The notes below the pieces were generated by a model. It had not been told where the DNA came from, made no database searches, and was given only the letters and a program-made list of their open reading frames with translations. From Nitrospinota bacterium (GTDB taxonomy: Bacteria > Nitrospinota_A > UBA7883 > JACRLM01), in assembly GCA_016235255.1 (NCBI GenBank), contig JACRLM010000031.1, forward strand, positions 43,763 through 107,762: DNA of 64,000 nt, given 5' to 3'. The translations under genes and the position numbers were made by a program. Shown here piece after piece: positions 1 to 64,000 of this stretch. How positions within the stretch are numbered: position 1 is the first letter of the stretch; the number at the start of each line of letters is the position of its first letter.

Positions 1-334
1 CAATCGCCCGCGCCAGGTCGGACTCTTTCATCCCCACATTGCGCCGTTCCGTGGCGGGGTCGAGCGTAAGAAGCTTTTGTCCCGCCTTGATCGCATCCCC
101 CGGCTCGTATGGAAACTCGGTCACCTCGCCTGAAGCTTTCGATTTTATCTCCACCTGCGAATCCGGCTCTATGGCCCCAGTGGCGGACACGGCCAGTGTG
201 ATGTCCCCTTTTGCAATCCGGGCGGTCCTGGTCTTTTCATTCTTTCCGGACGTGCCGTTGAATTTGAAGACCCCCGCACCGGCGATAATCACCGCGAGGA
301 TGGTGACAATGGCGATAATCTTCTTTTTGTTCAT
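1..334 (-). CDS. HlyD-family membrane fusion protein (efflux periplasmic adaptor), N-terminal part; the 3' end runs off the window
   Basis: Minus-strand translation from the ATG at 334 gives MNKKKIIAIVTILAVIIAGAGVF...ARIAKGDITLAVSATGAIEPDSQVEIKSKASGEVTEFPYEPGDAIKAGQKLLTLDPA. This is a signal-anchor followed by the typical HlyD/MacA N-terminal biotinyl-lipoyl-like hairpin. The listed + ORF 39..410 is its antisense artefact. Confidence 0.55.
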   Translation of the reverse strand, partial: MNKKKIIAIVTILAVIIAGAGVFKFNGTSGKNEKTRTARIAKGDITLAVSATGAIEPDSQVEIKSKASGEVTEFPYEPGDAIKAGQKLLTLDPATERRNVGMKESDLARAI

Positions 335-663
335 CTTTGCATTGTATCATCGGGAAGCGCATCGGCATATGTCCGCGATTCAGACTAACGCCAAGATGAA
401 AACGACCTGAAAAAGGACACTGTAACTGTCCGCAAAGAAGTCAAATCGCCATAAGTTTATATCAAAGCAAACACAAAATGGGGGGCAGGAAGTTTCCGCG
501 CGACAGTCATCTTGATGATATTATTGAATTTATAAATAGACACCGCGCGAAAAACCGTTTGGCGTATTAATTGCTTAATATCATGGGCAGACTTGTCGGT
601 TTCATCCAAACGCTATTATATAAGTTGGAATACAACGATTTGAATTTGGTGGGGGTGTTTCTT

Positions 664-1671
664 ATGTTTCGCAGGGCGGTAGCAGGATTGGCGCTTGCCG
701 GGTTGATGATGATAGCTGGCTGCAGCGGGGTGGGCGGGGAGAATGACACTTCCACTTCGGGCTCCTCTTCTACCGGATCGGGCTCCACCAAGGACCTGAG
801 CAAGATAGGGCAGACCCCCGACCTGACCTGGCACAACGATTATATGACCGGCTCCCACGCAAACTATTCGTGCGGGATCACCTGCCACCCCACGGACACG
901 GCGCTCACAAAAACTTCGGCGCGGACCTCCGGCCAAACCAAACCGGGGATGGCGCTCACCTCCACCCGGTCGGAAATCTGCTCCCAGTGCCATATGAGCA
1001 ATTACAACGCCGCGTCCAACTTCAAACATTCCCAGAATAACGTGGGCACATACTGCAACTCGTGCCACTATTCGGACAGCTTCACCTCCCATTCGCGCGT
1101 GAGCCACACGGAATTCCACTCCGTCATCACCACGAACTGCGAAAGCTGCCACTCGAACAGGTATCCTTCATCGCACTCGTCCTCTGGCAGGACCTCTGGC
1201 TGCGCCTCGTGCCACCAGTATTCCAGCGGCTCGTGGGGTCTCTCGTCCGGCGGCGCGCACACTTATACCAGTGGCTGCTCCTCTTGCCACAGCCCGACCA
1301 CGAACCATTCCGGCAGGTCCTCAAGCTGCGAAACGTGCCACACATACCCGACATGGACGGTGGCGCATACTTATACCTCCGGCTGTTCCTCTTGCCACAG
1401 CCCGACAACAGACCATTCCGGCAGGTCCAGCAGTTGCGAAACGTGCCACACATACCCGACATGGGCATGGTCGCACCCGGACGTAACTTCCGGATGCTCC
1501 TCGTGCCATAGCGGCCACTACAGCCCCTACTCCTGCGAGGGGTGCCACACGAGGGGCTTAAGCTGGGACTTCAGCCACAACTCGGTGAGTTCCTCCAACT
1601 GTATCGCCTGCCACGCCGACGGGTATGGAGATGACGGCGGCGAGGGCGGCCACGGCGGCGGCGACAACTAA
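664..1671 (+). CDS. Secreted multiheme c-type cytochrome lipoprotein (~12 heme-binding motifs), Ser/Thr/His-rich
   Basis: Lipoprotein signal MFRRAVAGLALAGLMMIAGC with lipobox IAGC. There are 11 CXXCH motifs (CSQCH, CNSCH, CESCH, CASCH, CSSCH x3, CETCH x2, CEGCH, CIACH) plus one CX3CH (CGITCH) in ~335 aa. Many extra His residues could serve as distal ligands. A GGGGGTG RBS-like stretch lies 8 nt upstream of the ATG at 664. Confidence 0.6.
   Translation: MFRRAVAGLALAGLMMIAGCSGVGGENDTSTSGSSSTGSGSTKDLSKIGQTPDLTWHNDYMTGSHANYSCGITCHPTDTALTKTSARTSGQTKPGMALTSTRSEICSQCHMSNYNAASNFKHSQNNVGTYCNSCHYSDSFTSHSRVSHTEFHSVITTNCESCHSNRYPSSHSSSGRTSGCASCHQYSSGSWGLSSGGAHTYTSGCSSCHSPTTNHSGRSSSCETCHTYPTWTVAHTYTSGCSSCHSPTTDHSGRSSSCETCHTYPTWAWSHPDVTSGCSSCHSGHYSPYSCEGCHTRGLSWDFSHNSVSSSNCIACHADGYGDDGGEGGHGGGDN
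1255..1470 (+). repeat. Internal tandem duplication (2 x 108 bp, ~90% identical) inside the multiheme cytochrome gene
   Basis: Unit 1 at 1255-1362 and unit 2 at 1363-1470 each encode AHTYTSGCSSCHSPTT(N/D)HSGRSSSCETCHTYPTW, a two-heme module. Confidence 0.8.
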
Positions 1672-1842
1672 AAAGCGCTCCGGAAGGCTGTGCCCCAGAG
1701 AAATTTAATACCGTATTTGGTGGCGCCGGCCTGGCTTGCCCTTACCTCTTGCGGCGGGCCATCCGGGGTGGTTCGTGGGACCATGAGGCGGAAAGCCTTC
1801 GCATGACATTCCGGTGGGGTCTTCTGCCAGGACAGAAAGGAT

Positions 1843-3351
1843 ATGACAACGGATTCCGCTGCGCCATGTGACACGGGCCGTGACCGCATGGCGGATTACC
1901 CCGTCCTTTTCATCGCCGGAACGCTCATAGCGCTGGCCCAGTACTTCCTTTTGCAGGAGGTCACCGCGCTTACCGCCGGCACCGAAATCGTGATACTGCT
2001 CGTCACGGTGGCTTACTTTTCAGGATTTTCCATCGGATACACTCTTTCCGGACGGATCTCCGAACCGGCCATAATAAAACTGATCGCGCTTTTTTTTCTT
2101 TTGCACCTTACGTTCCCGTTTTCATTACGGCTCCTGGCCGGGGCGCTGCATGAAATGCTTCCCGGCCTTGCGGCGCTGGCGCTTTTGTTCGTCACGGCGT
2201 TTGCGATGGTCTCCGTTTTTTCGATCCTCCTCCCGGCGTACATAGACAGGCGCGGGCCGGCCTCGCTCCCGGCGCTGTACGCCACCGAGCTTTGCGGAAC
2301 CGCCTTCGGATTCGCCGTGATATTCGGCGTGGGGGCCGCCCAGGCTTACGCTGTGGCGGCGATTTACCATGTGGCGTTCGCGGCCCTGGTGGGCGCCGTG
2401 TTCTGGAACATGAAAGCGGCCTTGGCGGCGCTTGCATTGGCCGGTGTTTCCGTGTTCATGTCCTCTTCGATGGACCGGTGGTCGCTATCCTATTTCTATG
2501 AGCGCGCTTTCGGCGTCAAAGACGCCCAGACCCTCTACAGCGTGTACAGTCCATATCAGAAGGTGGACATTATCGAGGCAAAGTCCGGATCGCGAAGGCT
2601 GTACCTTAACGGGCTTTTGTTTTACGGCTCCGGCTCGCTGCGCCAGTTCAACCTGTACCTGACGAGGCTTCCGGTGGAGCTTGCCGCCCCGGCAAATACG
2701 CTTATCATAGGCTCGGGATCCATGGAGTCCGTCGCGTATGCGTCACAAAAATCGGCCAGCGTCACCACGGTGGAAATAGACGAGGCGGTGATAAAAGGGA
2801 GCCTGGCCTATTTCACAGATGTGAACATGGGCGGGAAAATACCCGGTTGGCGCTACGTGGTGGACGACGGCAAGCATTTCCTGGGATCGGGCGTGGAGAA
2901 ATATGACCTGATATCCGTGGACGTGCCTGCGCCTTTCACCATACAGACCGGGCTTGTATATTCGGAGGACTTCATGCGGCTTGCGCGCGGGAGGCTCTCG
3001 CCCAAAGGCGTTTTCTCAATTTCGTTGTGCGGCAGGATAGATGACGGAGGGATGATCGCCACGGCTGTGGCCGCCGCTGTGCTGAACACCTTTGACGGCG
3101 TGATAATCCACACTCCCGAAAAATCCCCATACAGTTTCGCGTTGGCCGGGCATAAACTCCCTTTCACAAAAGAGCAGGCCGCGCGATTGATCGGGCAGTA
3201 CGGCGGCGGGACCGTGAAAATAATGGACAAAGCCGAGGCGATGGCGGCGGTGGGGGGCGCAAAGCCGATCAGGTGGGACGATCCTAGCCTGCCGGTGAAG
3301 GCCAGCTTGCGGCGGACCGCGAAAAAATTCTTCCCCGCGGAGGGGAGATGA
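1843..3351 (+). CDS. Spermidine-synthase-like (polyamine aminopropyltransferase fold) protein fused to an N-terminal polytopic membrane domain
   Basis: The N-terminal ~200 aa are hydrophobic with multiple TM helices. The C-terminal half (YQKVDIIEAKSGSRRLYLNG...LIIGSGSMESVAYA...VTTVEIDEAVI...DLISVDVPAP) matches the SpeE-like Rossmann methyltransferase/aminopropyltransferase fold. AAAGGA lies upstream of the ATG at 1843. An alternative start is at 1888. Confidence 0.5.
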   Translation: MTTDSAAPCDTGRDRMADYPVLFIAGTLIALAQYFLLQEVTALTAGTEIVILLVTVAYFSGFSIGYTLSGRISEPAIIKLIALFFLLHLTFPFSLRLLAGALHEMLPGLAALALLFVTAFAMVSVFSILLPAYIDRRGPASLPALYATELCGTAFGFAVIFGVGAAQAYAVAAIYHVAFAALVGAVFWNMKAALAALALAGVSVFMSSSMDRWSLSYFYERAFGVKDAQTLYSVYSPYQKVDIIEAKSGSRRLYLNGLLFYGSGSLRQFNLYLTRLPVELAAPANTLIIGSGSMESVAYASQKSASVTTVEIDEAVIKGSLAYFTDVNMGGKIPGWRYVVDDGKHFLGSGVEKYDLISVDVPAPFTIQTGLVYSEDFMRLARGRLSPKGVFSISLCGRIDDGGMIATAVAAAVLNTFDGVIIHTPEKSPYSFALAGHKLPFTKEQAARLIGQYGGGTVKIMDKAEAMAAVGGAKPIRWDDPSLPVKASLRRTAKKFFPAEGR

Positions 3352-3887
3352 ACGGATCAGCGGGGCTAAAGACTTTATACGTGTTCATGATGGGGTTTTT
3401 TCTCGCCCTCACGCAGACCGGCTTTTTTTTCGGAATGGAGATATTTTTCACCTCCGCTTTCGCCGGATTCGGCGCTGTGGCCGGCGGCTGGCTTCTGGGA
3501 AGCGCGGCGGGGCTTTTCATCGCAAAAGCGCGAATATGGGGGAGCGGCGCCGTCCGCGCGCAGATTGCCCACATAGCCTTGTGCCTTGCCGCGTACTACG
3601 CCTTGCAATGGGGATTGCGGACGGCTCCTTTCGACACGGCGCTGGCGCCTGTGTACATAGTCCTCATCGCCGTCTCAGGATCGCAGGCCGGAGCTTTCTT
3701 TGCCCGGAGCGGCGGGATTTTCCCCACAGCCTCGCGGCTTTATCTGTGGGAGAACAACGGGTTCATCGCCGGGTGGGTGGCCGGATTCGCAGGGTACGTT
3801 TTCATGGGGAGCGGATTTACATTATGGGCGCCAGCATTGGCCGCCGCGCTCACGGCCTCGTTGGGAAACAGGGCGCACAAGGCCTGA
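3348..3887 (+). CDS. Hypothetical polytopic membrane protein, translationally coupled (ATGA overlap) to the SpeE-like gene
   Basis: The start overlaps the upstream stop at 3348-3351. The product has 5-6 predicted TM helices rich in G/A/F and no recognisable family motif. Confidence 0.45.
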   Translation: MNGSAGLKTLYVFMMGFFLALTQTGFFFGMEIFFTSAFAGFGAVAGGWLLGSAAGLFIAKARIWGSGAVRAQIAHIALCLAAYYALQWGLRTAPFDTALAPVYIVLIAVSGSQAGAFFARSGGIFPTASRLYLWENNGFIAGWVAGFAGYVFMGSGFTLWAPALAAALTASLGNRAHKA

Positions 3888-4089
3888 TCCCCTTGCGCCA
3901 TCCGGGAAGCCGCCACCAGTGCGGTCACAATCAGGCCTGCTTTCAGCTCTTTCAGTACGTTCCCTGCGCTCAGTTCGTTCAGATGCGGCTTTTCATTCTG
4001 TCCGCCTTCCAATCTGCGGGCCATACGGGTATATTCAGCTTGTGAAAGGCGGATAGCCTCCGCCGCCTTATGAATGGAAGGATGCTGAC

Positions 4090-5349
4090 ATGGACGGAAA
4101 AATCGCGGTCCCGGCTTACATGGCGGACTTTGCATGCCTTGGCGGCGAGTGCGACATGACATGCTGCCGTGTATGGGATGTCCCCTATGATGACGCGGCG
4201 TTTGACCGCTTGCAATCGGCCATGAGCCGGGATGAGTGGGCCGCAACCCTGAAAAATTTCCGCGCTCCCGATGTGGAGATAAAGGGGGCGAAGAGCATAG
4301 TAAAACTGCGGCCGGACGGTTATTGCGTATTTTTCGATGACAAAGGGCTCTGTTCCATACAGGGGAAGTACGGGGAGATGCGCCTTGGCGACGTTTGCGC
4401 CAAATACCCGCGCCAGTTCATCGGAATCGGGAACAGGATAGAGATGGTCGGCTGCCTTTCATGTCCGGAAGCTGTCCGGGGCCTTATCGCCAAGGGGGCG
4501 GCGCATGTGGCGGTAAAAGAGCCCTCATCGCTGCCACGGCCGGACTTGCTCACGCTCAAGCATTTTGTGGACACATCGTCCGCAAGTCTTTACCAAAGCG
4601 CATTTGACGATGTGCGGGGCGTTCTGCTTCAGCTATTGCAGGACGCTTCCCATCCGTTGGACACGCGACTTTTTCTGGCCAGCTATTTCGCCTCCCGCAC
4701 ATCCACTTTCTTCAGGAAAGGGGCCGGACGTGAGCATGCCGGGAAATTGGCCGTGGAGATAAAGAATATATTGTCGTCTGCGGCGCAGATGGAGCTTAAG
4801 GCCGGTTTTGACTCGATCAGTTTTTCCAGCAAGCTTGCCGTCTCCACCATCCGCGGCGTTCTGGAAGTCCGGGCCAAAACAAAAAGCGTCTTCCCGGAAT
4901 ATGTGGAGCTTATCGGGAAAATCGCGGACCATTACGCAGGCGAATCCTCGTCGGACGCTCTCTGGAAAGCGTATGAAGGGAGCAAATCCGCCGCGCCGCA
5001 ATCAGTGCGGGACTATTTTGACAGGCTGCTCGGCAATTACTGCGCGGAGCATTTGTTGTCCACCCCATATATAGTTGAAGAGGAGCTTCTTTCGTACATC
5101 GTGCTGCTCCTTTTGCGGGTGGCGGCGCTGCGTTTCATTTTCTACAGCCATCCGGACATTTATGAATTTCAGCATGAGGTGGACAAAATTCCGGAGGAAG
5201 ATTTTTATGGACGTCTGGCCGTGAAGACAGTGGTCTTTTTCACGAAAAACCTGGAGCACAACCTGGGTTACATGGAAGAGGTCAAAAAAGCGCTTGGGGG
5301 CGGCGGGATGTTCTCGCTGGCGCACGCGGCGGTCTTTATCAGGATGTGA
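4090..5349 (+). CDS. FliB-like flagellin lysine-N-methylase (YkgJ / CxxCxxCC-type Cys-rich family)
   Basis: The N-terminal FACLGGECDMTCCRVWDV (C-x4-C-x3-CC) matches my recollection of Salmonella FliB (FSCSGSACRDHCCKGWKI). The second cluster CVFFDDKGLCSIQGKYGEMRLGDVCAKYPR matches the FliB CPYLDEHRLC...C.SYPR block, and LSCPEAVRGLI matches LSCPEAARIIL. Confidence 0.55.
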   Translation: MDGKIAVPAYMADFACLGGECDMTCCRVWDVPYDDAAFDRLQSAMSRDEWAATLKNFRAPDVEIKGAKSIVKLRPDGYCVFFDDKGLCSIQGKYGEMRLGDVCAKYPRQFIGIGNRIEMVGCLSCPEAVRGLIAKGAAHVAVKEPSSLPRPDLLTLKHFVDTSSASLYQSAFDDVRGVLLQLLQDASHPLDTRLFLASYFASRTSTFFRKGAGREHAGKLAVEIKNILSSAAQMELKAGFDSISFSSKLAVSTIRGVLEVRAKTKSVFPEYVELIGKIADHYAGESSSDALWKAYEGSKSAAPQSVRDYFDRLLGNYCAEHLLSTPYIVEEELLSYIVLLLLRVAALRFIFYSHPDIYEFQHEVDKIPEEDFYGRLAVKTVVFFTKNLEHNLGYMEEVKKALGGGGMFSLAHAAVFIRM

Positions 5350-5416
5350 TTCCGGGCTTCATTCGGCGGCGTTTAACTAGTAGAATACGGCGGTTGGTTT
5401 TTATTAAGGAGACGAA

Positions 5417-6625
5417 ATGTCCAGGAAGATAAACAAGGTGGTCCTTGCCTATTCGGGCGGGCTGGACACCTCTGTCATAGTCCGGTGGCTCATCGAAAAT
5501 TATGGATGCGAGGTTGTCTGCTTCGCCGCCGACCTGGGGCAGGGGGAAGAACTAAAACCACTTCACGCCAAGGCGAAGGCCTCCGGCGCGTCCGGGCTTG
5601 TTATCCGGGACCTGAAGGAAACGTTCGTCAACGATTTCGTTTTCCCGATGCTGCGCGCCAACGCCATATATGAAGGGTCATACCTTTTGGGCACGTCCAT
5701 CGCCAGGCCGCTCATCGCCCGGGAGCAGGTGGCCATCGCCCGGGAAACCGGGGCGGACGCCGTTTCCCACGGCGCCACCGGCAAAGGCAACGACCAGGTG
5801 CGGTTCGAGCTGACGTTCGCCGCGCTCAATCCGTCGTTAAAATGCGTCGCCCCGTGGAGGGAGTGGAATTTCAAGTCGCGCGAGGACTTGATGAAATACG
5901 CGGCAAAATGGAAAATCCCTGTCTCCACCACGAAGAAAAAACCGTGGTCCATGGACAGGAACCTTCTGCACCTTTCGTTCGAAGGCGGGATTCTGGAAAA
6001 TCCGTGGAGCGCGCCGCCGGACGAAATGTTCGTATTGAGCGTGTCGCCGAAAAAAGCTCCGGACAAGGAGACTGTGCTGACCATCGGCTATAAAAAAGGC
6101 AACCCGGTCTCCATCAACGGCAAGGAGATGAGCCCGGCGAAACTGCTGGCTAGGCTGAACGAGCTTGGCGGGAAGAACGGCATCGGCCGGGTGGACCTAG
6201 TGGAGAACCGGTTCGTCGGGATGAAATCGCGCGGGGTGTATGAGACCCCCGGCGGGACCATATTGCACGCGGCGCACAGGGCTGTGGAATCGCTGACCCT
6301 CGACCGCGAGGTTTTGCGGCTGCGTGACTCGCTGATTCCCCAATACGCGGCGATGGTGTACAACGGATTCTGGTATTCGCCGGAGCGGGAGAACCTGCAG
6401 ACGTTGATAGACGAAATCCAGAAACCGGTGACAGGCGAGGCGCGTGTGTCGCTATACAAGGGAAGCGTCGCGGTGCTTGGCCGCCGTTCCCCCAATTCGC
6501 TGTTCGATCCGCGCTACGCCACCTTCGAGGCGGACACCGTTTACAACCAGGCCGACGCGGAAGGTTTTATACGGCTCAACGCGCTGCGGTTGAGGATCCG
6601 GGCGTTGGCCAAAAAGAAGCGATAA
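5417..6625 (+). CDS. argG: Argininosuccinate synthase
   Basis: [18 protein letters not shown] is the PP-loop ATP pyrophosphatase motif. The protein is full length at 402 aa. RBS AGGAGA is upstream. Confidence 0.95.
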
Positions 6626-6679
6626 AGGTTGGCATGGGGCGGATGGCAAGTCCGTCCCATGTATCCACACAGGAGATCA

Positions 6680-8800
6680 ATGACCCACCCATCCGTTGAC
6701 CTCGCCTCTCCAGTGCAGTTCCTCAAGGGTGTGGGGCCGCGCCGGGCGGAGCTTCTGGGCAAACTTGGAATCCAGACAGTGCGGGATCTTTTGAATCATT
6801 TCCCGCAGCGCTACGAAGACCGCGCCGCAATCAAACCGATAGCCCAGACCCAGGTGGACAATCTGGAGACCGTGCGGGGCGTCGTGAAAAACGTTTCCGT
6901 ATCCCCCATGGGGCGCACCCGGAAAAAAGTGTTCGAGGCGGCGTTCGCCGACAAGTCCGGCGTCATCCGCGCCATATGGTTCAAGTTTCCCGAAAAGGCG
7001 TATCTGCAAAGGTACGCCGTGGGGACGGAATGGATAGTTTCCGGCAAGGTCACTGTCAATAAATTCCGGGGCAACAAGGTGATCATCCACCCGGAGACCG
7101 AGGAGGCGGACATTGAACCGGGGGACGAGGGCGCCGCTGATTCATATAAAATCGTCCCCATATACCCCCTCACGGAAGGGCTTATCCAGCGGGCCTTGCG
7201 CGGCATCATAAAATCGGCCGAGCCGTTGATAGAACATATCGCCGACTTTATCCCCGATGAACTTAATGAGCGGTACAAACTGCCGGGGCTTGCGGAAAGC
7301 ATGGCGTATATCCATTCCCCCCCGCCGGATGCGGACGTGAACTCTCTAAACGAGTTTGAGGACCGCCACCAGAAAAAGCTTATCTTCAACGAGTTCTTCC
7401 TCGTGCAGACCGGCCTTGCGCTGAAGCATGGGACCGCCCGCGCCAAAATCCCCGGCGTGGCGATGGGGGTGGAGAGCGCGTTGATGGAAAAAATCCGATC
7501 CGTGTTCCCCTTTCCGTTGACGGGGGCGCAGAAACGGGCGCTAGGCGAGATCACGGCGGACATGACTTCCGACAAGCCGATGAGCAGGTTGCTGCAAGGG
7601 GACGTTGGAAGCGGGAAGACCGCCGTGGCCCTCTCCGCCGCGTTGATCGCCGTGCACAACCGCAAACAGGCCGCCATAATGGCCCCCACGGAGATATTGG
7701 CGAACCAGCATTACAAAAACATAAGCAGGGCGCTTGGCGCCACAAAAGTTCGCGTCGAACTTATAACTTCAGGTTCGGACGGAAAGAAGGAGGCCATATC
7801 CCGCGCCATGAGCGGCGAGGCGCACATCATCATCGGCACACACGCGTTGATACAGGAAGGGGTGGATTTCCACAACCTTGGGCTTGTGATAATAGACGAG
7901 CAACACAGGTTCGGTGTGCGCCAGCGGGCGGAGCTTATGAAACGCGGCGTCCACGCACACACTCTGATAATGAGCGCCACGCCGATCCCACGGACGCTGG
8001 CGATGACACTATATGGCGACCTTGACGTGTCGGTGTTGGACGAAATGCCGCCCGGGCGCACCCCCATCTCAACGAAAATCCATGAGCCGGAGCAGCGCCG
8101 CCGCGCCATCGAATTAGTGCGCGACGAAGTGAAAAAAGGGAGGCAGGCGTATATCATTTATCCGTTGGTGGAGGAGAGTGAGAAGCTGGAATTAAAGGCC
8201 GCCGTCACCATGTTCGAGCATCTGCGCGAAGGTGATTTCGCCGGATTGCGGCTCGGCCTCACCCATGGCCGGATGAAAAGCGCGGAGAAGGACGAGGTGA
8301 TGGAACGGTTCGGCCGGGGGGAGATAGACATACTCGTCTCCACCACGGTGATAGAGGTGGGGATAGATTACCCCAACGCCACGGTGATGATGATAGAGCA
8401 CGCGGACAGGTTCGGCCTAAGCCAGCTTCACCAATTGCGCGGGCGGGTGGGGCGCGGGACGCATTCTTCGCATTGTTTGTTGATGGCCGAATGCCACCGT
8501 GGCGCTCCAGGATGGGACAGATTGAAGGTGATGGAAAAATTTCAGGACGGATTCAAGATCGCCGAGGAAGACCTTGCGCGGCGCGGCGCCGGCGACTTTT
8601 TCGGATCGAAACAATCAGGATTGCCGGAATTTAAAATCGGGGATATATTGCGCGACCACCGCATACTTGCCGAAGCCCGCAAGGCGGCCTTTGCCTTGGT
8701 GGAAGAAGACCCTAAACTGGCGAAACCGGAGAACGCGAAATTATTGAAAGCGGTGAAGGAGAATTGGAAGGACAGGTTTGAATTGGGGGAGGTGGGATAG
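6680..8800 (+). CDS. recG: ATP-dependent DNA helicase RecG
   Basis: The N-terminus PVQFLKGVGPRRAELLGKLGIQTVRDLLNHFPQRYEDR is the RecG signature. Helicase motifs GDVGSGKT, DEQHRFG and QLHQLRGRVGRG are present. Start chosen at the ATG at 6680 (MTHPS), preceded by AGGAG. Confidence 0.9.
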   Translation: MTHPSVDLASPVQFLKGVGPRRAELLGKLGIQTVRDLLNHFPQRYEDRAAIKPIAQTQVDNLETVRGVVKNVSVSPMGRTRKKVFEAAFADKSGVIRAIWFKFPEKAYLQRYAVGTEWIVSGKVTVNKFRGNKVIIHPETEEADIEPGDEGAADSYKIVPIYPLTEGLIQRALRGIIKSAEPLIEHIADFIPDELNERYKLPGLAESMAYIHSPPPDADVNSLNEFEDRHQKKLIFNEFFLVQTGLALKHGTARAKIPGVAMGVESALMEKIRSVFPFPLTGAQKRALGEITADMTSDKPMSRLLQGDVGSGKTAVALSAALIAVHNRKQAAIMAPTEILANQHYKNISRALGATKVRVELITSGSDGKKEAISRAMSGEAHIIIGTHALIQEGVDFHNLGLVIIDEQHRFGVRQRAELMKRGVHAHTLIMSATPIPRTLAMTLYGDLDVSVLDEMPPGRTPISTKIHEPEQRRRAIELVRDEVKKGRQAYIIYPLVEESEKLELKAAVTMFEHLREGDFAGLRLGLTHGRMKSAEKDEVMERFGRGEIDILVSTTVIEVGIDYPNATVMMIEHADRFGLSQLHQLRGRVGRGTHSSHCLLMAECHRGAPGWDRLKVMEKFQDGFKIAEEDLARRGAGDFFGSKQSGLPEFKIGDILRDHRILAEARKAAFALVEEDPKLAKPENAKLLKAVKENWKDRFELGEVG

Positions 8801-8834
8801 CGCGGCTATATATAGATCGCCATGCTCGCGCCAT

Positions 8835-8927
8835 GTCATCCCGGAAGCCGTAATCGGCTATCCGGGATCACGGTATACAAGGGGCAACCCGGTGGGGGTC
8901 GCCTGAGGGCAAGCCAGCGGCTTGCCC
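8835..8927. repeat. REP-like palindromic intergenic element (two adjacent hairpins)
   Basis: Hairpin 1: GTCATCCCGGAAGCC-gtaatc-GGCTATCCGGGAT (8835-8868). Hairpin 2: GGGCAAGCC-agc-GGCTTGCCC (8907-8927). The hairpin-1 arm reappears in inverted orientation at 35752-35783. Confidence 0.45.
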
Positions 8928-8978
8928 CTACAAGGCGCTGATGCCGGATCAAGTCCGGTATGACAATTATTGAGCGCT

Positions 8979-9749
8979 CTACCCCACCCTCACAATCTTA
9001 CCCGGCCTGTCCTGCCCGGCCACTTCAAACGGTGTTGCGCCGCCGGGCAATGCTTCTTCCGCCATCTGGCGCACCAGATGTGGATTATTGTTCGTTTGCG
9101 ACACGTGGGCGAAGGTGATCCCTTGCAGGTTTGCGTGAACCACGTTTTTCACAAGCTCGAGGCATTGCCCATTTGAAAGGTGCCCGTTGCGGCTGGCGAT
9201 GCGTTGCTTCAACTCCCACGGGTACGGCCCGGCCTTTAGCATCTCGGGATCGTGGTTTGATTCCAGAATCATATAATCGGCCCCGGCTATTTTGCGCTCC
9301 ATAAGCCAGGTCACATATCCCGCGTCCGTCGCCACCGCCAGGCTGATTCCGCCCACCCTGAATATAAACGCGCAAGTGTCCCGCGCGTCGTGCGGGATGG
9401 AGAATGACACCACCTCTATCCCGCATGCGTCAAAAGCGCTTCCGGTGGCGAAATGCTCCACCCGGGGCAATTTCCCCAACCTATCCTTCACCGCATGATG
9501 GGTCTCCCGGTTCATGAATACCGGAACTTTCAAATTGCGCGCAACCACTCCGGCGCCTTTCACATGGTCGTTATGTTCGTGGCTTACCACGATGGCCTTG
9601 ATGTGATCCGGACGTATCCCCGCCTCGCTCAACCTTGCCAGTGTTCCTTTCGCGGAGAAACCCGCGTCCAACAGAATTCCCTCCCGCTCACCGCCAATGA
9701 ATATGGAATTGCCGGACGAACCGGAGCCGAGGACGCAAAGACGCAGCAT
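8979..9749 (-). CDS. MBL-fold metallo-hydrolase (YycJ/PhnP-like)
   Basis: HEHNDHVKG (the HxHxDH metallo-beta-lactamase motif) together with downstream His/Asp ligands. Confidence 0.75.
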   Translation of the reverse strand: MLRLCVLGSGSSGNSIFIGGEREGILLDAGFSAKGTLARLSEAGIRPDHIKAIVVSHEHNDHVKGAGVVARNLKVPVFMNRETHHAVKDRLGKLPRVEHFATGSAFDACGIEVVSFSIPHDARDTCAFIFRVGGISLAVATDAGYVTWLMERKIAGADYMILESNHDPEMLKAGPYPWELKQRIASRNGHLSNGQCLELVKNVVHANLQGITFAHVSQTNNNPHLVRQMAEEALPGGATPFEVAGQDRPGKIVRVG

Positions 9750-9756
9750 CGGAATG

Positions 9757-10704
9757 TTAATCCGACACCAGCATGTGATATAACAGCGGAATCATTATCT
9801 CGTGATGGCCCGTGATGGATATTCCGCGCCCGGCGCCCTGGATGGGGCGGTTCACAACGTTCACGGCGGGGCGGTAATGCTGGATCATGTCCATGTTCAC
9901 GGTCATAAATTCCGAAACATCGCTCCCCAGATTCCGCGCGGCGGAAAGCGCCTTGATGAACACCTCCGGCAATATCACAGACGAGCCGACGTTAAGGTAC
10001 ACCCCGCCGCCGCCGAGTTGGGAGACGACGCCGGTGAACAGGCGGAAATCGTTCAGCGTGGCCCGACCCGTCGCCGCGCCGTCCACGTTCGGATGGATAT
10101 GCACGATGTCCGTGCCGATGGCGGCGTGGACCGTCACCGGGATTTTGCGGTCATAACCGTTCGCCAACAGCGACAATGCGGCGTTGGGCATTTTTGATTC
10201 GGCGATATACCGCCCGATAGCTTCCCCCATGCCGGTGTCGCCAGTGGCGAACTTTTTTAACGCACCGTTAAAATGCGCCGCCGTCTCCTCCACCATGCCA
10301 AAGCGCCCTTCTTTTATTTCCACCGCCACATCTTCGCTGGTGGCCCCGTTAAACGCTATTTCCAGATCGTGCACCGCCCCCGCCCCGTTCATCGCCAGCG
10401 CGTCGAGGATGCCACGTTCCATAAGGTTGATGAGGATCGGCGGCATGCCGCACTTGATCACATGCGCCCCGATGGCCATCACAACGGGTTTGCCTTTGGA
10501 CTTTGCATCGCGTATGGCGGACACCACCTTGCGCAAATCATTCGCCTTTAGTATCGAAGGGAGCAGATCGGAAAACTTCCCGCTTTTTTGATACGCCGCC
10601 ACGTCCGCGAACATCCCGGTGGTGACGAGGCTTTTGCGCCCGGCGATCGGGTATGACCCGATTTTCGAAAAGTCCGCCGGTTTGAATTTGTATCCGTCCG
10701 CCAT
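9757..10704 (-). CDS. Deoxyhypusine-synthase-like NAD-binding protein (bacterial DHS-like family)
   Basis: The product is ~315 aa. KPVVMAIGAHVIKCGMPPILINLMERGILDALAMNGAG, HAAIGTDIVHIHP and GGGGVYLNVGSSVILPEVF follow the architecture of deoxyhypusine synthase (TIFLGYTSNLISSG..VLVTTAGG, FSPALTDGSLGDM, ILGGGVVKHHI). The gene ends 8 nt before the MBL start, so the two are probably co-transcribed. Confidence 0.4.
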   Translation of the reverse strand: MADGYKFKPADFSKIGSYPIAGRKSLVTTGMFADVAAYQKSGKFSDLLPSILKANDLRKVVSAIRDAKSKGKPVVMAIGAHVIKCGMPPILINLMERGILDALAMNGAGAVHDLEIAFNGATSEDVAVEIKEGRFGMVEETAAHFNGALKKFATGDTGMGEAIGRYIAESKMPNAALSLLANGYDRKIPVTVHAAIGTDIVHIHPNVDGAATGRATLNDFRLFTGVVSQLGGGGVYLNVGSSVILPEVFIKALSAARNLGSDVSEFMTVNMDMIQHYRPAVNVVNRPIQGAGRGISITGHHEIMIPLLYHMLVSD

Positions 10705-10929
10705 TTATTTAATCAATTCCATGAATTCATCCAACGTCAGGCCAGCCTGCTCGATTATGTTCACCAGCGTTCCCTTTTTTATGTCCCTGTTCTGGTGATG
10801 GGGGACAACCACCCGGAAGCCCTCTTTCTTGAATATTTTATGGCTCCCCTTTTGCCGATGCTCGATAAAGCCCGCCTTCACCAAGGCTTTGACCACTTCA
10901 CGGCTTTTTAGCGTGGGAGTTTTCGTCAA
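10705..10929 (-). CDS. hicA: HicA-family type II toxin (mRNA interferase)
   Basis: 74 aa; KSREVVKALVKAGFIEHRQKGSHKIF...VVVPHH is typical of HicA. Confidence 0.8.
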   Translation of the reverse strand: MTKTPTLKSREVVKALVKAGFIEHRQKGSHKIFKKEGFRVVVPHHQNRDIKKGTLVNIIEQAGLTLDEFMELIK

Positions 10930-11147
10930 ACGCTGGCTTCCACCTCGAGGAACAAACGGTTTTCCTCCGGGACGGGCAATCCGTCCGCCTCCAAGCTTTC
11001 AATATAAAGGTCCATAGCTTCCTTGATGTTGGCTATGGCCTCATCATAAGTGTCCCCTTGTGAAATGCACCCGGGCAACGAAGGGACCAAAGCGGTGAAT
11101 CCCCCTTCTTCCTGTGGTTCAAGGATGACCTTGTAATAGCGTTTCAT
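10926..11147 (-). CDS. hicB: HicB-family antitoxin
   Basis: MKRYYKVILEPQEEGGFTALVPSLPGCISQGDTYDEAIANIKEAM is the HicB (UPF0150) N-terminal fold. GGAG lies 6 nt upstream of the ATG at 11147. There is a 4-nt overlap with hicA. Confidence 0.75.
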   Translation of the reverse strand: MKRYYKVILEPQEEGGFTALVPSLPGCISQGDTYDEAIANIKEAMDLYIESLEADGLPVPEENRLFLEVEASV

Positions 11148-11231
11148 GATATCTCCGCTTTCCAACAATTACCTGGCGGCAAGTTTCTTTGTTTATTATA
11201 GCTATCCCGCGCGCCGGGGAGCCATTTATAT

Positions 11232-12695
11232 TTACCCGCCGAACCGGCCCATGATGCCGTTAATAATGTTCGTGGTGGACTTGCCCGCCACCAGCGGCAC
11301 TATCTCCACCCTGCCGCCGCGTTTCTCCACCACGTCGCGCCCCACCACCGTGTCCGGGGTATAGTCTCCCCCTTTCACCAGGATGTCCGGCGACACGGCC
11401 TTGATAACGTTGATCGGCGTGTCCTCGTTGAAAACGGTGACAGCGTCCACGCATGAGAGCGCGGAAAGAACTTTTATCCTGTCGTCCTGCTTTGTCAGCG
11501 GCCTGTTTTTACCTTTGATGCGGCGCACGGAAGCGTCCGAGTTAAGGCCCACCACCAGCGCGTCGCCAAGGGCGCGGGCCTTTTCCAGATAATGGACATG
11601 CCCTGCATGGACGATGTCGAAACAGCCGTTGGTGAACACCACCGCCCGTCCCTCGCCCCGGAGTTTTTTGGCGTATTCCGCCGCCTGCGCGCGGCTCTTC
11701 ACCTTGCCGTTTCCAGCCTTGTCGGGCATAAGCCTGTCGAGCACTTCGCGCCGGGTGACGGCCCTTGCGCCCACATGCCCCACTTCGATGGCGGCCGCCA
11801 CGTTGGCGATTTTCGCCGCCTCTTCCAGCGGCAGCCCGGCGAAAAGCGTGACGGCCAGCGCCGCTATCACAGTGTCCCCAGCGCCGGTGACGTCAAACAC
11901 TTCCAGCGCCTCAGCGGCGAAATGCATGCTGGCTCCATCTTTGCCAAACACGCTCATCCCCTCGTCGCCGCGGGTGATGAAGATGTGCTCGGCGCCGGTC
12001 ACTTTGAAAAGCCGCGCCGCCGCCGTGCGGTAATCCCTGTCCGTTTTTATCTCCACCCCGGAGGCCAGCGCGGCCTCCTTGCGGTTCGGCGTGATGATGG
12101 TGGCGCCGGAGTATTTGGAATAGTCGCGACCCTTCGGATCGACTATCACCATCTTGCCCGCTTTCCGGGCGCATTTTATTATCCGCGCCGTGACGGCGGC
12201 GGGAAGCGCCCCTTTGCCGTAATCGGAAAGGATCACCCCGTCGCACTTTTTGACGGCGCCTTCCACCCGCGCCACAAGCCTGGCCTGGCCTTTGTTGTCA
12301 GCGTCCGCCCTGCTCTCCCGGTCCACCCGGAGCATCTGCTGGCGCATGGCGATGAACCTTGTCTTGCGCGTGGTGGGGCGTGCCGGGTCGGTGACAAGGT
12401 CGGCCGGGCTGATCCCTTTTTTCTTTAGCAGCGCCTTTATGGAATCCGCGCCGTCATCATCTCCCAGAAGGCCCACAAGCCGGGCCTTGGCCCCAAGGGC
12501 GGATGCGTTTGCCGCCACGTTCGCCGCGCCGCCTAAAATCTCCTCCTCGTCGGTCACTTCCAGCACCTGCGCCGGGGCCTCGGGCGATATCCGCTCGATA
12601 TGCCCCCGCACATACCTGTCGAGTATCACGTCCCCCACCACCAAAGCGGTGGGCCGCCGCATTCCGTTCAAAGCATCGAATAGCCGCTTGTTCAT
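11232..12695 (-). CDS. hldE: Bifunctional D-beta-D-heptose 7-phosphate kinase / D-beta-D-heptose 1-phosphate adenylyltransferase
   Basis: The N-terminal ribokinase-like domain has GAGDT. The C-terminal cytidylyltransferase domain has VFTNGCFDIVHAGHVHYLEKAR. Confidence 0.9.
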   Translation of the reverse strand: MNKRLFDALNGMRRPTALVVGDVILDRYVRGHIERISPEAPAQVLEVTDEEEILGGAANVAANASALGAKARLVGLLGDDDGADSIKALLKKKGISPADLVTDPARPTTRKTRFIAMRQQMLRVDRESRADADNKGQARLVARVEGAVKKCDGVILSDYGKGALPAAVTARIIKCARKAGKMVIVDPKGRDYSKYSGATIITPNRKEAALASGVEIKTDRDYRTAAARLFKVTGAEHIFITRGDEGMSVFGKDGASMHFAAEALEVFDVTGAGDTVIAALAVTLFAGLPLEEAAKIANVAAAIEVGHVGARAVTRREVLDRLMPDKAGNGKVKSRAQAAEYAKKLRGEGRAVVFTNGCFDIVHAGHVHYLEKARALGDALVVGLNSDASVRRIKGKNRPLTKQDDRIKVLSALSCVDAVTVFNEDTPINVIKAVSPDILVKGGDYTPDTVVGRDVVEKRGGRVEIVPLVAGKSTTNIINGIMGRFGG

Positions 12696-12701
12696 CTGGC
12701 G

Positions 12702-13406
12702 TTATATTTCCCCGTTGTCCGAAAACGAATAGTACCGCCCGTCACCAAAAATCAGGTGGTCGAGCACTTTTATGTTCATCAACCGCCCCGCCTCCGCCAT
12801 GCGCCGGGTGAGGTTTATGTCATCGTCAGAAGGGTCAGGATCGCCACTGGGATGGTTGTGCATCAGGATCACGCCGCAGGCGGACTCCCGGATGGCGGGG
12901 TTGAACACTTCCCTGGGCTCCACCACCGCCGCCGTGATTCCCCCTTCGGAAACTACGACAGTCTTTATTATCCTGTTTTTCGCGTTAAGCAGCGCCACGC
13001 GGAACGTTTCCTTGCGCAGGTTCTTCATTTGCGGCTGATAAAGTTTGGCCACGTCCTCGCTGGCCCGCACTGGGGTGGAAGCTGTGTCCCTGCCGGACGA
13101 CGAGAACCTGCGCCCAAGCTCCAGGCCCGCCTTTATGCTTATGGCCTTCACCTCGCCGATCCCCTTCACTTTTTTGAGCTCGCCGATGGAGGCTGCCTCC
13201 AGCCCGCTAAGGTCCTCGAATGTCCTTAAAAGTTCCCTTGCCAGGTCCAGCGCGTTTTTCTCCCCCACGCCAGATCCGATGAGGATGGCGATCAGTTCGG
13301 AATCCGAAAGGCTGGACGCCCCGTTTCGCAGAAGCTTCTCCCGCGGCCTGTCATTCTCCGGCCATTGCTTGATCGCTTCCCTGAGGGCGTATTTTTTAGG
13401 TGGCAT
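12702..13406 (-). CDS. radC: RadC-like JAB/MPN-domain protein
   Basis: HNHPSGDPDPSDDD is the JAMM motif. The N-terminal helix-hairpin-helix reads LKKVKGIGEVKAISI. Confidence 0.8.
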   Translation of the reverse strand: MPPKKYALREAIKQWPENDRPREKLLRNGASSLSDSELIAILIGSGVGEKNALDLARELLRTFEDLSGLEAASIGELKKVKGIGEVKAISIKAGLELGRRFSSSGRDTASTPVRASEDVAKLYQPQMKNLRKETFRVALLNAKNRIIKTVVVSEGGITAAVVEPREVFNPAIRESACGVILMHNHPSGDPDPSDDDINLTRRMAEAGRLMNIKVLDHLIFGDGRYYSFSDNGEI

Positions 13407-13440
13407 CCTTTAATCTCCGCTTGTGGAGGAGGCCGCGCCG

Positions 13441-14379
13441 TTATACTTCCAGCTTGGTCAGGTAATAGTCTATCGTTTTACGGAGCCCTTCCTTGAGGTT
13501 CACCTTCGGCTCCCATCCCAGCTTTTCCTTCGCGCGGCTTATGTCCGGCCGGCGCTTCTTCGGATCGTCCTGCGGCAGGTCGTGGAATGTTATCTTGCTA
13601 GAAGACCCGGTGCGCTCAAGCACCACATTGGCCAGTTCCAGTATGGTCATCTCCGCCGGGTTGCCTATGTTCACAGGCTCGGTGACGTTGGAGTAAAGAA
13701 GCTTTACGATCCCCTCCACCATGTCCGTTACATAGCAGAACGACCGTGTCTGCGACCCGTCGCCATACACCGTCAAGTCATCCCCCCGCACGGCCTGACA
13801 GACAAAATTGGTGACCGCGCGCCCGTCCTCCACCCGCATGTTCGGGCCGAATGTGTTGAATATCCGCAATAGCCTGATGTCCACCCCGTGCTTGCGGTGA
13901 TAGGCCATCGTGGCGGCCTCCGCGTACCTTTTCGCCTCATCGTAGCAGGAGCGCGGCCCGATGGAGTTCACGTTCCCCCAATATGTCTCTTTCTGCGGAT
14001 TGATCTCCGGGTCGCCGTATATCTCCGACGTGCTGGCGATCATGAACACCGCCTTGTCCCGCAGCGCCACATCAAGACAGGCGTGGGTGCCAAGCGATCC
14101 GGTCAACAGCGTCTCCACGGGATATTTCAGATAGTCCGGCGGCGAGGCTGGCGAAGCGAAGTTCATCACATAGCTGAAAGGTCCTTTGATGTCCATCAAG
14201 CCCTTGGTGATGTCCCTTTCGATATATGTGAACTTCGGCGATTTGATATCGCTTATGTTTTCCAGCGATCCTGTGATCAGGTTGTCCACGCACACCACCT
14301 CGTGCCCTTCGCCAAGAAACCGTTCGCAAAGGTGCGAGCCGATGAAACCGGCGCCGCCCGCTATCAAAAATCTTGCCAT
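13441..14379 (-). CDS. UDP-glucuronate decarboxylase (UDP-xylose synthase) / NAD-dependent epimerase-dehydratase family
   Basis: LIAGGAGFIGSHLCERF is the Rossmann motif. YDEAKRYAE is the catalytic YxxxK. The protein is ~312 aa and lies directly downstream of ugd. Confidence 0.7.
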   Translation of the reverse strand: MARFLIAGGAGFIGSHLCERFLGEGHEVVCVDNLITGSLENISDIKSPKFTYIERDITKGLMDIKGPFSYVMNFASPASPPDYLKYPVETLLTGSLGTHACLDVALRDKAVFMIASTSEIYGDPEINPQKETYWGNVNSIGPRSCYDEAKRYAEAATMAYHRKHGVDIRLLRIFNTFGPNMRVEDGRAVTNFVCQAVRGDDLTVYGDGSQTRSFCYVTDMVEGIVKLLYSNVTEPVNIGNPAEMTILELANVVLERTGSSSKITFHDLPQDDPKKRRPDISRAKEKLGWEPKVNLKEGLRKTIDYYLTKLEV

Positions 14380-14392
14380 CGCAATTTTCCTT

Positions 14393-15688
14393 TCAGGCCC
14401 TTCCTATGCAGTAATACTCGAAGCCGGAGGCCCTGATCCTGTCGGGATCGTATATGTTCCTGCCGTCAAAAATCACCGGCGTCTTCATAAGGCTCCTGAG
14501 CCTTTCCGCGTTCAACAGCCGGAACTCCCGCCATTCGGTGACAATCACCAGCGCGTCCACCCCTGTGGCGGCGGTGTATGCGCTGTCGCAATATTCCACG
14601 CCGGAAGGGAGCGTCTTGCGGCTGTTTTCCATTGCCACCGGGTCATACGCCTTCACGGCGGCCCCTTTTTCCACGAGGGATTTTATTATCTCCGCCGATT
14701 TGGCCTCGCGCATGTCGTCCGTGTCCGGCTTGAACGCAAGCCCAAGCACGCCGAACCTGCGCCCTTTCATATCGGGAAACCGCTTGTATATCCTGTCCAT
14801 GAAGTGGGACACGCGGTTATCGTTCACGCTGAGCACTTCCTTTAGCATCCCGAACGGCGTGCCAAGCTTGCCTGCGGTATAAAGAAGGGACATCACATCT
14901 TTCGGGAAACACGATCCGCCGAATCCAAGCCCTGCGTTAAGGAATTCATGCCCGATCCGCCTGTCCGCCCCCACTCCCTTGGCCACGTCCTTCACGTTGG
15001 CGCCAACGGTCTCGCAAATATCGGATATTTCGTTGATAAACGATATTTTAAGGGCCAGAAACGCGTTGGACGCATATTTGATAAGCTCCGCCGAAGGGAC
15101 GTCCGTCACCAGCACCGGCGCCCCCAAGGTGTAATAAAGCTCCAGCAGCTTTAACGCCACCTGCTTGGTTGGCGCGCCTATCACTATCCTGTCCGGGCTG
15201 AGCGCGTCGGCAATGGCCGAACCCTCGCGCAAAAACTCGGGATTGGACACCACGTCGAATTCCTGCCCGTTGCTTTTAGATTCGTTTATCACGCGGCGCA
15301 CCAGGTCCCCCGTGCCGACGGGAACGGTGCTTTTGTTGACTATAACCTTGTATCCATTGAGGTTTTTTCCGATTGTCTTGGCGGCGCTTTCAACATATGA
15401 AAGATCCGTCCCGCCATCGTCCTTCGGAGGGGTGCCCACACATATGAAAATGATTTCCGAAGTATTCACCCCACCGGCCACATCAGTGGAGAAAGTCAGG
15501 CGGTTTTCGTCCATGTTCCGCTTGACCATTTCTTCGAGCCCCGGCTCGTAAATGGGCATGATTTTCTTGTTAAGGGAGGCCACTTTCGCCCCGTCCACGT
15601 CCGCACAGTTCACATCATTGCCCATGTCGGAGAAAACGGCGGCGGTGACAAGCCCGACGTAACCTGAGCCAATAACGCAGATTCGCAC
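14393..15688 (-). CDS. ugd: UDP-glucose 6-dehydrogenase
   Basis: MRICVIGSGYVGLVTAAVFSDMGNDV and the catalytic GGSCFPKD motif are present. Confidence 0.9.
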   Translation of the reverse strand: MRICVIGSGYVGLVTAAVFSDMGNDVNCADVDGAKVASLNKKIMPIYEPGLEEMVKRNMDENRLTFSTDVAGGVNTSEIIFICVGTPPKDDGGTDLSYVESAAKTIGKNLNGYKVIVNKSTVPVGTGDLVRRVINESKSNGQEFDVVSNPEFLREGSAIADALSPDRIVIGAPTKQVALKLLELYYTLGAPVLVTDVPSAELIKYASNAFLALKISFINEISDICETVGANVKDVAKGVGADRRIGHEFLNAGLGFGGSCFPKDVMSLLYTAGKLGTPFGMLKEVLSVNDNRVSHFMDRIYKRFPDMKGRRFGVLGLAFKPDTDDMREAKSAEIIKSLVEKGAAVKAYDPVAMENSRKTLPSGVEYCDSAYTAATGVDALVIVTEWREFRLLNAERLRSLMKTPVIFDGRNIYDPDRIRASGFEYYCIGRA

Positions 15689-15867
15689 CTCTATTTCCTC
15701 GTTAAAGAATGAAAAGCAAGGGGTTATTATAGCGTATAAGCGTTTTCATGGAAGGGAAATTAAAGCTTTCAGCCAGTTCCGTGCCGCCGGCATGGTCATA
15801 GGGCCAGCGGTGGGATATAATCTTGCGAGGTTGTAACATTTAGTAATCAGGGAAGTGACCGGAAGTT

Positions 15868-16452
15868 ATGGGCAAAGTATCGTTGAGACGAGGGTCGGAC
15901 GCCGCGCGAAGGAAAGCCGCAGAGACCATAGAGGCCACCATCATCCATCAGAGGCAAAAGGAACTTACGGTTGGGCGGTGGGATTTCGTGGTGTTCGGCC
16001 CTTCGCGGGATAGGGGCAAAGCTGTGGCCAGGGTGTGCGTGGCGGAGCATATGATCATCCAGAAGGCTCCGGTGTACCTTGCGGCTGTGGGGGATCCATC
16101 GGTGATCGGTGAACCGGGCCTTGTGCCCATCGAGGAACTGACCGGCGGGGACGTGGCCGAGGAACTTTTCGGCCTTGAGGTCTATCACATTTCCCCGCTG
16201 CGCCCAATAGACGTGGTGGAAAGAAAAGAAAACGTGGATTTGGACCGGCTGCGCGGCATTGTGATAGAGGAATATTCCGGCCTGAACATAGCCATAATCG
16301 AAACACCCGACGAGGCGGCGTGGAGCGTTTCCGCGCTTCAATACCTCAACGATTGCGACGATATTTTTCCCGACCAGCTTATGAGCGCCATCCGCTCCAC
16401 CATGCGGGACACTTCCATAACCTTCCGCCAGCCACCGGGGCTTATAAACTAG
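15868..16452 (+). CDS. Hypothetical protein (acidic, 194 aa), divergent from ugd
   Basis: Good GC3 codon bias in this frame and no recognisable family. The overlapping minus-strand ORF 15847..16341 is His-rich antisense junk. Confidence 0.35.
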   Translation: MGKVSLRRGSDAARRKAAETIEATIIHQRQKELTVGRWDFVVFGPSRDRGKAVARVCVAEHMIIQKAPVYLAAVGDPSVIGEPGLVPIEELTGGDVAEELFGLEVYHISPLRPIDVVERKENVDLDRLRGIVIEEYSGLNIAIIETPDEAAWSVSALQYLNDCDDIFPDQLMSAIRSTMRDTSITFRQPPGLIN

Positions 16453-16539
16453 CTTTTCCAGCCATTTTTACCGTGCCGCTCCGGCATGATTATAACGCCG
16501 CATTATTACAATTATTGTTCAAAGCGGCGTATATTAGTC

Positions 16540-19325
16540 ATGGATAGGCATCGGCGGAACGCGCTAATGAAAATGAAAAGGCCTCCGTTAACCCCGGCGC
16601 AGATAGCATTGGTTTACCTGGTCGTAGCTATCGCGTGGGAAATATTTTCAGACACTTTTGTGTTCCATCTGACAGGCAGATTCGGCCCGCCAACGCTCGC
16701 GCATATTTCGGAAGAATTTCTTGTCGTATCGGTCACCGCTTTTATCATTTTCGCGCTCATTCGCAAATCGTCCATTACCCTGCTTGGCAAACAGGTGGAA
16801 ATTGAGTCCGCAAACCGCTTTCTGAGGATCATAAGCGACTCCAACAAGATATTGATCAACTCGGGATCCGAAGTGGAATTTCTTCGCCGGATATGCGAGG
16901 TGATCGTGGAAACTGGCGGTTACCCGATGGCCTGGGTGGGATTGGCGGGGGATGATAAAGACCGCAAAGTAACGCCATTGGCATGGGCCGGCGCCGTGGA
17001 CGGATATTTCGAGGCCGTTCAAATACGCTGGGACGATTCCGATGGGGGCGCCGGCCCCACCGGGCGGGCCATCAAGACCGGCCTGCCCCAGATTAGTGGC
17101 GATATGCGGACGGACGAATCATGCCGCAATTGCGCCGAAGAGGAGGCCAAGCGCGGATTCCTTTCGTGCATTTCGTTCCCGATGATCGGCAACGGCGGTA
17201 CATTTGGCGTCCTGACCGTTTTTTCGGACACCCCCAACGCTTTCACGGAGGTGGAGTCGCAACTGCTCGGCGAACTGGCGGACGACATGGCCTATGGAGT
17301 CGCCGCGTTGCGCGCAAGACAAACCGCGATTCTAGCTGAAGAAACATCGCGCCGGCTGGCCAGATTCCCGGAAGAAAACCCTCATCCCGTGCTGCGCGCC
17401 GGAGAAGACGGCTCGCTGATATACGCCAATCCGGCCGCGGAAAGTATCTGTCAAAACGGAGGGCTGCTGCCGGACGATCTGGCGGCTGCGGTGGTGAGCG
17501 CCTACTTAAACGAGACCAGTGACGAGATTGTCGTGGAACGGGGCGGCAAACACTTTTCGTTGCACATAGTCCCGATTCCAAAGGAAGGGTATGTCAACAT
17601 TTATGGACGGGACATAACCGAACGTATAGAACGCGAGAGGAGCCTTGCGTACCGGCTTGGAGCGGAAAAGGCGCTGGCGGAGTTTTCGGCCATGTTCGCC
17701 TCACCGGATCCGCCGGACATGGACGTGGCGCTGGGGGTGCTTGGCCGCGCCGTGGACACGAGCCGATGCTACATCTTCGCAATGGAAGAGGGCGGCAGGA
17801 AGATGAGCAACGTCAACGAATGGGTGAAGGAAAGCGTGACGCCCCAGATCGCGAATTTACAGAATCTCGACGTTTCCATCGTCCCCTGGTGGAACGCCCG
17901 GATCGGCGCGCAGGAATACATCGCCATTCCAGACGTTTCCGCCATGCCACTTGAAGCCGCGGCGGAAAAGGCCATATTCGAACAACAGGACATAAAATCC
18001 TTGCTTTGCGTCGCCATCAGGCATGGGGACGGGCGGCTGGCCGGCTTTATCGGATTTGACGACACGGATAAGGCGCGCAAATGGCATGATGAGGACATCC
18101 GGCTTATGAAAGTTGCGGCGGATATCCTTTCCGCCCACTTTAAACGCAGGGAAATGGAAAAAATATTGCGGCTGCTCTCCGTCGGTGTGGAGCAGAGCAA
18201 CGCCTCCATTATCATGACGGACACGCAAGGGAGGATCGTCTATGGCAATAAAAAGACGTTTGAAGCCACCGGATACAGCAAGGCGGAGCTGATGGGGCAA
18301 AATCCCCGGCTGTTCAAGTCTGGGCACACTGCGCCGGAGGAATATAAAAAGCTTTGGGACACCATCACGTCGGGCCGGGTATGGCGGGGTGAATTCCATA
18401 ACAAAATGAAAAACGGCGAGCTTTACTGGGAGAGCGCCGTGATATCGCCGGTGAGGGGGACGGACGCATATCCAACTACATCGCCGTCAAGGAGGACATA
18501 ACCCAAAAGAAACACCTGGAGGCCGTCGCGCTCCAGTCTGAAAAAATGGCCTCCATAGGCCAACTGGCGGCGGGCGTGGCCCACGAGATAAACAATCCCA
18601 TCGGATACGTATATTCCAATTTCGGCTCGCTGGAACGATATGTAAAGGCGCTTGTATTCCTTCTGGACGAGCACGGAGCGCTGGAAAACCATTTGCCGGA
18701 GGAAGCTCGTTCGCGGCTTGACGATATCAGGAAAACCATCAAGTTCGACATTATAAAGACCGACATTTTCGACCTGATGAGCGAATCCCGCGATGGTCTA
18801 GAGCGGGTGAAGCACATCGTTATGGCCTTGCGGGACTTCTCCCACTCCGCCGAAAACGAATGGCGGGAGTACGACCTTGCCGCCGGGCTTTCCAGCACGC
18901 TTAACATCGTGCACAACGAAGTGAAATACAAGGCCGAAGTGGTGAAGGAGTTCGGCGGCATTCCGAAGGTGGAATGCATGCCCATGCAGATAAACCAGGT
19001 TTTCATGAACATCATCATAAACGCGGCGCAGGCGATCACGGAGCGGGGCGTCATCACGATAAAAACATATGCGGAGGATGAAGGCGTGGCCGTGGAGATA
19101 ATAGACACCGGCCAGGGCATCCCGCCCGGCGACTTGAAAAAAATCTTCGACCCGTTTTTTACGACCAAGCCGGTTGGGCAGGGAACCGGGCTGGGCCTTT
19201 CCCTTTCCTACAGCGTTATCCAGAAACACCGGGGCAGACTGGAAGTGGAAAGCGAACCGGGAGAAGGAACCCGGTTCAAGATATGGCTCCCCTGTAAGCG
19301 CAAGGTGGAGAGCGGCGGCCAATAA
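16540..19325 (+). pseudogene. Multi-domain sensor histidine kinase (2TM-GAF-PAS-GAF-PAS-HisKA-HATPase_c) interrupted by a 1-nt frameshift in a G5 run at 18455-18459
   Basis: ORF 16486..18501 ends mid-PAS domain at ...WESAVISPVRGTDAYPTTSPSRRT*. Reading one base earlier continues DGRISNYIAVKEDITQKKHLEAVALQSEKMASIGQLAAGVAHEINNP (HisKA H-box) and GTGLGLSLSYSVIQKHRGRL (G2 box), ending at 19325. Confidence 0.65.
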
Positions 19326-19384
19326 ACCACCCCTCCCGCGCGGCCGACACACTGAAAGCGGGCGTTGCGTGGTAAAATGTCCGG

Positions 19385-20431
19385 ATGAGCCAGGATATTA
19401 TAAAACTGCCCGACCGGCCCCGGATTCTGGTGGCGCGGACGGACAGGATCGGCGACGTGGTCCTGTCGCTGCCGGTGTTCACTTCGTTGAAAACGTTTTT
19501 TCCCAGGGCATACTTGTGCGCCCTCACCAGAAGCTATACCAAAGACCTTCTGCTCAGCAGGCCGGACGTGGACGAGGTGATATCGTTCGATTCAAAGAAC
19601 GCGGCCATACCCTTCGGCGAATTTCCAAGGCTGCTAAAAGAAGTGAGGAAAAGGAAATTCGACGCGGCGGTGATCCTGTACTCGAACTTCTCCGTGGCGG
19701 CTCTGGCGGCGATGGCGGGGATTCCCTGCCGCGTTGGGCCCGCTTCCAAGGTGGCGCAGGTTTTTCTTACGCAAAGAGTGATCCAGCGCCGTTCCAAAAA
19801 CCTTGTCCACGAGGCCGACCACAACCTGAATCTCTTAAAGCCGTTCGGAGTGACCCCTATCCGGGTCCCTTTCCTGCTGGCGCCAAAGCCGCCTCTTATC
19901 CTTTTGCAAAGGACGGAAGGGCGGCCTCTTATCGGTGTGCATCCGGGGCATGGCGGATCTTCGCGCAACTGGCCGGAAGAGCGGTATGCCCAGCTTTGCG
20001 CACAACTGTATGATTCCGGTTGCGACGTTGTGGTGACAGGATCGGCCGCCGAAAAGCCGCTTGTGGAGCGGATTGTGGCGGCAAGCGGCAAGCCTGCGCG
20101 GAAATTCATCGGCTCCGGCCCTTTGCCAGAGCTTGTAAGCGCCCTTTCGCAACTGGACGTTTTCGTGGCGTCGAGCACCGGTCCTTTGCACATCGCCTCC
20201 GCCGTGGGGACTCCGGTGGTGGGGCTGTATTGCCCGATCTTCGCCTGTTTGCCGCAGCGCTGGGGCCCCATCGGGCCGAAGGACACGGCCCTCAGCCCCA
20301 AGGTGGAGCCTTGCATGCGTTGCACCCCCCGAAAGTGCCTTCATTTCGATTGCATGGAAAAAATCGAGGTGCGCCTCGTGCGGGACGCGGCGCTTGGAAA
20401 AGTCAGCCCGGTCATGGAGCTTGCGCGCTGA
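19385..20431 (+). CDS. ADP-heptose:LPS heptosyltransferase (GT9 family)
   Basis: RILVARTDRIGDVVLSLPVFTSLK at the N-terminus and SAAEKPLVERIV...GPLHIASAVGTPVVGLY are typical of RfaF/RfaC-like GT9 enzymes. Confidence 0.8.
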   Translation: MSQDIIKLPDRPRILVARTDRIGDVVLSLPVFTSLKTFFPRAYLCALTRSYTKDLLLSRPDVDEVISFDSKNAAIPFGEFPRLLKEVRKRKFDAAVILYSNFSVAALAAMAGIPCRVGPASKVAQVFLTQRVIQRRSKNLVHEADHNLNLLKPFGVTPIRVPFLLAPKPPLILLQRTEGRPLIGVHPGHGGSSRNWPEERYAQLCAQLYDSGCDVVVTGSAAEKPLVERIVAASGKPARKFIGSGPLPELVSALSQLDVFVASSTGPLHIASAVGTPVVGLYCPIFACLPQRWGPIGPKDTALSPKVEPCMRCTPRKCLHFDCMEKIEVRLVRDAALGKVSPVMELAR

Positions 20432-22191
20432 TGGATATGTACAGGCGCCTTCTTTCATACCTTGCTCCGTACCGGGACCGGTTCATCTTCGCGGCGCTTT
20501 GCATGGTGGCCGTTTCCGCCACATCCGGAGCCGCCGCATACATAATCCAGCCGATATTGGACGACATCTTCATGAGCAAAAACGCGGACATGCTCTCGCT
20601 TTTGCCGCTGGGGGTGGTGGCCATTTATCTGGTCCGGGGCGTCGGGCGCTATTTCGCGTCGTCGCTTATGCAGTCCATCGGCCAGCTGGCAGTAAAGGAC
20701 ATGCGGGACGCCCTTTTCGGAAGGCTGCAAAGCCTCTCCCTTTCGTTTTACTCCACAAGGCAGACCGGCCAGATCATGAGCCGCGTCACAAACGACGTGA
20801 CGGTGATCCAAGACGCTGTCTCCATCGTGGTGTACGACCTGATCCGCGAGGCGCTGACAATGGTGGCGCTCATGGCGGTGGTGTTCTACCGGGACTGGAA
20901 GATGGCCCTGGTCTCCGTGACGATCATTCCTTTCTCCGGCGCGCTCATCGGCAGGCTGGGCAAGTCTTTGCGGATCGTCTCCCGGGAGTCGCAGGAGCGC
21001 ATGGCCGACCTGACCGCCATGCTGCACGAGTCCATCACCGGCATCCGCGTTGTGCAGGCGTTCGGGATGGAGGAGTATGAGACGGGCCGCTTTAAAAAGG
21101 CCAACAACAGCTATTACGAGACCATCCGCAAGACCATCGTTATAAACGAGCTGTCCAGCCCGCTATTGGAATTTATCGGCGCTTTCGGCATCGCGGCGAT
21201 TATCTGGTATGGCGGCGCGCAGGTGATAGAGGGGAAGGCCACCGTCGGGTCGTTTTTCTCGTTCCTTACCGCATTGTTCATGCTGTACACCCCCATCGCC
21301 AGGCTTTCCCGGGTGAACAACAAAATTCAGCAGGCCTTAGCTTCCGCCGCCAGGATTTTCGAGCTTATGGACTCGGAGGTGACCATAAAGGACCCGCGGG
21401 ACGCAGTGGATATCCCGCCGCTGGAAAAAGGGATCGGGTTTTCAAGCGTCAGCTTTTTCTACGCTCCCGGCAAGCCGGCCCTTTCGGACATCCAGCTTAA
21501 CGTGGCCAAGGGGGAGATTGTCGCCATAGTCGGCTCTTCCGGAGCGGGGAAGACCACGCTGGTGAACCTTATCCCAAGATTCCTGGACCCGGGCGCGGGC
21601 GCCGTGCTTTTCGACGGGCTGGACATCCGGCGCGCCACGCTAAAATCGTTGCGGGCCCAGATCGGCATCGTAACGCAGGACGTGTTCCTGTTCCACGGCA
21701 CAATCAGGGAAAACATCGCCTACGGACGGGTGGACGCCCCGATGGAAGCGGTGGAAGGCGCCGCCAGGGCCGCCTTCGCCCACGATTTCATAATAGAGAC
21801 TCCAGACGGATACGACACAATGACCGGCGAGCGCGGCGTAAAGCTTTCCGGCGGGCAGCGCCAGCGCATATCCATCGCCCGGGCCATTATGAAAAATCCG
21901 GCGGTGCTCATTCTCGACGAGGCCACATCGGCGCTGGACACGGAGTCGGAAAAGATGGTGCAGATGGCTCTTTCCAACCTTATGCAAAAACGGACAACCT
22001 TCGTGATCGCCCACAGGCTTTCCACGATAATGCACGCGGACAGGATAATCGCCATGGAAAGGGGCCGGATCGTGGAGACTGGCTCCCATGACCAGCTTAT
22101 GCGGCAAGATGGTTACTACAAGCGGCTCTTTGAGTTACAATTTAACGGCGGCGGGGACATCGCCGCTGCTGCAACAGGGAAAATGGAGTGA
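20431..22191 (+). CDS. msbA: Lipid A export ABC transporter (fused permease/ATPase), MsbA-like
   Basis: Six TM helices precede the ABC domain (GSSGAGKTTL, LSGGQRQRISIARA, ILDEATSALD). The real start is MDMYRRLL at 20431, overlapping the upstream stop as TGATG. The listed ORF 20020.. is an upstream read-through of the frame. Confidence 0.85.
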   Translation: MDMYRRLLSYLAPYRDRFIFAALCMVAVSATSGAAAYIIQPILDDIFMSKNADMLSLLPLGVVAIYLVRGVGRYFASSLMQSIGQLAVKDMRDALFGRLQSLSLSFYSTRQTGQIMSRVTNDVTVIQDAVSIVVYDLIREALTMVALMAVVFYRDWKMALVSVTIIPFSGALIGRLGKSLRIVSRESQERMADLTAMLHESITGIRVVQAFGMEEYETGRFKKANNSYYETIRKTIVINELSSPLLEFIGAFGIAAIIWYGGAQVIEGKATVGSFFSFLTALFMLYTPIARLSRVNNKIQQALASAARIFELMDSEVTIKDPRDAVDIPPLEKGIGFSSVSFFYAPGKPALSDIQLNVAKGEIVAIVGSSGAGKTTLVNLIPRFLDPGAGAVLFDGLDIRRATLKSLRAQIGIVTQDVFLFHGTIRENIAYGRVDAPMEAVEGAARAAFAHDFIIETPDGYDTMTGERGVKLSGGQRQRISIARAIMKNPAVLILDEATSALDTESEKMVQMALSNLMQKRTTFVIAHRLSTIMHADRIIAMERGRIVETGSHDQLMRQDGYYKRLFELQFNGGGDIAAAATGKME

Positions 22192-23165
22192 CAATGAAGA
22201 AGAATCTATTGCTTTCGCTTCTGGCCGCAACTGTCCTCTACGCGGCTGGATGCGGCAACATCACTGAGACTATACTTTCGGGAGGCGCGGAAACACCCTA
22301 TGACAAACTTGGCGTGGGGATATTCCCGGGCAACCGCAACGCCGGGGACCTTTATACCCAAATGGCGGACATAGCCACCCTCAAGTTCAAGTGGGTGCGG
22401 GCCACTTTCTGGTTTGACACACAGTTTATGGCCTACAACGGAGCGTCGCCAAACTACGCCAGGTTTGACGAGACCATCAACGCGGCCGCCGCATCCGGAC
22501 TGGAGGTCGTCCCTATTCTGGCTTACGTGCCGGACTGGCTTCGGGGAGACCCAAACTGGAAAAACACTTTTGTGAACGATTATGTAATCCCGCTGGTGAG
22601 GCGGTACAAAGGCTCGGTGAAATACTGGGAGGTCTGGAACGAGCCGGACGAGATGAAATATGACGTGCTAAACGGCTCGGCGGAGGACTATTTCGACCTG
22701 CTAAAGCAGGTGTCGGCCGCGATACGCTCTGTTGATCCGTCCGCGAAAGTCGTCGCCGCGGCCACCACGAGCATAGTCACCGACGGGCTGGCCAAGTTCG
22801 AGTGGACGCAAAAACTTGTGGACATGGGCCTTTCGTCGTACGCCGACGTGCTTAATATTCATTATTATTCCGATCTGGACATAGAGCTTTCCGCCAACGG
22901 CGGGCCGCTGGTGACCAACGCCGGAATGCCTGTGTGGGTGACCGAGACCGGCAAGAGCGGACAGGGAAACCAAAAATCCTATTTCGACTCCAACATGGGA
23001 TACATAGACAAGTCGGTCAATCCCGAACGCATTTTCTGGTATTGCTATATCGAAGGCGAAGGGCGGACGGAGGAGCATAATCCGGACGAGACCTACGGCC
23101 TGTTGACATATTACGGCGGATACAGGTACGAATCATCCTTGTACACGCACCTGAAGAGCCGCTGA
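22188..23165 (+). CDS. Lipoprotein, putative glycoside hydrolase (GH5/GH39-like clan GH-A)
   Basis: Signal plus lipobox LYAAGCG. KYWEVWNEPD matches the clan GH-A acid/base NEP motif. The start overlaps msbA (ATGA), inside the LPS cluster. Confidence 0.4.
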   Translation: MTMKKNLLLSLLAATVLYAAGCGNITETILSGGAETPYDKLGVGIFPGNRNAGDLYTQMADIATLKFKWVRATFWFDTQFMAYNGASPNYARFDETINAAAASGLEVVPILAYVPDWLRGDPNWKNTFVNDYVIPLVRRYKGSVKYWEVWNEPDEMKYDVLNGSAEDYFDLLKQVSAAIRSVDPSAKVVAAATTSIVTDGLAKFEWTQKLVDMGLSSYADVLNIHYYSDLDIELSANGGPLVTNAGMPVWVTETGKSGQGNQKSYFDSNMGYIDKSVNPERIFWYCYIEGEGRTEEHNPDETYGLLTYYGGYRYESSLYTHLKSR

Positions 23166-24376
23166 TGGGCGATAGCGCCATAAAGTATCCTTGGCCTGTA
23201 AGAGCCGAGGTATGGGACAGGTGGCTCTGGATTTTCGCTGTCGTTTTCGCTGTCATGGACTTTGTTTCTATATCCATCGCGCAAACGGCCGCTGCGGGCA
23301 TGGTGATATGCTGGACGGCAAGGCATGCAGCGGGAAGAACGCTGCCTGATCTTTCTCCTTTGAAGCGGCCCATCGGCGCTTTTGTCATTGTGTCTCTGCT
23401 GGCCGCCCTGTTTTCGGTCAATGTGAAAGAGTCGCTGATAGATTCGAAGGATCTTTCACACTTCCTCATTTTTTTCGTCATGTTCGACTACCTTTCCAGG
23501 CGGCGGGAAAAAATACGGCCGGCGTTGCTGGCCGTCGCGGCGGGTGGGGCGATCGCGGCTTTTATGGGCCTTTATCAGGCCGCCATGCGGGGAATAGACA
23601 TTCACAACCGCATTTCCGGCTTTCAGGACATATACATGACATTCGCCGGTCTTTTGATGCTGGCAGCCGTCGTGGCCACAGCCATTTTCATCTTCAACGG
23701 AGCCGCGTGGCGTGGCGTGGCTCTGGCCGGAGCGGCCGTGATGACCGCCGCTATTTTCCTTTCTTTGACTCGCAACGCTGTGATGGGACTTGGCGCCGGG
23801 CTGGCCGTGATCATCGCTCTTCGAAAGCCTGCATGGCTGGTCATACTTCCGTTGCTGGCCTCGGCGGTGTTCATTCTTTCTCCATCCGGAGTGCGCAACA
23901 GGGTGAGCAGCATTGCCGACCTTGGGGACGAGACCACCCGCGAGCGGTTCCACCTCTGGAGCGCCGGGGTGAAAATCATCCTGGACCACCCGGTGCTGGG
24001 CGTCGGGCAGAATTCTTTTCCGCTTGTGTACCCGTCATACCGCAGTGCACAGGTGAAGGAGCCTAACATCTCCCACCTGCACAACAATTTTTTGGAATTG
24101 GGGGCCGAAAGGGGTCTGGCCGGCCTTGGAGTGTGGACATGGATGTGGGCAGCCGCTTTCTGGCTGACGCTCAAAGGGTGGAAAAGCCCTGTGGAAAGAG
24201 GGCTTCGGGCCGCAAGGGCGGCCGGTATTGGCGCCATCACAGCCTTCATGGCGGCTGGAGTCTTCGAGTACAACTTTGGGGCGTCGGTGATCCAGATGCT
24301 TATGTACTACATTGTGGCGGCCGGTCTTGCGGCCTCCCATGAAGGGAATAACTCTAAGGACACCGTTTTGGCTTGA
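23165..24376 (+). CDS. O-antigen ligase-like (Wzy_C domain) polytopic membrane protein
   Basis: About 10 TM helices. SLTRNAVMGLGAGLAVII and HNNFLELGAERGLAGLGVW resemble the WaaL/Wzy_C signature. Confidence 0.65.
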   Translation: MGDSAIKYPWPVRAEVWDRWLWIFAVVFAVMDFVSISIAQTAAAGMVICWTARHAAGRTLPDLSPLKRPIGAFVIVSLLAALFSVNVKESLIDSKDLSHFLIFFVMFDYLSRRREKIRPALLAVAAGGAIAAFMGLYQAAMRGIDIHNRISGFQDIYMTFAGLLMLAAVVATAIFIFNGAAWRGVALAGAAVMTAAIFLSLTRNAVMGLGAGLAVIIALRKPAWLVILPLLASAVFILSPSGVRNRVSSIADLGDETTRERFHLWSAGVKIILDHPVLGVGQNSFPLVYPSYRSAQVKEPNISHLHNNFLELGAERGLAGLGVWTWMWAAAFWLTLKGWKSPVERGLRAARAAGIGAITAFMAAGVFEYNFGASVIQMLMYYIVAAGLAASHEGNNSKDTVLA

Positions 24377-24427
24377 CGCGGAGCCTGCAATAGGTTCAAA
24401 TTTTATAAAGACCTTTATATTTGGATC

Positions 24428-24787
24428 ATGAGCAAAATCAATTTAGATTTTTTCAGACAGGCCCTCGAAAAGCAGCGGGAGGACATCGTCAAGGAAGCGA
24501 CGGAGTCCGCCAATGGGGGGATCTCCGCGAATTCGGAAGAACTTCCCGACGTGGTGGACCGGTCATCGCTTGAGACCGACAGAAACTTCACCCTCCGTCT
24601 GCTGGACCGGGACAGGAAGCTTATTAAAAAGATCGAAGAAGCCATCGGCAGGATAGAAGCCGGTGAATTCGGCCATTGCGAGGATTGCGGCGGGGAAATC
24701 GGCGAAGAACGCCTGAAGGCGCGCCCCGTGGCCACCTTGTGCATCGGGTGCAAGGAAGAGCAGGAGCGCAAGGAGAAGGCCCGCTAG
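24428..24787 (+). CDS. dksA: DksA/TraR-family C4 zinc-finger transcription factor
   Basis: A coiled-coil is followed by GEFGHCEDCGGEIGEERLKARPVATLCIGCKEEQE, the C4 zinc finger. Confidence 0.8.
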   Translation: MSKINLDFFRQALEKQREDIVKEATESANGGISANSEELPDVVDRSSLETDRNFTLRLLDRDRKLIKKIEEAIGRIEAGEFGHCEDCGGEIGEERLKARPVATLCIGCKEEQERKEKAR

Positions 24788-24892
24788 CGCACTTTCAGCG
24801 CTTTTGACTTCCTGGTGGAAACCTCAGAGCCGCTTGTTTCCAAGATATTTCCAGCGGATTTTGCGGCGCATATTTACCGTCGATTATCGAAT

Positions 24893-24921
24893 TTGAACTT
24901 TGCGGCCCGATAGAATATAAT
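24893..24921 (+). promoter_or_regulatory. Sigma70-type promoter for tRNA-Arg
   Basis: TTGAAC (24893-24898), a 17-nt spacer, then TATAAT (24916-24921). The tRNA 5' end is 12 nt downstream. Confidence 0.55.
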
Positions 24922-24932
24922 TACAGATTCGT

Positions 24933-25010
24933 GCGCCCGTAGCTCAGCCCGGATAGAGCGCCAGATTGCGGTTCTGTAGGTCGCAGGTTCGAATCCTGCC
25001 GGGCGCACCA
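24933..25010 (+). tRNA. tRNA-Arg, anticodon read as GCG (includes the encoded CCA)
   Basis: Manual cloverleaf: acceptor GCGCCCG/CGGGCGC, D-stem GCTC/GAGC with D-loop AGCCCGGATA, anticodon stem CCAGA/TCTGT, loop TTGCGGT, T-arm GCAGG-TTCGAAT-CCTGC, discriminator A, then CCA. Overall similarity to E. coli tRNA-Arg(ACG) is high. Confidence 0.85.
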
Positions 25011-25099
25011 ATCAAACACATCCAGCCACGCCACACCTTCCGTATGTTTCTTGCGGAAGAGCGGACTTCGCCAGACGTCAGACCGGCCCAGGCAATAGC

Positions 25100-25222
25100 C
25101 TATCTGTAGCCGTGGGACATGACCCGGAATATAAATGATGTTGCTATGCCAGCCATGACAAGGATCATTATGATGACAAGCGTGCGCTGGGAAATAAAAA
25201 ACTTCTTTTTGCCTTCAGACAT
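25100..25222 (-). CDS. Candidate 40-aa single-TM micro-protein following ctaB (MSEGKKKFFISQRTLVIIMILVMAGIATSFIFRVMSHGYR)
   Basis: The ATG at 25222 is 21 nt after the ctaB stop. The product has one hydrophobic helix. It is below the ORF-track size cut-off. Confidence 0.3.
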   Translation of the reverse strand: MSEGKKKFFISQRTLVIIMILVMAGIATSFIFRVMSHGYR

Positions 25223-25242
25223 TTGAGACCGCCAGGTGAGTT

Positions 25243-26139
25243 TTAACGAATATCAACGATAATCAGGCAGTACAGCAGGGGGAGATGCACCAGGGAGAAA
25301 AAGAAGAGGCTCATCGCCACCTTCCTGCCCGAGAAAACAAACCACAGGGACAGAGAGAAGAACAGGACGCCGGCCGCCATTGCTCCGGCAAGGTAAAACA
25401 GCCCCGCCATCCCGACTACATAAGGCAGAATTGAGACCGCCGCAAGCACAAAGGCCCATATGGCTATCTGCCGCTTGGTCTCGTCCACCCCTCTTTTCAC
25501 CGGCAGGTTCATCACTCCGGCGCTTTTGTACTCATCCATGTACTTTAGGGCGAGCGACCAGAAATGCGGATGCTGCCAGGCGAATATTATCAGGAAAAGC
25601 GTGAGCGCCCAGATGTCCGGAACCGGCTTGATCGCCGCGTAACCTATCACCGGAGGAAGAGCCCCGCCCACGCCGCCCACAAAGGTGGCCAGCGGCGTGC
25701 TGCGCTTGGTCATCAAAGTGTACGGTATGACGTAAATGAACAAGGCCGCCGTGGAATATAGCGCGGCGGCCTTGTTTACATGTGCCGTAAGGATCACAAC
25801 GGAAATGGCGGAAAGCGCCAGCCCGCAATAAAGGGCCTTCAACGGGCTGATCAATCCGGAGGGGAGCGGCCGGCCTGAAGTTCGGCGCATGACAAAATCT
25901 ATATCTCTGTCGATATAGTTGTTCAATGCGGCGGCGCCCGCCGTGGAAAAAGCGGTCCCCAGAAGTGTCCAGAAGACAAGCGCGGGGGCGGGAAGCCCCC
26001 TTTGCGCTATGTACATCCCGGCCAGGGCGGAAACTATCACAAGCGCGATTATCCCCGGCTTTACAAGCGCAAGGTGGTCCAACAGGACCCCTTTAAGGCT
26101 GATCTGCCTCGCTTCAGCGGTGGATACGCGCCCGGACAT
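25243..26139 (-). CDS. ctaB: Protoheme IX farnesyltransferase (heme O synthase)
   Basis: UbiA-family motif NNYIDRDIDFVMRRTSGRPLPSG. The product is polytopic. Confidence 0.9.
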   Translation of the reverse strand: MSGRVSTAEARQISLKGVLLDHLALVKPGIIALVIVSALAGMYIAQRGLPAPALVFWTLLGTAFSTAGAAALNNYIDRDIDFVMRRTSGRPLPSGLISPLKALYCGLALSAISVVILTAHVNKAAALYSTAALFIYVIPYTLMTKRSTPLATFVGGVGGALPPVIGYAAIKPVPDIWALTLFLIIFAWQHPHFWSLALKYMDEYKSAGVMNLPVKRGVDETKRQIAIWAFVLAAVSILPYVVGMAGLFYLAGAMAAGVLFFSLSLWFVFSGRKVAMSLFFFSLVHLPLLYCLIIVDIR

Positions 26140-27033
26140 TTACGCCCTCGCCTCCTCTTGAACCAGCATGTTAAATCCAAGAAGCCCCGGGGCCGACCTG
26201 TAGGCCACCCAGCCGAGCAGCAGGAATCCAAAGGCGCCGTGGCCGACAATCAGGGGGAGGAACATGCCGGAATGCACGATTCCTATGCCCACCGCCCCCT
26301 GCGCCACCACGAGCGAAAACGTTATGACGGAATTGGCCACGTCGCTCTTGTCCTTTATCGCCTTTATCATATAACCGCCGGTGAAAAAGAACACCACATA
26401 CGCCATCAGCCGGTGGACAAAGTGAAGAGCGATACCCGGCTCCGCGAATTCCGGGATCACCTGGCCGTTGCAAAGCGGGAACTCCGCCGAGCAGGCCATG
26501 GCCGCCTGGCTGTACCTGACGAAAATCCCAAGGATCACCTGGAGAAGGATTATGGCGAACATCACAGTATAGACACTGTTTTCCTTCGCCGCCGGAGCCG
26601 TGTCCAGCCGCCGGTAGGCAAGGATCATGAGAATGAAAATGGCCGTGGCCACAATAATGTGGAACGAGATAACCATTATATGCAGAACGCCCTCAAGAAG
26701 CGGCGCCTCCAGCATGACGATCACCCCGCCGAATACCGCGCCAACCCCCAATAGCCCCAACGCCGACATCGTCAGCGCCCTGACAGGCCCCTTTGCCGTC
26801 AACCATACGGAAACCGTCGCGCCTAATATGAAAAGCCCTGTCGCGCCTCCAAGAAGCCTGTGACTCCATTCAATCCATGTCTGTATCTGAAGGGGAGGGA
26901 CTACCGTCCCGTAACACAACGGCCAGTCCGGACAACCCAGGCCGGATCCGGTCGTGGTGACCACGTTCCCCACCACCATAAGAATGTAAGTGAAAGCGAT
27001 TGAGAGCCCGATAAGTATCTTGTTCATGCGCAT
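26140..27033 (-). CDS. ctaA: Heme A synthase (COX15/CtaA)
   Basis: GSGLGCPDWPLCYG and conserved His-containing TM helices are present. Start chosen at MRMNK (ATG 27033) with AGGAA upstream. The stop abuts the ctaB start. Confidence 0.85.
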   Translation of the reverse strand: MRMNKILIGLSIAFTYILMVVGNVVTTTGSGLGCPDWPLCYGTVVPPLQIQTWIEWSHRLLGGATGLFILGATVSVWLTAKGPVRALTMSALGLLGVGAVFGGVIVMLEAPLLEGVLHIMVISFHIIVATAIFILMILAYRRLDTAPAAKENSVYTVMFAIILLQVILGIFVRYSQAAMACSAEFPLCNGQVIPEFAEPGIALHFVHRLMAYVVFFFTGGYMIKAIKDKSDVANSVITFSLVVAQGAVGIGIVHSGMFLPLIVGHGAFGFLLLGWVAYRSAPGLLGFNMLVQEEARA

Positions 27034-27158
27034 TGTTCCTCTACTGCTTTTAATGCTAACAAAGATGTATTTGAAAATATACGCAAACTTTATAAAGAAC
27101 GGCCCGGCTCCGGTATTATACCAGAGCCGGGACCGCATCATTCTACCAGGAACACGCC

Positions 27159-28742
27159 TTATATCGTGTGAGCAGTATGCTTACCGTAGTTATAAGGCGA
27201 CCAATCCGCCGACACGGTCGGAGGAGTGGGGAAGTTGCCGGCCCCCGGAGGATACACGGTGTGTGTCCACTCCAGCGACTTGGAACCCCACGGATTGTGA
27301 GGGGCCTTCTCGCCGGCGATGGCGCCGTGGATCCAGGTGATGATCGTGATGGCCATGCCAAGGGCGATGATAAGGGCGCCGACAGTGGCGATCTTCATCG
27401 CGCCTTCAAACTGCGGGAACATGGCATAGTCGAAATACCTCCTGGGCATCCCTTCCACGCCGATCCACATCAGCGGAGCGAAGGTCACGTTCACGCCGAT
27501 GAAATTGAGCAGGAAGCCCAGCTTGCCGAGGGTCTCGTTGTACATCCGGCCGGTCATAAGCGGGAACCAGAAATAGACCCCCGCAAACACCGCGAATGTG
27601 GCCATGATTCCCATTATGTAATGGAAGTGGGCCATAACGAAGTATGTCTCGGAAAGATGCAGCGTCATCGAGGTCATGGACAGCGGGATACCGGTCAGCC
27701 CGCCCGCCAGGATCAGGAACAGCTCGGAGGCCGCGTACAGCATCGGGGTGTTGTACTGGATGGAACCCTTGTACAGCGTCCCCACCATGGTCAAGACCAG
27801 CAGACCCACCGGGATGGAGATGATGATCGTCGTCATCATCATGCCGATCCTGAGCCAGTCCACAAGACCTGAAACGTACAGGTGGTGGGCCCACACGTCC
27901 GAACCGAGCACCACAGTCCCCCACACGCCGCCATAAACACAGGTCTTATAGTTGAATATGGGGTTGCGGGACATGGTGGAGAGTATCTCAAGGATGGTCC
28001 CGATGGCCGGCAGCAGAATAACGTACACCGCCGGGTGCGAATAGAACCAGAACAGGTTCTGGTATAAAAGCACGTCGCCACCCTGGGCCGGCGCGAAGAA
28101 CGCCGTGCCGAAATACTTGTCAAAGAGAACCAAAGTCACCGCCGCGGCGAGCACGGGGATGAAGATCAATTGCAGGACGAACGCGCCCAGAACGGTCCAC
28201 ACGAAGATGTTCAGTTGGTTCCAGCCCAGGCCTGGCGCCCTCATGTAGATCACGGTGCAAAGGAAGTTGACCGCGCCGAGGATGGACGAGAAGCCCATCA
28301 GGTGCACGGTGAACACGTAGAAAGAAGTGTTCCCGGCCGTCTGCACGGAGTACGGGGGATAGCCCGTCCACATGACATCAGGCGGATCCGGGATGACGAA
28401 AGTCAGAAGAGCAAGAACGATGGCGAACCAGAAGAGCCACACCGAGAACGAGTTGATCCTCGGGAAGGCCACGTCGTGCGCGCCTATCATTATCGGGATG
28501 AGGTAGTTCGCCAAAAACCCTGTCAGCCCCGGTATCAGGAACGCCAAGATCATCGCGGCGCCGTGGAAATACAACCATACGTTGTAGTTCGTGGCGTCGC
28601 TTGTGATTGTCGGCCCCAGGCCCGACTGTTCAAGCCGTATCAGAAGGGCCATTATCCCGGCGACAGCGAACGCCGCGATGGACCCTACCAGATACAGGAT
28701 GCCGATCCTTTTATGATCGGTTGAAAAAATCCAATCCTTCAT
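27159..28742 (-). CDS. ctaD: Cytochrome c oxidase subunit I
   Basis: MKDWIFSTDHKRIGILYLV, the heme-copper oxidase His ligands, and WAHHLYVSG.. / HFHYIMG motifs. AGGA RBS is present. Confidence 0.95.
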   Translation of the reverse strand: MKDWIFSTDHKRIGILYLVGSIAAFAVAGIMALLIRLEQSGLGPTITSDATNYNVWLYFHGAAMILAFLIPGLTGFLANYLIPIMIGAHDVAFPRINSFSVWLFWFAIVLALLTFVIPDPPDVMWTGYPPYSVQTAGNTSFYVFTVHLMGFSSILGAVNFLCTVIYMRAPGLGWNQLNIFVWTVLGAFVLQLIFIPVLAAAVTLVLFDKYFGTAFFAPAQGGDVLLYQNLFWFYSHPAVYVILLPAIGTILEILSTMSRNPIFNYKTCVYGGVWGTVVLGSDVWAHHLYVSGLVDWLRIGMMMTTIIISIPVGLLVLTMVGTLYKGSIQYNTPMLYAASELFLILAGGLTGIPLSMTSMTLHLSETYFVMAHFHYIMGIMATFAVFAGVYFWFPLMTGRMYNETLGKLGFLLNFIGVNVTFAPLMWIGVEGMPRRYFDYAMFPQFEGAMKIATVGALIIALGMAITIITWIHGAIAGEKAPHNPWGSKSLEWTHTVYPPGAGNFPTPPTVSADWSPYNYGKHTAHTI

Positions 28743-28817
28743 GCCTATATCCTTTCATTTCAAGCCTATTTTCCGTAAAGCCGACGAACCCCAAGCCCGC
28801 CGGCCTCTTTAAAACCG

Positions 28818-29639
28818 TTACTTTCCGGCGGCCGGAGCAGCCGGAGCGGCGGCGCCTTCAGCTGCCGGAGCGGCCGGGGCAGCGCCCTCAGCCGGAGCGG
28901 CCGGAGCCGGAGTTGCTGCGCCACTCTTGGCAAGGATCATTTCCTCAAACTTGGCTGCGGGAATGACCTTCACCTTGCCGAACATGTTCGAATGACCAAC
29001 GCCGCAATACTCGGTGCAGGTGAGCACGTTCTCCCCGATCTGCTTGGGCAGGAACCACTCGTAAGTGATGCGCCCAGGCATAACGTCTTCCTTCACGCGG
29101 TAATCGGGAAGGAAGAAGGAGTGGACCACGTCTTCGCTGTGCATCCGGAGGACAACAGGCTGCCCCTGAGGAACGAAAAGCTGCGGCCTGCCGTTGGCGT
29201 CCGCCTCGGCGACGACTCCGTTGCCGTAGTCGAACTCCCAGTTGTACATCATTGCGGTCAGTTTGACTTCCCTGGCGTTCACAGGGACGGTCCTCTGGTT
29301 GATCCACAGCTTGAAGCCATTGGCGGCCAGATACATATCGTCCGCCAGGAACACAAACACCGGGACAAGCGTCCAGGCCAGCGAGCCGCCCAGCGACAAT
29401 CCCGGAAGGCTGCCCTCTTCGTTCTCGCTCTTCCTCACGAAAGACACGAGCATGTAAATCGATATCAGCCCGAAAACAACGCCAATCGCGCCCAGGTCTA
29501 GCACCAGATGGCCCCAAAGATTGTTCCAACCCTCGGTGTGGTCATGGATAGCCCCCTCGGCGGCCGGTGCGGCTGATGACGCCATAGCCGTCAATGGAGC
29601 GGCAGCCATCATAGCCGCCGTAAACACCCATTTCTTCAT
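28818..29639 (-). CDS. ctaC: Cytochrome c oxidase subunit II (CuA) with a C-terminal Ala/Pro-rich tail
   Basis: CTEYCGVGHSNM is the CuA motif. Two N-terminal TM helices. The C-terminus is PAPAAPAEGAAPAAPAAEGAAAPAAPAAGK. The start overlaps the SCO1 stop (ATGA). Confidence 0.9.
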   Translation of the reverse strand: MKKWVFTAAMMAAAPLTAMASSAAPAAEGAIHDHTEGWNNLWGHLVLDLGAIGVVFGLISIYMLVSFVRKSENEEGSLPGLSLGGSLAWTLVPVFVFLADDMYLAANGFKLWINQRTVPVNAREVKLTAMMYNWEFDYGNGVVAEADANGRPQLFVPQGQPVVLRMHSEDVVHSFFLPDYRVKEDVMPGRITYEWFLPKQIGENVLTCTEYCGVGHSNMFGKVKVIPAAKFEEMILAKSGAATPAPAAPAEGAAPAAPAAEGAAAPAAPAAGK

Positions 29640-30487
29640 ATTTTAGTCTCCTTGCCTCTCTTCACTTTTTTCCTCTGAATATTGGCGGCGAATAAAAACG
29701 CCGCCACTCCCGTCAACAATGAACCGAAAGAAACGAAAAGCGGATAATTGAGCCGGTACTTGCCATCCTTGAAGTTATAGCTGTAGCACATGCTCATCGC
29801 TATATTGCCCGCGTCCGCCGGCTTGAGCTGCTCGAACTTGCTTTCCAATATCGCAAGCTCCATGTCCCGCGCGTCGGAAACCTGGCTTTGAAGGATTCGA
29901 AGGACCCTGCCCTCGGGGGAAATGAAATAATACGCGCTTGAGTGGAAGAACATCCTGTCGGCGGGAGACCAGAAGAACTTGAAACCAACATTCGAAGTGA
30001 GCTTTTTGATGTCCTCATGATCCTTGAAGGTGGCCACATACCAGCTGCCCTTCATGTCCGATGGAATCCCAAGGCTCTTCGAAAATATTTCCGCGCTCGA
30101 CGCATTGTCGTTCTTGTCGAAAGACAGGGTCAACACGGAAAAGTCCTTGCCGATCTTCACGTTCTTTAACGCCTGCGCCTTGTCGAGCACCTTTTTCAGG
30201 TCGCCGTTGAAGGCCGGGCAGAATCCGTCGCAAGAATAATAGGAAAGGACCATGATCACAGGCCTGCCACGCAGGTCTTTCATGGAAAATTCCTTCCCGT
30301 CGCTCCCTACGAAGGTCAGTCCGCCGTCAAGCTTGGTCCCGAGGACGTTGATCTCGTCAACCAGCAAGGTCGCCGGATCAAGCTCGGACTCGGGCGGGCG
30401 GAATCCCTGGGCGCTCCCTTGCGCCGCGAAAAACAGGATAAGCGCGGCCGCCATCACAACGGCCCGGTGCTTCCCAAACGTGTACAC
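29636..30487 (-). CDS. SCO1/SenC copper chaperone (thioredoxin-like)
   Basis: YYSCDGFCP is the CxxxC copper-binding motif. A signal peptide or anchor is at the N-terminus. The gene sits between oxidase subunits III and II. GTG start at 30487; an alternative ATG is 11 codons in. Confidence 0.75.
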   Translation of the reverse strand: MYTFGKHRAVVMAAALILFFAAQGSAQGFRPPESELDPATLLVDEINVLGTKLDGGLTFVGSDGKEFSMKDLRGRPVIMVLSYYSCDGFCPAFNGDLKKVLDKAQALKNVKIGKDFSVLTLSFDKNDNASSAEIFSKSLGIPSDMKGSWYVATFKDHEDIKKLTSNVGFKFFWSPADRMFFHSSAYYFISPEGRVLRILQSQVSDARDMELAILESKFEQLKPADAGNIAMSMCYSYNFKDGKYRLNYPLFVSFGSLLTGVAAFLFAANIQRKKVKRGKETKI

Positions 30488-30502
30488 TTGATTATCCCCG
30501 AA

Positions 30503-31276
30503 TTACCAGATGTAAACCTGGCTCACAACGAAGAACCAAACGATATCAACGAAGTGCCAGTAAATCCCGGCCCCCTTCACGAAAGTGTGGCTCACAGCCC
30601 CGCCAAGCGCCGGTATCAGTATCGCGATGAACGCGCACAGGCCGACGAGAACGTGGGAAGCGTGGAAGCCGGTTATCGAGTAGAACGCCGTGCTCTTCGC
30701 GTTGGTGCCCCACACGAAACCTTCGCTGAGAAGATGGTTGTATTCATAGGCCGTGCAGCCAAGGAATACGGCGCCCAATGCTATGCTCACCATCAGCCAG
30801 GTGTTGAACCCGCCCTTGTCTCCCTCTTCGATCCTCATTTCACCGAGGTGGTATGTGACCGAGGAAGTGACCAGTATCACGGTCATAATCAGAGGAAGGG
30901 TCACGCCTATCTCCGGAGAACCCGCAGGCGGCCACACGTCGGCGGACATCCTCATTGTCCAGTAAGCGGCGAAAAGAGACAGGAATATCATGACTTCCGA
31001 AACGATGAAGATCGGAAGGCCTGTCAGGGAGTAGCCGTGCTCATGATCCCTGTTTGCGATGCCTTCCTTCGTCCAACCAGCGACCCCCCAGATCAAAAGC
31101 GGCGTCCCAATGCCAAGGGCGGCTATGCCCATGGTGGCGTTGTGATACTGGAAAAAGAGGCCGAATGCGATTGGAATCGCGAAAAAGATGCCCGCCACCA
31201 GAATCAGCGGATAAACGCTTGATTCCCAGTGATGGACGGTATGGCCTTGGCCACCATGGCCCTCGTTATGCGCCAT
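30503..31276 (-). CDS. ctaE: Cytochrome c oxidase subunit III
   Basis: HHWESSVYPL, FYSITGFHASHVLVG and WHFVDIVWFFVVSQVYIW are present. Start chosen at MAHNEG (ATG 31276), preceded by GGGGGAGGG 5 nt upstream. The longer listed ORF (to 31339) lacks an RBS. Confidence 0.9.
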   Translation of the reverse strand: MAHNEGHGGQGHTVHHWESSVYPLILVAGIFFAIPIAFGLFFQYHNATMGIAALGIGTPLLIWGVAGWTKEGIANRDHEHGYSLTGLPIFIVSEVMIFLSLFAAYWTMRMSADVWPPAGSPEIGVTLPLIMTVILVTSSVTYHLGEMRIEEGDKGGFNTWLMVSIALGAVFLGCTAYEYNHLLSEGFVWGTNAKSTAFYSITGFHASHVLVGLCAFIAILIPALGGAVSHTFVKGAGIYWHFVDIVWFFVVSQVYIW

Positions 31277-31705
31277 AAAAACCCTCCCCCATAATGTTAG
31301 TTGATAAAAACCTAAAGCCCACCCACGCGCGCAATGCATATACGCGTGGAATTAAACCGTTTTTTCTGACCGATCCAGGACACTTTAGTTAACAAGACTT
31401 TGTTTGAATTTCTCCCCCCCCACTTTCGCTGAACCCATTTAGCGCCGGATGCCCCTCTCAAGGCCCGCGCGTTTATGAAATCAACGATTTGGAGATAAAT
31501 CAAGGTCTCTATATACCTTGATGTTCTTGACTTTTTACATTAACCGGCATGTATTGTCAAGTGATTACTTTTCGGGAAGGGAAAATTACTTGTTTACGGA
31601 TTGACAGCGCTTACAAGACAAAAACGAGGACATATGTCCACAATTGCGCAAGTTTTTTCCGGGAGCCTTTCAAAATCGTGGCCCGATGGCTCCAATGCGC
31701 CGTTT

Positions 31706-31995
31706 TTACGGCTTTTCCCGGGCAGTAATCACAATGGCGGAGCCGTCATGGTCAACTATCACATCATCCCCTATCACATCATCCCCGCCGAGCACATTTC
31801 CTTCGACGATCATCATCGAGAGTTTGTCGAGTATCTGGGCCTGGATAGCCTTTTTAGCGGCCTGACGCCGAATGTTTCGTCATACCCGGCCTGCGCAAGG
31901 TACGCGGCGGCCGCGGGAGTGACAATAATGCCGATGTTCTTTTTGGCAAGCCTTTCCTCCACATTTTCATCTGCAGCCACGCCACGCCGGCTATC
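31706..31995 (-). pseudogene. Relic C-terminal fragment of a Clp/Hsp100 ATPase (ClpB/ClpA/ClpC C-terminal D2-small domain), frameshifted
   Basis: Minus-strand translation gives ...RLAKKNIGIIVTPAAAAYLAQAGYDETFGVRPLKR; a 1-nt slip in an A-run near 31848 then continues AIQAQILDKLSMMIVEGNVLGGDDVIGDDVIVDHDGSAIVITAREKP*. This matches the ClpB C-terminus ...GYDPVYGARPLKRAIQ...ILSGE..G..I.VD. There is no upstream ATPase body (stop at 31996-31998). The listed + ORF 31601..32023 is antisense to it. Confidence 0.55.
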
Positions 31996-32142
31996 TACTC
32001 CCGGTCCAGTTTGTGGAAAATAATGGTGTCGTACAGCCTGCTTAAAAACTCATAGATAATACCTGCGGCAGGCAAGTCATGGTTTTACATGCTCATAAAA
32101 ATATACTTGACTATAAACTTAGATAGCAGCATATATTTAATC

Positions 32143-32823
32143 ATGAGACATAAACAATTGTCCCTTCGGGAAAAGAAGTTCGCCAGAACCAAGCAAAAAC
32201 TGCTGGATGCGGCGCTGGCCCTTATGGCGCAAAAACCACTGGAAGAAGTGACCGTCGCCGAAATATGCCATGCGGCGGAGGTCTCATACGCCACCTTCTT
32301 CAACTATTTCGCCAGAAAAACAGACCTGCTTGTTTATTTCATCCAGCTTTGGAGCGTGGAAGTTTCATGGCGCGCAAGGATGACCTACGAAGAAGGTGGG
32401 GGGAGCGTTGCGGCCATCGAGGCGATTTTCGCCCATACCGCCAGCCTTTGCGAGAAAAACCCGGAGGTGATGGAGGAGATCGTCGCGTTCCAGTCCCGAA
32501 AAAGGAACATGGAAAACATCTCGGCCATTCCTCTCACCATTGCGGAAAAAGCACTCCGGTTCCCCCAGATCGAAGATTTCCAGGAATTGGGGGACTTGGG
32601 ATTGGAATCGGTATTGCCCCCCCTCATCAAAACGGCCATCGCTAATGGCGAACTTCCCTCCGGGGCGGATGTGGACGGGATTATGCTTTCGCTGGCGGTG
32701 ATATTCCTTGGAACGCCGGTGGTTGTGGCGTCCCACAGGATGATAGGGCTTGGCGAGGCTTACAAACGGCAGTTGGCGCTCCTATGGACGGGGGCACGTG
32801 GGCGCCACGCCGGGAATATATAG
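32143..32823 (+). CDS. TetR/AcrR-family transcriptional regulator
   Basis: VAEICHAAEVSYATFFNYFARKTDLL is the TetR HTH. Possible promoter TTGACT at 32107-32112 with a -10-like TATATT 8 nt before the ATG (near-leaderless). Confidence 0.75.
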   Translation: MRHKQLSLREKKFARTKQKLLDAALALMAQKPLEEVTVAEICHAAEVSYATFFNYFARKTDLLVYFIQLWSVEVSWRARMTYEEGGGSVAAIEAIFAHTASLCEKNPEVMEEIVAFQSRKRNMENISAIPLTIAEKALRFPQIEDFQELGDLGLESVLPPLIKTAIANGELPSGADVDGIMLSLAVIFLGTPVVVASHRMIGLGEAYKRQLALLWTGARGRHAGNI

Positions 32824-32834
32824 GAGGATCGAAA

Positions 32835-34334
32835 ATGAATGCGCTCACGGAGGTTGATGATGGGAGGTTTTCACTTTCAAACAAGGGATTTCATTTAACG
32901 CTTCTGGCAGGGGGGGCGTTGTTGTTCCTTTCCATGTACCGGTTTAGCGCCCAGGAACTGGCGTGGGTGGCGTTCGCCCCTTTCCTTGTGGCAATGACCG
33001 CCCGGAGCGACTTTAAAGGGCATTTATGGCTGCTTTTTTATCTGACCATTGCCATGAACCTGACTGTGGCGAAAATAATCTCTCCTCCGGTGATCCTGCC
33101 GGTCCCTCTTTTCGCTGTCCCGGCGGCGGTCTATGTATTCGCGGGAATATCTCTCACCGCCGCCATATCAAGACGGCTGGGCGTCCGGTGGGGGATATAC
33201 TTCTTCCCAGCTATCACTGTGGCGGCGGAGTGGCTAAATTACAGTTTCACTGAACTGGGGACGTGGGGCGCCCTTGCGCTCACCCAGGTGGACAACCTTC
33301 CTCTGGCGCAGTCAGGCTCGCTGGCGGGCATCGCGGGCCTTTCGTTTCTAGTTGCGCTAGGCTCATCAGTGACGGCGGCGGTTGCTATCTATGGGCCGCG
33401 CGCCGTGAAAGGGGACATCTTCGCGTTCATCATCCTCTTCATCGCAACGCAGGCGTATGGCAATCTGCGGCTGCTCACCGATCCTCCATTAAAGAACGCC
33501 ACCGTTGCGGCGGTCTCATCGCCTTTGCCACTTGACCTCATACTCGAAATGAGGAAGAGCACCGACATTTTCAGGCCGTATGACAGCGTCCTTTTCGATC
33601 GGACCGGCAAGGCCGCCGATATGGGCGCAAAGACCGTGGTATGGAATGAAGCGGGCACGCTTCTGCGTAAAGATGAAGAAGAGGCGTTCGTTGCCAGAGG
33701 GGCGGCGCTTGCCCGCGAAAAGGGGATATCGCTGGTGATGGCTATTGGTGTGGTAAATTCGTTCGAGCCGTTTGTGTGGGAGAATAAATATCACTTCATC
33801 ACAAGTTCGGGGAAAGTGGCGGACGTTTATCACAAGCGCCATCCCGTGCCGGGCGAAGGACCGATACCCGGCGAGGCCAAAGCGGCGGTGGTGGAGGTGG
33901 ACGGAGTGAAGATGACCGGCGCGATCTGCTACGACTACGATTTCCCGCAAATAGCGCGGGACAACGCCCAGAGCGGGGCGGACATGGTTTTGCTCCCGTC
34001 GTCCGACTGGCCGGGGATAGACCCTGTCCATTCGATGATGGCCCGGTACATGGCGCTGTCCAACGGGATGCCGATGGTGCGTTCGGTCCGCCGGGCCACA
34101 TCCTTCGCCTCCGACCAGTATGGCAGGACGGCCGCCTCCATGCGGTTTGACGGCGACGCGGACGGAATCATGATCGCCGACGTTCCCGTTGGGCGCGTTC
34201 CCACATTGTACGCCGACACGGGGGACGTGCTGCCTGTAATGGCGCTCATTTTCTGCGCCGTTTCGGGGCTGGCGGCTTTAATAATACCCAAAGTCCGGAG
34301 ACGGCTTCAACCGGAGGAATTCAGCCGCATATAA
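32835..34334 (+). CDS. lnt: Apolipoprotein N-acyltransferase
   Basis: N-terminal multi-TM region plus a CN-hydrolase domain (VVWNEAGT, ICYDYDFP, LLPSSDWPG). AGGAGG RBS lies before the ATG at 32835. Confidence 0.8.
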   Translation: MNALTEVDDGRFSLSNKGFHLTLLAGGALLFLSMYRFSAQELAWVAFAPFLVAMTARSDFKGHLWLLFYLTIAMNLTVAKIISPPVILPVPLFAVPAAVYVFAGISLTAAISRRLGVRWGIYFFPAITVAAEWLNYSFTELGTWGALALTQVDNLPLAQSGSLAGIAGLSFLVALGSSVTAAVAIYGPRAVKGDIFAFIILFIATQAYGNLRLLTDPPLKNATVAAVSSPLPLDLILEMRKSTDIFRPYDSVLFDRTGKAADMGAKTVVWNEAGTLLRKDEEEAFVARGAALAREKGISLVMAIGVVNSFEPFVWENKYHFITSSGKVADVYHKRHPVPGEGPIPGEAKAAVVEVDGVKMTGAICYDYDFPQIARDNAQSGADMVLLPSSDWPGIDPVHSMMARYMALSNGMPMVRSVRRATSFASDQYGRTAASMRFDGDADGIMIADVPVGRVPTLYADTGDVLPVMALIFCAVSGLAALIIPKVRRRLQPEEFSRI

Positions 34335-34353
34335 AGACTTGGAGGGACACACT

Positions 34354-34389
34354 CGCTGACATATACTTGTTCATGAGTATATGTCAGCG
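34354..34389. promoter_or_regulatory. Perfect 14-bp inverted repeat with 8-nt spacer (CGCTGACATATACT-tgttcatg-AGTATATGTCAGCG) between lnt and pfp
   Basis: Read directly. Arms are at 34354-34367 and 34376-34389, 25 nt upstream of the pfp ATG. Confidence 0.4.
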
Positions 34390-34414
34390 AATTAATCCAT
34401 TTTAGGGGATAGGC

Positions 34415-35722
34415 ATGAACCCTTTGACTGTAGGCATACTGGTGGGCGGTGGGCCCGCTCCGGGGATAAACAGCGTCATCCGCGCGGCCACGATAAAGCT
34501 TCGCAACCATGGATCGAAGGTGATAGGCATTTTCGATGGCTTCGCCAACCTGATGGCAAAGGATATCACCCAGGTGAAGGAGCTTTTCATCGAGGATGTG
34601 TCCACTATTCATTTTGAGGGGGGCTCCATCCTTCGCACTTCGCGGGCAAATCCGACGAAGAGGCCGGAGGACTTGAAGGCCGTCGTCGAATCGCTCGACA
34701 ATCTCGGGATAAATTGCCTTTTGTCCATCGGGGGGGACGACACGTGTTTCTCCGCCCACCAGGTGGCAAAGCTTGCCCAGGGGCGCATCCGGGTGATCCA
34801 TGTCCCCAAGACGATAGACAACGACTTGAACCTCCCCCACGGCATCCGCACCTTCGGCTTCGCCACAGCGCGGCATTTCGGGGTGCAGATAGTCAAAAGC
34901 ATAATGAACGACGCCAAGACCACAAGAAGGTGGTACCTGGTGGTTGCCATGGGAAGAAAGGCCGGGCATCTTGCCATCGGCATCGGCAAACCGGCCGGCG
35001 CCACCATAACCGTGATACCGGAGGAGTTCGCCGGACCTAAAATTGACTTCATGTGGATTGTGGACACCCTGCTGGGAGCCATCATAAAACGCAAGGCGGC
35101 AGGCAGGCCCTATGGCGTGGCGATATTGGCGGAGGGACTGGCCGAAAAACTTTCCACGGAAGAACTCGAACGCATGGGGCATCTGGAATACGACGAGCAC
35201 GGCCATCCGCGCCTTTCGGAAATCGAGCTTGGCAAGGTGGTGAAGAACACCCTGCGCGGCGAACTTAAAAAACTTGGGATAAAGACCACCGTCGTGGACA
35301 AGGACATAGGCTATGAGCTGCGCTGCGTGGAGCCTGTCCCTTTCGACATGGAGTACACGAAAGAACTGGGCTTCGCCGCGGCGAAACACGCGCTATTGGG
35401 CGGCAGCGGGGACATGATAACGATACAGGACGGCAAGTCGGTGCCGATGCCTTTTTACGCGATCATGGACCCGGATACGGGGCGCACGAAGGTGCGCATG
35501 GTGGACATACACACCGAGACGTACGAAATGGCGCTGGAATACATGATCCGGCTGAAAAAGGACGACTTTAAGAACGAAGAATACGTAAAGCACCTGGCCG
35601 CCCAGACAAACCTTACACCGGAGCAGTTCCGCGAGAGGTTTGAGCGCGTCGCGGTGGCATTTGAAGGGCCATCCACGTACATCCCGTACCAGCAGCCCGG
35701 TTTCGCGGCGGGGGAGATATAG
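34415..35722 (+). CDS. pfp: 6-phosphofructokinase, probably pyrophosphate-dependent (PPi-PFK)
   Basis: GILVGGGPAPGINSVIRA, GGDDT (Asp, not Gly, at the ATP/PPi-discriminating position) and PKTIDNDL (Lys) point to the PPi-dependent type. Confidence 0.8.
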   Translation: MNPLTVGILVGGGPAPGINSVIRAATIKLRNHGSKVIGIFDGFANLMAKDITQVKELFIEDVSTIHFEGGSILRTSRANPTKRPEDLKAVVESLDNLGINCLLSIGGDDTCFSAHQVAKLAQGRIRVIHVPKTIDNDLNLPHGIRTFGFATARHFGVQIVKSIMNDAKTTRRWYLVVAMGRKAGHLAIGIGKPAGATITVIPEEFAGPKIDFMWIVDTLLGAIIKRKAAGRPYGVAILAEGLAEKLSTEELERMGHLEYDEHGHPRLSEIELGKVVKNTLRGELKKLGIKTTVVDKDIGYELRCVEPVPFDMEYTKELGFAAAKHALLGGSGDMITIQDGKSVPMPFYAIMDPDTGRTKVRMVDIHTETYEMALEYMIRLKKDDFKNEEYVKHLAAQTNLTPEQFRERFERVAVAFEGPSTYIPYQQPGFAAGEI

Positions 35723-35751
35723 AGAGGCTCCGAGCCGGGGCCGGGGCCCTT

Positions 35752-35783
35752 ATCCCGGATAGCCTATGAGGCTTCCGGGATGA
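35752..35783. repeat. REP-like hairpin unit (inverted copy of the unit at 8835-8868)
   Basis: ATCCCGGATAGCC-tatgag-GGCTTCCGGGATGAC. The 3' arm is the exact reverse complement of 8835-8849. Confidence 0.45.
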
Positions 35784-35840
35784 CAGCAAACGCGCTGGTG
35801 GCGCTCCCAAAGGAAAAACCCATTGTCGAAAATGATTTTC

Positions 35841-36195
35841 TGCTTCCCCGTAACCGTTTCTATTAACGCTTCCCCGTGGTCGCCTCTTAATGCTTCCCCG
35901 TGGTCGCCTCTTAATGCTTCCCCGTGGTCGCTGACCACGGATTCCTAAAGCGGGGAACCGGGGACTTCGTGGGAGCGCGGGCATCTTGCCCGCACTAATT
36001 AGACGGGGCCTAAACGGCTCCGTCTAATTACAGCAGCGCTTTTTGCAAGTCCAAGACGCCTTCGAGGCTCCTTGGACTTGTTGCGGGCAAGATGCCCGCG
36101 CTCCCAGGGGGGAACGAATCGCTGTCCGGGGTGTTCTTCACCCCGGACTCATCATGCCGCCGTATACGATGGCGGGGTGAAGAACATCCCGGCGA
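35841..36195. repeat. Composite palindromic intergenic repeat element, copy A (tandem 26-bp direct repeats plus nested hairpins enclosed by a 23-bp inverted repeat)
   Basis: Direct repeats CGCTTCCCCGTGGTCGCCTCTTAATG x2.5 (35867-35940). Hairpins GTGGTC-g-CTGACCAC, TAATTAGACGG..CCGTCTAATTA, CAAGTCCAAG..CTTGGACTTG, CGGGGTG..CACCCCG. Outer inverted repeat GGGAGCGCGGGCATCTTGCCCGC (35961-35983) / GCGGGCAAGATGCCCGCGCTCCC (36083-36105). A ~95-nt core is near-identical to 58690-58790. Confidence 0.55.
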
Positions 36196-36316
36196 GCAGT
36201 AAAAAGTCAAAAGTAAACGGCCTGACCCCTTTCTTACTTTCAAAAAAGGTCAAGCTCCCCCGCCCCACCGCCGATAAGTTCTCCATGAAGACTTATCGGG
36301 CGAGGAGTGCGGTCGA

Positions 36317-36592
36317 ATGCCTTCGTTGAGCGTGCCTAAGGCCACGGGCAATAAAATGTCGTCGTCCATCAGGCCGACGGGGAAGAACATATCCATGCCC
36401 CCAGCGGCCAAAAATCCGGGGCAGCTTCTGGACTGGTCCGGCAAACTGTCCAATGTGCCGATGAAAGGAAGCGGAGCTCCATATAAGAACGTCAACAACC
36501 AGACGTCGGACGCGCAGACCTCGCGCCTGCGGCAGAGCGGCCAGGAAGCGGTACAAGGCGGAAAGGGTGAGAGAATCGGCATTAAAGTGTAG
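36317..36592 (+). CDS. Possible small polar/disordered protein (91 aa), low confidence
   Basis: High GC3 in frame (~70%) but no hydrophobic core or motif. It lies between the repeat element and the DUF72 gene. Confidence 0.2.
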   Translation: MPSLSVPKATGNKMSSSIRPTGKNISMPPAAKNPGQLLDWSGKLSNVPMKGSGAPYKNVNNQTSDAQTSRLRQSGQEAVQGGKGERIGIKV

Positions 36593-36667
36593 GCGCCCTC
36601 CAAAAAATATCGCACCACCCCCTCCCCTCCTGTTAATCTATTTCAATTTGACGTTGGGCGTGGAACC

Positions 36668-37480
36668 ATGGAAATAGACGAACCCCGGATATTGGCCGGA
36701 ACCTCCGGCTTTTCGTATGACGACTGGATAGGGCCGGTGTACCCGAAAGGGACGAAAAAGGAGGAGATGCTCTCCTATTACGCCACCGAGCTTAAGTTCA
36801 AGATAGTGGAGCTAAACTTCACCTATTACACCATGCCCGCCGCCAAGACGTTTGAGACCATGTTAAAGCACGTGCCGGACGATTTTACGTTCGTGGTGAA
36901 GACCCACGGCTCGATGACCCACAAGATCCGCGCCGGGGACGGCTCCCTTGTCCGGGACGAGGGGACGTTCGCCGATTTCATGGAAGGATTGAAACCCCTT
37001 ACGGAGGCGGGGCGGCTAAAGTGCGTGCTGGCGCAGTTCCCTATTAAATTCGCCAGAAGCGGAGAGACCGAGGAGCATCTAAAATGGTTCGTCCAGGCGC
37101 TCCGGCCATTGAAGCTCACGGTGGAACTTCGCAACCGGGGGTGGGTGGCGCAATCGGCCTTCGACCTTTTGCGGAGCCTGGATGCCGGGTATTGCGTTGT
37201 GGACGAGCCGGACCTGCCAAAACTCACGCCGTTCACCCCCGTGGCCACGTCGGACCTGGCGTATTTCCGGTTCCACGGGAGGAACACGAAATGGTTTGAC
37301 GTGCCCGCCTATGTCCGTTACGACTATCTTTATTCGGACGCGGAGTTGAGGGGCTTTATAGAGCCGGTGAAAAGGGTGGCTGCGCAGGCCGGGGAGACGC
37401 TGGTATTTTTCAACAACCACTTCCAGGGCTCGGCGGCGAAGAACGCCCAGATGTTCAAAGAGCTTGTGGGAGCGAAGTAA
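36668..37480 (+). CDS. DUF72 (YecE-like, UPF0759) family protein
   Basis: ILAGTSGFSYDDWIGPVYP...FTYYTMP...FVVKTHGSMTH is the DUF72 signature. Confidence 0.75.
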   Translation: MEIDEPRILAGTSGFSYDDWIGPVYPKGTKKEEMLSYYATELKFKIVELNFTYYTMPAAKTFETMLKHVPDDFTFVVKTHGSMTHKIRAGDGSLVRDEGTFADFMEGLKPLTEAGRLKCVLAQFPIKFARSGETEEHLKWFVQALRPLKLTVELRNRGWVAQSAFDLLRSLDAGYCVVDEPDLPKLTPFTPVATSDLAYFRFHGRNTKWFDVPAYVRYDYLYSDAELRGFIEPVKRVAAQAGETLVFFNNHFQGSAAKNAQMFKELVGAK

Positions 37481-37487
37481 GACTGCG

Positions 37488-38303
37488 ATGGACGACGAAA
37501 ATATAGCGGCCCCGGACAAGCAAAAGCAAGCCCCCGGCGCGGCCGTCCCCCCAAAAGTCATGCGCCGCGTGGGGGAAGAGGAAAAACTTCCGTTCACCAC
37601 CCACCTGGAGGAACTGCGGCAACGGCTTATCTATTGTCTTGTGACCGTCGGCGTGGTGTTCATGGCGGTCTATGCCGTTTCCGGAGATATCTACCAGTTT
37701 GTCAGAAAGCCTATAGGCATTGACCTTGTGTTCCTTTCCCCCACCGAGGCTTTTTTCGTTTACTTAAAGCTTTCCATATACGTTGCCGTGATGATTAGCA
37801 CGCCGATGCTTCTATACCAGGCCTGGGAATTCGTGGCGCCGGGCCTTCTGGCGGTGGAGCGGCGGTACACGGGGGCTTTCGTGGTGATAGGCACCCTGTT
37901 TTTCGCGATTGGGGCGGCGTTCTGCTACTTTGCCGTGTTGCCCATCGGATTGCAGTTCCTGATCGGATACGGCGGAGAGGGATTAAAGCCGATGATCTCG
38001 GTGGGCAATTACCTCTCTTTCGTGTTCATGTTCACGCTGGCGTTCGGGATCATATTCGAGATGCCGCTTGTGATAGTGTTTCTGGCCAGCATGGGATTGG
38101 TCACGCCGGACTGGCTGGCCAAGCAGAGGTCATATTTCATCGTTGGGGACTTTGTGGTGGCGGCCATTCTCACACCGACTCCGGACGTGGTCTCCCAGCT
38201 TATGATGGCCGTGCCGATGATGATATTGTTCGAGGCGGGGTTATTCGCGGCCCGTTTCTTCACGGCGAAAAAGCAGGAGGAGCCGGATGGGCAAACGGAC
38301 TGA
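37488..38303 (+). CDS. tatC: Twin-arginine translocase subunit TatC
   Basis: PFTTHLEELRQRLIYCLVTV and six TM helices. Start chosen at MDDENIA (37488), after the DUF72 stop. Confidence 0.85.
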   Translation: MDDENIAAPDKQKQAPGAAVPPKVMRRVGEEEKLPFTTHLEELRQRLIYCLVTVGVVFMAVYAVSGDIYQFVRKPIGIDLVFLSPTEAFFVYLKLSIYVAVMISTPMLLYQAWEFVAPGLLAVERRYTGAFVVIGTLFFAIGAAFCYFAVLPIGLQFLIGYGGEGLKPMISVGNYLSFVFMFTLAFGIIFEMPLVIVFLASMGLVTPDWLAKQRSYFIVGDFVVAAILTPTPDVVSQLMMAVPMMILFEAGLFAARFFTAKKQEEPDGQTD

Positions 38304-39027
38304 CGATCCGGCCGAAAGGCTGATGGTGGCGCTGGACGTTGCAACCCACGCGGAGGCGATGGCCGCCGTGGAGCCGCTTAAGGGGGCCGTCCAGTGGTTC
38401 AAGGTTGGAAGCCAGCTTTTCACCGCCTGCGGGCCCCGCATAATAGAAGATATTAAAAACGCGTCCGGCGCGAAGATATTCCTGGACTTAAAGTTCCACG
38501 ATATACCGGCCACCGTCGCCTTGTCCGGAAAGGCGGCCGCCGGGCTTGGGGTGGACATGTTCAACATGCACGCCCTGGGAGGGCCGGAAATGATGTCCAC
38601 CGCCGTCAAGGAAGTGACGGCCTTTTGCGCGAGCGCTGGAAAGACCCTTCCCATAATAATAGCGGTCACAATCCTCACAAGCATGACGGAGCCGGAACTA
38701 AAAGCGGCCGGCGTTGGCTCCACTCCAGCCATGATGGTCCTTCATCTGGCGAGGAACGCCAAAATATCGGGGCTGGACGGCGTGGTGGCGTCGCCGCAGG
38801 AGGCGCGGATGATAAAGGAAATCACCGGGGACGATTTTCTGGTGGTCACGCCGGGTGTCCGCCCGGCGTGGGCCGCAGCCGACGACCAGGCGAGGATAAT
38901 GACCCCCTCTGCGGCCATCGAGGAAGGAGCGGACTATATAGTAGTGGGACGCCCAATATTGAAGGCTGGCAATCCCAAGGAGGCCGCCTTAAGAATAATA
39001 GAGGAAATTTCGTCCACCTCCGTCTAA
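38287..39027 (+). CDS. pyrF: Orotidine 5'-phosphate decarboxylase
   Basis: MVALDVATHAEAM...FLDLKFHDIPATV (catalytic D-x-K) and the C-terminal IVVGRPI. Confidence 0.9.
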   Translation: MGKRTDDPAERLMVALDVATHAEAMAAVEPLKGAVQWFKVGSQLFTACGPRIIEDIKNASGAKIFLDLKFHDIPATVALSGKAAAGLGVDMFNMHALGGPEMMSTAVKEVTAFCASAGKTLPIIIAVTILTSMTEPELKAAGVGSTPAMMVLHLARNAKISGLDGVVASPQEARMIKEITGDDFLVVTPGVRPAWAAADDQARIMTPSAAIEEGADYIVVGRPILKAGNPKEAALRIIEEISSTSV

Positions 39028-39238
39028 TATCCCCCCGGCAATTTTTTCATCTCCAGCCAACTTCCATGCCATCTTTCCCGCAAGCAAAAAAAACCCTCAA
39101 GGAAAAATTTCGCCGGGACGATAAGAAATCAACTTCGGGAAAACCCGATGAAGATCGGCGGTAGAAGCGCCACCGACAAAAGAGGTTAACTGGTTTCAGC
39201 AAGGATGCTGAGGCCCACATTATCAAGGAGGACCGGCA

Positions 39239-40120
39239 ATGCCATTAAGAGTTTACAACAACCTGTATTCCCTCACCGCCCAGCGCAATTTGGGCACCAA
39301 CAACGCCAGCCTTGGCACATCGTTGGAAAGACTTTCATCCGGTATGAGGATCAACCGCGGATCGGACGACGCGGCGGGTCTGGCCATATCCGAAGGCTTG
39401 AGGGCGGACATCCGCTCCCTCCAGCAGGCCACAAGGAACGCTTACGACGGCGTGAGCATGATCAACACGGCGGAAGGCGCCCTTTCCGAACAGTCTTCCA
39501 TCCTCGTTCGTATGCGCGAACTGGCCGCGCAGGCCGCCACGGGCACAGTCGGTTCCACCGAACGGGCCACCATCAACCGCGAATTTTCCGCGCTGCGGGA
39601 CGAAATAGACAGGATCTCGACGGTCACCGAATTCAACGGCCAGAAACTGCTCAACGGCGCACTGAACGGCGACATAACCACCATCAAGTTGAACAACGGC
39701 GCATCCGCCAACTCGGTGGTGATCCAGATTGGCATGCAGGCCGGCTGGGCTGACCGCATCAGCCTGAACGCCTCCGTGGACCTGACCGCCATAGACTCCA
39801 CCGGGCTTAACATAACCAACATTTCGGTGACGCACGTCTCTTCGGCCCTCGACGCTCTTGGCAGGATAGATTCCGCTCTTGCCAGGGTGACCGAAGCCCG
39901 CGGCCGGCTTGGCGCGGTGCAAAACCGGCTCGTGCACACCATCAACAACCTGGCGGTGTCCGCTGAGAACCTGCAGGCAGCCGAATCACAGATACGCGAC
40001 GCGGACTACTCGCACGAAATCTCGCAGTTCACCAGGAATCAGATACTGGTGCAGGCTTCGACGGCGATCTTGGCCCAGGCCAACCTTGTGCCTCAGTCGG
40101 TGCTGCAGCTGCTCGGTTAA
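39239..40120 (+). CDS. fliC: Flagellin (short, 293 aa, D0/D1 only)
   Basis: The N-terminus LGTSLERLSSGMRINRGSDDAAGLAISEGL and the C-terminus LGAVQNRLVHTINNLAVSAENLQAAESQIRDADYSHEISQFTRNQILVQASTAILAQANLVPQSVLQLL are the flagellin N and C domains. Confidence 0.9.
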   Translation: MPLRVYNNLYSLTAQRNLGTNNASLGTSLERLSSGMRINRGSDDAAGLAISEGLRADIRSLQQATRNAYDGVSMINTAEGALSEQSSILVRMRELAAQAATGTVGSTERATINREFSALRDEIDRISTVTEFNGQKLLNGALNGDITTIKLNNGASANSVVIQIGMQAGWADRISLNASVDLTAIDSTGLNITNISVTHVSSALDALGRIDSALARVTEARGRLGAVQNRLVHTINNLAVSAENLQAAESQIRDADYSHEISQFTRNQILVQASTAILAQANLVPQSVLQLLG

Positions 40121-40171
40121 CGTCATGGCGCTTCGCATCCAACACCTTGATAATCAAACCGTTGGATCAAA

Positions 40172-40210
40172 GAAGGGGTCTGGAGCAATCCAGACCCCTT
40201 TGATTTTTCA
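40172..40210 (+). terminator. Rho-independent terminator after fliC
   Basis: AAGGGGTCTGG-agcaat-CCAGACCCCTT is a perfect 11-bp stem, followed by TGATTTTTC. Confidence 0.65.
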
Positions 40211-40314
40211 AGCGAAGTGGCGTTTAAACCTGCAATCTGGCGGCAAAAATTAATGTTTTGGCCTGTTTATTGCTATAATTTTCTAGCGCATATGGGTAAA
40301 CAGTAAGATTATCC

Positions 40315-40342
40315 TAAAGGGGATAGCGCATTGAACCGATAA
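40315..40342 (+). promoter_or_regulatory. Candidate sigma28 (FliA) promoter upstream of fliD
   Basis: TAAA (40315-40318), a 16-nt spacer, then ACCGATAA (40335-40342), against the consensus TAAA-N15-GCCGATAA. Confidence 0.3.
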
Positions 40343-40385
40343 TATACTTGAAGTTCGATTATGCGGCTTTAACGGGGTTTATAAA

Positions 40386-41975
40386 ATGTCTATTTCCATT
40401 GACGGGCTGGTCTCAGGGACTAACTATACGTCCTTGATCCAGCAACTGATTGACATCGAGAGGCAGCCCATAAAGCTAATCGAGAACAAGCAGACCATCC
40501 TCAAGGAAGAAAAGACCGCCTGGTCGGCCATCAGCCCCAAGCTCGTTTCGCTTGAGTCCGCCGCCAATGACTTAAAATCGGCCCAGAAGTTCTCCAGCCT
40601 GTCCGCCTCGTTCCAGAACAACAACTCCGCCGGCGGGTCCGTCCTGTCGGTCACGGCCACCACATCCGCGGCGGCAGGCACATATAACGTAAAGGTCACT
40701 CAACTAGCCGCCAACCAGATTTCCGCCAGCAGCCAGACTTTTGCGAGCATGACCACAGCCGCCGGGCTTTCGGGGACCTTGAGCATCGGCGCCACCAACG
40801 TGAGCATCACTTCCGGGCAGAGCCTGTCGGATATTTTGAGCAACATAAACAATTCGGCCGCCGCAGCCACGGCGACAATAGTCAACTCCGGAACGACCGC
40901 AAGCCCACTATACAAGCTTGTCCTCTCCGGCGATGACACCGGGGCCGCCGGGGCATTCACCGCATCAACGGTGATGGACGCGGGAGCGCTTAGTTTCACC
41001 ACCACGCAGTCCGCCCAGAACGCCCTGTTCACCGTCAACGGCATATCCATAAGCAAGGACACGAACACGGCCACTGACGTCATTTCCGGGGTGACGCTAA
41101 ACCTGCAGACCTCCGGGTCCGGCGCCGTGACGGTCGCCACCGACTATGCCGGGATCGTCACGAAGGTAGAAAAATTCGTCGCCGCGTACAATGACGCGCT
41201 CAACCTGATCTCCAACGAGCTCAAGTACGACCCGTCCACAAAGTCGAAAGGGGCGCTTTTCGGCAATAACGCCCTGATGACCATACAAAACCAGCTGCGC
41301 TCCATAGTCAGCGGCGCGGTGCCCGGACTGGACCCCACTGACACAAGCACGTTATCGACGCTGTCGCAGGTGGGGATCATGATGGACCGGAATTTCCAGC
41401 TCACGGTGGACACAGCCGAGCTTTCCTCGGCGCTGCAGACCAATTTTGCCCAGGTCCAGAACCTTTTCGCCCCCAGCGGAAGCGGTACCTACACTTTCGT
41501 GGCCGCCTCTGGCAAAACACAGGGCGGGACATACAGCACCAGGGTGTCCGGCGGGGTGTTCCAGATGAAGCTTTCCGGCACAAGCGACTGGATATCCCTC
41601 ACGCAGGACGGGAACTTCGCCCTTGGGCAGGCCGGAACATCGCTTGAAGGGCTGCTAATCAGGACAGGATCGCTGGTGGAAAGCGCCACGGGCCAGATGA
41701 AAATAACCGTGGGCGTGGCCGAGCGCGTGGCCACCAACGCTTCGACTTACACGGAATATTCGGCTGAAGGGCTGATCTACACCCAGACCAAGAGCATAGA
41801 TGACCGGGACAGGGAATATCAGGACAACATTGACGCCTTGAACGTGAGAATCACGAAAAAGGAAGTGGACCTGAAAGCTAAATTCGCCAATCTGGAGGTC
41901 TTGCTGGCAAAGATGAGCTCCCAGCAGCAATACCTTAACAACCAGTTGACGAACCTGAACAAGAACTGGAGATAA
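40386..41975 (+). CDS. fliD: Flagellar filament cap protein FliD (hook-associated protein 2)
   Basis: The N-terminus ISIDGLVSGTNYTSLIQQLIDIERQPIKLIENKQ and the C-terminal coiled coil (...DNIDALNVRITKKEVDLKAKFANLEVLLAKM) are characteristic of FliD. Confidence 0.85.
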   Translation: MSISIDGLVSGTNYTSLIQQLIDIERQPIKLIENKQTILKEEKTAWSAISPKLVSLESAANDLKSAQKFSSLSASFQNNNSAGGSVLSVTATTSAAAGTYNVKVTQLAANQISASSQTFASMTTAAGLSGTLSIGATNVSITSGQSLSDILSNINNSAAAATATIVNSGTTASPLYKLVLSGDDTGAAGAFTASTVMDAGALSFTTTQSAQNALFTVNGISISKDTNTATDVISGVTLNLQTSGSGAVTVATDYAGIVTKVEKFVAAYNDALNLISNELKYDPSTKSKGALFGNNALMTIQNQLRSIVSGAVPGLDPTDTSTLSTLSQVGIMMDRNFQLTVDTAELSSALQTNFAQVQNLFAPSGSGTYTFVAASGKTQGGTYSTRVSGGVFQMKLSGTSDWISLTQDGNFALGQAGTSLEGLLIRTGSLVESATGQMKITVGVAERVATNASTYTEYSAEGLIYTQTKSIDDRDREYQDNIDALNVRITKKEVDLKAKFANLEVLLAKMSSQQQYLNNQLTNLNKNWR

Positions 41976-42016
41976 CGTCGGCGGTTCGAACATTTATCTG
42001 AAAGGAATCACTTACA

Positions 42017-42454
42017 ATGCAAGGTTACGGCAGGCCATCGGTTTACCAGGTGACGCAGGTTTCGACCGCGAACAAGTCAAAGCTGGTCCTCATGATGTAT
42101 GACGGGGCGATACGCTTCATCAACGACGCGAAACGCTGCCTTGAAACACGGGACATCGCGGGCAGGGGGCTTGCCATAAGCAAGGCTCAACGCATAGTGC
42201 ACGAATTGCGCGCCGCTCTGAACATGGAAAAAGGGGGAGAGGTGGCGGTCAGTCTGGAGAAGGTCTATTCGATCGTCAACAGGCGGCTTTTGGACGCGAA
42301 CATGAAGGGAAGCGTGGCGGACCTGAACATCTGCATGGACATGTTCACCACGTTAAAGGACGCGTGGAGCCAGGCGATGCACTCGGCGGGGCAGGAGCAA
42401 ATGCCGATCCACGCCGCGCCAATGGCGGCGGCCGGGGTTAAAGTGGCCGTCTGA
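42017..42454 (+). CDS. fliS: Flagellin-specific chaperone FliS
   Basis: YQVTQVSTANKSKLVLMMYDGAIRFINDAK...VAVSLEKVYSIVNRRLLDANMKGS is the FliS four-helix-bundle signature. Confidence 0.85.
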   Translation: MQGYGRPSVYQVTQVSTANKSKLVLMMYDGAIRFINDAKRCLETRDIAGRGLAISKAQRIVHELRAALNMEKGGEVAVSLEKVYSIVNRRLLDANMKGSVADLNICMDMFTTLKDAWSQAMHSAGQEQMPIHAAPMAAAGVKVAV

Positions 42455-42520
42455 CGGATACTTGCGGCGCAATGACGGGCGCATTGTCCCCGTTGCCAAA
42501 GATGACGTCAGTTCTTTTTT

Positions 42521-42772
42521 TCAGACGGCCTGCATCTGCTCAAGCTTGCGTTTCATGATATCGAGCAGGTATGAGGTGCATTCCTGGCAGAATTCATATG
42601 GCTTTAACTGGAACTCAAGGCCCCGCCGCCGGGCGTGAAGCGTCACCCCAAGCGGAACGCTCCTCATGTCCTTGAATTCGGCCTCAACCTCAATCTGGCC
42701 TGGTTCGCCTTCATCGGAAAACATCCTGCCGCACCCGTCGCACTTTACAAGACTTTGCGTGTCCATTTCCAT
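42521..42772 (-). CDS. Hypothetical zinc-ribbon protein (CxxC...CxxC), 83 aa
   Basis: KCDGCGRMF ... FCQECTSYL are two CxxC pairs ~50 aa apart. It is convergent with fliS and upstream of the hemerythrin gene. Confidence 0.4.
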   Translation of the reverse strand: MEMDTQSLVKCDGCGRMFSDEGEPGQIEVEAEFKDMRSVPLGVTLHARRRGLEFQLKPYEFCQECTSYLLDIMKRKLEQMQAV

Positions 42773-42794
42773 AACTCCGGAATCAGATTGACGC

Positions 42795-43232
42795 TCATAC
42801 GCCCGTCTCGCGTCCGCTCATGGCGTGACGCTGCGTTTGCCCGCTTGAAAGACAGGCGCCGTATTCAATGTCCCTTTTCATGATGTGGTTTTTCAGCCAT
42901 TCGGAAATAAACCGGAGCAGGTCCAGGGGCATGACCTTCACCCCGTTCATGTGATCGGAAAGACAGCCGATCACCTCGCTCCGGAATAAAGCGTGCTCCT
43001 TTTTGTGGGCTTCCAGCCCCGCATACCCGGCCGCGGCCATCGCCTTTTCCTCCAGGGAAAAATGCGTGGCGGCGTAACTGGCCAGCTCGTTTAACGTGGG
43101 GAGCAGGGAATCCCCGCTGTGGCCGGAAATTATCCGGCTGTGAAAATCGTTCATGATGTCGAACAATATCTTGTGCTGCCTGTCAAAATTATCCACGCCG
43201 GCCCTGTATGAACTGCTCCACTGGATATACAT
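42795..43232 (-). CDS. Bacteriohemerythrin (hemerythrin-like O2/NO-binding di-iron protein)
   Basis: W.....G....D.QHK.LF, H...E...H..F...E and H...WL..HI..D are the hemerythrin His/Glu/Asp ligand pattern. Confidence 0.75.
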   Translation of the reverse strand: MYIQWSSSYRAGVDNFDRQHKILFDIMNDFHSRIISGHSGDSLLPTLNELASYAATHFSLEEKAMAAAGYAGLEAHKKEHALFRSEVIGCLSDHMNGVKVMPLDLLRFISEWLKNHIMKRDIEYGACLSSGQTQRHAMSGRETGV

Positions 43233-43468
43233 GGCCCACCCCGATTTTCATGTTTGACATCGCCACCGATTCACGCCGCCGCAAAACATATTTGCTCCGC
43301 CAAGCAGAAGCGGCACTCCAATCATTTATGGAGCAATAGCGGCGCCAGACGTAACATGTGAATTTTAAAAGAGTTAATTTGGATGGGGATTCTTTCACCG
43401 CCGCATTTGGCCACACCCGGTGAAAATTGCGGCAGTGGAACATGCAACATACAGCCGCGCCTGTCCGC

Positions 43469-43924
43469 TCAATCAAACTTCGGATCGGCCAGAAGTTTCA
43501 TCACCATGCGCCATGCCTCCTCCGCCTTTGACCCGGCTTTCGCGAACACTTTGGCGAAACGCATGCGCTGGGCTCCGGACAGTTCCCGCTCCAGCCGCTG
43601 GCCGTTCTTCGTGAGGGAAAGGCGCTTTACACGGCGATCCTGCCCGTCCTGGACAAAGCTGACATGGCCTTTTTCCATAAGCTGCCTTAACGGCCTGTTG
43701 AGGTATTGCTTGCTCACGCCCAGGATGCGCAAAAGTTCGTTGACGCCAAGCCGGGGATTGCGCCCGACGAAGTATAGGATGCGGTGATGGACGCGCGAAA
43801 ACCCGAGCCCGGCAAGCCGCGCGTCGGGCTTGGCGATGACCGCGCGGAAAGCAAAGAACAGCGCTTCCAGCGCCTTGTTCAGACAAGCCTCCCGGGAGGC
43901 TTCGGGCGTAATATGGTCAACCAT
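43469..43924 (-). CDS. MarR-family transcriptional regulator
   Basis: LGVNELLRILGVSKQYLNRPLRQLMEKGHVSFVQDGQDRRVKRLSLTKNGQ is the winged HTH. Confidence 0.8.
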   Translation of the reverse strand: MVDHITPEASREACLNKALEALFFAFRAVIAKPDARLAGLGFSRVHHRILYFVGRNPRLGVNELLRILGVSKQYLNRPLRQLMEKGHVSFVQDGQDRRVKRLSLTKNGQRLERELSGAQRMRFAKVFAKAGSKAEEAWRMVMKLLADPKFD

Positions 43925-43975
43925 GTTGACATTATAGACCGGATGGAGTAAGTTTAATATGTCAATATAGTTGAC
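43925..43975. promoter_or_regulatory. Candidate MarR operator / divergent promoter region (inverted TTGACAT ... ATGTCAA half-sites)
   Basis: TTGACAT (43925-43931) and ATGTCAA (43958-43964) are reverse complements. TTGACC at 43970-43975. The site lies between the marR-like gene and the aminotransferase gene. Confidence 0.3.
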
Positions 43976-44001
43976 CTTATTTGAGACAAAGGAGGGCGGT
44001 C

Positions 44002-44865
44002 ATGGGCGGCAAATCGGTGTGCTGGATGGACGGGAAAATCGTCCCGGGGGACGAGGCGAAGGTTTCGGTGTTCGATCACGGCCTGCTGTACGGCGACGGC
44101 GTCTTCGAGGGTATCCGGTTCTACCGGCGCAGGATTTTCAAACTCGGCGAACATTTGGACAGGCTGTTCGGCTCGGCCCGGGCCATCGCCCTTGATGCAG
44201 GGCGCACCCATGACGAAATCAGAACGGCTGTGGAAAAGACCGTTGCCGCTTTCCCTGGTGAAGACGGATACTTAAGGCTGGTTGTCACCCGGGGCAAAGG
44301 GCCGCTGGGAATAGATCCAAAAAAATGCCCGAAACCGTCGTTATTTATCATCGCGGACGAACTTGCGATGGTGAGCCGGGAAGCCCGCGAGCGAGGCGCA
44401 AGGGTGATAATCGCATCCACCCGGCAGGCCCCTTCCGATGTGCTCGACCCGCGCATTAAAAGCCTTAACTACTTGAACCGCATCCTGGCCAGGATCGAGG
44501 CGAACCGGGCGGGGGCCGACGAAGCTTTGCTGCTCAACGCACAGGGAAGGGTGGCCGAGGGGACGGCGGACAACGTGTTCATCGTCCGCAACGGGCGTGT
44601 GCTAACCCCTCCCGCCGTCGAGGGGGCGCTGGAGGGGATCACCCGGTCTGTCGCTCTGGAACTGGCGGGCAAGGCCGGGATTCCCGCCGCCGAAACGGCA
44701 TTGGCGCCATATGACATATATACGTCCGACGAGTGCTTTTTAACCGGGACGGGGGCTGAACTGATACCCGTGGCGCAGGTGGACGGCCGGCAATTGGCCG
44801 CGTGTCCGGGGCCTGTGTTCCTTGAATTGTCCAAAAGGTTCATGGCGCTCGTCACGCAGGGATAA
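44002..44865 (+). CDS. Class IV (fold-type IV) PLP aminotransferase, branched-chain amino acid aminotransferase-like
   Basis: DHGLLYGDGVFEGIRFY and the later E..NVF...G.L.TP / TGTGAE motifs. AGGAGGG RBS lies before the ATG at 44002. Confidence 0.75.
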   Translation: MGGKSVCWMDGKIVPGDEAKVSVFDHGLLYGDGVFEGIRFYRRRIFKLGEHLDRLFGSARAIALDAGRTHDEIRTAVEKTVAAFPGEDGYLRLVVTRGKGPLGIDPKKCPKPSLFIIADELAMVSREARERGARVIIASTRQAPSDVLDPRIKSLNYLNRILARIEANRAGADEALLLNAQGRVAEGTADNVFIVRNGRVLTPPAVEGALEGITRSVALELAGKAGIPAAETALAPYDIYTSDECFLTGTGAELIPVAQVDGRQLAACPGPVFLELSKRFMALVTQG

Positions 44866-44932
44866 GGGCAATTTGGAGGCAAATTACTAAATCCAGGCGC
44901 CTTGCCGCCGTTTGATTGGCTATACTGTCCTG

Positions 44933-46924
44933 ATGAGCGCTAAATTCAGGATAGTCTCGGACTTCAAGCCGGCGGGGGACCAGCCGGACGCCATCGCAAA
45001 ACTCGTGGAGGGAGTCGAGTCCGGTTTGAAGCACCAGACGTTGCTGGGGGTCACAGGCTCGGGCAAGACTTTCACCATCGCCCACGTCATCGAAAAAACC
45101 CAGAAACCTGCGCTGGTGATCGCCCATAACAAGACCCTGGCCGCCCAGTTATATTCGGAGTTCAAGTCGTTTTTCCCGGAGAACGCGGTCGAATATTTCG
45201 TCTCCTATTACGACTACTACCAGCCGGAGGCGTATCTGCCCAAGACAGGCACATACATCGAGAAAGACTCCTCCATCAACGAGGAGATAGACAAGATGCG
45301 CCACTCCGCCACCATGTCGCTTCTGGAGCGGCGGGACGTGATCATAGTGGCCTCCGTTTCGTGCATATACGGTCTGGGTTCGCCGGAAGCATATAACGCC
45401 ATGCGGATCCGGATCGAGCGGGGCAAGAAGATGGAGCGGGACGCGCTTCTGGAAAAACTTGTGGAGATACAGTACGAGCGAAACGACATCGACTTTAAAC
45501 GCGGCACGTTCCGCGCCACCGGGGACGTGGTGGAGATACTCCCCATATACGAAAGCGACACGGCGATACGCGTGGAGTTCTTCGGCGACGAGATAGACTC
45601 CATAAGTCGGGTGGACTCCCTCACCGGCAGGGTGGCCGCCAGGCTTGACGGGGTGAACATCTATCCAGGCTCGCATTACGTCACCCCCGCCGAGGTGATG
45701 GAAAAGGCCATGGGCAGGATCCGCTCCGAACTTCTGGAGGTGGTCCCGCAATTCACCGTCAACGGCAAACTTATCGAGGCGCAGCGGATAGAGGAGCGCA
45801 CCATGGCCGACATCGAGATGATAAAGGCCATCGGCTACTGCAACGGGATAGAGAATTACTCGCGCTACCTGACCGGCCGCAAGCCGGGGGATCCGCCCCC
45901 CACCCTTCTGGACTATCTGCCCAAGGACGCGCTATTGGTGATAGACGAATGCCATCAGACAATCCCGCAGATCGGCGCCATGCTAAAGGGGGACAGGTCC
46001 AGGAAGAGATCGCTGGTGGAATACGGGTTCCGCCTTCCTTCCGCCTATGACAACAGGCCCCTTTCCTTTGAGGAGTTCGAGGCGCTTGTGCCGCAGGCGA
46101 TATACGTTTCCGCCACACCGGCGGCCTACGAGCTGGAAAAGTCTTGCGGTGTGGTTGTTGAGCAGGTGGCGCGTCCCACCGGGCTTTGCGATCCTCAGAT
46201 CATCGTGCGCCCCGTGGCGGGGCAGGTGGACGACCTGCTCGACGAGATAAGGAAACGGGTGGAGCGCAACGAGCGGGTGCTTATCACGGCGATGACCAAG
46301 AAGCAGGCCGAAGACCTCGCCGATTACTATCAGGGGCTGGAGGTGCGGGCCCGCTACCTGCATTCGGACATCCAGACCCTGGAGCGCATGGCGATCATCC
46401 AGGACTTGCGGATGGGGGAGTTTGACGCGCTCATCGGCATCAACCTTCTGCGCGAGGGGCTGGACATCCCGGAAGTGAGCCTGGTGGCCATCCTCAACGC
46501 GGACATGGAGGGGTTCCTGCGGTCGGAAACGTCTCTGATCCAGACCTCCGGGCGCGCCGCGCGTAACGTGGAGGGGACGGTGATAATGTACGCCGACAAG
46601 ATGACCGGCTCGATGAAGCGGGCAATCGGCGAGACAGACAGGCGCAGGAGCATCCAGCGGGCCTACAACGAAAAGCACGGCATCACCCCCCAGAGCGTGA
46701 AGAAAAAGATCGGCGAGGCGCTCGCCTCCGTGTACGAGCAGGATTATGTGACCGTGCCCAAGGAAAGCGAGGAAGCGCTCGACTATCTGCCGGAGGCGCA
46801 GATCGAAAGGCTGATCCGCGAATACGACGCGAAGATGAAAAAAGCGGCGCGGGACCTTGACTTTGAGACCGCCGCCATGTACCGCGACAGGATAAGGAAG
46901 CTTAAGAAGATGGAGATGAAATGA
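44933..46924 (+). CDS. uvrB: Excinuclease ABC subunit B
   Basis: [37 protein letters not shown] and the C-terminal UVR domain ([12 protein letters not shown]). Confidence 0.95.
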
Positions 46925-46956
46925 GCCCATGCCGGTAAAATCGGGCTAAAATATTT

Positions 46957-47316
46957 ATGGCGAATACCATGCCGGAGGAAACCATGTTTGAAAAGAGCGT
47001 CACCACCAACATCAATATCAACGGCAAGGTTTACCGGAGCCTTGACGAGGTCCCGGAGGAGCTGCGCGCCCTGCTTGGGGACAACATCCACAAGGCCATG
47101 GAAAATCCGGGCCAGACAATCACTGCCAAGAGCGGGTTGGAGGTTCCGTTGGACCAACTGCCCAAAGAAACCCGGGACAAAATCGCTTCCATGTTGCCGG
47201 GCAAGGCGCAAAACTCCTCAAGCGGCGTCAGCTTCACGATAAAGGGGGGGCGCAAGGCAGACGAGGGATCACAACCGGCATTTTTGGCCTTGACTTGCCG
47301 CTCCAACCGTTCTTAA
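46957..47316 (+). CDS. Hypothetical protein (119 aa)
   Basis: ORF with reasonable codon bias and no recognisable domain. Confidence 0.3.
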   Translation: MANTMPEETMFEKSVTTNININGKVYRSLDEVPEELRALLGDNIHKAMENPGQTITAKSGLEVPLDQLPKETRDKIASMLPGKAQNSSSGVSFTIKGGRKADEGSQPAFLALTCRSNRS

Positions 47317-47345
47317 ACTGAGAACTTAAATTCAACCGGAATAAA

Positions 47346-48110
47346 ATGAATAACACCTTACGCAACGCGGCCCTCATTCTCGCTGCGGCCTTCACAATGG
47401 CCGGAACATCTTCCTGCGCTTCCATGACCGATTCTCTGATCTGGAAAACGGAGGACGCGGACAAGCCGATGCCCGGCAAACCGGCGCAGGCCAAACAGGA
47501 AAAGGCGGCGGAGATAACGCCTGTGGGCCTGGAGGAGACGCGGATAAATCCAATTAGCCCCGAGGAGACGGCGCGCACGGCCCTTTCGCGCCCGAAAGTG
47601 GTGAAGGTGGAAGAGGCCGGCCTCGGCAACGGAGCCAACAAACGGTACTTCGAGGTGGTGGACGAAAAGGCGCAGACTCCCTCCGGAGCCGCCGTGGACG
47701 AGGGGGCAAAGCCCACCCGGGTGGTCACATACGACAACAACTCGGTGCTAAAAGAGTACAACCTGAAATTCGGCGTGGCCTGGAACAGGATTGTGGACAC
47801 CGTTGTGGACCTTCCGTTGACAACGCTGGACAGGTCGTCCGGGATGATATTGACCGGCTGGATATATGACGAGCGCAAGGACAAGGACGCGCTCATCTCC
47901 ATCAACCCCTTCGGGGGAGATGCGGTGATCCGCTATCGCTATAACGTGCGCATCGCCGACAAGGGGGCATCGGTACAGATAAAGGTGGTCCCGTTCACGG
48001 AGGTCTTCAAGGGGACCAGGTGGGAAGAGGCCAAGCCAAACATCGTCGTCACCGACAGGCTGTTTAAAAGGCTCGAACGGGAGCTGGCGATCCCGCTGGC
48101 GTCGGAGTGA
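47346..48110 (+). CDS. Hypothetical lipoprotein (254 aa)
   Basis: Signal peptide with lipobox-like MAGTSSC. The mature part is a beta-rich soluble domain with no family assignable by eye. Confidence 0.45.
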   Translation: MNNTLRNAALILAAAFTMAGTSSCASMTDSLIWKTEDADKPMPGKPAQAKQEKAAEITPVGLEETRINPISPEETARTALSRPKVVKVEEAGLGNGANKRYFEVVDEKAQTPSGAAVDEGAKPTRVVTYDNNSVLKEYNLKFGVAWNRIVDTVVDLPLTTLDRSSGMILTGWIYDERKDKDALISINPFGGDAVIRYRYNVRIADKGASVQIKVVPFTEVFKGTRWEEAKPNIVVTDRLFKRLERELAIPLASE

Positions 48111-48128
48111 TTCCGGTAAAACTCCTGA

Positions 48129-48782
48129 TCAGGAAAGATTGAGCGAGGGGAGGACCGCCTCCACCGCCGCGATCAGGCTTCCTATCCTTTCGCTCTTGGT
48201 CTTGTAGGAGGCCCTGTTCACCACAAGGCGCGCCGTGGCCTCCATGATAAGCTCCACCTGCGTAAGCCCGTTCTTGCGCAGGGTCTCGCCCGTGGAGACA
48301 AGGTCGACTATCCTTTCGGAAAGACCGACCAGCGGGGCCAGCTCGATGGAGCCGTACAGCTTTATTATCTCTATCTGCACTCCCCGCCCGGCGAAATGGG
48401 CCTCCGTGATGTTGGGGAATTTCGTCGCTATCCTGATGTGGGTCCAGTCGCCGGGGTTGTCCCGCTCCGAAAGCTCCTTGGGCTCGGCAACCATCATCCG
48501 GCAGTAGCCGTATTTGAGGTCGAGCGGCTCATACAGGTCCCGCCCCTGCTCGGCCAGCACGTCCGCCCCGGACACGCCGATATCGGCGGAGCCGTTTTCG
48601 ACGTACGTCGGGATGTCCGTGTCCCGCACGACAATTGCCCTGGAGCCGGCCCCGGGCGCTTCGAATATCAGTTTGCGGTTGTCGGTGAGCGCTCCGGAAA
48701 AATCTAGCCCCACCGCCTTGAAAAGCGCCACGGATGGCTTTAAGTTGCGCCCTTTGGGCAACGCTATCGTCAAATATTCCAT
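48129..48782 (-). CDS. hisG: ATP phosphoribosyltransferase (short form)
   Basis: LTIALPKGR, IVVRDTDIPTYVENGSADIGVSG.D and PLDLKYGYCRMMVA. Confidence 0.9.
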   Translation of the reverse strand: MEYLTIALPKGRNLKPSVALFKAVGLDFSGALTDNRKLIFEAPGAGSRAIVVRDTDIPTYVENGSADIGVSGADVLAEQGRDLYEPLDLKYGYCRMMVAEPKELSERDNPGDWTHIRIATKFPNITEAHFAGRGVQIEIIKLYGSIELAPLVGLSERIVDLVSTGETLRKNGLTQVELIMEATARLVVNRASYKTKSERIGSLIAAVEAVLPSLNLS

Positions 48783-48800
48783 TTCATGTTTCCATTTTCT

Positions 48801-50612
48801 TCAGCCGCCGTCCGCCGCGCCGAGGGCCGCGATTTTTTCCTTTGCCTGCGCCATGAGGCTGCCGCCATGTCTGGACAGCCTTATGGTCTCCATATAATAG
48901 AAAGCCGCCGTCTTTTTGTCTCCAGAAATCTCATGCGCCCGGGCAAGGGCGAAGGCGCGCACCGGCCTTGGATCCATGTCCAACCCTTTCTTGATCAGGG
49001 GAGCCGCTTTCACCGCATCGCCTTTCATAAGGTACGCAAGGCCCATGTTGTGGTATGCGTCGGCCGATCCCGGCTCGATTTGCAGCGCTTTCATGTTTTG
49101 CGCTATGGCCTCGTCCGGCTGGTTTGCGGCAAGCGCCACCGAACCCAATAACGAAGCGAACCTGGACTGCGCGGGGAATTTCTCGGCGCCAGCTTGCGCC
49201 GCGGCTTTGGCGCCGGCAAGGTCGTTTAAGGCAAGGTACCCCTTCGCCAGATAGAACTCCTCCGCCCCGGATGGAGGGGACGGGGCGACGGACTTTGACG
49301 CGGCGAACAACGCCAGCGCCACTGCGCATACCGACGCCATCCGCGCATAGTCGCGGCCTTTGAGCCATTCGGCCGCCTGTTTCACAAAAATCCCCGCGCC
49401 AATGGCAAGAAATGGGACCGCTTCCATCCTCATCCGCGACGAAGCGTAAAAGATCACTATGGAGCATGCTATCGCCAGCGGCGGCCCTATGGCGTAGACC
49501 ACGCGCCTGTCCCGCCAGAATCCTGCGGCAAGGCCGGGAATCCCCAGGGCCAGCAGGAACGCGAATGTGGGAAGAGGAAGCCTTAACACCCACGAAAACT
49601 CCGCCGCCTGGTAAAACGAATGGATGTCGGGTATCTCGTAATCGCCCCCAGCCGCCTTGAGTTTGTTGGCCGCAAGCCGCAATATGACCGATGGGGTGGA
49701 GGCGAGAAAGCTTAGCGTCTCATTCGTCCAATAGTCCGACACCTGGCGCTGCGTAAGTTTCTTGCCCAGCCGTTTCTCCGCCTCGGCGTGGAAATCTGTC
49801 TCGGAGTCCTCCGGATTCGGGCGGGAAAACGGAGGGGTGTTGTATCGCCCGGTGAGGTTGTCCGGATTGTTGCATGAATAAAGGAGCCTCCCCCCCTGCG
49901 TCGGCAGCATGGCAAACTCACCTGCGGCGGCGAAGTTCCTTGCCGCTCCGGCCATGAGAGGCGCCATTACTCCGGCGGCGAACATCACGCAGGCGCCAAC
50001 GAAGGCGCCCATCCTGGGGCGGCGGGCAATCCAATACATGGCCGGAACCATCGTCATGAGAAGAGCCGTGTTCGCCCGAAGCTCCACGGCCAATCCGCCC
50101 AACAGCCCGAGCAATAACCATCGTTTCAGGCTTGCGTTTTCCGATGCGCGGACAAGGAGGTGCACGAACAACAGCAACGCCGTCATGGTCAGCGTGGTCT
50201 TGAGGATCGTCAGAGAATAAAAGAACGACACTTTATAAAAAGCGTATATCAGCCCCGCCGCAAGCCCCGCCGTTTTGCCGGCCAAACGCGCCCCGATCAA
50301 ATAAACGAGGGCCGCGCTCACCGAGTCCAGGACGATTTGCGCGGCGCGCACAAACAAAAGATCGTCACCGGCGGCTGCGAGCAGCGCGCCAAGAAAATAA
50401 CCGTACAGCGGATCCATGAAAAAAGCCCGCCCCTCGCCCATGAGAAATCCGGAGGCGATCCCCCTGCCAAGACCTGCGTAATACGCTTCATCGAGAATGG
50501 GTGTGTGGAGCAATGGATTTTGCAGGCTGGCCAGAAGGTGGAGGAACCTGGCCGCAAGCGCCACGGCGAAAACGATCCAGACCTCCCTGCGCCCCCAGGC
50601 CGCATCATCCAT
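48801..50612 (-). CDS. Membrane glycosyltransferase of the GT39/GT83 (PMT/ArnT-like) family with C-terminal TPR repeats
   Basis: The N-terminal ~420 aa have ~11 TM helices, with DEAYYAGLGRGIASG... and the loop-1 acidic motif typical of GT-C enzymes. The C-terminal ~180 aa carry TPR-like repeats (AYHNMGLAYLMKGD..). Confidence 0.6.
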   Translation of the reverse strand: MDDAAWGRREVWIVFAVALAARFLHLLASLQNPLLHTPILDEAYYAGLGRGIASGFLMGEGRAFFMDPLYGYFLGALLAAAGDDLLFVRAAQIVLDSVSAALVYLIGARLAGKTAGLAAGLIYAFYKVSFFYSLTILKTTLTMTALLLFVHLLVRASENASLKRWLLLGLLGGLAVELRANTALLMTMVPAMYWIARRPRMGAFVGACVMFAAGVMAPLMAGAARNFAAAGEFAMLPTQGGRLLYSCNNPDNLTGRYNTPPFSRPNPEDSETDFHAEAEKRLGKKLTQRQVSDYWTNETLSFLASTPSVILRLAANKLKAAGGDYEIPDIHSFYQAAEFSWVLRLPLPTFAFLLALGIPGLAAGFWRDRRVVYAIGPPLAIACSIVIFYASSRMRMEAVPFLAIGAGIFVKQAAEWLKGRDYARMASVCAVALALFAASKSVAPSPPSGAEEFYLAKGYLALNDLAGAKAAAQAGAEKFPAQSRFASLLGSVALAANQPDEAIAQNMKALQIEPGSADAYHNMGLAYLMKGDAVKAAPLIKKGLDMDPRPVRAFALARAHEISGDKKTAAFYYMETIRLSRHGGSLMAQAKEKIAALGAADGG

Positions 50613-50624
50613 CGCCGGGCACCT

Positions 50625-51548
50625 TTACCTTTTTCCCCGTGAAAAAGCCTTTTTCACGGACCAGTCTATATTCTTCCTATCCACGCAATACCGCGCCACC
50701 CATTCGGAAAAGCTGGCGATATGGCAGTGCCGGGTGACTATCCCGGATTCCGAACAATTGTAAAACTCGGCCGGGGGCTGGTCCCGCTTGAGGTTGACGA
50801 AAGCCCACTCCATCCACTGTTTGGACACCGAAAAACTTTTGCGTGTGCGCACCGGGCGGCCGAAAATGTCCCGCTCCTCCACCACGGCGTCCACGCTGGA
50901 GGCCAGGGCGTCCTGGGCGGAGATGTCTTCATAAATCGTGTCCCCGGCGTAGGCCGCCCCGCCGTGAGGGAACGAAAGGTCCTGCCCGATAAAGGCGATA
51001 CGCGGGCAGCCGAGCCTGAAGGCCAAGTCCAGCCCCACGGTGAGGACCGATCCGCCGGGTATTAAATAGCCAAGCCTCTGGTTCATCCGTGCGATTTCCG
51101 TGAGTACAGGGATGTCCGGGGCGAACTTGTTGTAGAAGACCGTCTCCCCTTTCCACGCCTCTATCGTGGCGGGATGGGCTATGGAGGGGACCACAAGAAT
51201 TTTTTTTGCGGTGGAAGCGCCGGCGAAGAACCTGGCCACGTCGGGCTGGGGATCGAGGGTCACGGTGAACGTGGGCGCTATCCCCTCGTCCGCCAATGAC
51301 TTGAAAATCGTGTCCACGGCGATTATCACCGCCTTTCCCTGCGCGGCGTGGAGCCACATCCTGTTCTTGTCCAGCGACGGGCCCGCCCCCACGATCACCG
51401 CCGGAACGTCCGTGAACCTTCCGAACAGCGGCGCAACGCCGGGTGATGATGCGATCTTAGGCTTTAGCGCTTCATGGTTGGCAAGCCATAGGGCGCCGAA
51501 ATTGGCGATGGTGGCGGTCTTTACCTCGTATATCCTTTGCAGGTCCAT
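50625..51548 (-). CDS. Maf-like / DUF115 (6-hydroxymethylpterin diphosphokinase MptE-like) protein, putative flagellin glycan transferase
   Basis: PAVIVGAGPSLDKN...VIIAVDTIFKSL...TVTLDP...GGSVLTVGLDLAFRLGCPRIAFIGQDLSF follows the MptE-like/Maf core (G-x-G-P-S-L). Confidence 0.45.
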   Translation of the reverse strand: MDLQRIYEVKTATIANFGALWLANHEALKPKIASSPGVAPLFGRFTDVPAVIVGAGPSLDKNRMWLHAAQGKAVIIAVDTIFKSLADEGIAPTFTVTLDPQPDVARFFAGASTAKKILVVPSIAHPATIEAWKGETVFYNKFAPDIPVLTEIARMNQRLGYLIPGGSVLTVGLDLAFRLGCPRIAFIGQDLSFPHGGAAYAGDTIYEDISAQDALASSVDAVVEERDIFGRPVRTRKSFSVSKQWMEWAFVNLKRDQPPAEFYNCSESGIVTRHCHIASFSEWVARYCVDRKNIDWSVKKAFSRGKR

Positions 51549-51556
51549 TCGCGCCG

Positions 51557-52951
51557 CTAGCTTGCCACGACGCGGTTGCGCCCCTGCTTCTTGGCATCGT
51601 ACAGCCGCTTGTCCGCCCGCTGGATGAGGCTCTCGGGCGTGTCCCCCTCCGCAAACTCCGCCACTCCAAGGGACACATTCACGCTTATCGTCTTGTCCCC
51701 GCCTTTGAAAACGAACTCGTGGGAGCCGACCGCCGCCCGGAGCGACTCCGCCACCTTGGCCCCTTGTTCGCTCGATGTCTTGTACACTATCACGGCGAAT
51801 TCCTCCCCGCCGTAGCGCGCCACTGTGTCCGCCGCCCGTACAGTGTCCTTGGATATGTCCGCCACCGTGCGCAGCACCTTGTCCCCCACCTGGTGGCCGT
51901 AAGCGTCGTTGAATTTCTTGAAATGGTCCACGTCGTACATTATCAGGCAGAAGGGCTCTTTGTAACGCTGGTAATTTGTTACCGTCTCCTTTAGCTTCTC
52001 GTCGAAATATCCCCGGTTGTACAACTGGGTCAGGTGGTCGACGATCTTCTCCTGCCGGGCCATTTCAAGGGCGTTCTCCAGCTTTGCTATCTTCTCGGCG
52101 GACTCTTTTAGCTTGCGTTCCGACTCCACAAGCCGCTCCCGCACCGCGCCGTTTTCTTTCTGTATGGTCAAAGTCTCGGTGAGAATGGCGCGCTGGATCT
52201 GCTTTATCTCGTCCAGGTTCGTGGTGACAGCGATCTTCCTGGAGTACGTGTCCAACTTGTTGCCGAAGGTTTCGCTGGATACGGAGAGCGTCTGGATGTG
52301 GCTTGTGAGGTTGCTGATTATCCGCTTGAGCTCTTCGCGCTCATTTTCAAGGGCGTGGGACTCGTTGCTCTTGTTGATATAGAAGTTGTACAGGGAGGCG
52401 CTCATGGAGTCCACCTCCGGCTGTTTAAGTTCGGCGAACCGCTTGTCCCGCTTGAACTTCAACGGCGTGTAGAACGGCTCCTCCTCGTCGGCCAATATGA
52501 GCGTCCCTTTGGCGAAGCTGTCCAGAAGGGAGACATATGGGCCGAGAAGCTCCCGCGATGTGTCCACAATCTCCATCCGCGTGTCGTATTCCTTTGCGGC
52601 GGCCGCTTCCACTTTCTGCTCGGCCTCCTCCTTGCCTCCGAACAGCGATCCTATGGCGGAGAACAGACCTCCTCCCCCCCCCCCTTTGGCCGCGCCCCAC
52701 CGGTCCTTCATCCAGGAGTCCACGTACTTCACCAGCGTCATGTAATCGCGATGAAGCTGTTGCACCTGGAAAAGGTTGTCCGCCCCCTTGATGCGCTGGG
52801 CCAGCGCGTCCATCGCTTTTTCAAGCTCTGGATTCCCCTTCACCAGCCCTTTGATATGGGTGAGTATGGCGGTTGCAAGGGTCTTGTACGACTCGATGAC
52901 TTCGGAAAGCCGCTCTGCCTTGTCCCTGTATTTCTGGATTACTTCGCTCAT
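51557..52951 (-). CDS. GGDEF-domain diguanylate cyclase with N-terminal coiled-coil sensor region
   Basis: LTQLYNRGYFDEKL...LIMYDVDHFKKFNDAYGHQVGDKVL...RYGGEEFAVIV is the GG(D/E)EF A-site, with an RxxD I-site upstream. Confidence 0.8.
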   Translation of the reverse strand: MSEVIQKYRDKAERLSEVIESYKTLATAILTHIKGLVKGNPELEKAMDALAQRIKGADNLFQVQQLHRDYMTLVKYVDSWMKDRWGAAKGGGGGGLFSAIGSLFGGKEEAEQKVEAAAAKEYDTRMEIVDTSRELLGPYVSLLDSFAKGTLILADEEEPFYTPLKFKRDKRFAELKQPEVDSMSASLYNFYINKSNESHALENEREELKRIISNLTSHIQTLSVSSETFGNKLDTYSRKIAVTTNLDEIKQIQRAILTETLTIQKENGAVRERLVESERKLKESAEKIAKLENALEMARQEKIVDHLTQLYNRGYFDEKLKETVTNYQRYKEPFCLIMYDVDHFKKFNDAYGHQVGDKVLRTVADISKDTVRAADTVARYGGEEFAVIVYKTSSEQGAKVAESLRAAVGSHEFVFKGGDKTISVNVSLGVAEFAEGDTPESLIQRADKRLYDAKKQGRNRVVAS

Positions 52952-53053
52952 CGGCTCAGGATAACCTTCTTACATTAAAATCGCGGCGGCATGATCCGCC
53001 TTGCGGTAAAGTCTATCCCTATCCGGCAGACGGCGCAACGTTATCGGCGCGCT

Positions 53054-54640
53054 TCATCCGGTCAACACCCTGCCGCCGCGCTGCCGGGTCAGCTTGCCGG
53101 ACTTCATCGCAATGGCGCCATTGACGATAACAGTGTCCACCCCTACGGAGTAATGGAGCGGGTCGGCGTAGGTTGATCTGTCCCCGATGGTGTCCGGGTC
53201 GAACACCACGATGTCGGCGAAATGCCCTTCGCGCAGCCTGCCACGGCCCGACAGACCGAAAAAATCGCAGGCGGCGGTGGAGGTCTTTTTCACCGCCTCG
53301 GGGATGGTGAACATCTTTTTCTCCCGCACGAATTCCTTGAAGAATTTCGGGAACGATCCGAACGTGCGCGGATGTGGCCTGCCCAGGGCCAAAGGCCCGT
53401 CCACCGCCCTTGCGCCAGAGTCCGATCCTATCACCACCCACGGTTTGCGGAGTATTCGGGAAAGGTTGTCCTCGCTCATGCAGAAGTAAATCGCCTCGAC
53501 ATCGGTCTTCTCCTCCGCCAGAAGGTCGAACACGAAATTGAAGACGTCCTTGCCCCGCGCCGCCGCTCCCTGGGCCACGGTGAGCCCTTCCATGCCGCGG
53601 TTTGCGTCCGTCACCACCTGGGACACCATCACCGTCTCCCAGTATTCCGGTTCCGGATGGTTTTTCAAAATCTCCGCCTTGAAAGCGTCTCGCTCGCGCC
53701 TGTCCTTTAACATCGCCACCAGGTTGTCCTTGCCGCCGTCAAACGCCCTGTCCGGCAGAATCACCTGCAATCCGGTGTTGGATGCGAGGTATGGATACCT
53801 GTCCGCCATTATCTCCACCCCGCCGTCCATGGCGCCTTCCAGTATTTCAAAGGCCCGGGGAAGCTTTCCCCAATTTTCCTTCCCGGCGGTCTTTAAATGG
53901 CTCACCTGCAATTTCGCCCCGGAGCCTTTTGCCACCGCCGCCACTTCTTCCAGCGATTCAAGCAGCCTGGGCCCTTCGGATCTTATGTGCGAGGTGAACA
54001 CTTTCCCACGCTCCGCCACCGGACGAAACGCTTCGATGAACTCGTCCGTTTCCGCGAAACAGGCCGGCGGGTACACAACGCCGACGGACATGCCTATTGC
54101 GCCGTGGTCAAGGGCGCCTGCCACCGTCTCCTGTATTTTTTTCATTTCGCGCTCCCCCGGCTTGCTGGAATTCATCCCCAGCACCGAACCGCGCACCGTG
54201 TTGTATCCTATCAGCGCAGCGAAGTTCACCGCCGGTTTCGCGTCCTCAAGCGCGCCGAGATATTCGTCCATCCGCGTCCAGTCAACATTGATGGAGAACT
54301 GTTCCTTGTAATCCCTGGCCCTGCGCGCGGCCACCTCGCCGCTCATGGGGGCCGCCGAATATCCGCAGTTGCCGCCAACCTCGGTGGTCACCCCCTGGGT
54401 CACTTTCGATCCGGCCCTTGGATCGATGATCAGGTAATAGTCCGAATGGGAATGGGCGTCCACAAACCCCGGCGCCACAACGCGCCCGGCCGCGTCCACC
54501 AGCGCATCGGCGTTGTCCGCCGGAATTGATGGGGCAATAGCGACGATCTTGTCTCTTGACACGGCTATGTCCGCCTTGCTCATGGTGGGCGAATCACCGT
54601 CTGCCACAAGGCCGTTTTTGATCACTATGTCGTACTTCAT
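53054..54640 (-). CDS. N-acyl-D-amino-acid deacylase (D-aminoacylase) family amidohydrolase
   Basis: MKYDIVIKNGLVADG...APGFVDAHSHSDY is the amidohydrolase HxH. The product is ~528 aa. Confidence 0.8.
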   Translation of the reverse strand: MKYDIVIKNGLVADGDSPTMSKADIAVSRDKIVAIAPSIPADNADALVDAAGRVVAPGFVDAHSHSDYYLIIDPRAGSKVTQGVTTEVGGNCGYSAAPMSGEVAARRARDYKEQFSINVDWTRMDEYLGALEDAKPAVNFAALIGYNTVRGSVLGMNSSKPGEREMKKIQETVAGALDHGAIGMSVGVVYPPACFAETDEFIEAFRPVAERGKVFTSHIRSEGPRLLESLEEVAAVAKGSGAKLQVSHLKTAGKENWGKLPRAFEILEGAMDGGVEIMADRYPYLASNTGLQVILPDRAFDGGKDNLVAMLKDRRERDAFKAEILKNHPEPEYWETVMVSQVVTDANRGMEGLTVAQGAAARGKDVFNFVFDLLAEEKTDVEAIYFCMSEDNLSRILRKPWVVIGSDSGARAVDGPLALGRPHPRTFGSFPKFFKEFVREKKMFTIPEAVKKTSTAACDFFGLSGRGRLREGHFADIVVFDPDTIGDRSTYADPLHYSVGVDTVIVNGAIAMKSGKLTRQRGGRVLTG

Positions 54641-56818
54641 CTAATTCTCATCCGCGTGTTTGGCGCTTTTAAGCCCCGCTTCCGCCGCCGGATCCGGCCG
54701 GGCGGAAGGGGCGTATATACGCCGGTATAGGACCATGTTGCGCATCACTTTTTTCACATACTCCCTAGTCTCAAGATATGGTATCAATTCCACGAACTCG
54801 TCGTCGTCATGATTTCCAAACCGCGCGTCCCACCTGTCCACGGCGGGGGCTCCGGCGTTATACGCCGCGATGGCGCGGGGGAGGTTGCCCTTGTAACGGG
54901 CCACAAGCTCCTGGAAATATGCCGCGCCGAGGGTCACGTTCGTCTCCGGGTCGAATAACGACAAAGGATCAAACTTCACGGCGGGCTCACGCCCGGAGCC
55001 TGTTTTCTCGAAAATCACCTTGCCTGTGGAGGGTATCAGCTGCATCAGCCCCCGCGCGTTGGCCGGCGACAGCGCGCCGGGATTGAAAGCCGACTCCTGC
55101 TTTATTATCGCAAGGGTCATAAACGGGCTGATCCCACGGCTGGCCGAGGCGCCGCGTATGATCTCCCAATGGCTCACCGGATACACGGCCCGCCAGTATG
55201 GGTCGGTGTAATCCGCCGCGCGCTCGGCGAATATGGGCGAAGTGAGCAGGCGGATGGACTGGTCCGCCGCCCCCGCCCTCCGGTATAACGAAGCAAGCCA
55301 CAAGGTCTCCTCCGATCCACCGCCTGTAAGCCCGCCTATGGCGCCAGCCTCCATCCTCGCCCCTTCCATGTGGCCGATCTGGGCCAGCATTTCAAACCGC
55401 TGATAGCGCCGCAGCGCCTCCTCGGCAAGATGCGCGGGGGGAGCGGTAAAAGCGCCGGTAACCGGATCGATGTCCGCCATGTCCACAGCGCTTTCTCCAA
55501 TTCCTTCCGCCATTGTCCCGTAATATGTGCGCGGATGCTTGCGTGTCAGCGTCGCCATTAAAGCGCTGGCCGATTCGCCGTCCCCCGCACGGCTTTGCGC
55601 CCGGGCCGCCCAATACAGTAATTTCCCGTCATTATTGAATGAACCCGCCTTTTCGGCGGCGCGCTGGAAATACTTCGCCGCTTCCTTGAATTTCCCCTGC
55701 CGGTACTCTACCCATCCCAGCTTCCATCGAATTTCATCTTCCGCAGCGGGAGCAAGCCCCATTGCCAGCGCCCTTGAGTAATGCGATCTGGCGCCGGGGA
55801 AATCCCCCCGGGCCTCGGCGATCTTGCCCATAAGTATCCGCGCCTTTCCAGCCGCTTCGCACGTCGGCTCGGCCTTGATTAATTTAGACGCAGTCTCCAG
55901 CGCCTCGCCCCCCATGTCCAGGTTCCACTGGATAGACGCCATGTGATACATGGCCCATGCGGCGTGGCTGCTTTTCGGGAATTCGTCCAAAAGCCTTTGA
56001 TAGCGGTCAAGCGCCTTCTTGCGCTCACGCCCCTTGTTGTAAGCTTCGCCAAGTTTCAACAGGGCGCTCTCGCGCTGATGCGGCGGCGTGGCGGATTCGA
56101 TCACGCTCTCCAGCTCTTCGGCCGCCTCAGTATATTTGTACGCCGCCTTGAGTTTCTCCGCCCGTTCCATCCGCTGATTGATGGTGGTGATTTCCAGGTT
56201 TTCCCGCAGAGTCTCGTCCGCTCCGCTTTCGATGGAGTCTATCGCGGCCTTCGCCTTTGACGCCGCGCTGGAAGCCGGATATGAAAGATAGATGTCCATG
56301 AAAACGGCATGGGCTCCTGCGGCGTCTCCTTCTTTAAGCTTGAGCGTCCCTTCGATGAAAAGCCGCTCTGGGGCGAATTCGTTTGGAACATCCGCCGCGC
56401 CGATCAACTCCAGATATTCGCCGCACTTTTCCATCCCGGCGTCAGCGCAAGCGGCCCTGACCCGCAATTCGTTGGCCTTGGCCTGTAACGGGGTGTCCGG
56501 ATATCTTTCCAGCATGGTGTTCATGATGGACAAGGCTTCGGCGGGGCGCCTGTCTTCCATCTCCATGCGGGCCAGGTCATACGCCGCATAGTCACCAATG
56601 ATGAACGCGGCGGAACCGAGCTTTGCAAACTCCCGGCGAGCTTCGGAATATTTCCCTGCCTGCTTGAGTTTGCGGGCGCTTTGATACGCCATCGCATGGC
56701 CGCCGGAATCTTTTGACGTGGACTTGAAGGCCGCCGGGCGCTGATCCGGAGTTGTCCCGCACGACGCTAACGAAAGCGCGCTAATGAGCGACGCGGTGAC
56801 GAGCGAAATATTCCGCAA
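54641..56818 (-). CDS. Soluble lytic murein transglycosylase-like lipoprotein (superhelical TPR-like N-domain plus SLT domain)
   Basis: The C-terminal AIIKQESAFNPGALSPANARGLMQLIPSTG is the SLT catalytic motif (ES..GLMQ). Start inferred as TTG at 56818, giving MRNISLVTASLISALSLASC (lipobox LASC). The listed ATG at 56899 would overlap miaA by 119 nt. Confidence 0.75.
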   Translation of the reverse strand: MRNISLVTASLISALSLASCGTTPDQRPAAFKSTSKDSGGHAMAYQSARKLKQAGKYSEARREFAKLGSAAFIIGDYAAYDLARMEMEDRRPAEALSIMNTMLERYPDTPLQAKANELRVRAACADAGMEKCGEYLELIGAADVPNEFAPERLFIEGTLKLKEGDAAGAHAVFMDIYLSYPASSAASKAKAAIDSIESGADETLRENLEITTINQRMERAEKLKAAYKYTEAAEELESVIESATPPHQRESALLKLGEAYNKGRERKKALDRYQRLLDEFPKSSHAAWAMYHMASIQWNLDMGGEALETASKLIKAEPTCEAAGKARILMGKIAEARGDFPGARSHYSRALAMGLAPAAEDEIRWKLGWVEYRQGKFKEAAKYFQRAAEKAGSFNNDGKLLYWAARAQSRAGDGESASALMATLTRKHPRTYYGTMAEGIGESAVDMADIDPVTGAFTAPPAHLAEEALRRYQRFEMLAQIGHMEGARMEAGAIGGLTGGGSEETLWLASLYRRAGAADQSIRLLTSPIFAERAADYTDPYWRAVYPVSHWEIIRGASASRGISPFMTLAIIKQESAFNPGALSPANARGLMQLIPSTGKVIFEKTGSGREPAVKFDPLSLFDPETNVTLGAAYFQELVARYKGNLPRAIAAYNAGAPAVDRWDARFGNHDDDEFVELIPYLETREYVKKVMRNMVLYRRIYAPSARPDPAAEAGLKSAKHADEN

Positions 56819-57758
56819 CTTCCGTCCTTGCGAATATGGCGTCCGCCACGGCGCTTGCCGTGTCTGCCGCTCCGGCGGGTATGCAAATGGCGTTTTCAAC
56901 CTTCTTGAACCATGTTATCTGCCGCTTGGCGAAATTCCTGGTTTCCTTCTTTATCGTCTCCGCCGATTGGGCGGCGGGAATGGCGCCTTCAATCTCCCGC
57001 AGCAACGTCTTGTAGCCCAAAGCCCTCATCGGCTTTGTTTTTTCATTATAACCTTTTTCCTTCAGCCTTTTAACCTCTTCGCGCCATCCTTCTTCCATCA
57101 TCTCGTCCACCCTTTTCCCGATCCGGTCATATAAGACCTTGCGATCCGGGCTTATCACGATCACCAGCGCGTCCCACTCAGGCCGGTTCGGATTCCGGGC
57201 GTATATGCCGCTCATGGTCTTTCCGGTGGCAAGGAACACCCCCAGGCATCGCCGGATGCGGAAATTGTCGTTCGGATGGATTTTCGCCATCCACACCGGG
57301 TCGGCCTCAACGGCCCGTTTGTATAGCCCCGCAAGCCCCTCGGCCGCCTCGATGGCGTCCATGCAAAGCTCCGTCCTCTCGTCCGCCCGCACGCCGCAAT
57401 GCAATCCTTCGGTCAACGCCTTGATGTACAGCCCAGTGCCGCCCACCACCAGTGGGATTTTGACGCGTCTCCACATATCCCGCGCGATGGCCTCCGCCTG
57501 TTCCCGGAACATCCCCACCGTGTAGTTTTCGTCCGGCCCGGCCACGCTTACCAGATGGTGTTTCACCCGCGCCAATTGCCGCGCGGTGGGCTTGGCGGAG
57601 CCGATGTCGAAATGTTTATATACCTGCACCGAGTCGGCGGAGATTATTTCTGTTCCAAGCCTTTCGGCCACGATGACGCCGGTCTCTGTCTTGCCGCAGG
57701 CCGTCGGCCCGGCGATCACCAGCAGCGGCGGCGGAGCGTCCGGGTTATCTGGACACAT
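56781..57758 (-). CDS. miaA: tRNA dimethylallyltransferase
   Basis: LLVIAGPTACGKTETGV..ISADSVQVYKHFDIGSAKP. Confidence 0.9.
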   Translation of the reverse strand: MCPDNPDAPPPLLVIAGPTACGKTETGVIVAERLGTEIISADSVQVYKHFDIGSAKPTARQLARVKHHLVSVAGPDENYTVGMFREQAEAIARDMWRRVKIPLVVGGTGLYIKALTEGLHCGVRADERTELCMDAIEAAEGLAGLYKRAVEADPVWMAKIHPNDNFRIRRCLGVFLATGKTMSGIYARNPNRPEWDALVIVISPDRKVLYDRIGKRVDEMMEEGWREEVKRLKEKGYNEKTKPMRALGYKTLLREIEGAIPAAQSAETIKKETRNFAKRQITWFKKVENAICIPAGAADTASAVADAIFARTEVAEYFARHRVAH

Positions 57759-58458
57759 ATCTGGCGATTATCCTGTTGAATTCGTCCGAGTCCGCCCCGT
57801 CGCCTTTTTTAAGCACAAGCGCGGATTGCTCTTCCGCATTTCCTTTATGACCGAGCCTCGCTTCCGAAAGGAAAAGGATCGGGGGCGATCCTGTGAAGGA
57901 TTTTACGTCACGCACCCTTGTTTCGCCAAAACCGTGCCGCGCAAGGATCGCACAGTATTCATCGCGCCGCTCATGGATCATCGTTATCCAAAGCGCCCCC
58001 CCCTCTTTTAAAACATGCGAGGCCGATTTCACAAGCCCGTCCAGGGTCATCATTATCTCGTGCCGCGCCGCCGCCTTGGCCGGATCGGGATTGAGCCTGC
58101 CGGAGCCTTTGCGCCGGTATGGAGGATTGGAGACAACAGCATCGAACGTCCCTTTTGAAAACAGTTTTGGCGATTCCATCATGTCCCCCGTCACAACATG
58201 ATAGTTTTCAAGCCCGTTGTTGCGCGCGTTCTCTTCCGCCAGCCGAGCAAGCTCCGGGTTTATCTCCAGCGCCGTTATTTTTATCCTCGGATTTTCGATG
58301 CCGATCAATATGGACACCACCCCCACCCCCGCTCCCATGTCCAGAAGCGCCCCCGCTCCCGCCGGACGGAAAAAATCGGCCAGAGCGAACGAATCGCGGT
58401 TGTACCTGTAGCCAGTCTCGCGCTGGTTGAGGCTTAATGTTTTATATGAATGGGCCAT
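57745..58458 (-). CDS. Class I SAM-dependent N6-adenine methyltransferase, tRNA (adenine37-N6)-methyltransferase-like (YfiC/TrmN6)
   Basis: LDMGAGVGVVSI (motif I) and DAVVSNPPY (the NPPY N6-amino methyltransferase motif). The product is 237 aa. Confidence 0.6.
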   Translation of the reverse strand: MAHSYKTLSLNQRETGYRYNRDSFALADFFRPAGAGALLDMGAGVGVVSILIGIENPRIKITALEINPELARLAEENARNNGLENYHVVTGDMMESPKLFSKGTFDAVVSNPPYRRKGSGRLNPDPAKAAARHEIMMTLDGLVKSASHVLKEGGALWITMIHERRDEYCAILARHGFGETRVRDVKSFTGSPPILFLSEARLGHKGNAEEQSALVLKKGDGADSDEFNRIIARYVSR

Positions 58459-58662
58459 GGGGAGTGGGATATCGTTCTATTTTTTCAATAATATCATATC
58501 TCAACTGACGGGGGTCTTCTTGATCCGGCTATCTTCGCGACGCCGGTATAGTGCCTGCAATTGCCACCGTCAAAGGTGGCGCTGCAACGGAACCCAGGGA
58601 GCGCGGGGTGGCACGGCCACGGCGGAATTCCCGCATCACATAAATGGAACCTCAAAGACTCC

Positions 58663-58940
58663 ATAACGTTTCCCCGTGGCCGCCTCCATTAACGCTTCCC
58701 CGTGGTCGCTGACCACGGATTCCTAAAGCGAGGAACCGGGGACTTCGTGGAAGCGCGGGCATCTTGCCCGCACTAATTAGACGGAGCATCAAAGGCTCCA
58801 TAATGCTTCCCTGTGGTTACCTCTACTAACGCTTACCGCTGTCCGGGGTGTTGTAGCCCGCAAGGGCGGTCACCCCGGACTCTTTGTGCTCCGTTCAGGA
58901 AGGCGGGGTGACGCGCTTCGCGCTCAAACACCCCGCCGAG
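58663..58940. repeat. Composite palindromic intergenic repeat element, copy B (diverged)
   Basis: Shares the ~95-nt core ...TTAACGCTTCCCCGTGGTCGCTGACCACGGATTCCTAAAGCG(A)GGAACCGGGGACTTCGTGG(A)AGCGCGGGCATCTTGCCCGCACTAATTAGACGG... and the CGGGGTG..CACCCCG hairpin with copy A. It lacks the 3' partner of the long inverted repeat and has an 18-nt insertion in one hairpin loop. Confidence 0.55.
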
Positions 58941-58993
58941 CGGCAGAAGGCTGGCCGATGGCGATTAAAGGAGGGGATATAACTACTATGCGC

Positions 58994-60205
58994 TCACCAC
59001 CCGAATTCAAGCTTCGGGGCTCCGTATTTCACCATCGCCATGTAATATCTCTCGAACGCGTGTTTCATCCAGTGGTACACGCGCCCTCTGTCGTGGCGCA
59101 GCTTGTTGCGGGGCGGCAGAAGGGGCGAAGCGGAAATATAAAATGCTGTGTCCCCCGCGTCGGCTATGCAGATCACCGAAAAGTCCTTCCCCCGTTTTTT
59201 GGCCCCACCCCGGATGTCCGCCACGATGTTATGGGCGGCCGCTTCCGCCATGGCGCCGGTCATCTGCCCGGTCTTGGGAACGCCGACCGCCACTGGCGTC
59301 TCGGCTGGAGGCGGTATGGCAAGGGTCACCCCCACCGCATAAACGTTCTGGTATTTAGGGTTCGCAAGATAATCGTCACCAATTATGAATCCGCGCGGAT
59401 TTGAAAATCCTTCAATCCCCATATATGCATGGCTGCCGAAAAACGCGGGGACGATCAGAGAAAAATCGCTTTTCCATTTATCACCGTCGCCAAACTCCAC
59501 CCCGTCCGGCAACACTTGCGTCAACTTCGCGTTTGTTTTCCACGCGATCCCACGGTCGGCGAACTCGTCTTCCATCATCCGGCCCATGGCGCCAAAACCG
59601 CCAACGCCAAAATGACCGAGGAAAGGCTCGTTTGTGAAAAGTGATATCTTGAACTTGGGGCGGATTTTAAGGCCCCGCAACTTGGTGTCCATCATCATGG
59701 CCAGTTCGTACACCGGGCCAAGGCAGGAGGCCCCCGGCGCGTTGCCCAGCACTATATGGCCACTCCCCCGTTCGATCAGCGCGTCGAGCGCGCTTTTGGT
59801 CTGCATCGCCTGATGAACGTTGAAAATGGAATAACTGTTCCCCCCTTCCGGCCCCATTCCCGGTATGGCGGAAAAATCAAGCTCCGACCCTGTGGCGGCC
59901 ACAAGGTAGTCATAATCGTATTCGCCCGCGGAGCCCCGGACGCGGCATTTGTCCGGCTCGGCCTTCACTATAGTGTCATGGATGAATTTGATCCCAAGCT
60001 TTCCCAACCGCACGGCCACGTCCGCCTGTATGTCTTCCGGATTTTTCCATCCCATCGCCACCCATGGGAGCGACGGGACGAATGTGAACATTTTTTCGGA
60101 GGAGACCACCGTCACATCATCGGTGGGGCCAAGGGAATACCGCAGCGCAACCGCCGCGTTGAACCCGCCGAAAGACGAACCTGAAACGACGATCCTTTTG
60201 CCCAT
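58994..60205 (-). CDS. FAD-dependent pyridine nucleotide-disulfide oxidoreductase, sulfide:quinone oxidoreductase (SQR)-like
   Basis: RIVVSGSSFGGFNAA is the N-terminal FAD-binding motif. The 403-aa length and Cys positions (GASCLGPVYE ~160; VICIADAGD ~340) resemble SQR/flavocytochrome-c family proteins. Confidence 0.5.
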   Translation of the reverse strand: MGKRIVVSGSSFGGFNAAVALRYSLGPTDDVTVVSSEKMFTFVPSLPWVAMGWKNPEDIQADVAVRLGKLGIKFIHDTIVKAEPDKCRVRGSAGEYDYDYLVAATGSELDFSAIPGMGPEGGNSYSIFNVHQAMQTKSALDALIERGSGHIVLGNAPGASCLGPVYELAMMMDTKLRGLKIRPKFKISLFTNEPFLGHFGVGGFGAMGRMMEDEFADRGIAWKTNAKLTQVLPDGVEFGDGDKWKSDFSLIVPAFFGSHAYMGIEGFSNPRGFIIGDDYLANPKYQNVYAVGVTLAIPPPAETPVAVGVPKTGQMTGAMAEAAAHNIVADIRGGAKKRGKDFSVICIADAGDTAFYISASPLLPPRNKLRHDRGRVYHWMKHAFERYYMAMVKYGAPKLEFGW

Positions 60206-60233
60206 GCGCCGTCCCCTTTTTGAAAGGAAGATT

Positions 60234-60593
60234 TTAGAAAGTGACCACTTTATCCGAGCTCATAGTCCAGTCGTAAAGCAACTGCATGGATCCGGCGGCG
60301 ATTTCTCCGATCATGTCCCCCGTGCCAATCCCGCAACGGTCTATGCATGTCTTGCAGTATTTTACCTCCACTCCCTGCTCCGCTGTTTCTTTGAGCATAT
60401 CGGCCAGGTTGAAGTAATTTTCGGGGGGTTGCAGGCCGCTTCGCCCGGCGTCCACACCGTTGTTGATAAGGAAAATACGGGTCGCGGTCCCGTTTTTGAC
60501 CGATGTTTGCGCCAGCCGCATGGCGTTCCAAACGTTGTCAGTCCCATTATACGGAGCGGAACTTATGATGATAAGAAGTGACTTTCCAGCCAT
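60234..60593 (-). CDS. DsrE/DsrF/TusD-like sulfur-relay family protein
   Basis: ~119 aa; SLLIIISSAPYNGTDNVWNAMRLAQ... with a Cys cluster KYCKTCIDRCGIG. GGAGGAGG lies 9 nt upstream of the ATG at 60593. Confidence 0.5.
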   Translation of the reverse strand: MAGKSLLIIISSAPYNGTDNVWNAMRLAQTSVKNGTATRIFLINNGVDAGRSGLQPPENYFNLADMLKETAEQGVEVKYCKTCIDRCGIGTGDMIGEIAAGSMQLLYDWTMSSDKVVTF

Positions 60594-60672
60594 AATCGCC
60601 ATCCTCCTCCAGAGATAATGGCCGATTATCCAGCCTTAACAATAAAATGTCAAGACTGCTAACCGTTAGAGG

Positions 60673-61134
60673 TCAAGCTCCGGAGGATTGCACAAGACAC
60701 CGGGGGCCGATGTCCCGCCCCTGGTGTATCTTCATGTCTTTGTTCTTGTCGTACGTCAGGTAGATCGGGCATCCGTAACAGGTGCGCATGTCCGTCTGGC
60801 CCGATTCGGCTATGGCTTCCCAGCATTTTTTTGCCGTGGCGCCATACGCCGGGCAATCCCCCTGCCGTCCGCACTGTTTGATCTCCCAGCAGGGCGCCAT
60901 CATGTAAAGAAGTTTTAGCCCTGTAATAGTCATGCCGACTTTTTCCAGGTAGAAACGGATGTTCTTGATAAACTGGATATCGTTGTTCGAATACCGCCGC
61001 TGGCTGTTTATCCGGGCCGGTTTTATGAATCCCGCCTTCTCGTATTCGCGCAGCATCCTCGGAGTGGTACCGCACACTTCCGCCGCCACGTTGATCGGGT
61101 AAAGGGGCTTTGAGTCTTCAAATTCTGTTTCCAT
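60673..61134 (-). CDS. MerR-family transcriptional regulator with a Cys-rich C-terminal extension (6 Cys)
   Basis: YPINVAAEVCGTTPRMLREYEKAGFIKPARINSQRRYSNNDIQFIKNIRFY is the MerR HTH. The C-terminus is APCWEIKQCGRQGDCPAYGATAKKCWEAIAESGQTDMRTCYGCP. The listed 447-aa ORF is an artefactual upstream extension that overlaps the + strand M50 protease gene. Confidence 0.6.
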   Translation of the reverse strand: METEFEDSKPLYPINVAAEVCGTTPRMLREYEKAGFIKPARINSQRRYSNNDIQFIKNIRFYLEKVGMTITGLKLLYMMAPCWEIKQCGRQGDCPAYGATAKKCWEAIAESGQTDMRTCYGCPIYLTYDKNKDMKIHQGRDIGPRCLVQSSGA

Positions 61135-61215
61135 CCATCTGATAATACACCAAATGGAGGAATTTTTCCCATTTTGGCCTGTGGCGGGGCGCAAGTTGTA
61201 TGGTAAATTGTCCTG

Positions 61216-61920
61216 ATGGACACAGGAAATATCGGCCATCTTATCCAGACGATTTCGGTGATGGCCATCCCCGTTGTGCTTGCGGTGACTCTCCATGAGG
61301 TGGCACACGGATACATGGCCCACCTCAAAGGGGACGACACCGCCAAGATCATGGGAAGGCTCACACTCAATCCCTTGGCGCATGTGGACATCTTCGGCAC
61401 CGTGATCCTGCCCATCGTGTTCTACGCCACCACTGGGTTCCTTTTCGCCTACGCAAAGCCTGTGCCGGTGAACTTTTTCAACCTGCGCAGCCCGAAGCGG
61501 GACATGGTGTGGGTGTCGGCGGCGGGGCCTTTGACAAACGTAATCCTGGCGGTGATATCGGCTTTTGCGATAAAAGGGATCGGGTGGCTTTACCCTGAAT
61601 CCTTGCTGGAAGTGTACGCCAACATCCAGGGGGGTGGCGCCGGGGCCGGCAGCGTGGTGATCGTGCCGGTGATATACATGCTTTACTTCTCCGTGCTTCT
61701 CAACACCATCCTGGCGGTCATCAACCTTATCCCCATCCCACCCGCCGACGGGGGGAGGATCGTGGTCGGCCTTCTTCCGGAGCCGCATTCCTCTTCTTAC
61801 GCCCGGATAGAGCCTTTCGGCATGTTCCTTTTGATTTTCATCCTTTTCTTCAACCCGTTGCATATTATAGACGTCACGATCCACCCGCTGATACGGTGGG
61901 TGCTCGACCTTCTGTTGTGA
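61216..61920 (+). CDS. Site-2 protease family (peptidase M50) membrane metalloprotease
   Basis: HEVAHGY (HExxH) in a TM helix and NLIPIPPADGGR (the LDG motif). Confidence 0.7.
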   Translation: MDTGNIGHLIQTISVMAIPVVLAVTLHEVAHGYMAHLKGDDTAKIMGRLTLNPLAHVDIFGTVILPIVFYATTGFLFAYAKPVPVNFFNLRSPKRDMVWVSAAGPLTNVILAVISAFAIKGIGWLYPESLLEVYANIQGGGAGAGSVVIVPVIYMLYFSVLLNTILAVINLIPIPPADGGRIVVGLLPEPHSSSYARIEPFGMFLLIFILFFNPLHIIDVTIHPLIRWVLDLLL

Positions 61921-61937
61921 CAGGGGCTTAGGATAAA

Positions 61938-62948
61938 ATGGGCAAAAAACGGATACTCTCCGGCATGCAGACCACTGGGAACCTGCACATAGGCAACCTT
62001 CTTGGCGCCCTTTCAAACTGGGTGCGGCTGCAGGACGAGTACGAATGCTACTATTTCGCGGCGGACTGGCACGCCCTCTCCTCCAACTACGAGGAAACGG
62101 GGCATTTGAAGGACAACCTGCTGGACCTGGCGGTAAACTGGCTGGCCGCCGGGCTGGACCCGAAAAAGTGCGTCATGTTCGTCCAGTCGCTCATCCCGGA
62201 GCACGCGGTGCTGCACCTTTTATTTTCCATGATCACGCCATTGCCGTGGCTGGAGCGGGTGCCAAGCTATAAGGAAAAAATGGAGCAGGTGGAAAACAGG
62301 GACCTGCACACATACGGATTTTTGGGCTACCCGGTGCTGCAGGCGGCGGACATCGTGTTGTACAAGGCGGATTTCGTGCCGGTGGGGATAGACCAGATGC
62401 CGCACCTGGAGCTGACCCGCGAGTTAGTCCGCAGGTTCCACGACATCTACAAATGCCGTGTGTTCGTGGAGCCGGCGGGACTTATGAGCGAGGTGCCAAA
62501 ACTCCCCGGGGTGGACGGGCGCAAGATGAGCAAATCGTACAACAACGCCATATATCTTTCGGACTCGAAAGAGGTTATGGCGGCAAAAATAAAAAATATA
62601 GTCACCGACCCGGCCAGGGTGCGAAGGACCGACCCCGGTGATCCGGACAAGTGCGTCGCCTACAGCTTTCACAAGGTGTTCACATCGAAGGAGGACACGT
62701 CCGCCGTCGAATCGGAATGCCGCTCCGCCGCGAGAGGATGCGTGGACTGCAAAAAACAACTCGCCGGAAACATATTCTCCAAGCTCGCGCCGCTGCTCGA
62801 AGGCCGGGAACACTGGAAAGCCCGCCCCAAGGAAGCGCTGGACATTTTTTATAACGGGACGCAGAAGGCCCGCGAAGTTGCCCGGCAGACCATAGCCGAG
62901 GCCGAGGCGGCGATGAAGATAGATATAAAGGCGATGTTCGGGGAGTAA
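61938..62948 (+). CDS. trpS: Tryptophan--tRNA ligase
   Basis: ILSGMQTTGNLHIGN (HIGH-class) and KMSKS. The product is 336 aa. Confidence 0.95.
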   Translation: MGKKRILSGMQTTGNLHIGNLLGALSNWVRLQDEYECYYFAADWHALSSNYEETGHLKDNLLDLAVNWLAAGLDPKKCVMFVQSLIPEHAVLHLLFSMITPLPWLERVPSYKEKMEQVENRDLHTYGFLGYPVLQAADIVLYKADFVPVGIDQMPHLELTRELVRRFHDIYKCRVFVEPAGLMSEVPKLPGVDGRKMSKSYNNAIYLSDSKEVMAAKIKNIVTDPARVRRTDPGDPDKCVAYSFHKVFTSKEDTSAVESECRSAARGCVDCKKQLAGNIFSKLAPLLEGREHWKARPKEALDIFYNGTQKAREVARQTIAEAEAAMKIDIKAMFGE

Positions 62949-62990
62949 TTGCGGGGAAATGTGGAATATAATAGCTACACGGATTGAATC

Positions 62991-63308
62991 ATGATTACCG
63001 AAGACAAAATCATGGAAGCGGCCAGGCTCATCGGCGAGGCGGCCAAACCCGCCAAGGTGATCCTGTTCGGTTCCTACGCTCGCGGAGAGGCCACTGAGGA
63101 TTCCGACCTGGATTTCCTTGTCATAGAGCCCGCCGTGGATGACAAGGGACAAGAAATGGTGCGCCTTCACAAGGCGCTCCGCCCTCTCCGGATGACGGCG
63201 GACGTGCTGGTTTATTCCGAAGCCGAAGTGAAGGAGCGGCAAGATTGGTGTTCAACGCCCGTGTATTGGGCGTTGCGCGAAGGCAAGGTGGTTTACGAAA
63301 CAAGATGA
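62991..63308 (+). CDS. Nucleotidyltransferase (MNT) family antitoxin-like protein
   Basis: ILFGSYARGEATEDSDLDFLV is the GS..RG..x(n)..DxD pol-beta nucleotidyltransferase motif. Confidence 0.75.
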   Translation: MITEDKIMEAARLIGEAAKPAKVILFGSYARGEATEDSDLDFLVIEPAVDDKGQEMVRLHKALRPLRMTADVLVYSEAEVKERQDWCSTPVYWALREGKVVYETR

Positions 63309-63682
63309 AAAAGGAAGCCAAAATCCTTTTGCAGGTCGCGCAGAGAGATTACGTGGCTTTCGATATCCTCAGGAGAAATCCTGACGCCCATTTGAACAAT
63401 GTCCTTTTCAACGCACAGCAATGCGCCGAAAAACTGATTAAGGCCGCGCTGGCGTTCAATGAAGTTTATTACAAGAAAACACACAACCTCATTGAACTGT
63501 ATTATCAACTGGAAGAAAAAGATATCCCATTTCCGGCCAGCATGGACGACCTTGAGAAACTCAATCCGTACGCTGTCGGATTCAGGTATGAAAGCAGCGA
63601 GATCGGCCTGATGTCCCGGGAAGAAGCGGCGGAACTATTGAATATTTTGCGCGAGTGGGCGAAGCAAATCGTCGGCGAGTAG
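63305..63682 (+). CDS. HEPN-domain protein (toxin-like partner of MNT)
   Basis: ATGA overlap with the MNT gene. The fold is helical, and LIKAALAFNEVYYKKTHNLIELY is a HEPN-like R-x4-6-H region. Confidence 0.65.
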   Translation: MKKEAKILLQVAQRDYVAFDILRRNPDAHLNNVLFNAQQCAEKLIKAALAFNEVYYKKTHNLIELYYQLEEKDIPFPASMDDLEKLNPYAVGFRYESSEIGLMSREEAAELLNILREWAKQIVGE

Positions 63683-63701
63683 CCCATTCATGAGTTTTTC
63701 C

Positions 63702-63962
63702 TCAGACCAATCCCGTGAGCATGTGCGTCCCGTCGCAGAAAGGCGGCTTTGTCGTCTTCTTGCATCCGCATAGGGCGGCGTGCCTGTCCTTTTCGATTTC
63801 AAAAACCATCGGGACGTTTTTCATCCCTTCATACTCCGTCCCCTTGTGCGACCCGTCGCAGAAAGGCTGCTTTCTGGAAAGCCCGCACCCGCACCATGCG
63901 TAACTTCCAGCCTTAAGCTCCACGATGTAAGGAGCGTTCTTCGGCGATTTGGGATCAGGCAT
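63702..63962 (-). CDS. CDGSH-type iron-sulfur domain protein (mitoNEET-like), two CDGSH motifs
   Basis: CGCGLSRKQPFCDGSH and CGCKKTTKPPFCDGTH. Confidence 0.75.
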   Translation of the reverse strand: MPDPKSPKNAPYIVELKAGSYAWCGCGLSRKQPFCDGSHKGTEYEGMKNVPMVFEIEKDRHAALCGCKKTTKPPFCDGTHMLTGLV

Positions 63963-64000
63963 CGGGGCGCTCCGGCTTAATATTTTGTTTCCGCAATTTT

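Follow-up and report, generated by a model that had tools for sequence, protein, structure and literature searches.

A probable CyoCAB-subtype cytochrome c oxidase locus from Nitrospinota that lacks the canonical K-channel residues and carries an Ala/Pro-rich tail on subunit II

The CyoCAB operon is a subtype of the A2-type haem-copper oxidases and was described by Degli Esposti et al. in 2019 (PMC6431628) and 2021 (supplement of PMC8239418). In this subtype, the genes stand in the order COX3-COX2-COX1, and one or more Sco genes lie inside the cluster (PMC6431628). The subtype was tabulated in supplementary Table S1 and in the table for Fig. S7 of the later paper, where its K-channel pattern is given as modified, 'hybrid' or 'KC', with K354 replaced by L or M and T351 by V or F (PMC8239418). 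Loss of the K-channel in CyoCAB oxidases has thus already been tabulated (PMC8239418 supplement). The named members are Magnetospira QH-2, Magnetovibrio, Terasakiella, Sulfuritalea, and Rhodocyclaceae (Degli Esposti 2019/2021). A-family oxidases without a K-channel have also been reported in acidophilic iron oxidisers, as CoxA/CoxB of the rus operon in Acidithiobacillus and others (Degli Esposti et al. 2020, bioRxiv 10.1101/2020.03.01.968255). The row '2TM acidophilic Proteobacteria' of supplementary Table S1 records an extra N-terminal transmembrane segment.

In this study, we analyzed a window of 64,000 nucleotides from the metagenome-assembled genome of a Nitrospinota bacterium. Six adjoining genes were found on the minus strand in the order III-SCO-II-I-ctaA-ctaB, in agreement with an earlier note on this DNA. 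COX3 (subunit III, 30503-31276, 257 aa) matched PF00510 with an E-value of 1.3e-23. Its true start is the ATG at 31276, which has the ribosome-binding site GGGGAGGG upstream, and an independent gene call also gave 257 aa. The next gene encodes a Sco-like thioredoxin-fold copper chaperone (29636-30487, 283 aa), and its stop overlaps the start of COX2 by 4 nt. COX2 (subunit II, 28818-29639, 273 aa, PF00116) consists of a signal peptide, two transmembrane helices, and a CuA cupredoxin domain, and is followed by the A2-type COX1 (subunit I, 27159-28742, 527 aa, PF00115, 1.1e-122). CtaA (haem A synthase, 26140-27027, 295 aa) matched PF02628 (1e-35) with 123.8 bits against a cutoff of 29.9 and has two Cys pairs in its translation. 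Its start is probably the ATG at 27027, and the length of 295 aa was also obtained from the independent gene call. CtaB (haem O synthase, 25243-26139, 298 aa) scored 281.5 bits with TIGR01473, above the cutoff of 210.3, and matched PF01040 with 2.7e-55. These family matches bear out the claim that a whole A-family oxidase set, haem O and haem A synthesis, and a CuA chaperone lie together on one strand. The locus is very probably a complete A2-type cytochrome c:O2 oxidoreductase of the CyoCAB subtype with its maturation genes, in which the canonical K pathway is absent and the COX2 tail is disordered and dispensable. We infer O2 reduction, the haem content, and proton pumping of the enzyme from its sequence.

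The gene order had been regarded as unusual. This was correct in comparison with textbook operons, but the order is not new, as it is the signature of A2 CyoCAB operons. Among 80 related loci of at least five phyla or classes (Nitrospinota, Magnetococcales, and Alpha-, Beta-, and Gammaproteobacteria), 75 had retained the order III-SCO-II-I. COX1 was 66% identical to the listed COX1 of Magnetospira QH-2 over 99% of its length, and loci of Terasakiella, Sulfuritalea, and Rhodocyclaceae were among the COX2 matches. Like CyoCAB, the locus has the COX3-(SCO)-COX2-COX1 order with Sco in the cluster and the A2 YS motif, the residues at K354 and T351 (Paracoccus numbering) are replaced by hydrophobic ones, and E78 of COX2 is unconserved. 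Unlike in the published descriptions, members from Nitrospinota and Thermodesulfobacteriota carry ctaA-ctaB as an addition at the downstream end, separated from COX1 by a terminator-like hairpin. The CyoCAB papers (PMC6431628, PMC8239418) do not list Nitrospinota as hosts, and the Ala/Pro tail of COX2, which is peculiar to one sublineage, is not described there. The locus therefore extends the published CyoCAB host range to Nitrospinota, with an appended ctaA-ctaB pair. The pair was located directly 3' of III-SCO-II-I in 14 loci, mostly from Nitrospinota and Thermodesulfobacteriota. The clade comprises at least 265 species-level genomes, and its hosts include organisms from micro-oxic and nitrogen-cycling habitats. 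Literature searches on Nitrospinota oxidases and Ca. Nitricoxidireducens yielded no functional data specific to this enzyme.

The hairpin between COX1 and ctaA (27103-27131, minus strand) was found by a scan for terminator-like structures and has a GC-rich stem of 13 bp. Stems of 12-16 bp followed by T-runs were present at the same position in Nitrospinota loci (L001-L007 and L011). The hairpin is likely an intrinsic terminator or attenuator. A sigma-70 scan gave 4 sites compared to 5.0 expected from shuffles, and therefore no promoter is claimed. An Rfam scan of the whole window returned a tRNA at 24933-25007 and nothing else.

The active site of COX1 was complete. The His ligands H60, H236, H286, H287, H372, and H374 aligned with the ligands of the low-spin haem, the high-spin haem, and CuB in 2YEV, 7JRO, and 8HCR, and each of the six was at least 90% conserved across the clade. 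Helix VI reads FWFYSHPAVY, in which the cross-link Tyr of HPxVY is present and the A2 Tyr-Ser pair replaces the A1 glutamate (GHPEV to YSHPxV). YSHPAVY was found in 118 of 120 COX1 homologues and in 73 of 79 loci. The D-channel residues N79, D90, and N97 were intact, with LANY...AHDVAFPRINS aligned to GN...xDxAxPRxN, and GxxDVAFPRxN was present in all 120 homologues. The protein scored 413.7 bits against Thermus caa3 (2YEV_A), whereas the score against ba3 was about 27 bits or less. Thermus thermophilus caa3, which serves as the reference structure of the A2 type, shares YSHPxVY, the D-channel, and the CuA site with this enzyme. It differs in that cytochrome c is fused to its subunit II, its COX1 and COX3 are fused, and it keeps the Lys and Thr of the K-channel (VPTGVK compared to IPVGLL here).

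The earlier note had proposed checking the D- and K-channel residues of subunit I. The D-channel was intact as described above; the K-channel was not. In helix VIII, IPVGLL stands in place of VPTGxK, with Leu315 at the position of the K-channel Lys and Val312 at that of the Thr. The Glu at the K-channel entry of subunit II is replaced by Ser in COX2. No K-channel Lys was found in 120 COX1 homologues or in 73 loci, where the position is occupied by L, M, I, T, C, or V. The entry Glu of COX2 (W-3 in TM2) was never E in the clade, and S, A, M, V, or T was found instead. Judged from its sequence, COX1 is thus missing the canonical K-channel of the A-family, which is the most unusual feature of the locus and one that the earlier note had overlooked. 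The rus-operon oxidases of acidophiles, compared by description, are alike in that they are A2-type, have a hydrophobic residue in place of the K-channel Lys, have lost the COX2 entry Glu, and keep the D-channel. They differ in belonging to the rus operon, and the published tables place them in a subclade of their own.

Loss of the K-channel lysine in well-studied A-type enzymes, as in the K362M mutant of R. sphaeroides, abolishes turnover. An unmodified mechanism can therefore not be assumed for an enzyme without the K-channel. To our knowledge, none of the A-type enzymes investigated to date can do without this lysine, and no member of the CyoCAB subtype has been purified. Since the canonical K pathway is absent, the protons of the reductive phase must take another route. 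The clade has polar residues of its own, namely an Asp or Glu four residues ahead of the CuB His-His pair (in about 88% of the members), a Tyr directly behind this pair, and, in helix VIII, a Ser. An alternative proton route could use these clade-specific residues (Asp/Glu282, Tyr289, and Ser309). Whether the clade is an A-family oxidase that truly works without the canonical K pathway, with protons delivered via clade-specific polar residues, is a tentative proposal that we hold to be possible rather than probable. If it is true, a question so far approached only with K-channel mutants could be studied in this clade on natural enzymes, and by the alternative route these enzymes could differ in kinetics or have a role of their own at micro-oxic, iron-cycling, or nitrogen-cycling interfaces. 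A broad clade of A-family oxidases without the essential lysine has hitherto been noted only in supplementary tables. The biochemistry or structure of a cultured member would reveal by what means an oxidase can reconstruct the delivery of protons to its active site.

COX2 had a complete CuA motif (H..CTEYCGVGHSNM), and the CuA ligands were invariant in the alignment of homologues. Its best solved relative was Thermus caa3 (2YEV, 77.5 bits); the score with TIGR02866 was 112 bits, below the cutoff of that family. The protein ends in ...PAPAAPAEGAAPAAPAAEGAAAPAAPAAGK, followed by TAA, and COX1 starts after a non-coding stretch of 75 nt, which is too short for a cytochrome c domain. No CxxCH was found in COX2 or in any frame of this spacer. 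The locus therefore does not belong to the caa3 type, which is recognized by a CxxCH domain on COX2. A haem motif after CuA was also absent from all 67 clade COX2 homologues and from 64 loci. These results confirm that COX2 has CuA and no cytochrome c domain, as the note had stated. It had also allowed for an assembly artefact hiding a cytochrome c domain in frame at 28743-28817, and we found no such domain. The identical 273-aa COX2 with the same downstream COX1 was present in two independent assemblies (SRR12113394 and SRR12113407), which indicates that the tail is not an assembly artefact.

The tail (residues 241-273, 28821-28919, minus strand) consists of 33 Ala/Pro-rich residues. A repeat search showed that it is built of GC-rich repeats of 9 nt. 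Tandem Repeats Finder detected weak arrays only (scores of 35-49), and the repeat nature thus rests mainly on the separate repeat search. In an AF2 model of COX2 (mean pLDDT 82.6), the tail had a pLDDT of 46-58 and no secondary structure, and it is predicted to be intrinsically disordered. An Ala/Pro-rich tail was present in 18 of 67 clade homologues, whereas 43 of 67 had fewer than 15 extra residues. Length and sequence of the tail varied among homologues, and tails could not be aligned between sublineages. No second Ala/Pro-rich segment was found elsewhere in the window. The tail would have arisen in a single sublineage of Nitrospinota, where GC-rich codon repeats for Pro-Ala-Ala expanded. 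As most clade members have no tail, it is dispensable for catalysis, and it most likely has no specific partner. It persisted across a sublineage of COX2 proteins with 55-80% identity (P0001-P0008), and this retention may reflect some selective value.

In Paracoccus and Rhodobacter, the aa3 oxidases undergo processing of the C-terminus of subunit II. Such processing is established for bacterial subunit II, and the disorder and variability of the tail would also suit a C-terminal propeptide that is cleaved during maturation. However, the locus showed neither a cleavage motif nor a gene for a dedicated protease, and many homologues lack any extension, so that we consider a propeptide unlikely.

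The earlier note had suggested that the tail is a remnant of a lost caa3-type cytochrome c domain, or of its linker. The closest COX2 relatives outside the clade are indeed mostly caa3-type: an exhaustive HMMER search showed CxxCH after CuA in 95 of 123 proteins with a CuA motif. Thermus caa3 is the best solved relative of COX1 as well, and the start of the tail coincides exactly with that of the Thermus linker (AKASPAPVADERGQQ). Since any C-terminal extension must begin at the end of the cupredoxin domain, this positional match says little. Against a remnant, the haem motif was missing from all 67 homologues and 64 loci, most homologues have hardly any extension, and the tails are unalignable and made of 9-nt repeats. 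In addition, the linkers of the caa3-type relatives were short (median of 13 aa), and none of the 95 was Ala/Pro-rich. An ancient domain loss is possible, as the nearest relatives outside the clade are mostly caa3-type, but the tail is no relic of such a linker. The patchy, repeat-built tail is thus very unlikely to be what remains of a cytochrome c domain.

Ala/Pro-rich segments serve as flexible linkers elsewhere, as in membrane-anchored cytochromes c and the E2 of 2-oxoacid dehydrogenases. This role in other proteins, together with the retention of the tail in a sublineage, could favor a tail that works as a flexible arm to tether or dock a separate donor of electrons. As one such donor, the earlier note had proposed the multihaem cytochrome at 664-1671 (571-1671 here). 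This gene encodes an 11-haem cytochrome of the c3/c7 type. However, 24 kb separate it from the oxidase, it is encoded on the other strand, and it has no Ala/Pro-rich segment. Other open reading frames fill more than 20 kb between it and the oxidase, and those scanned with Pfam were unrelated housekeeping genes. Nothing is attached to the tail, a conserved motif is absent, and most enzymes of the clade work without it. The proposed search for a stand-alone cytochrome c with a matching linker, carried out in the window, found none; the 11-haem protein was the sole CxxCH open reading frame. We found no link between tail and cytochrome, and a tether is highly improbable. These results leave no place for reading the tail as the mark of a cytochrome that was lost or is tethered.

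The sNOR cluster, norSY-senC-orf1, includes a SenC/Sco gene. The III-SCO-II-I order therefore led us to consider an sNOR-type haem-copper nitric oxide reductase instead of an oxygen reductase, in whose favor are a superficial likeness in gene content (subunit I, CuA-containing subunit II, Sco inside the cluster, membrane protein), the K-channel loss as altered proton delivery, and the micro-oxic and nitrogen-cycling habitats of the clade. This identity was rejected as extremely improbable because the new NOR families, sNOR included, are offshoots of the B or C families and have no tyrosine in the active site (PMC11214002), whereas COX1 has the invariant HPAVY tyrosine, the absence of which marks the HCO-type NORs (sNOR, eNOR, bNOR, gNOR, and nNOR), and by the bit scores given above is related to A2 caa3 and not to ba3.

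In the preferred reading as a CyoCAB oxidase, electrons would come from a separate periplasmic class-I cytochrome c, a donor that we did not find among the genes of the window, and would pass from CuA to haem a and then to haem a3-CuB. Protons would enter via the D-channel. In beta- and gammaproteobacterial relatives, a gene for a c4-like dihaem protein adjoins the oxidase, and its product is probably the donor there. Sco would load CuA, and CtaB and CtaA would supply haem A.

The Sco-like protein matched PF02630 with 24.3 bits, barely above the cutoff of 22.8. Its best solved relative was 3ME7 (71 bits), with which the CxxxC and the His were aligned (FFHSS compared to FIHPN); 4HDE and B. subtilis Sco (1ON4) scored 35 and 30 bits, respectively. 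The CxxxC motif is CDGFC, and SY[YF]xC[DE]GxC was found in 76 of 77 related loci. A regular expression for the distal His motif matched in 22 of 77 loci only, so that conservation of this His across the clade is not established and its assignment rests on the 3ME7 alignment. The N-terminus resembles a cleavable signal peptide in place of the N-terminal anchor or lipoprotein signal of Sco1/SenC. A hydrophobic anchor is located instead at the C-terminus, as also in 74 of the 77 related loci.

Six back-to-back ORFs were found on the minus strand at 25243-31339. Their Pfam and NCBIfam identities were COX3, a SCO1/SenC-like protein, COX2, COX1, CtaA, and CtaB, which bears out the order III-SCO-II-I-ctaA-ctaB described in an earlier note on this DNA. 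The COX3 gene starts with ATG at 31276, preceded by the ribosome-binding site GGGGAGGG. An independent gene call gave 257 aa for COX3 and 295 aa for CtaA, and the CtaA start was therefore placed at 27027. The stop of the Sco gene (29636-30487) and the start of COX2 overlap by 4 nt. In COX2, at 29639 to 28818 on the minus strand, the CuA motif is complete (H...CTEYCGVGHSNM) and the C-terminus reads ...PAPAAPAEGAAPAAPAAEGAAAPAAPAAGK; a 75-nt spacer separates the TAA stop from the start of COX1. NCBI lists an identical 273-aa protein, annotated as hypothetical, from a Nitrospinae bacterium MAG.

COX1 aligned over its full length with solved A-family enzymes. Its closest solved match was the Thermus caa3 oxidase (2YEV_A, 413.7 bits), with which it shares the A2 type, whereas the match to ba3 reached about 27 bits or less. 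All six His ligands, the HPxVY tyrosine, and the D-channel Asn, Asp, and Asn were found in this alignment. Helix VI reads FWFYSHPAVY, with the Tyr-Ser signature of A2 enzymes, and a YSHP(A/V)VY-type motif was present in 120/120 of the best COX1 homologues (64-100% identical) and likewise in 73 species-level loci. The order III-Sco-II-I also resembles that of the sNOR nitric oxide reductase cluster, norSY-senC-orf1. An sNOR-type reductase was rejected because the active-site tyrosine is invariant here and the protein is clearly A-family. For sNOR, as for the other new NOR families, the defining features are a missing active-site tyrosine and B- or C-family descent (Murali et al. 2024, PMC11214002).

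A clade-specific COX2 alignment was searched against one genome per GTDB species, and COX2 relatives were found in 265 genomes. The hosts include Nitrospinota, Magnetococcales, Rhodospirillales/Terasakiella, Gammaproteobacteria, Thermodesulfobacteriota, and Burkholderiales/Rhodocyclaceae (Ideonella, Sulfuritalea, Sideroxydans). We mapped the six window proteins onto 80 loci among the matches listed. The genes III-SCO-II-I were contiguous and co-directional in 75 of these; three of the remaining five are truncated contigs, and only loci L023 and L062 are truly different. Directly downstream, ctaA-ctaB was found in 14 of the 80 loci listed, mostly in Nitrospinota and Thermodesulfobacteriota, and the other loci had ctaB alone or ctaA/ctaB genes elsewhere. 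In the cyo nomenclature, CyoCAB corresponds to III-II-I. A CyoCAB subtype of A2 oxidases, related to the Aquifex A2 oxidase, has been described as 'enriched in SCO genes' (Degli Esposti et al., PMC6431628). Its tabulated members have L, M, or T at K354, V or F at T351 (Paracoccus numbering), and A, S, or K at COX2 E78 (PMC8239418 supplement). Given this description and these tables, neither the gene order nor the loss of the K-channel is new to the literature, both having been published from sequence analysis only; the K-channel absence was noted before only in supplementary material (PMC8239418). We found no characterisation of any member of the subtype in the literature. COX1 of Magnetospira QH-2 is 66% identical to the window COX1. 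The window shares the COX3-Sco-COX2-COX1 order and the K-channel replacement with the subtype, and its host is an addition, as the hosts given in the Degli Esposti papers (PMC6431628, PMC8239418) do not include Nitrospinota by name. By gene order and residues, the locus is thus a Nitrospinota addition to a known oxidase subtype that is itself defined by sequence.

The earlier note had proposed checking the D- and K-channel residues of COX1. The D-channel residues were intact, but the K-channel Lys and Thr were replaced. Helix VIII reads IPVGLLVL, compared to VPTG(V/I)K(L/I)F in the references, so that Val312 replaces the Thr and Leu315 the Lys. The transmembrane Glu of COX2, which is thought to open the K-channel, is replaced by Ser (SLAWTLVP vs IEVIWTLVP). 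Lys was found at the K position in 0/120 of the best COX1 homologues and in none of 73 species-level loci, and the COX2 position was never Glu in those 73 loci. As the loss is common to these homologues and loci, it is not a peculiarity of one MAG. With all three residues gone (Lys, Thr, and the subunit II Glu), protons that usually enter through the K-channel would have to come by another route. Near the binuclear centre, three COX1 positions that are hydrophobic in the reference enzymes carry clade-specific polar residues: Asp/Glu282, which lies four positions ahead of His286 (about 105 of the 120 homologues read GEVW.HH or SDVW.HH here); Tyr289, right after the CuB His-His pair (HHLY vs HHMF in the references); and Ser309 of helix VIII, three positions ahead of the lost Thr. 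It is a speculation from these alignments that the three may form a substitute proton path. The clade-wide absence of a canonical K-channel is the feature most worth experiment.

The description of subunit II as having CuA, no cytochrome c domain, and an Ala/Pro-rich tail (residues 241-273; 28821-28919) agreed with the sequence. Two independent assemblies, each from its own sequencing run, contain the identical 273-aa COX2 and its neighbours, and a cytochrome c domain hidden downstream, which the earlier note had allowed for, was not found, since no frame of the 75-nt COX2-COX1 spacer contains CxxCH. These results show that the tail is real. With the clade alignment as input, an AF2 model (mean pLDDT 82.6) was confident for two transmembrane helices and the cupredoxin domain; residues 241-273 showed no secondary structure (pLDDT 46-58). 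The tail DNA consists of overlapping GC-rich repeats with a period of 9 nt, which code for Pro-Ala-Ala units. Just after the signal peptide (COX2 residues 22-30), AAPAAEGA is encoded by a related 16-mer (29558-29573), which places the motif of the C-terminal tail at the mature N-terminus as well. The tail is kept in the nearest relatives (P0001-P0008, 55-80% identical), where it varies through indels of repeat units. Ala/Pro-rich extensions of at least 15 residues occur in 18/67 clade homologues and fewer than 15 extra residues in 43/67; one has a 75-residue Ala/Glu-rich tail. In the Nitrospinae homologue P0017, an N-terminal Ala/Pro/Glu-rich insertion of about 70 residues stands in place of the C-terminal tail. 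Together with the N-terminal AAPAAEGA, this indicates that low-complexity periplasmic extensions arise at either end. Modelled and compared in this way, the tail is best described as a lineage-specific disordered extension.

Two explanations had been suggested for the tail, the first being a remnant of a lost caa3-type cytochrome c domain. CxxCH after CuA was found in 0/67 clade homologues and 0/64 genomic loci. When tail-less COX2 was searched exhaustively against 1.84 billion representatives with HMMER, the clade collapsed to about ten representatives at ≥148 bits, separated by a gap from an outgroup at ≤132 bits. At least one CxxCH follows CuA in 95 of the 123 CuA-bearing outgroup members, and these 95 are thus caa3-type. 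As the outgroup is mostly caa3-type, the clade ancestor may plausibly have lost a fused cytochrome c, and this part of the suggestion has more support than expected. The tail as the relic of that domain was not supported. In the 95 caa3-type relatives, a short segment (median 13 residues) with a median A+P of 0.13 joins the cupredoxin end to the haem motif, and in none does it have at least 15 residues at ≥50% A+P. The tail start aligns with the Thermus linker start, which says little because the cupredoxin domain ends where each of them starts. Since caa3 linkers are short and not Ala/Pro-rich and most clade members have no tail, these comparisons indicate that the tail cannot be a relic of such a loss.

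The second suggestion was a tether to a multihaem cytochrome. The 11-haem protein (11 CxxCH) at 571-1671 on the plus strand, which matches cytochrome c3/c7-type families, is the only CxxCH ORF and the only c-type cytochrome candidate in the 64-kb window. A gene for a spermidine-synthase-like membrane protein adjoins it downstream. The tether is without support, as the cytochrome lies 24 kb from the oxidase locus on the opposite strand. Other ORFs take up more than 20 kb of the interval, those scanned with Pfam being housekeeping genes (ABC transporter, glycosyl hydrolase, O-antigen ligase, DksA), and nothing found in the window linked the cytochrome to the oxidase locus. A stand-alone cytochrome c with a matching linker was likewise absent from the 64 kb, where no Ala/Pro-rich stretch other than the COX2 tail occurs.

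In about 22 beta-/gammaproteobacterial loci (L013, L023, L024, L028, L037, L041, L046, L047, L052-L054, L056, L062-L066, L068-L070, L076, L078), a conserved, divergently oriented dihaem gene lies about 0.75-1 kb upstream of COX3 on the opposite strand. It encodes two CxxCH motifs in stop-to-stop frames of 220-294 aa (trimmed proteins about 215-230 aa). The L013 and L070 proteins each have two class-I cytochrome c domains in Pfam and look c4-like. A role as dedicated electron donor in these relatives is plausible. No equivalent was found in the window or in the Nitrospinota loci; in the window, the spacer upstream of COX3 holds a frameshifted ClpB C-terminal remnant instead of a dihaem gene. 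This ClpB-type remnant (D2-small domain, 31700-32030, minus strand; PF10431, 62.9 bits when stitched) has two frameshifts and no N-terminal part, and occupies the 750-bp spacer between COX3 and a divergent TetR gene.

The Sco-like protein combines an N-terminal signal that looks cleavable with about 70 additional C-terminal residues, the last of which form a hydrophobic anchor; Sco proteins are usually anchored the other way round, by the N-terminus. The C-terminal anchor is kept in 74/77 loci and SY[YF]xC[DE]GxC in 76/77, so by these features the protein is clade-typical. Its closest solved structure was 3ME7, presumably the Aquifex aeolicus protein from its cox cluster, and not classical Sco1. 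The redox-centre ligands, CuA, D-channel, A2 motif, Sco CxxxC, and haem O/A synthases are all encoded. From these residues, we infer that a class-I cytochrome c, soluble or anchored, would donate electrons to CuA, from which they would pass to haem a and then haem a3-CuB. Sco would metallate CuA, CtaB and CtaA would make haem A, and protons would enter via the D-channel.

Within the COX1-ctaA spacer of about 130 nt lies CCCGGCTCTGGTATAATACCGGAGCCGGG, a GC-rich hairpin of 13 bp with a T-rich tail behind it (27103-27131, minus strand). Stems of 12-16 bp GC with T-runs were found at the same place in eight Nitrospinota loci (L001-L007, L011). These hairpins look like intrinsic terminators splitting the structural from the haem-synthesis unit. 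Together with its counterparts, the window hairpin suggests that the structural and haem genes are expressed at different levels. Just past the ctaB end, a tRNA gene (24933-25007, plus strand; Rfam RF00005, 65.7 bits) lies between ctaB and a DksA/TraR-type zinc-finger gene (24428-24787).

Follow-up and report, generated by a model that had tools for sequence, protein, structure and literature searches.

Among the class-I Clp/Hsp100 ATPases, ClpB is recognised by a coiled-coil M-domain inserted in NBD1 and by having no ClpP-binding loop, and ClpC and ClpA by a ClpP-docking IGF/IGL loop in D2 together with an adaptor-binding N-domain. A bacterial genome, in Nitrospinota as elsewhere, normally includes clpB and clpA/clpC.

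The locus studied here lies in an uncultured Nitrospinota metagenome-assembled genome (MAG), within a 64-kb window, by which we mean the whole stretch of DNA that was analysed. It is homologous to ClpB and ClpC over roughly the final 105 of 853 profile positions, where one can recognise the EFLNRxD motif closing the D2 large domain, a helical D2-small domain, a sensor-2 motif of the form G(A/V)RPLKR, the C-terminal beta-strand region and the usual stop site. It is unlike both in being without the N-domain, both ATPase modules, the M-domain and the pore loops, and in carrying a stop, two frameshifts, a 2-codon gap, a 5-codon duplication and substitutions of near-invariant residues.

The literature on prokaryotes amply documents truncated remnants, deletional bias and failed transfers (PMC522871, PMC2817411, PMC2916853), failed horizontal transfer being a common source of prokaryotic pseudogenes (PMC522871). 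The comparisons reported below argue that the locus is very probably a non-functional orphan piece of a class-I Clp/Hsp100 pseudogene, left behind by a deletion or rearrangement and decaying without selection.

Identity of the remnant

The remnant, its lesions and its terminal stop are located as follows:

31706..32051, minus strand: Clp remnant, comprising the end of the D2 large domain (EFLNRxD), D2-small and the natural C-terminus (Pfam, PDB, NCBIfam)
31997-31995, minus strand: nonsense codon TAG, at a position that is Q/E in relatives; CAG->TAG is a single C-to-T change
31976..31988, minus strand: frameshifting 5-nt tandem duplication, GGCGT GGCGT GGC (GCCAC x2.6 on the plus strand)
31849..31855, minus strand: 1-nt deletion in the homopolymer context CTAAAAAGG^CT, shifting the frame between ...GVRPLKR and AIQAQ...
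31756..31785, minus strand: perfect in-frame 15-nt tandem duplication, GDDVI GDDVI (Tandem Repeats Finder period 15, 2.1 copies, 100% match)
31708-31706, minus strand: TAA stop, at the place where family members end; the C-termini align and the match extends to profile position 842/853

Translated from the minus strand and joined across three frames, the remnant reads EFLSRLYDTIIFHKLDRE*IA / GVAADENVEERLAKKNIGIIVTPAAAAYLAQAGYDETFGVRPLKR / AIQAQILDKLSMMIVEGNVLGGDDVIGDDVIVDHDGSAIVITAREKP*, the asterisks marking stops. For the searches described here the three frame pieces were joined and the stop was replaced by Q, giving a repaired peptide of 113 aa. This peptide matches Pfam PF10431, ClpB_D2-small, with E=2e-18 (66.7 bits, cut-off 21.9), and the unedited middle piece by itself matches the same domain with E=1.3e-10. 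In the PDB, 43 distinct solved Clp/Hsp100 chains match the repaired peptide, the best being S. aureus ClpC (E=6.3e-18, residues about 700-800 of 818), after which comes a T. thermophilus ClpB chain at about 3e-14 and, much weaker, E. coli ClpA. The top NCBIfam model is ClpB TIGR03346 (E=1.7e-19, 69.7 bits, profile positions 749-842/853), with ClpA second at 53.5 bits; ClpG and ClpK reach 28.7 and 26.5 bits, so that neither of these families gives the best match, and the TssH model (ClpV/TssH) is not among the NCBIfam matches at E<=0.01. A resemblance to Clp that dissolved below significance in a real search was the outcome the first-pass annotation had named as fatal to its reading, and the E values obtained with Pfam, the PDB and NCBIfam dispose of it.

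Judged by these matches, the remnant (32051..31706, minus strand) encodes the D2-small domain of a class-I Clp/Hsp100 protein, preceded by the tail of the second ATPase module. The pointers to subtype disagree, with the best NCBIfam model and most of the named nearest relatives being ClpB and the best solved structure being ClpC; the preserved sequence is not assignable to ClpB as against ClpC, since the M-domain and the ClpP loop belonged to the portion that was deleted.

At about 115 codons the remnant represents about 12-14% of a roughly 850-codon parent. It had at first been described as an orphan C-terminal fragment holding the last ~95 codons of a Clp gene, a description that stands as to its nature and needs revision as to its length, since the homology reaches 32051 and not 31995, some 56 nt or 20 codons farther. 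When two full-length Clp proteins, P0053 (829 aa) and P0039 (709 aa), were compared by tblastn with the 64-kb window, they matched at 31846-31974 only and at nothing else with E<0.1. The N-terminal Clp_N domain and the two AAA+ modules, with their Walker A/B motifs and pore loops, are absent across the 64 kb in this tblastn comparison, which bears out the earlier remark that there is no ATPase body. Significant family homology is thus confined to a small share of the gene, about 105/853 profile positions, with the remainder absent.

Lesions and reading frame

The frame is interrupted by the TAG, the 5-nt duplication and the 1-nt deletion. What had been taken for a stop immediately upstream of the fragment is actually an internal nonsense codon, as 18 well-aligned codons (EFLNRxDxxxxFxxL) precede the TAG. 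Deleting one copy of the 5-nt duplication (31976-31988) brings back ...IAGVAADENV.... The 1-nt loss at 31849-31855 can be read equally well as A6 -> A5 or as GGG -> GG, and the middle and last frame pieces have base 31849 in common; the 1-nt indel reported earlier in an A-run is therefore present, though the run affected may be the A-run or the GGG, and it is one of at least three disabling lesions and not the single one.

Two further changes leave the frame intact. The 15-nt duplication coincides exactly with a 5-residue insertion that the alignments show in no relative, and the second in-frame change is a 2-codon gap. Given its position relative to the ends of family members, the TAA at 31708-31706 is probably the parent gene's own stop codon.

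Authenticity and present annotation

Two Logan assemblies, from runs SRR12113394 and SRR12113407, reproduce the window's DNA at 100% identity throughout the spacer and with every lesion in place; the ORFs encoded in the remnant region are present on 4 contigs, and the same proteins are found on the 146,553-bp NCBI MAG contig. The lesions are genuine and not assembly errors, because they are identical in the assemblies of two runs and in the NCBI contig.

Two ORFs have been called as genes within the remnant region:

31813..31980, minus strand: 55-codon GTG-start ORF in the middle frame of the remnant, GenBank MBI5814712.1, 'hypothetical protein HZB29_03790'
31748..32023, plus strand: 91-aa antisense 'shadow' ORF that the Logan assemblies list as a gene

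The neighbouring accessions are MBI5814711.1 (COX3) and MBI5814713.1 (TetR). Searched against Pfam, the 55-aa and 91-aa ORFs gave no family match beyond the Clp homology. By its homology MBI5814712.1 is a mis-annotated pseudogene piece and not a hypothetical protein; the 91-aa antisense ORF, which has no family match and whose 90%-identity cluster contains only itself, is a shadow ORF and an annotation artefact of the pseudogene. The practical result of this study is accordingly an annotation correction for MBI5814712.1 / HZB29_03790.

Signs of relaxed constraint

The remnant violates the family consensus at 9 of the 31 columns that are >=85% conserved, against a mean of 1.5 among 134 family members, a comparison set that consists of top profile matches and is biased toward consensus-like sequences. 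The violated columns include N->S (AGC) and D->Y (TAC) in EFLNRxD and A->V in GARPL, and the N->S and D->Y codons are each one base away from the consensus codon, as is the case for CAG->TAG. The sensor-2 motif, which is of the GARPLxR type, is kept as GVRPLKR, the A->V change falling in a column that is 99% A. GVRPL is also present in the full-length match P0039, presumably a ClpL-like protein by its appearance, and some of the nine violations may go back to a parent that was divergent yet functional.

Third-position GC content (GC3) is 0.63 in the remnant and 0.74 +/- 0.06 in windows of equal size taken from neighbouring genes, and coding periodicity (GC1>GC2) is still detectable. No orthologous remnant and no closely related intact gene was found among the relatives' loci compared.

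The spacer and its promoters

The remnant lies in a spacer of 866 nt between COX3 (start 31276, minus strand) and tetR (start 32143, plus strand), so that its placement between the oxidase operon and a TetR regulator in an AT-richer stretch, as first described, is confirmed: GC content is 0.44 at 31277-31705, 0.53 in the remnant and 0.27 at 32076-32142, against 0.57 for the window. Two blocks that are conserved in relatives are found in this AT-enriched spacer:

31560-31532, minus strand: putative cox-operon promoter, TTGACA-17 nt-TAAAAA, about 255 nt upstream of the COX3 start at 31276, aligning with L034 (about 255-330 nt upstream of COX3 in that comparison)
about 32094..32145, plus strand: putative tetR promoter/operator, AAAAATATACTTGACT-17 nt-CATATA, then the ATG at 32143, conserved in nine Nitrospinota loci

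L034 (GCA_016208975.1, COX3 83% identical) is the closest relative available for the cox operon. When the spacer is compared with it, the TTGACA block (at L034 about 9690-9725) and a short RBS stretch beside the COX3 start align and nothing else does. The block at 31560-31532 is probably the cox promoter, and its distance from COX3 would therefore imply a long cox 5' leader. In the tetR block (window 32094-32145; L003-L006, L023-L026) the pattern AAAAATATACTTGnnT..TTAGATAG.AGTATATAT is strongly conserved, and among the nine tetR-lnt loci conservation ends upstream of about 32094; we infer that this block is the tetR promoter. The remnant is situated between the two blocks, its truncated 5' end about 40 nt from the tetR block; it is oriented in the same direction as the cox operon, yet lies upstream of the cox promoter.

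Little else emerged from the spacer. Scans of it for promoter-like and terminator-like sites stay at the level expected from shuffling, no Rfam family was matched within it, the 3' flank of the remnant folds no better than shuffles (z=-0.73), and a six-frame Pfam scan of 31277-31720 detected no other gene remnants. A 20-nt inverted repeat (31568-31587 / 32156-32175, 17/20 complementary) encloses the remnant together with the tetR promoter, and each of its arms is itself partly palindromic, with the core TTCGGGAA. An inverted duplication of the tetR 5' end flanking the remnant was considered for this repeat and rejected, as the alignment covers 20 nt only and its score is reached in 5/500 shuffles; it is probably due to chance.

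Gene order and the junction

The cox operon (25243-31276, minus strand) has the order COX3, a 283-aa SCO1/SenC-like ORF, COX2, COX1, CtaA, CtaB. In relatives that are 75-83% identical (L034, L037) it forms a conserved block with entirely different flanks, the genes upstream of it being a chemoreceptor (MCP) gene in one relative and vsr with a DNA methylase in another. The tetR-lnt pair is likewise conserved, in relatives 46-57% identical (GTDB genomes, JGI metagenomes), and its upstream neighbours vary between genomes. The gene after tetR is the apolipoprotein N-acyltransferase gene (lnt) in all nine Nitrospinota loci, and this conserved pairing of a regulator with lnt may merit separate study. 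No Clp gene or fragment is present at the cox or tetR-lnt loci of the relatives compared.

The earlier suggestion of a deletion or rearrangement scar is supported by this arrangement, in which the blocks on either side are each conserved, what lies beyond them varies, and relatives have no Clp at the junction. As read from gene order, the remnant is a scar at a lineage-specific joint between the cox and tetR-lnt blocks, because each block has different outer neighbours in relatives, none of them with Clp. The synteny comparison that had been proposed for finding out what was lost gave part of the answer, namely that the neighbours differ and include no Clp, but no available genome is close enough to reveal the ancestral state.

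One tRNA gene lies near the cox operon:

24933-25010: tRNA-Arg(GCG), just beyond the distal end of the cox operon

The idea that the cox operon is a tRNA-integrated island ending at the remnant was rejected, as there is no direct repeat of the tRNA 3' end near the remnant. Att-like direct repeats were not found around the cox operon. As a separate observation, the 3' end of COX2 (28826-28909, minus strand) encodes an Ala/Pro-rich low-complexity tail, …PAPAAPAEGAAPAAPAAEGAAAPAAPAAGK, in imperfect ~24-nt repeats.

Closest relatives

A word-index search with the repaired 113-aa peptide against 5.8 billion proteins, a collection that includes the MAG's own NCBI proteins, returned nothing at E<=1e-5. 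When the 45-aa unedited middle piece was compared exhaustively by phmmer with 1.84 billion cluster representatives, only the remnant's own ORF was found above 62% identity. Over the whole fragment the best relatives recovered by the exhaustive and profile searches are P0181 (56%) and P0044 (51%), and most of the named matches are ClpB. A resident paralogue at least 60-70% identical to the remnant should have surfaced in the word-index search, and a recent partial duplicate, i.e., a recent copy of a resident paralogue, is therefore unlikely on this sequence evidence.

P0044, which over the whole length of the remnant is its second-closest relative after P0181, also calls for a remark. It is a complete 219-aa ORF (L041 643-1302, L042 211-870) in which a ClpB-type Clp_N is fused to EFLNR/D2-small with both AAA+ modules missing, and it occurs with flanking genes on contigs of two samples (SRR22388331, SRR22387924); P0218 has the same Pfam pair. 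ORFs of the P0044 type could be a 'mini-Clp' produced by in-frame internal deletion or a recurrent assembly collapse.

Discussion

The history that best accommodates these results would run as follows. A ClpB/ClpC-like gene would once have stood on the minus strand, in the same direction as the cox operon. A deletion or rearrangement would have taken roughly 2.2 kb of it (86-88% of the gene), namely the promoter, the N-domain and the two ATPase modules, and the same event would have put the tetR-lnt block beside the cox block, leaving the last ~115 codons and the original stop in an untranscribed or poorly transcribed spacer between divergent promoters. Later drift without selection would account for one nonsense change, two slippage frameshifts, two in-frame indels and substitutions at invariant residues, and the remnant as it now stands would give no chaperone product and have no evident role. 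We infer three parts of this account: the order of events, the prior divergence of the parent, which may have been an acquired accessory paralogue, and the transcriptional silence of the spacer.

One point sits awkwardly with it: one stop and two frameshifts in 346 nt suggest a remnant that is not extremely old, which is difficult to reconcile with identities of <=56% unless the parent was unusual. Modest neutral decay of an already divergent parent is therefore what the sequence suggests, because it carries one stop and a handful of indels only; a lost accessory paralogue and a failed horizontal transfer would both fit.

The same figures bear on the proposal, made in the first-pass annotation, that the fragment is a decayed partial duplicate whose 3' piece was copied or translocated from an intact ClpB/ClpC paralogue elsewhere in the genome. 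Its assignment to the Clp family (Pfam, PDB, NCBIfam) is compatible with such an origin, and a Nitrospinota bacterium would normally have both clpB and clpA/clpC to copy from, but we consider this origin unlikely: a source at least 60-70% identical shares many 5-mers with the repaired peptide and the search of 5.8 billion proteins was empty at E<=1e-5, with the qualification that the MAG is possibly incomplete; the closest relatives found reach 51-56% identity only; and neutral drift to such divergence should have left many more stops and indels than are seen. Least credible of all is an artefact, in which sequencing errors would have broken an intact gene or the assembly would have made a chimeric join. 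The window does come from a metagenome-assembled genome, and D2-small-only ORFs on other long contigs are error- or frameshift-split full-length Clp genes; here, however, tblastn places no ATPase body on either side of the remnant, the junction as well as every lesion recurs in the NCBI contig and in assemblies made independently from separate runs, and a 5-nt and a 15-nt tandem duplication together with a nonsense substitution are atypical of short-read errors.

Nor does it seem at all likely that the DNA has been exapted, be it for promoter spacing or insulation, as a binding site, as an antisense or leader RNA, or as the source of a small D2-small-like peptide made from the 55-aa ORF. Such a role would agree with the position of the remnant exactly between two promoter blocks, with the 55-aa ORF and the 91-aa antisense ORF being open and called as genes, and with the 20-nt inverted repeat bracketing remnant and tetR promoter. 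Against it, the 55-aa ORF starts with GTG, without a Shine-Dalgarno sequence at a usable distance and without half of the domain, and the notion that it is expressed as a regulatory peptide is speculative; promoter-like and terminator-like sites are at the level of shuffled sequence, there is no Rfam match, and the 3' flank folds no better than shuffles; the inverted repeat is marginal (5/500 shuffles); and relatives run both promoters without such an insert.

The orphan pseudogene reading, which we prefer, leaves room for a bolder version, in which the remnant would be the sole trace of an unsampled divergent lineage of accessory Clp/Hsp100 paralogues (<=56% identity to any of ~15 billion predicted proteins) or, more speculatively, the HZB29_03790 peptide would interfere with or regulate resident Clp hexamers. 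We give this version very little credence as a whole; its first part, an unsampled divergent paralogue lineage, is plausible and of little consequence. The biological importance of the remnant is very small and it opens no long-standing question. It marks the junction where the cox operon and the tetR-lnt block were joined in one Nitrospinota lineage, and it illustrates that small 'hypothetical' ORFs in MAGs can be relics of recognisable genes.

Many short ORFs in the profile search match only D2-small. A stand-alone D2-small protein family was considered for them and rejected, since two examples checked on long contigs turned out to be pieces of frameshift-split full-length genes. In these loci (L039 1758-7035, L040 3349-4402; ERZ25039603, ERZ25039600) the Clp genes are split into three to five adjacent ORFs, L039 having two tandem split Clp genes; the splits are likely to be long-read assembly indel errors, the other possibility being genuine pseudogenisation. 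Such frameshift-split genes resemble the present locus in also giving short ORFs that match only ClpB_D2-small, and differ from it in having Clp_N and AAA pieces directly upstream as adjacent ORFs, whereas around the remnant the 32 kb to each side contain no other part of the gene.

The closer likeness is to the truncated pseudogenes of bacteria (PMC522871, PMC2916853, PMC3164680, PMC9336565), from which nothing essential distinguishes the remnant, its only oddity being that no known relative exceeds 56% identity, so that the parent lineage would be unsampled. As in those cases, a short recognisable fragment with disabling lesions persists in an AT-enriched spacer, at a place where gene order varies among relatives and where pipelines annotate a small hypothetical ORF. 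The remnant is, in this respect, an ordinary truncated pseudogene, consistent with the deletional bias and pseudogene turnover described for bacteria (PMC2817411, PMC2916853).

Follow-up and report, generated by a model that had tools for sequence, protein, structure and literature searches.

Among described repeat systems, those closest to the locus analysed here are the REP/REPIN sequences associated with RAYT transposases, the BIMEs of enterobacteria, the TIR families or TIRtrons, and the bacterial MITEs. One end of a RAYT-associated REP bears an unpaired, conserved GT(A/G)G head, as set out in the parts of PMC2817692 and PMC3733652 that deal with them, and the superfamilies treated in PMC3733652 are defined, in its section on this subject, by GTAG or CGTC tags. 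The RAYT-associated REP of P. putida, TGTGGGAGCGGGCgTGCCCGCGAA, is listed in Table 1 of PMC2817692. For TIRYT tyrosine transposases, the portion of Di Nocera et al. 2013 (PMC3733652) concerned with these genes describes a GGGGWSAS motif in the flanking inverted repeats, with cases in Acidobacteria, Stenotrophomonas and others. The REP/RAYT sections of PMC2817692 and PMC3733652 do not name Nitrospinota as a host.

The window, meaning the whole 64-kb stretch of Nitrospinota DNA that was analysed, holds two large repeat clusters (copies A and B) and one small cluster (8830-8960). As in REP/REPIN-RAYT systems (PMC2817692), the units are short GC-rich tagged hairpins that lie outside genes, form higher-order or tandem clusters and lack a target duplication; what looks like the replicative unit is a pair of inverted units 20-100 nt apart, which makes one long hairpin, and singlets resemble decayed doublets (L025 compared with L003; L numbers denote compared loci). 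One module, REPa (GTGGGAGCGCGGGC...GCCCGC), is close in design to Pseudomonas REPs (GTGGGAGCGGGC...GCCCGC). REP/REPIN-RAYT systems generally number tens to hundreds of units per genome, with a single-copy RAYT (Y1/HUH) gene between inverted copies of them. The differences are that the host is a member of Nitrospinota and not a proteobacterium, that the tag of the H and T units is GCTTC/GAAGC instead of GT(A/G)G, that doublets are obligate heterodimers of two stem variants, and that no RAYT gene was located in the window or in 207 kb of loci.

Enterobacterial BIMEs are likewise mosaics of two REP variants in alternating orientation with other short motifs, contain tandemly amplified sub-units, lie between genes and differ greatly between close relatives. 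Their sequences are unrelated to those of the window and come from another phylum; they amplify the Y-Z pair in tandem, whereas the Nitrospinota mosaic amplifies a half-hairpin, and they, unlike the mosaic, are known to bind gyrase, IHF or Pol I. TIR families and TIRtrons, in the corresponding section of PMC3733652, are moderately abundant, partly or wholly self-complementary units found as dimers or clusters without a GTAG tag, and the T unit contains GGGGTCAG, which fits their GGGGWSAS motif over a match of only 8 degenerate positions; unlike in the TIRtrons of that section, no TIRYT gene was seen beside any copy. Bacterial MITEs (Correia/NEMIS, RUP, ERIC, Nezha; PMC3184786, PMC10969869) share a length of 70-300 nt, TIRs of 15-30 bp, non-coding content, intergenic position and stable hairpins, but H-T doublets show no target duplication and no parent IS was found, and only a miniature element with the TIR GGGGCTGTTGCCCRAA is textbook-like in this respect. 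Copy A is real and belongs to a dispersed family, yet it is an ordinary kind of feature, and the general understanding of such elements is unchanged by the finding.

Organisation of the repeat clusters

Copy A lies between the stop codon of PFK (35722) and a small conserved ORF downstream (36317), and only short ORFs overlap it. A peptide motif common to these short ORFs had no match among 5.8 billion predicted proteins, and a 14-sequence profile of the H-unit translation (GIRGQRPRGS) gave 7 chance matches in the 5.8-billion protein set, none of them related. The block is a 524-nt mosaic of nested hairpin modules and not a single element (Table 1). It comprises an H unit, a REP with a GTGG head arranged as an inverted doublet, and one further inverted doublet. 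The H, T, REPa and M4 modules are hairpins of 25-30 nt with 7-8-bp stems, every copy of which lies between large ORFs. The predicted fold of the block (523 nt) has an energy of -266.7 kcal/mol, compared with -190.4 ± 6.2 in shuffled sequences (z = -12.3).

Table 1. Positions of the repeat modules and clusters within the window.
Feature	Position	Strand	Details
Third, smaller cluster	8830..8960	-	GTAGGGGCAAGCCGCTGGCTTGCCC, a canonical REP with a GTAG head; also a copy of the hairpin at 35752-35785
Copy A, whole repeat mosaic	35725..36248	+	524 nt; not present at the matching PFK/small-ORF junction in a close relative
Hairpin module ATCCCGGATAGCC...GGCTTCCGGGAT	35752..35785	+	Second copy at 8834-8868, minus strand; 91% over 35 nt (blastn-short)
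Degenerate tandem unit 0, GCTTCCCCGTAACC GTTT CTATTAAC	35842..35867	+	Member of the direct-repeat family, 26-nt spacing
Two identical 24-nt tandem units	35868..35915	+	TRF period 24, 97% matches
Complete H unit	35916..35945	+	GCTTC tag, 8-bp stem CCGTGGTC/GACCACGG, loop GCT, then ATTCC
Spacer TAAAGCGGGGAA, then CCGGGGAC	35946..35968	+	Aligns with spacer and T left arm of 67-75-nt doublets; remainder of T missing
REPa	35969..35994	+	GTGG head, GAGC, palindrome GCGGGCA-TCT-TGCCCGC
REPa doublet spacer	35996..36080	+	Two private hairpins, 35996-36030 (15-bp stem) and 36046-36080
REPa, inverted	36082..36107	-	CTGG head; with 35969-35994 makes a 137-nt REPIN-like doublet
Second inverted doublet, M4 hairpin CCGGGGTG-TTCTT-CACCCCGG	36121..36197	+	Arms 25 nt at 88%
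GCCTGACCCC	36220..36229	+	Loop GCCT with right arm; candidate right half of a hairpin that has the tandem unit as its left half
Copy B, mosaic	58597..58946	+	Between SQR stop (58994) and methyltransferase start (58458), both on the minus strand
REPa-like unit, copy B	58597-58639		Expanded loop
Left-half unit, copy B	58668-58685		GTTTCCCCGTGGCC-GCCT
Core common to A and B	58689..58799	+	111 nt, 94% identical to 35911-36021
H, copy B	58694-58723		
REPa, copy B	58747-58772		
Left-half variant, copy B	58805-58822		GCTTCCCTGTGGTT-ACCT
M4-type pair, copy B	58838-58882 and 58902-58946		Extra loop hairpins

The H unit is a 25-nt sequence, GCTTCCCCGTGGTC-GCT-GACCACGG, preceded in copy A by tandem copies of its left half. 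TRF placed the tandem array at 35863-35931 with a period of 24, 2.9 copies, 97% matches and a score of 131, and the repeat finder resolved three 24-nt copies and a fourth, degenerate unit 26 nt upstream. Each 24-nt unit consists of the H left arm (GCTTCCCCGTGGTC), a GCCT loop tetranucleotide and a junction of 6 nt, CTTAAT. The tandem region alone is unstructured (z = -1.8), and on the plus strand of the window GTGGTCGCCT occurs in the region 35868-35915 only. GCCTGACC has exactly one occurrence on the same strand, which falls within the candidate right half at 36220-36229. With GCCTGACCCC as that right half, 35910-36219 would sit within a split hairpin of the H/T type, an arrangement suggested by analogy with L009 and L012.

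The arms of the REPa doublet (35970-35994 and 36082-36106) are 100% complementary over 25 nt in BLAST and extend to 49 nt at 80%. Treated as single-stranded DNA, doublets are each predicted to form one long hairpin (z = -5.5, -15.2 and -5.8); the 137-nt REPa doublet reaches -64 kcal/mol (z = -15.2), and the M4 doublet has a z of -5.8. The REPa spacer had no relatives in 207 kb of compared sequence besides a partial copy of its first hairpin in copy B. A GTGG head is present in 2 of about 6 REPa instances (35969 and copy B), the others reading CTGG or CAGG. L013 as well as the window has REPa doublets. The M4 doublet is in the window, and the M4 module is also found in L003, L004, L005 and L026. 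The right M4 unit ends in ...CCCGGCGAGC, like the ...CCCCGGCGAAGC of the T unit.

Copy B repeats part of this organisation, with a fold z of -5.5, and the BLAST alignment of the core shared with copy A spans 115 nt at 94.8%. The 16-mer GCTTCCCCGTGGTCGC has 7 matches in the window at up to 3 mismatches against 1.4 expected, a number reached in 1 of 100 shuffles, and 6 of the 7 lie within clusters A and B. The third cluster is situated between convergent RecG and MBL-fold genes; canonical GTAG REPs occur there and in relatives.

The features described in the original prediction exist at the positions given, far above chance, and several of its numbers are corrected here. The tandem repeat is present, with a period of 24 instead of 26, the 26-letter unit being the 24-nt period overlapping itself by 2 nt; what had been counted as 2.5 copies are 2.9 good copies and a degenerate one. 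The inverted repeat given as 23 bp has perfect arms of 25 bp, and the two hairpins placed inside it are those of the REPa spacer. A core of about 95 nt at 95% identity had been matched to roughly 58.7 kb; the shared core stands, with its extent revised to 111 nt at 94%, and three of its differences are the G/A substitutions noted. The non-coding status assigned to the region also holds. Conversely, the view of a single composite element bounded by the terminal inverted repeat is abandoned, that repeat being a REP doublet internal to a larger mosaic, and the tandem repeats represent the left half of another hairpin unit.

The H/T family and its turnover between relatives

The possibility that only the two copies exist, raised with the original prediction, does not hold. 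The H of 35916-35945 recurs unchanged in copy B and at 13 further loci; in all, at least 13 other intergenic loci carry it, at least two of them on Nitrospinota contigs. Exact 21-24-mers of H were found in a Nitrospinota MAG (L001) and 11 metagenome contigs (L003-L013), and an exact 21-mer on nine contigs of one metagenome. Across species representatives the exact H 24-mer was present in 1 of 185,579 (L001), a low count to be read in view of the under-assembly of repeats in MAGs and of a source genome lying outside the set. The closest PFK homologues are named Nitrospinae or Nitrospinota, the SQR protein has a 100% identical counterpart in an NCBI Nitrospinae MAG, and a gene of L003 clusters at 90% or above with a Nitrospinae MAG protein. 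No match was obtained for 35841-36200 against plasmid records with blastn, and two scans of viral contigs with the H and T patterns returned zero matches.

H is a tagged hairpin of 25-26 nt, GCTTC-CCCGTGGTC-loop-GACCACGG, and T is its inverted variant, GCTTC-GCCGGGGTC-GCCT-GACCCCGG on the other strand. H and the reverse complement of T are about 80% identical over 26 nt, with paired changes that preserve the stem (T-A to G-C). In relatives H usually pairs with a T 20-100 nt away to give a 67-75-nt doublet forming one long hairpin, and elements range from about 67 to 310 nt. In about 200 kb of family sequence 28 complete units were counted. Of these, 16 make up 8 convergent doublets, each combining an H-type with a T-type unit. 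The ends of the doublets are conserved, while the interiors are variable or unrelated across the family. Immediately 5' of the unit stands a pyrimidine in all 21 cases, preceded by a T-rich stretch at -2 to -4, whereas the 3' flank has no bias. The tag is GAAGC (GCTTC), not GTAG or CGTC. Family elements occupy unrelated intergenic regions between large ORFs, whether the genes there are convergent, divergent or in tandem, in either orientation relative to these genes, and also in divergent promoter regions.

Comparison with relatives indicates turnover. L016 and L017, whose PFK shares 92% amino acid identity, read TAG-AG|GTCAAGC... and have nothing where the window has 524 nt. In L018 (PFK 79%), PFK and DUF72 are 28 nt apart. 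Three relatives share the gene order around copy A (PFK, small ORF/DUF72, TatC, PyrF). The empty-site difference could have come about by loss from the relative instead of insertion in the genome of the window. For copy B, an empty site was sought through the SQR gene, where the best non-identical homologue was only 69% identical and no close relative was found. At five loci orthologous to the one with the radical-SAM gene of L003, module sets differ between copies whose flanking proteins are at least 90% identical, and one such site holds a doublet in L003 and a singlet in L025. No clean empty site of a single 74-nt doublet was present among these five loci, which showed a different mosaic in each strain, a truncated copy or a deletion.

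Competing explanations and the proposed origin

We consider it on balance probable that copies A and B belong to a new REP/REPIN-class (BIME-like) mosaic family in Nitrospinota, mobilised in trans by a putative tyrosine (HUH) transposase. Of the three readings offered originally, those of a REP cluster or MITE draw support from modules that are dispersed, intergenic, hairpin-forming and arranged in inverted doublets, and from the missing block at the orthologous site of a relative, while that of a structured small RNA finds no support. Classical MITEs, deletion derivatives of DDE insertion sequences with H and T as imperfect TIRs of about 26 bp, moving by cut-and-paste or copy-paste on double-stranded DNA, are an unlikely source. 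Inverted H and T repeats about 80% alike over 26 nt on non-coding elements of 67-310 nt would suit such an origin, as would the empty site in a relative, which supports insertion, and the 4-nt duplication of the co-resident GGGGCTGTTGCCCRAA element (clean in L009, apparent in L012). Target-site duplications, proposed originally as a check, were nevertheless found at none of the 10 H-T doublets examined, and the junctions of the 524-nt block show only an ambiguous 2-nt AG; no full-length IS with such ends was found in the window, loci, plasmid records or viral contigs. Moreover, both ends form perfect hairpins and only one flank is biased, a pattern typical of single-strand HUH rather than DDE transposition. 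A service to the host, with the elements acting in cis through mRNA stabilisation, termination or gyrase/IHF binding and the 24-mers as a protein-binding array, appears quite improbable: the close relative lacks the block while its PFK and small-ORF flanks align across the junction, copy B is antisense to both neighbour genes, members are found at 3' ends and in divergent promoters alike, the element's strand has no T-tract terminator, and the tandem units are half-hairpins without structure of their own. These observations are set against a very strong folding potential, the location of copy A directly 3' of PFK on the sense strand, and the secondary roles of this type that the relevant part of PMC3733652 gives for E. 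coli REPs/BIMEs.

A structured non-coding RNA gene or riboswitch-like leader in two paralogous copies would account for a 111-nt core 94% conserved between the copies and for a very stable predicted structure, but it is very improbable given the remaining evidence. At the gathering threshold of Rfam 15 the sole match in the window is a tRNA at 24933, and under permissive settings 35600-36400 matched nothing beyond sR40, by chance (E = 0.67, below the gathering score of that family), so that the Rfam scan suggested originally brought no relevant family. No sigma-70-like promoter was found at the element and no terminator-like site or T-tract on its strand; copies A and B are opposite in orientation with respect to neighbour genes, the block is missing in a close relative, and the termini are invariant while the interiors are unrelated, with compensatory change in 0 of 21 pairs predicted by RNAalifold from eight family members. 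Even less credible is an assembly artefact, in which the tandem units or the A and B interiors were created or mis-joined during MAG assembly. Short-read contigs from several samples do end at the cluster edges (35843, 58718 and 58914-16) and none crosses the clusters, yet such breaks are expected from a real repeat, synteny around copy A is kept in three relatives, and independent contigs of other metagenomes show these modules, doublets and nesting again. Finally, cores in direct orientation 22,778 nt apart and the presence of tandem repeats could evoke attL/attR of an integrated 22.8-kb island or a degenerate CRISPR array, to which we give almost no credence. The island was rejected on gene content, the interval holding DUF72, TatC, PyrF, flagellin, FliD, UvrB, HisG, MiaA and similar genes; there is no integrase or mobility gene between the cores, GC content is uniform, and the tRNA gene lies away from the boundaries. 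The array, in which repeats would alternate with unique spacers of similar length, usually near cas genes, is contradicted, as the original prediction had held, by contiguous units at a period of 24 without spacers, and the Pfam search of ORFs detected no cas gene or transposase in the window, the sole Cas-related match being a weak helicase-domain match within RecG. A retron was rejected as well: the neighbourhood lacks a reverse transcriptase, and the genes downstream are a small ORF, DUF72 and TatC. Integron attC sites follow an R''/R' consensus, which the TTAAC-type junctions do not fit on inspection, and this candidate was discarded.

Under the favoured reading of a REP/REPIN-class family, the units would be non-autonomous mobile DNA moved as single-stranded hairpins, and the gene for the putative mover, a tyrosine transposase (HUH, IS200/IS605-type; RAYT or TIRYT-like), would lie at another site in the genome. 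A weak test for RAYT, a tblastn search of 207 kb of loci with an approximate E. coli YafM query, returned only chance matches. The tandem 24-nt repeats would be scars and not functional iterons, each unit combining the element junction, the left hairpin arm and a duplicated loop GCCT; they may have arisen through repeated insertion into the element's own terminal-hairpin loop followed by recombination between nested copies, or alternatively through simple slippage of the unit, with the same outcome. Effects on the host, such as mRNA 3' stabilisation, termination or protein binding, would be secondary. A more specific version is put forward tentatively, as doubtful but possible: H/T would be the substrate of a REPIN-like system in Nitrospinota with obligate heterodimers, a GAAGC tag and its own terminal-hairpin loop as the preferred target, the half-hairpin tandem arrays (period = junction + left arm + 4-nt loop duplication) would record successive self-insertions, and the mover would be a putative lineage-specific Y1/HUH enzyme (RAYT or TIRYT-like).

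If the REP/REPIN assignment is true, such a population in Nitrospinota would widen the range of vertically inherited repeat-transposase partnerships and would offer a simple strain-typing marker for an environmentally important group, the marine and sediment nitrite oxidisers and their relatives. The clusters break short-read assemblies of Nitrospinota MAGs at their edges and generate spurious ORFs, and even with flanking proteins 90% or more identical, strains differ completely in their intergenic regions. Annotation and comparative-genomics pipelines should mask the clusters.

REP-targeting insertion sequences of the IS1397/ISKpn1 type insert precisely in the loop of REP-type hairpins with a short duplication. 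The GGGGCTGTTGCCCRAA element resembles them in its position within the hairpin loops of L009 and L012, and differs in being a non-coding inserter of 147-190 nt without a transposase gene. In L009 it is flanked by a clean 4-nt GCCT duplication, and removal of 147 nt together with GCCT restores a 74-nt doublet identical to L003a at 68 of 74 positions; in L012 it occupies the T loop with an apparent AGGC duplication. Since this element has a 4-nt target duplication, DDE-type miniature elements probably coexist here, and the loop-nested insertions are a clean natural example of repeats serving as landing pads for miniature elements.

Architecture of the palindromic repeat cluster

The intergenic block designated copy A (window 35725-36248) is a BIME-like nested mosaic of palindromic repeats. 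They represent a real, well-structured REP/REPIN-like family of Nitrospinota that had not been described before. Inspection of 35400-36500 and 58400-59100 showed the stretch between the phosphofructokinase (PFK) stop and a small ORF to be non-coding. Repeat searching and folding against shuffled sequences confirmed the large palindromic feature originally predicted at 35741-36195, with z = -12.3 for the RNA fold of the whole block and z = -15.2 for the ssDNA fold of the 137-nt doublet of REPa, the GTGG-headed REP. The tandem direct repeats are present and contiguous, but their period is 24 and not the proposed 26 bp, the 26-nt unit overlapping itself by two bases; TRF placed 2.9 copies (97% matches) at 35863-35931, and the repeat search added a degenerate fourth unit upstream, against the 2.5 copies first counted. 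The inverted repeat enclosing two hairpins also holds, although its arms (35970-35994 and 36082-36106) are a perfect 25 nt instead of 23 bp. The core shared with copy B, the second mosaic (58597-58946), recurs with three G/A differences as described, but covers 111 nt at 94% identity (35911-36021 versus 58689-58799) and not about 95 nt at about 95% with 58690-58790.

Features of copy A and of a separate miniature element (window coordinates unless a locus is named)
Feature	Position	Remark
PFK gene	34415-35722	stop upstream of copy A
5'-most hairpin		second copy at 8834-8868
Degenerate unit, then two identical 24-nt units		each H left arm + GCCT + CTTAAT
Complete H	35916-35945
Spacer and left arm of T unit		3' of complete H, 5' of REPa
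REPa, GTGG head	35969-35994	followed by two private hairpins
Inverted REPa	36082-36107
Second inverted doublet, CCGGGGTG/CACCCCGG hairpin	36121-36197	right end similar to T tail
GCCTGACCCC	36220	sole GCCTGACC on + strand of window
Small ORF	36317-36592	downstream of copy A; then DUF72, TatC, PyrF
Miniature element, ends GGGGCTGTTGCCCRAA	L009 407-553; L012 275-384 (-); L010 11927-11942	separate element

The 24-nt period comprises a junction (6), the left arm (14) of H, a tagged hairpin unit, and a loop duplication (4). The data fit two origins of the array alike: the element may have inserted several times into its own H loop, after which the nested direct copies recombined, or the 24-nt unit may have multiplied by slippage. 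The downstream GCCTGACCCC and a tandem unit are probably the right and left halves of one hairpin, and 35910-36219 would be nested within a split hairpin of the type formed by H and its inverted variant T, as at related locus L009. Copy B keeps this module order, differs in its accessories and bears additional hairpins in its loops. A GTAG-headed small hairpin (GTAGCCCGCAAGGGCGG, 58851-58871) in the loop of its counterpart of the second-doublet hairpin looks like a REP inserted in the loop of another unit.

The H/T family and its turnover

H reads GCTTC-CCCGTGGTC-GC(C)T-GACCACGG, and T, usually 20-100 nt after it, reads CCGGGGTC-AGGC-GACCCCGG-CGAAGC, the reverse complement of H except for paired, stem-preserving changes. 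Among 28 complete units in 200 kb of sequence, 16 form eight convergent doublets, always H with T. The predicted ssDNA fold of the 74-nt doublet is one long hairpin (z = -5.5). Large ORFs flank the copies, in gene arrangements that are convergent, divergent or tandem. Of 185,579 species representatives, one, a Nitrospinota MAG, contains the exact H 24-mer; an H 21-mer is present on 11 metagenome contigs, of which a single sample supplied nine. A protein encoded on L003, one of these contigs, falls into the same cluster as a Nitrospinae MAG protein at 90% or more, the nearest PFK homologues (82-83%) are MAG proteins named Nitrospinae/Nitrospinota, and the sulfide:quinone oxidoreductase-like protein beside copy B matches a protein of an NCBI Nitrospinae MAG (146.5-kb contig) at 100% identity.

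In a relative whose PFK is 92% identical (L016/L017), the sequence runs uninterrupted as stop-AG|GTCAAGC..., whereas in the window these flanks are 524 nt apart (35725-36248) and the junction shows no more than an ambiguous AG; in a relative at 79%, the PFK-DUF72 gap is 28 nt. The copy A block is thus an insertion/deletion polymorphism. Repeat turnover is fast, because five loci orthologous at the L003 radical-SAM gene (proteins at least 90% identical) each carry a different mosaic; at one site, L003 has a full doublet, L025 a singlet, L023 a truncated copy and L022 a GTAG REP instead. GGGGG/CCCCC hairpin families (e.g. CCCCCTTGTCAGGGGG) fill the nadC/radical-SAM intergenic region (L022 2200-2450, L023 2190-2380, L025 1060-1470), in combinations that vary among strains with a flanking protein at least 90% identical.

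The GGGGCTGTTGCCCRAA-ended miniature element inserts in H/T hairpin loops with a 4-nt duplication (GCCT/AGGC), and may carry an H-T doublet or GTAG REPs inside. At L009 it splits the H loop of an outer doublet with 147 nt containing an inner H-T doublet, and removal of the insert and one GCCT restores a 74-nt doublet identical to that of L003 at 68/74 positions. At L012 it lies in a T loop flanked by AGGC, a less clean case, as L012 and the allelic locus L007 also differ in the flank downstream.

Proposed mode of mobilisation and rival explanations

REPa (GTGGGAGCGCGGGCATCTTGCCCGC) shares the design of REPs associated with RAYT tyrosine transposases, such as TGTGGGAGCGGGCgTGCCCGCGAA of P. putida (PMC2817692 Table 1). 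REPINs are defined as inverted doublets folding into one hairpin, with singlets regarded as remnants and tandem clusters also described (PMC3116915). Among GTAG and CGTC REPs, heterodimers have been described, as have 20-100-bp spacers and DNA inserted between the partners, and the survey reports tagged REPs in eight phyla, its text lacking the string 'Nitrospir' (PMC3733652). Neither tag occurs in H or T; T contains GGGGTCAG, comparable to the GGGGWSAS shared by the non-GTAG, partly self-complementary inverted repeats flanking TIRYT tyrosine-transposase genes (PMC3733652).

The main rival is a DDE-type MITE, with which the inverted repeats and size agree, but none of the ten doublets extracted from related loci is flanked by a target duplication. 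H is immediately preceded by a pyrimidine in 21/21 cases, with positions -2 to -4 T-rich, while the 3' flank of T has no base bias. Since target duplication is lacking and the flank bias is one-sided, single-strand HUH transposition fits better than DDE transposition, and we infer HUH-type mobilisation of H/T units; a cognate transposase was not found among the window ORFs or at related loci. A structured RNA gene is unlikely and the small-RNA option of the original prediction is not upheld: the Rfam scan gave no match, neither a promoter-like nor an own-strand terminator-like site was found, the block is missing in a relative, and orientation is inconsistent, copy A being sense relative to PFK and copy B antisense to its two flanking minus-strand genes. 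Compensatory changes were absent (0/21 predicted pairs within the family), which together with invariant termini and unrelated spacers is the signature of a mobile element that spread recently and whose ends are recognised, and not of a structural RNA. The repeats may serve the host secondarily, though this would not be how they arose.

Assembly error is unlikely, given that relatives share synteny with the copy A flanks and that independent contigs show this architecture too. Logan short-read contigs stop at 58718, 58914-16 and 35843 (ends of L027-L029, L019-L021 and L002); they come from SRR12113393, -94, -95 and -407, at most three of these samples at any one junction. A true repeat would be expected to end contigs at cluster edges in this way. 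The 58718 stop falls a little before the point that copy A by itself would explain, a hint that the genome holds additional copies.

Gene content and additional repeats

The large ORFs of the window are all chromosomal housekeeping genes, among them the cytochrome oxidase operon, RecG, ArgG, flagellin, FliD, UvrB, HisG and MiaA; genes for a transposase, integrase, reverse transcriptase or Cas protein are lacking. This gene content excludes an att-bounded island; the same content and the missing spacers exclude a CRISPR array, which the original prediction had ruled out too.

A third repeat cluster (8830-8960, minus strand), between convergent RecG and MBL-fold genes, contains a GTAG-headed REP of canonical form (GTAGGGGCAAGCCGCTGGCTTGCCC), another GC-rich hairpin and a copy, at 91% identity, of the hairpin at 35752-35785. 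A perfect 17-bp AT-rich palindrome (ACTCGCTGACATATACT...AGTATATGTCAGCGA, 34351-34392) lies after the Lnt stop and before the PFK start; it does not resemble the GC-rich modules and may be an operator or terminator. The copy A block stops directly 5' of a conserved GGTCAAGC. The small ORF (91 aa, no Pfam match, conserved in relatives) follows a gap at 36249-36316, in which GCCGATAA (36272-36279) looks like a sigma-28 -10 box; the flagellin and FliD genes are found 3 kb downstream. A multihaem cytochrome c ORF (571-1671) contains a 108-nt tandem repeat (1255-1464, 1.9 copies, 88% matches), probably a duplicated haem-binding module, and a 58-nt direct repeat lies near the window end (63713-63770 and 63836-63893, 74% identity, 123 nt apart).

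Another palindromic family (…GAGATTCTTCGCT…CAGAATGACA…TGTCATTCTGAGCG…GAAGAATCTC) occurs in several Nitrospinota contigs (L014 11330-11480 and 11790-11930, L006 960-1110, L001 1-60, L022 2290-2340), including directly 3' of PFK in GCA_016208975.1. Palindromic repeats between genes seem to be common in Nitrospinota. The H-bearing contig L008, from a different metagenome (Ga0224496), encodes at 883-2274 a protein starting MALDISFDLPPEEALEWFRAKGL, which we take to resemble phage Mu F-like head-morphogenesis proteins.

Follow-up and report, generated by a model that had tools for sequence, protein, structure and literature searches.

Gene organization of the locus

The window, that is, the whole 64,000-nucleotide stretch of Nitrospinota DNA analyzed here, carries on its minus strand a string of four closely spaced genes. 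In coding order, these encode a diguanylate cyclase (GGDEF; 51557-52951; PF00990, E = 9e-50), a 307-residue DUF115 protein (hereafter mini-Maf; 50625-51548), a 603-residue GT-C glycosyltransferase with a TPR tail (hereafter the GT-C/TPR enzyme; 48801-50612), and the ATP phosphoribosyltransferase HisG (48129-48782; TIGR00070, 201 bits), with successive gaps of 8, 12, and 18 bp. Both glycosyltransferase ORFs have the same boundaries as in the preliminary description, but their order there, with the GT-C gene upstream of the DUF115 gene, is reversed on the coding strand. An amidohydrolase gene (53054-54640, minus strand; PF07969, E = 3.5e-24) lies further upstream. As read from the translation, the cyclase has a GGEEF motif and an intact RxxD I-site. 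An AGGTG Shine-Dalgarno-like motif was found 7 nt ahead of the GT-C start, and a promoter and terminator scan of 47900-54800 gave nothing above shuffled sequences, with no intergenic terminator signal between the four genes. The short gaps, the missing terminator signal, and the AGGTG motif together indicate that the four genes are probably co-transcribed in the window. Because hisG is part of the same tight string, however, co-transcription here does not imply a common function. A contig from an independent Logan assembly (L119) contains the DUF115 C-terminus, the GT-C gene, and hisG in the same order and is identical at 3525 of 3525 bases; therefore, an assembly or binning artefact at the DUF115/GT-C junction was ruled out.

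Several other genes for flagellar or surface functions are present in the window. A flagellin gene (39239-40120) is located on the plus strand 10.5 kb from the mini-Maf gene, together with fliD (40386-41975; PF07195/PF02465) and fliS (42017-42454; TIGR00208, 101.7 bits against a cutoff of 53.75), also on the plus strand. The flagellin (293 residues) consists of D0/D1 only (PF00669, E = 3e-44; PF00700, E = 4e-28) and is a candidate acceptor for mini-Maf; its central loop of 66 residues contains 14 Ser/Thr, 12 of which stand beside an apolar residue. The FliB-like methylase reported in the preliminary description was confirmed as a flagellin lysine-N-methylase at 4090-5349 on the plus strand (NF038110, 152.2 bits against a cutoff of 85), and another methyltransferase considered for this role (57745-58458) proved to be PrmC/TrmN-like and adjoins miaA. 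The ugd gene mentioned in the same description was found at 14393-15688, whereas its supposed partner UXS (13441-14379) is an SDR dehydratase/epimerase that falls below every NCBIfam equivalog cutoff. Both genes lie amid LPS-core genes, and their connection to the GT-C/TPR enzyme was rejected on account of a distance of approximately 33 kb and the absence of arn genes from the window.

Mini-Maf consists of the Maf catalytic module

A profile search placed mini-Maf within PF01973 (MptE-like; E = 2.4e-36, 125.5 bits against a cutoff of 34.6) over residues 31-194 (nt 50967-51458), so that the outcome named beforehand as refuting its earlier description as a DUF115 MptE-like protein did not arise. 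It is soluble, with no transmembrane segment. Maf flagellin glycosyltransferases are proteins of approximately 580 to 670 residues with three domains, in which an N-terminal Rossmann-like domain and a C-terminal helical bundle surround the central domain (PMC11339370). Mini-Maf corresponds to the central catalytic module only (PF01973/Maf_flag10, Cst-II-like fold) and aligns only to residues ~190-480 of its full-length relatives. At just 307 residues, it differs from Magnetospirillum magneticum Maf (PDB 5MU5), Campylobacter jejuni PseD, PseE, and Maf4, Aeromonas caviae Maf1, and the Clostridium botulinum and Geobacillus kaustophilus Mafs in lacking both the degenerate Rossmann domain at the N-terminal and the helical, FliS/flagellin-like domain at the C-terminal. 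The domains thought to bind flagellin are thus missing, which counts against flagellin as the acceptor. A longer ORF or a fusion with the GGDEF protein was excluded by an upstream in-frame stop and by the lengths of the family members (301-316 residues). MptE-type 6-hydroxymethylpterin diphosphokinases (HPPKs) would be expected to have ~220-240 residues and MjHPPK as the nearest structural and sequence relative; mini-Maf has neither property, and HPPK identity was rejected as only the second-best match.

Mini-Maf genes follow hook genes in most of Nitrospinota

The mini-Maf family occurs across Nitrospinota, apparently in single copy; only two of the MAGs scanned deviate from one locus per genome. 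In 53 of 72 informative loci, the gene immediately preceding mini-Maf in the same orientation is flgE (median gap, 109 bp), and in most of the phylum, mini-Maf is the last gene of a fliK-flgD-flgE-maf unit. FliK, FlgD, FlgE, and the MptE-like protein were also the only non-TPR families common to all six loci scanned over ±10 kb. This arrangement supports the flagellar connection of the DUF115 protein that was first proposed from the window alone. It differs from that of known Mafs in that the orthologues follow hook genes and are not part of a flagellin glycosylation island with pse, leg, or neu genes. Genes for the synthesis or CMP activation of nonulosonic acids (Pse/Leg/Neu) were detected neither among the window ORFs scanned nor among the 25 commonest families listed (at least four members each) within ±10 kb of the six orthologous loci.

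The window's mini-Maf is detached from the flagellar genes and lies inside the string running from GGDEF to hisG. The adjacency of GGDEF and DUF115 genes is conserved in its clade (L001-L009, L080, and L086), and the order SLT-amidohydrolase-(GGDEF)-DUF115, with the amidohydrolase as a conserved upstream neighbor, recurs in L001, L004-L006, L008-L011, L013, L014, L065, and L070. The gene downstream of DUF115 differs between such loci. In this clade, the mini-Maf gene appears to have been relocated behind the amidohydrolase and diguanylate cyclase genes.

The GT-C/TPR enzyme resembles TMTC proteins in its predicted layout

In the GT-C/TPR enzyme, PF13231 (PMT_2) matched residues 68-197 (E = 7e-11, 43 bits against a cutoff of 26.1) and several TPR families scored above their cutoffs at residues ~450-580, so that both parts of the earlier domain call hold. 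The polytopic GT-C domain comprises residues 1-444 (nt 49281-50612), and the TPR region, of approximately four repeats, comprises residues 445-603 (nt 48804-49280). No other domain was found at E ≤ 0.01; PF02366 and the MIR domain are absent, and PF08409 (DUF1736) gave no match. Searching the PDB with a profile of the entire family alignment yielded mostly TPR matches and nothing on the membrane domain. The label GT39 carried by the earlier description is only NCBI's name, derived from the match to the generic PMT_2 family, and does not justify a family-level CAZy assignment.

Asp41-Glu42 (codons at 50487-50492) in the first extracytoplasmic loop is a putative catalytic acidic pair. It is invariant in 50 family members, and its counterparts are D55/E56 of ArnT, D77/E78 of Pmt1, and the DD motif of TMTC proteins (PMC7801869). 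Arg393 and Arg395 are also invariant and are predicted to face the periplasm. Across the family, loop 1 has a net charge of -4.5, and predicted cytoplasmic loops contain 2.1-3.4 Lys and Arg residues each versus 0.7-1.0 for short periplasmic loops. We infer from these sequence features and from model helices a topology of 11 transmembrane segments, with the Asp41-Glu42 loop and the four-TPR tail in the periplasm.

This predicted layout matches that of the eukaryotic protein O-mannosyltransferases TMTC1-4 (PMC7801869), which have lumenal TPRs: a cytoplasmic N-terminus, 11 transmembrane segments, an acidic pair in EL1, a long loop between TM7 and TM8 (EL4), and an extracytoplasmic C-terminal TPR region would be common to both. 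By contrast, the GT-C/TPR enzyme has DE instead of DD, no DUF1736, only about four TPRs, and similarity to PMT_2 (PF13231). Its identity with ArnT (GT83) and PMT (GT39) is 10-13%. It shares the GT-C fold and the Asp-Glu motif in loop 1 with GT39 PMTs but not the MIR domain or PF02366, and where ArnT has a periplasmic domain, it has the TPR tail and is not accompanied by an arn operon. ArnT identity was rejected, given an equivalog score (PRK13279) of 21.7 bits against a cutoff of 567 and no arn genes in the window. Elsewhere, GT-C/TPR genes adjoin DPMS/ArnC-like GT2 genes. Our literature search found nothing on flagellin glycosylation or nonulosonic acids in Nitrospinota or on bacterial PMT_2 enzymes with TPRs.

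The two genes are adjacent only in this contig

Adjacency was examined in both directions, with an HMM of the N-domain added for remote GT-C homologues. None of the 77 DUF115 loci (69 with at least 1 kb downstream) contained a GT-C/TPR orthologue, and none of the 37 GT-C/TPR loci (26 with at least 1 kb upstream) contained a DUF115 gene; among the loci examined, only this contig has the two genes side by side. The ORF after DUF115 in the closest relative (72% identity) does not begin like the GT-C gene. In the relative GCA_016208975.1, the two orthologues lie on one contig ~220 kb apart. A pyruvyl transferase gene follows DUF115 there, and the GT-C orthologue stands in the order GT-C-CNNM-hisG-flagellin-fliD-fliS-uvrB (L078); thus, the linkage of GT-C and hisG is not confined to the window.

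A different family of membrane proteins with TPRs, truly TMTC-like, was found 0-7 kb from mini-Maf in 10 of the 77 loci (raw count), directly abutting it in L044, L052, L067, and L069. This family forms a separate BLAST cluster, whose relationship to the GT-C/TPR enzyme reaches an hhalign probability of just 73%, and is not orthologous to that enzyme. Its genes are convergent to mini-Maf, also flank type IV pilus genes, and come with donor genes of their own (GDP-mannose dehydratase, C-methyltransferase, and DPMS-like GT2). In addition, a PMT_2 gene without TPRs occurs 5 kb from mini-Maf in L051 and L063. Such genes may tend to co-localize with mini-Maf.

Discussion

The preliminary description raised the possibility that the products of the two genes work together as a pair in glycosylating flagellin or a surface protein; the TPRs would recruit the substrate, and a nonulosonic acid would be attached by the Maf-like enzyme. 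The common strand, the 12-bp gap, and the probable co-transcription are consistent with this proposal, as are the presence of flagellin, FliD, FliS, and FliB in the window, the position of the L078 GT-C orthologue 2 kb from flagellin, and the recurrence of other membrane and TPR families near mini-Maf. TPRs can indeed bring flagellins to a glycosyltransferase, as in FlmG of Caulobacter crescentus, a flagellin pseudaminyl transferase (PMC7591256). FlmG, however, is a soluble cytoplasmic protein with an N-terminal TPR region and a GT-B domain, whereas the GT-C/TPR enzyme is a membrane protein whose catalytic loop and TPRs are predicted to lie in the periplasm. Flagellin never enters that compartment and receives its glycans in the cytoplasm, ahead of type-III export (PMC7591256). 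The two enzymes would thus work in different compartments, and their genes are adjacent in no other genome examined, which makes a flagellin glycosylation pair unlikely. The distance of the orthologues in GCA_016208975.1 and the inclusion of hisG in the string also weigh against it, and the recurring TMTC-like genes are convergent, bring their own donor genes, and stand beside type IV pilus genes as well. The functional-pair claim is not supported by these results, and we regard it as very improbable. Our preferred explanation, which we hold with moderate confidence, is that two independent glycosylation enzymes were joined by a lineage-specific rearrangement.

For mini-Maf, a cytoplasmic Maf-type glycosyltransferase that probably acts on flagellar proteins accords best with the domain matches and the hook gene neighborhood. 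Ahead of type-III export, such an enzyme would transfer a CMP-activated ulosonic or nonulosonic acid, the putative donor, to Ser/Thr of an acceptor protein, which may be the short flagellin or some other axial protein that is exported. Alternatively, mini-Maf would be an MptE-like pyrophosphokinase or a Kdo or nonulosonic acid transferase acting on LPS, capsule, or other proteins, with the position after flgE in other lineages being historical; we consider this unlikely. Returning to a Maf-type enzyme on flagellar proteins, we put forward, tentatively and as a possibility short of an expectation, that mini-Maf is a self-sufficient minimal Maf that works without the pair of accessory domains found in every characterized Maf and was inherited across the phylum as the fourth gene of the hook unit. 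It would then be expressed as the hook is completed and would act on flagellin or even on the hook itself, and CMP-Kdo might serve as the donor in place of a dedicated nonulosonic acid. As a weaker extension of this idea, several lineages would deliberately co-locate mini-Maf with periplasmic GT-C/TPR protein glycosyltransferases in a surface-appendage glycosylation neighborhood.

The GT-C/TPR enzyme would take a sugar from a polyprenyl-phosphate carrier, the presumed donor, in keeping with the GT2 genes beside GT-C/TPR genes elsewhere, and pass it on to an acceptor in the periplasm or envelope; by its predicted topology, it could not reach flagellin. To our knowledge, TMTC1-4 are the only GT-C enzymes with TPRs that have been studied experimentally. 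They use protein acceptors (PMC7801869), and by analogy, the earlier suggestion that the TPR tail recognizes a protein substrate is plausible; a protein caught by the tail would be the most likely acceptor, and a lipid or glycan a less likely one. In the latter case, the enzyme would modify lipid A or LPS core in the manner of ArnT, or an exopolysaccharide, with the TPRs as a scaffold. OST and PMT enzymes match the GT-C domain as well as ArnT does, however, the ArnT equivalog score is far below its cutoff, the ugd region is distant, and no arnB/C/D-type genes were found among the window ORFs; we therefore give a lipid or glycan acceptor a minor, though real, chance.

As proposed, the pair is ordinary: both genes already bear NCBI names, and their adjacency looks accidental. 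If correct, a phylum-wide Maf reduced to its catalytic core and linked to hook genes would define the smallest unit required for Maf activity, a point that bears on present efforts to employ Mafs in glyco-engineering. Cultured Nitrospina have never been observed to carry flagella (PMC5029188), and mini-Maf would be a further indication that Nitrospinota build and decorate them. The GT-C/TPR enzyme joins a large uncharacterized set of bacterial TMTC/PMT-like enzymes.

Gene string containing the DUF115 and GT-C/TPR genes

The window derives from a Nitrospinota (Nitrospinae) MAG. On the reverse strand, the gene string at this locus comprises, in coding order, genes for an SLT/TPR lytic transglycosylase (54641-56899), an amidohydrolase (53054-54640), a diguanylate cyclase (GGDEF; 51557-52951), the DUF115 protein (50625-51548; hereafter mini-Maf), the GT-C/TPR protein (48801-50612) and hisG (48129-48782). 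The DUF115 protein is 100% identical to the NCBI entry [quoted passage not shown], and the GT-C/TPR protein is 100% identical to "glycosyltransferase family 39 protein". PF01973 matched residues 31-194 of the 307-aa DUF115 protein (125.5 bits), and PF13231 (PMT_2) and several TPR families matched the 603-aa GT-C/TPR protein. Both genes and domains named in the preliminary description were thus confirmed, but its gene order was reversed and needed correction: DUF115 lies upstream of GT-C/TPR on the coding strand. The gaps between GGDEF, DUF115, GT-C and hisG are 8, 12 and 18 bp, and the DUF115-GT-C-hisG junction was matched base for base by an independent Logan assembly. Because an AGGTG motif lies 7 nt 5' of the GT-C start codon and a terminator scan of the gene string gave no signal exceeding shuffles, the GGDEF-DUF115-GT-C-hisG string is likely co-transcribed. 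Close packing here does not imply a common function, since hisG belongs to the same string. Both the GGEEF motif and the RxxD I-site of the diguanylate cyclase are intact, and the N-terminal ~290 aa of this protein gave no Pfam match.

Conservation of the DUF115/GT-C adjacency

A pattern scan with one genome per species and a DUF115-family alignment yielded 77 DUF115 loci, nearly all labelled Nitrospinota, 69 of which had at least 1 kb of sequence 3' of DUF115. When the GT-C/TPR protein was searched across these 77 loci by tblastn, just two weak, TPR-only matches were obtained. A membrane-domain HMM detected one weak match in L061 and a TPR-less PMT_2 GT-C gene ~5 kb upstream of DUF115 on the opposite strand in two loci (L051:3164-4792 (-) and L063:3143-4771 (-)), with a YdcZ exporter, a zinc-ribbon gene and hook genes in between. 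Conversely, no DUF115 gene was found in 37 loci around GT-C/TPR homologues (26 with at least 1 kb upstream). The adjacency is not conserved.

In GCA_016208975.1, both orthologues are located on one 2.2-Mb contig, ~220 kb apart, in two separate blocks, FlaG-MTase-miaA-SLT-amidohydrolase-GGDEF-DUF115-pyruvyl transferase and GT-C-CNNM-hisG-flagellin-fliD-fliS-uvrB; the window arrangement therefore looks like a junction of these two blocks. The genes 3' of DUF115 vary between the other window-type loci, and the ORF after DUF115 in the closest relative (72% identity) has a start unlike that of the GT-C protein. At L078, a GT-C locus from a relative, GT-C-CNNM-hisG-flagellin-fliD-fliS-uvrB are all on one strand. 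When window positions 43981-50612 are compared with L078, the hisG-GT-C segment of the window is inverted, lies beyond uvrB without the CNNM gene and is joined to the GGDEF-DUF115 block, which points to at least one inversion or translocation.

A putative core-only Maf and its flagellar synteny

The structure model of the DUF115 protein was of high confidence (pLDDT 90.6), and an exhaustive profile search retrieved 15,736 relatives, led by a few clusters of its own type (~305-343 aa) and then by proteins of 580-660 aa. Essentially the whole query (positions ~10-300) aligned to residues ~190-480 of these longer relatives; in a BLASTP comparison with one 591-aa relative, residues 5-307 matched 179-495 with 31% identity. 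Characterised Mafs have three domains, the C-terminal one being FliS/flagellin-like (PMC11339370), whereas the DUF115 protein corresponds to the central domain only, and its sequence points to a core-only Maf. Among 144 other representatives in the top 150, only six are without the ~190-residue N-terminal domain; of the six, only three are shorter than 400 aa. Conservation in the family is strong: the alignment of 60 sequences contained 47 invariant columns, including the GPSL loop, D79, D99-P-Q, K141, PDI, PGG and GQDL, and no invariant histidine.

Upstream sequence was sufficient at 72 loci, and at 53 of these the DUF115 orthologue comes immediately after fliK-flgD-flgE on the same strand (median gap, 109 bp). 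This four-gene unit (e.g. L051:6229-10903) was present in L012, L015-L019, L021-L052, L054-L064, L067-L069 and L074. When every ORF up to 10 kb to either side was scanned against Pfam in six loci of this type, the only non-TPR families common to all six were MptE-like, FliK, FlgD and FlgE. This synteny supports a flagellar role for the putative glycosyltransferase. After the unit there is usually a convergent FGE-sulfatase-like gene, with a PilS-like kinase and a T2SSF/PilC gene. In the clade of the window (15 loci), SLT-amidohydrolase-(GGDEF)-DUF115 takes the place of fliK-flgD-flgE-DUF115; the GGDEF-DUF115 adjacency is kept in its sub-clade (L001-L009, L080 and L086), and in L010-L014, which lack it, the amidohydrolase immediately precedes DUF115. 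The only new elements are this core-only form of Maf and its place in the hook operon.

Judging by gene content, the window organism is flagellated, with genes for a 293-aa flagellin of D0/D1 type (39239-40120 (+)), fliD (40386-41975) and fliS (42017-42454); in cultured Nitrospina, flagella have never been seen, although they are encoded in the core genome (PMC5029188). A 66-residue loop of the flagellin contains 14 Ser/Thr, of which 12 adjoin an apolar residue, the type of site reported for Maf substrates (PMC11339370). Nonulosonic-acid pathway genes were neither seen among the window ORFs scanned nor conserved near DUF115 orthologues; Khairnar et al. have shown CMP-Kdo to be usable by Mafs. 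A FliB-like flagellin lysine-N-methylase is encoded at 4090-5349 (+) (152 bits, cutoff 85), but K136 and K150 are the only lysines of the flagellin. The small MTS-domain methyltransferase adjoining miaA (57745-58458 (-)) is not this FliB-like gene but PrmC/TrmN-like, with every NCBIfam score below cutoff.

The GT-C/TPR protein and its relation to the mini-Maf

The GT-C/TPR model (pLDDT 92.4) matched GT-C_A enzymes from several CAZy families (AglB, ArnT, ALG12, STT3B, Pmt4 and PglB), all to a similar degree and with 10-13% identity, so "GT39" is a label rather than a tested membership. The ArnT equivalog cutoff was missed by a wide margin, and the Pfam scan found no MIR domain or PF02366. Model helices read against charge predict 11 TM helices with the N-terminus inside and the TPR tail outside, which is the layout described for TMTC proteins (PMC7801869). 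Over 50 family members, K+R averaged 2.1-3.4 per predicted cytoplasmic loop versus 0.7-1.0 in short periplasmic loops. The first loop is acidic (net -4.5) with an invariant D41-E42, the loop after TM7 spans 119 residues, and R393 and R395 are invariant in the TM9-TM10 loop. Homologue contexts vary; in other phyla, PMT_2/TPR paralogue arrays adjoin GT2, DegT and acetyltransferase genes, and a polyprenyl-phosphate-sugar donor would therefore fit. The GT-C/TPR protein is probably an independent glycosyltransferase, predicted to act in the periplasm.

A different membrane-plus-TPR family, TMTC-like, lies 0-7 kb from the mini-Maf in 10 of the 77 loci. Its members, named "protein O-mannosyl-transferase" by JGI, have ~420 aa with 5-12 hydrophobic segments (at least seven in all but one) and then C-terminal TPRs, and form one BLAST cluster apart from the window's GT-C/TPR protein, to which they are related only at an hhalign probability of 73%. 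In L044, L052, L067 and L069, which also adjoin type IV pilus genes, three tandem copies are convergent to the mini-Maf and end ~10-20 bp past its stop codon. In L044 (10916-20185), genes for a sugar C-methyltransferase, a GDP-mannose 4,6-dehydratase and a DPMS-like GT2 come after the copies, and this cluster looks like a self-contained periplasmic glycosylation unit beside a flagellar hook unit.

These neighbors leave a small probability to a functional link between DUF115 and GT-C/TPR, proposed earlier as a possible protein or flagellin glycosylation pair. The adjacency was, however, seen in the window only, and the searches in both directions do not support the proposal. Moreover, the cytoplasm is where flagellin is recognised and glycosylated before it exits via the type-III channel (PMC7591256), so the GT-C/TPR protein, predicted to face the periplasm and to depend on a lipid carrier, cannot be the flagellin glycosyltransferase. 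We consider the link improbable, short of dismissing it, because the TMTC-like genes near the mini-Maf may reflect enrichment or chance.

Other features of the window

A GAF-GAF-PAS ORF (16486-18501 (+)) is followed after 45 bp by an ORF in a different frame with HATPase_c only (18546-19325 (+)); the two may represent one sensor kinase, split or frameshifted, or distinct genes. The ORF at 9757-10704 (-) strongly matched GSU2086, an uncharacterised NCBIfam family (403 bits, cutoff 250), and 571-1671 (+) encodes a multihaem cytochrome c3/c7-like protein. At 25243-31339 (-) lies a complete haem-copper oxidase cluster (CtaB-like UbiA, CtaA/COX15, COX1, COX2 and COX3).
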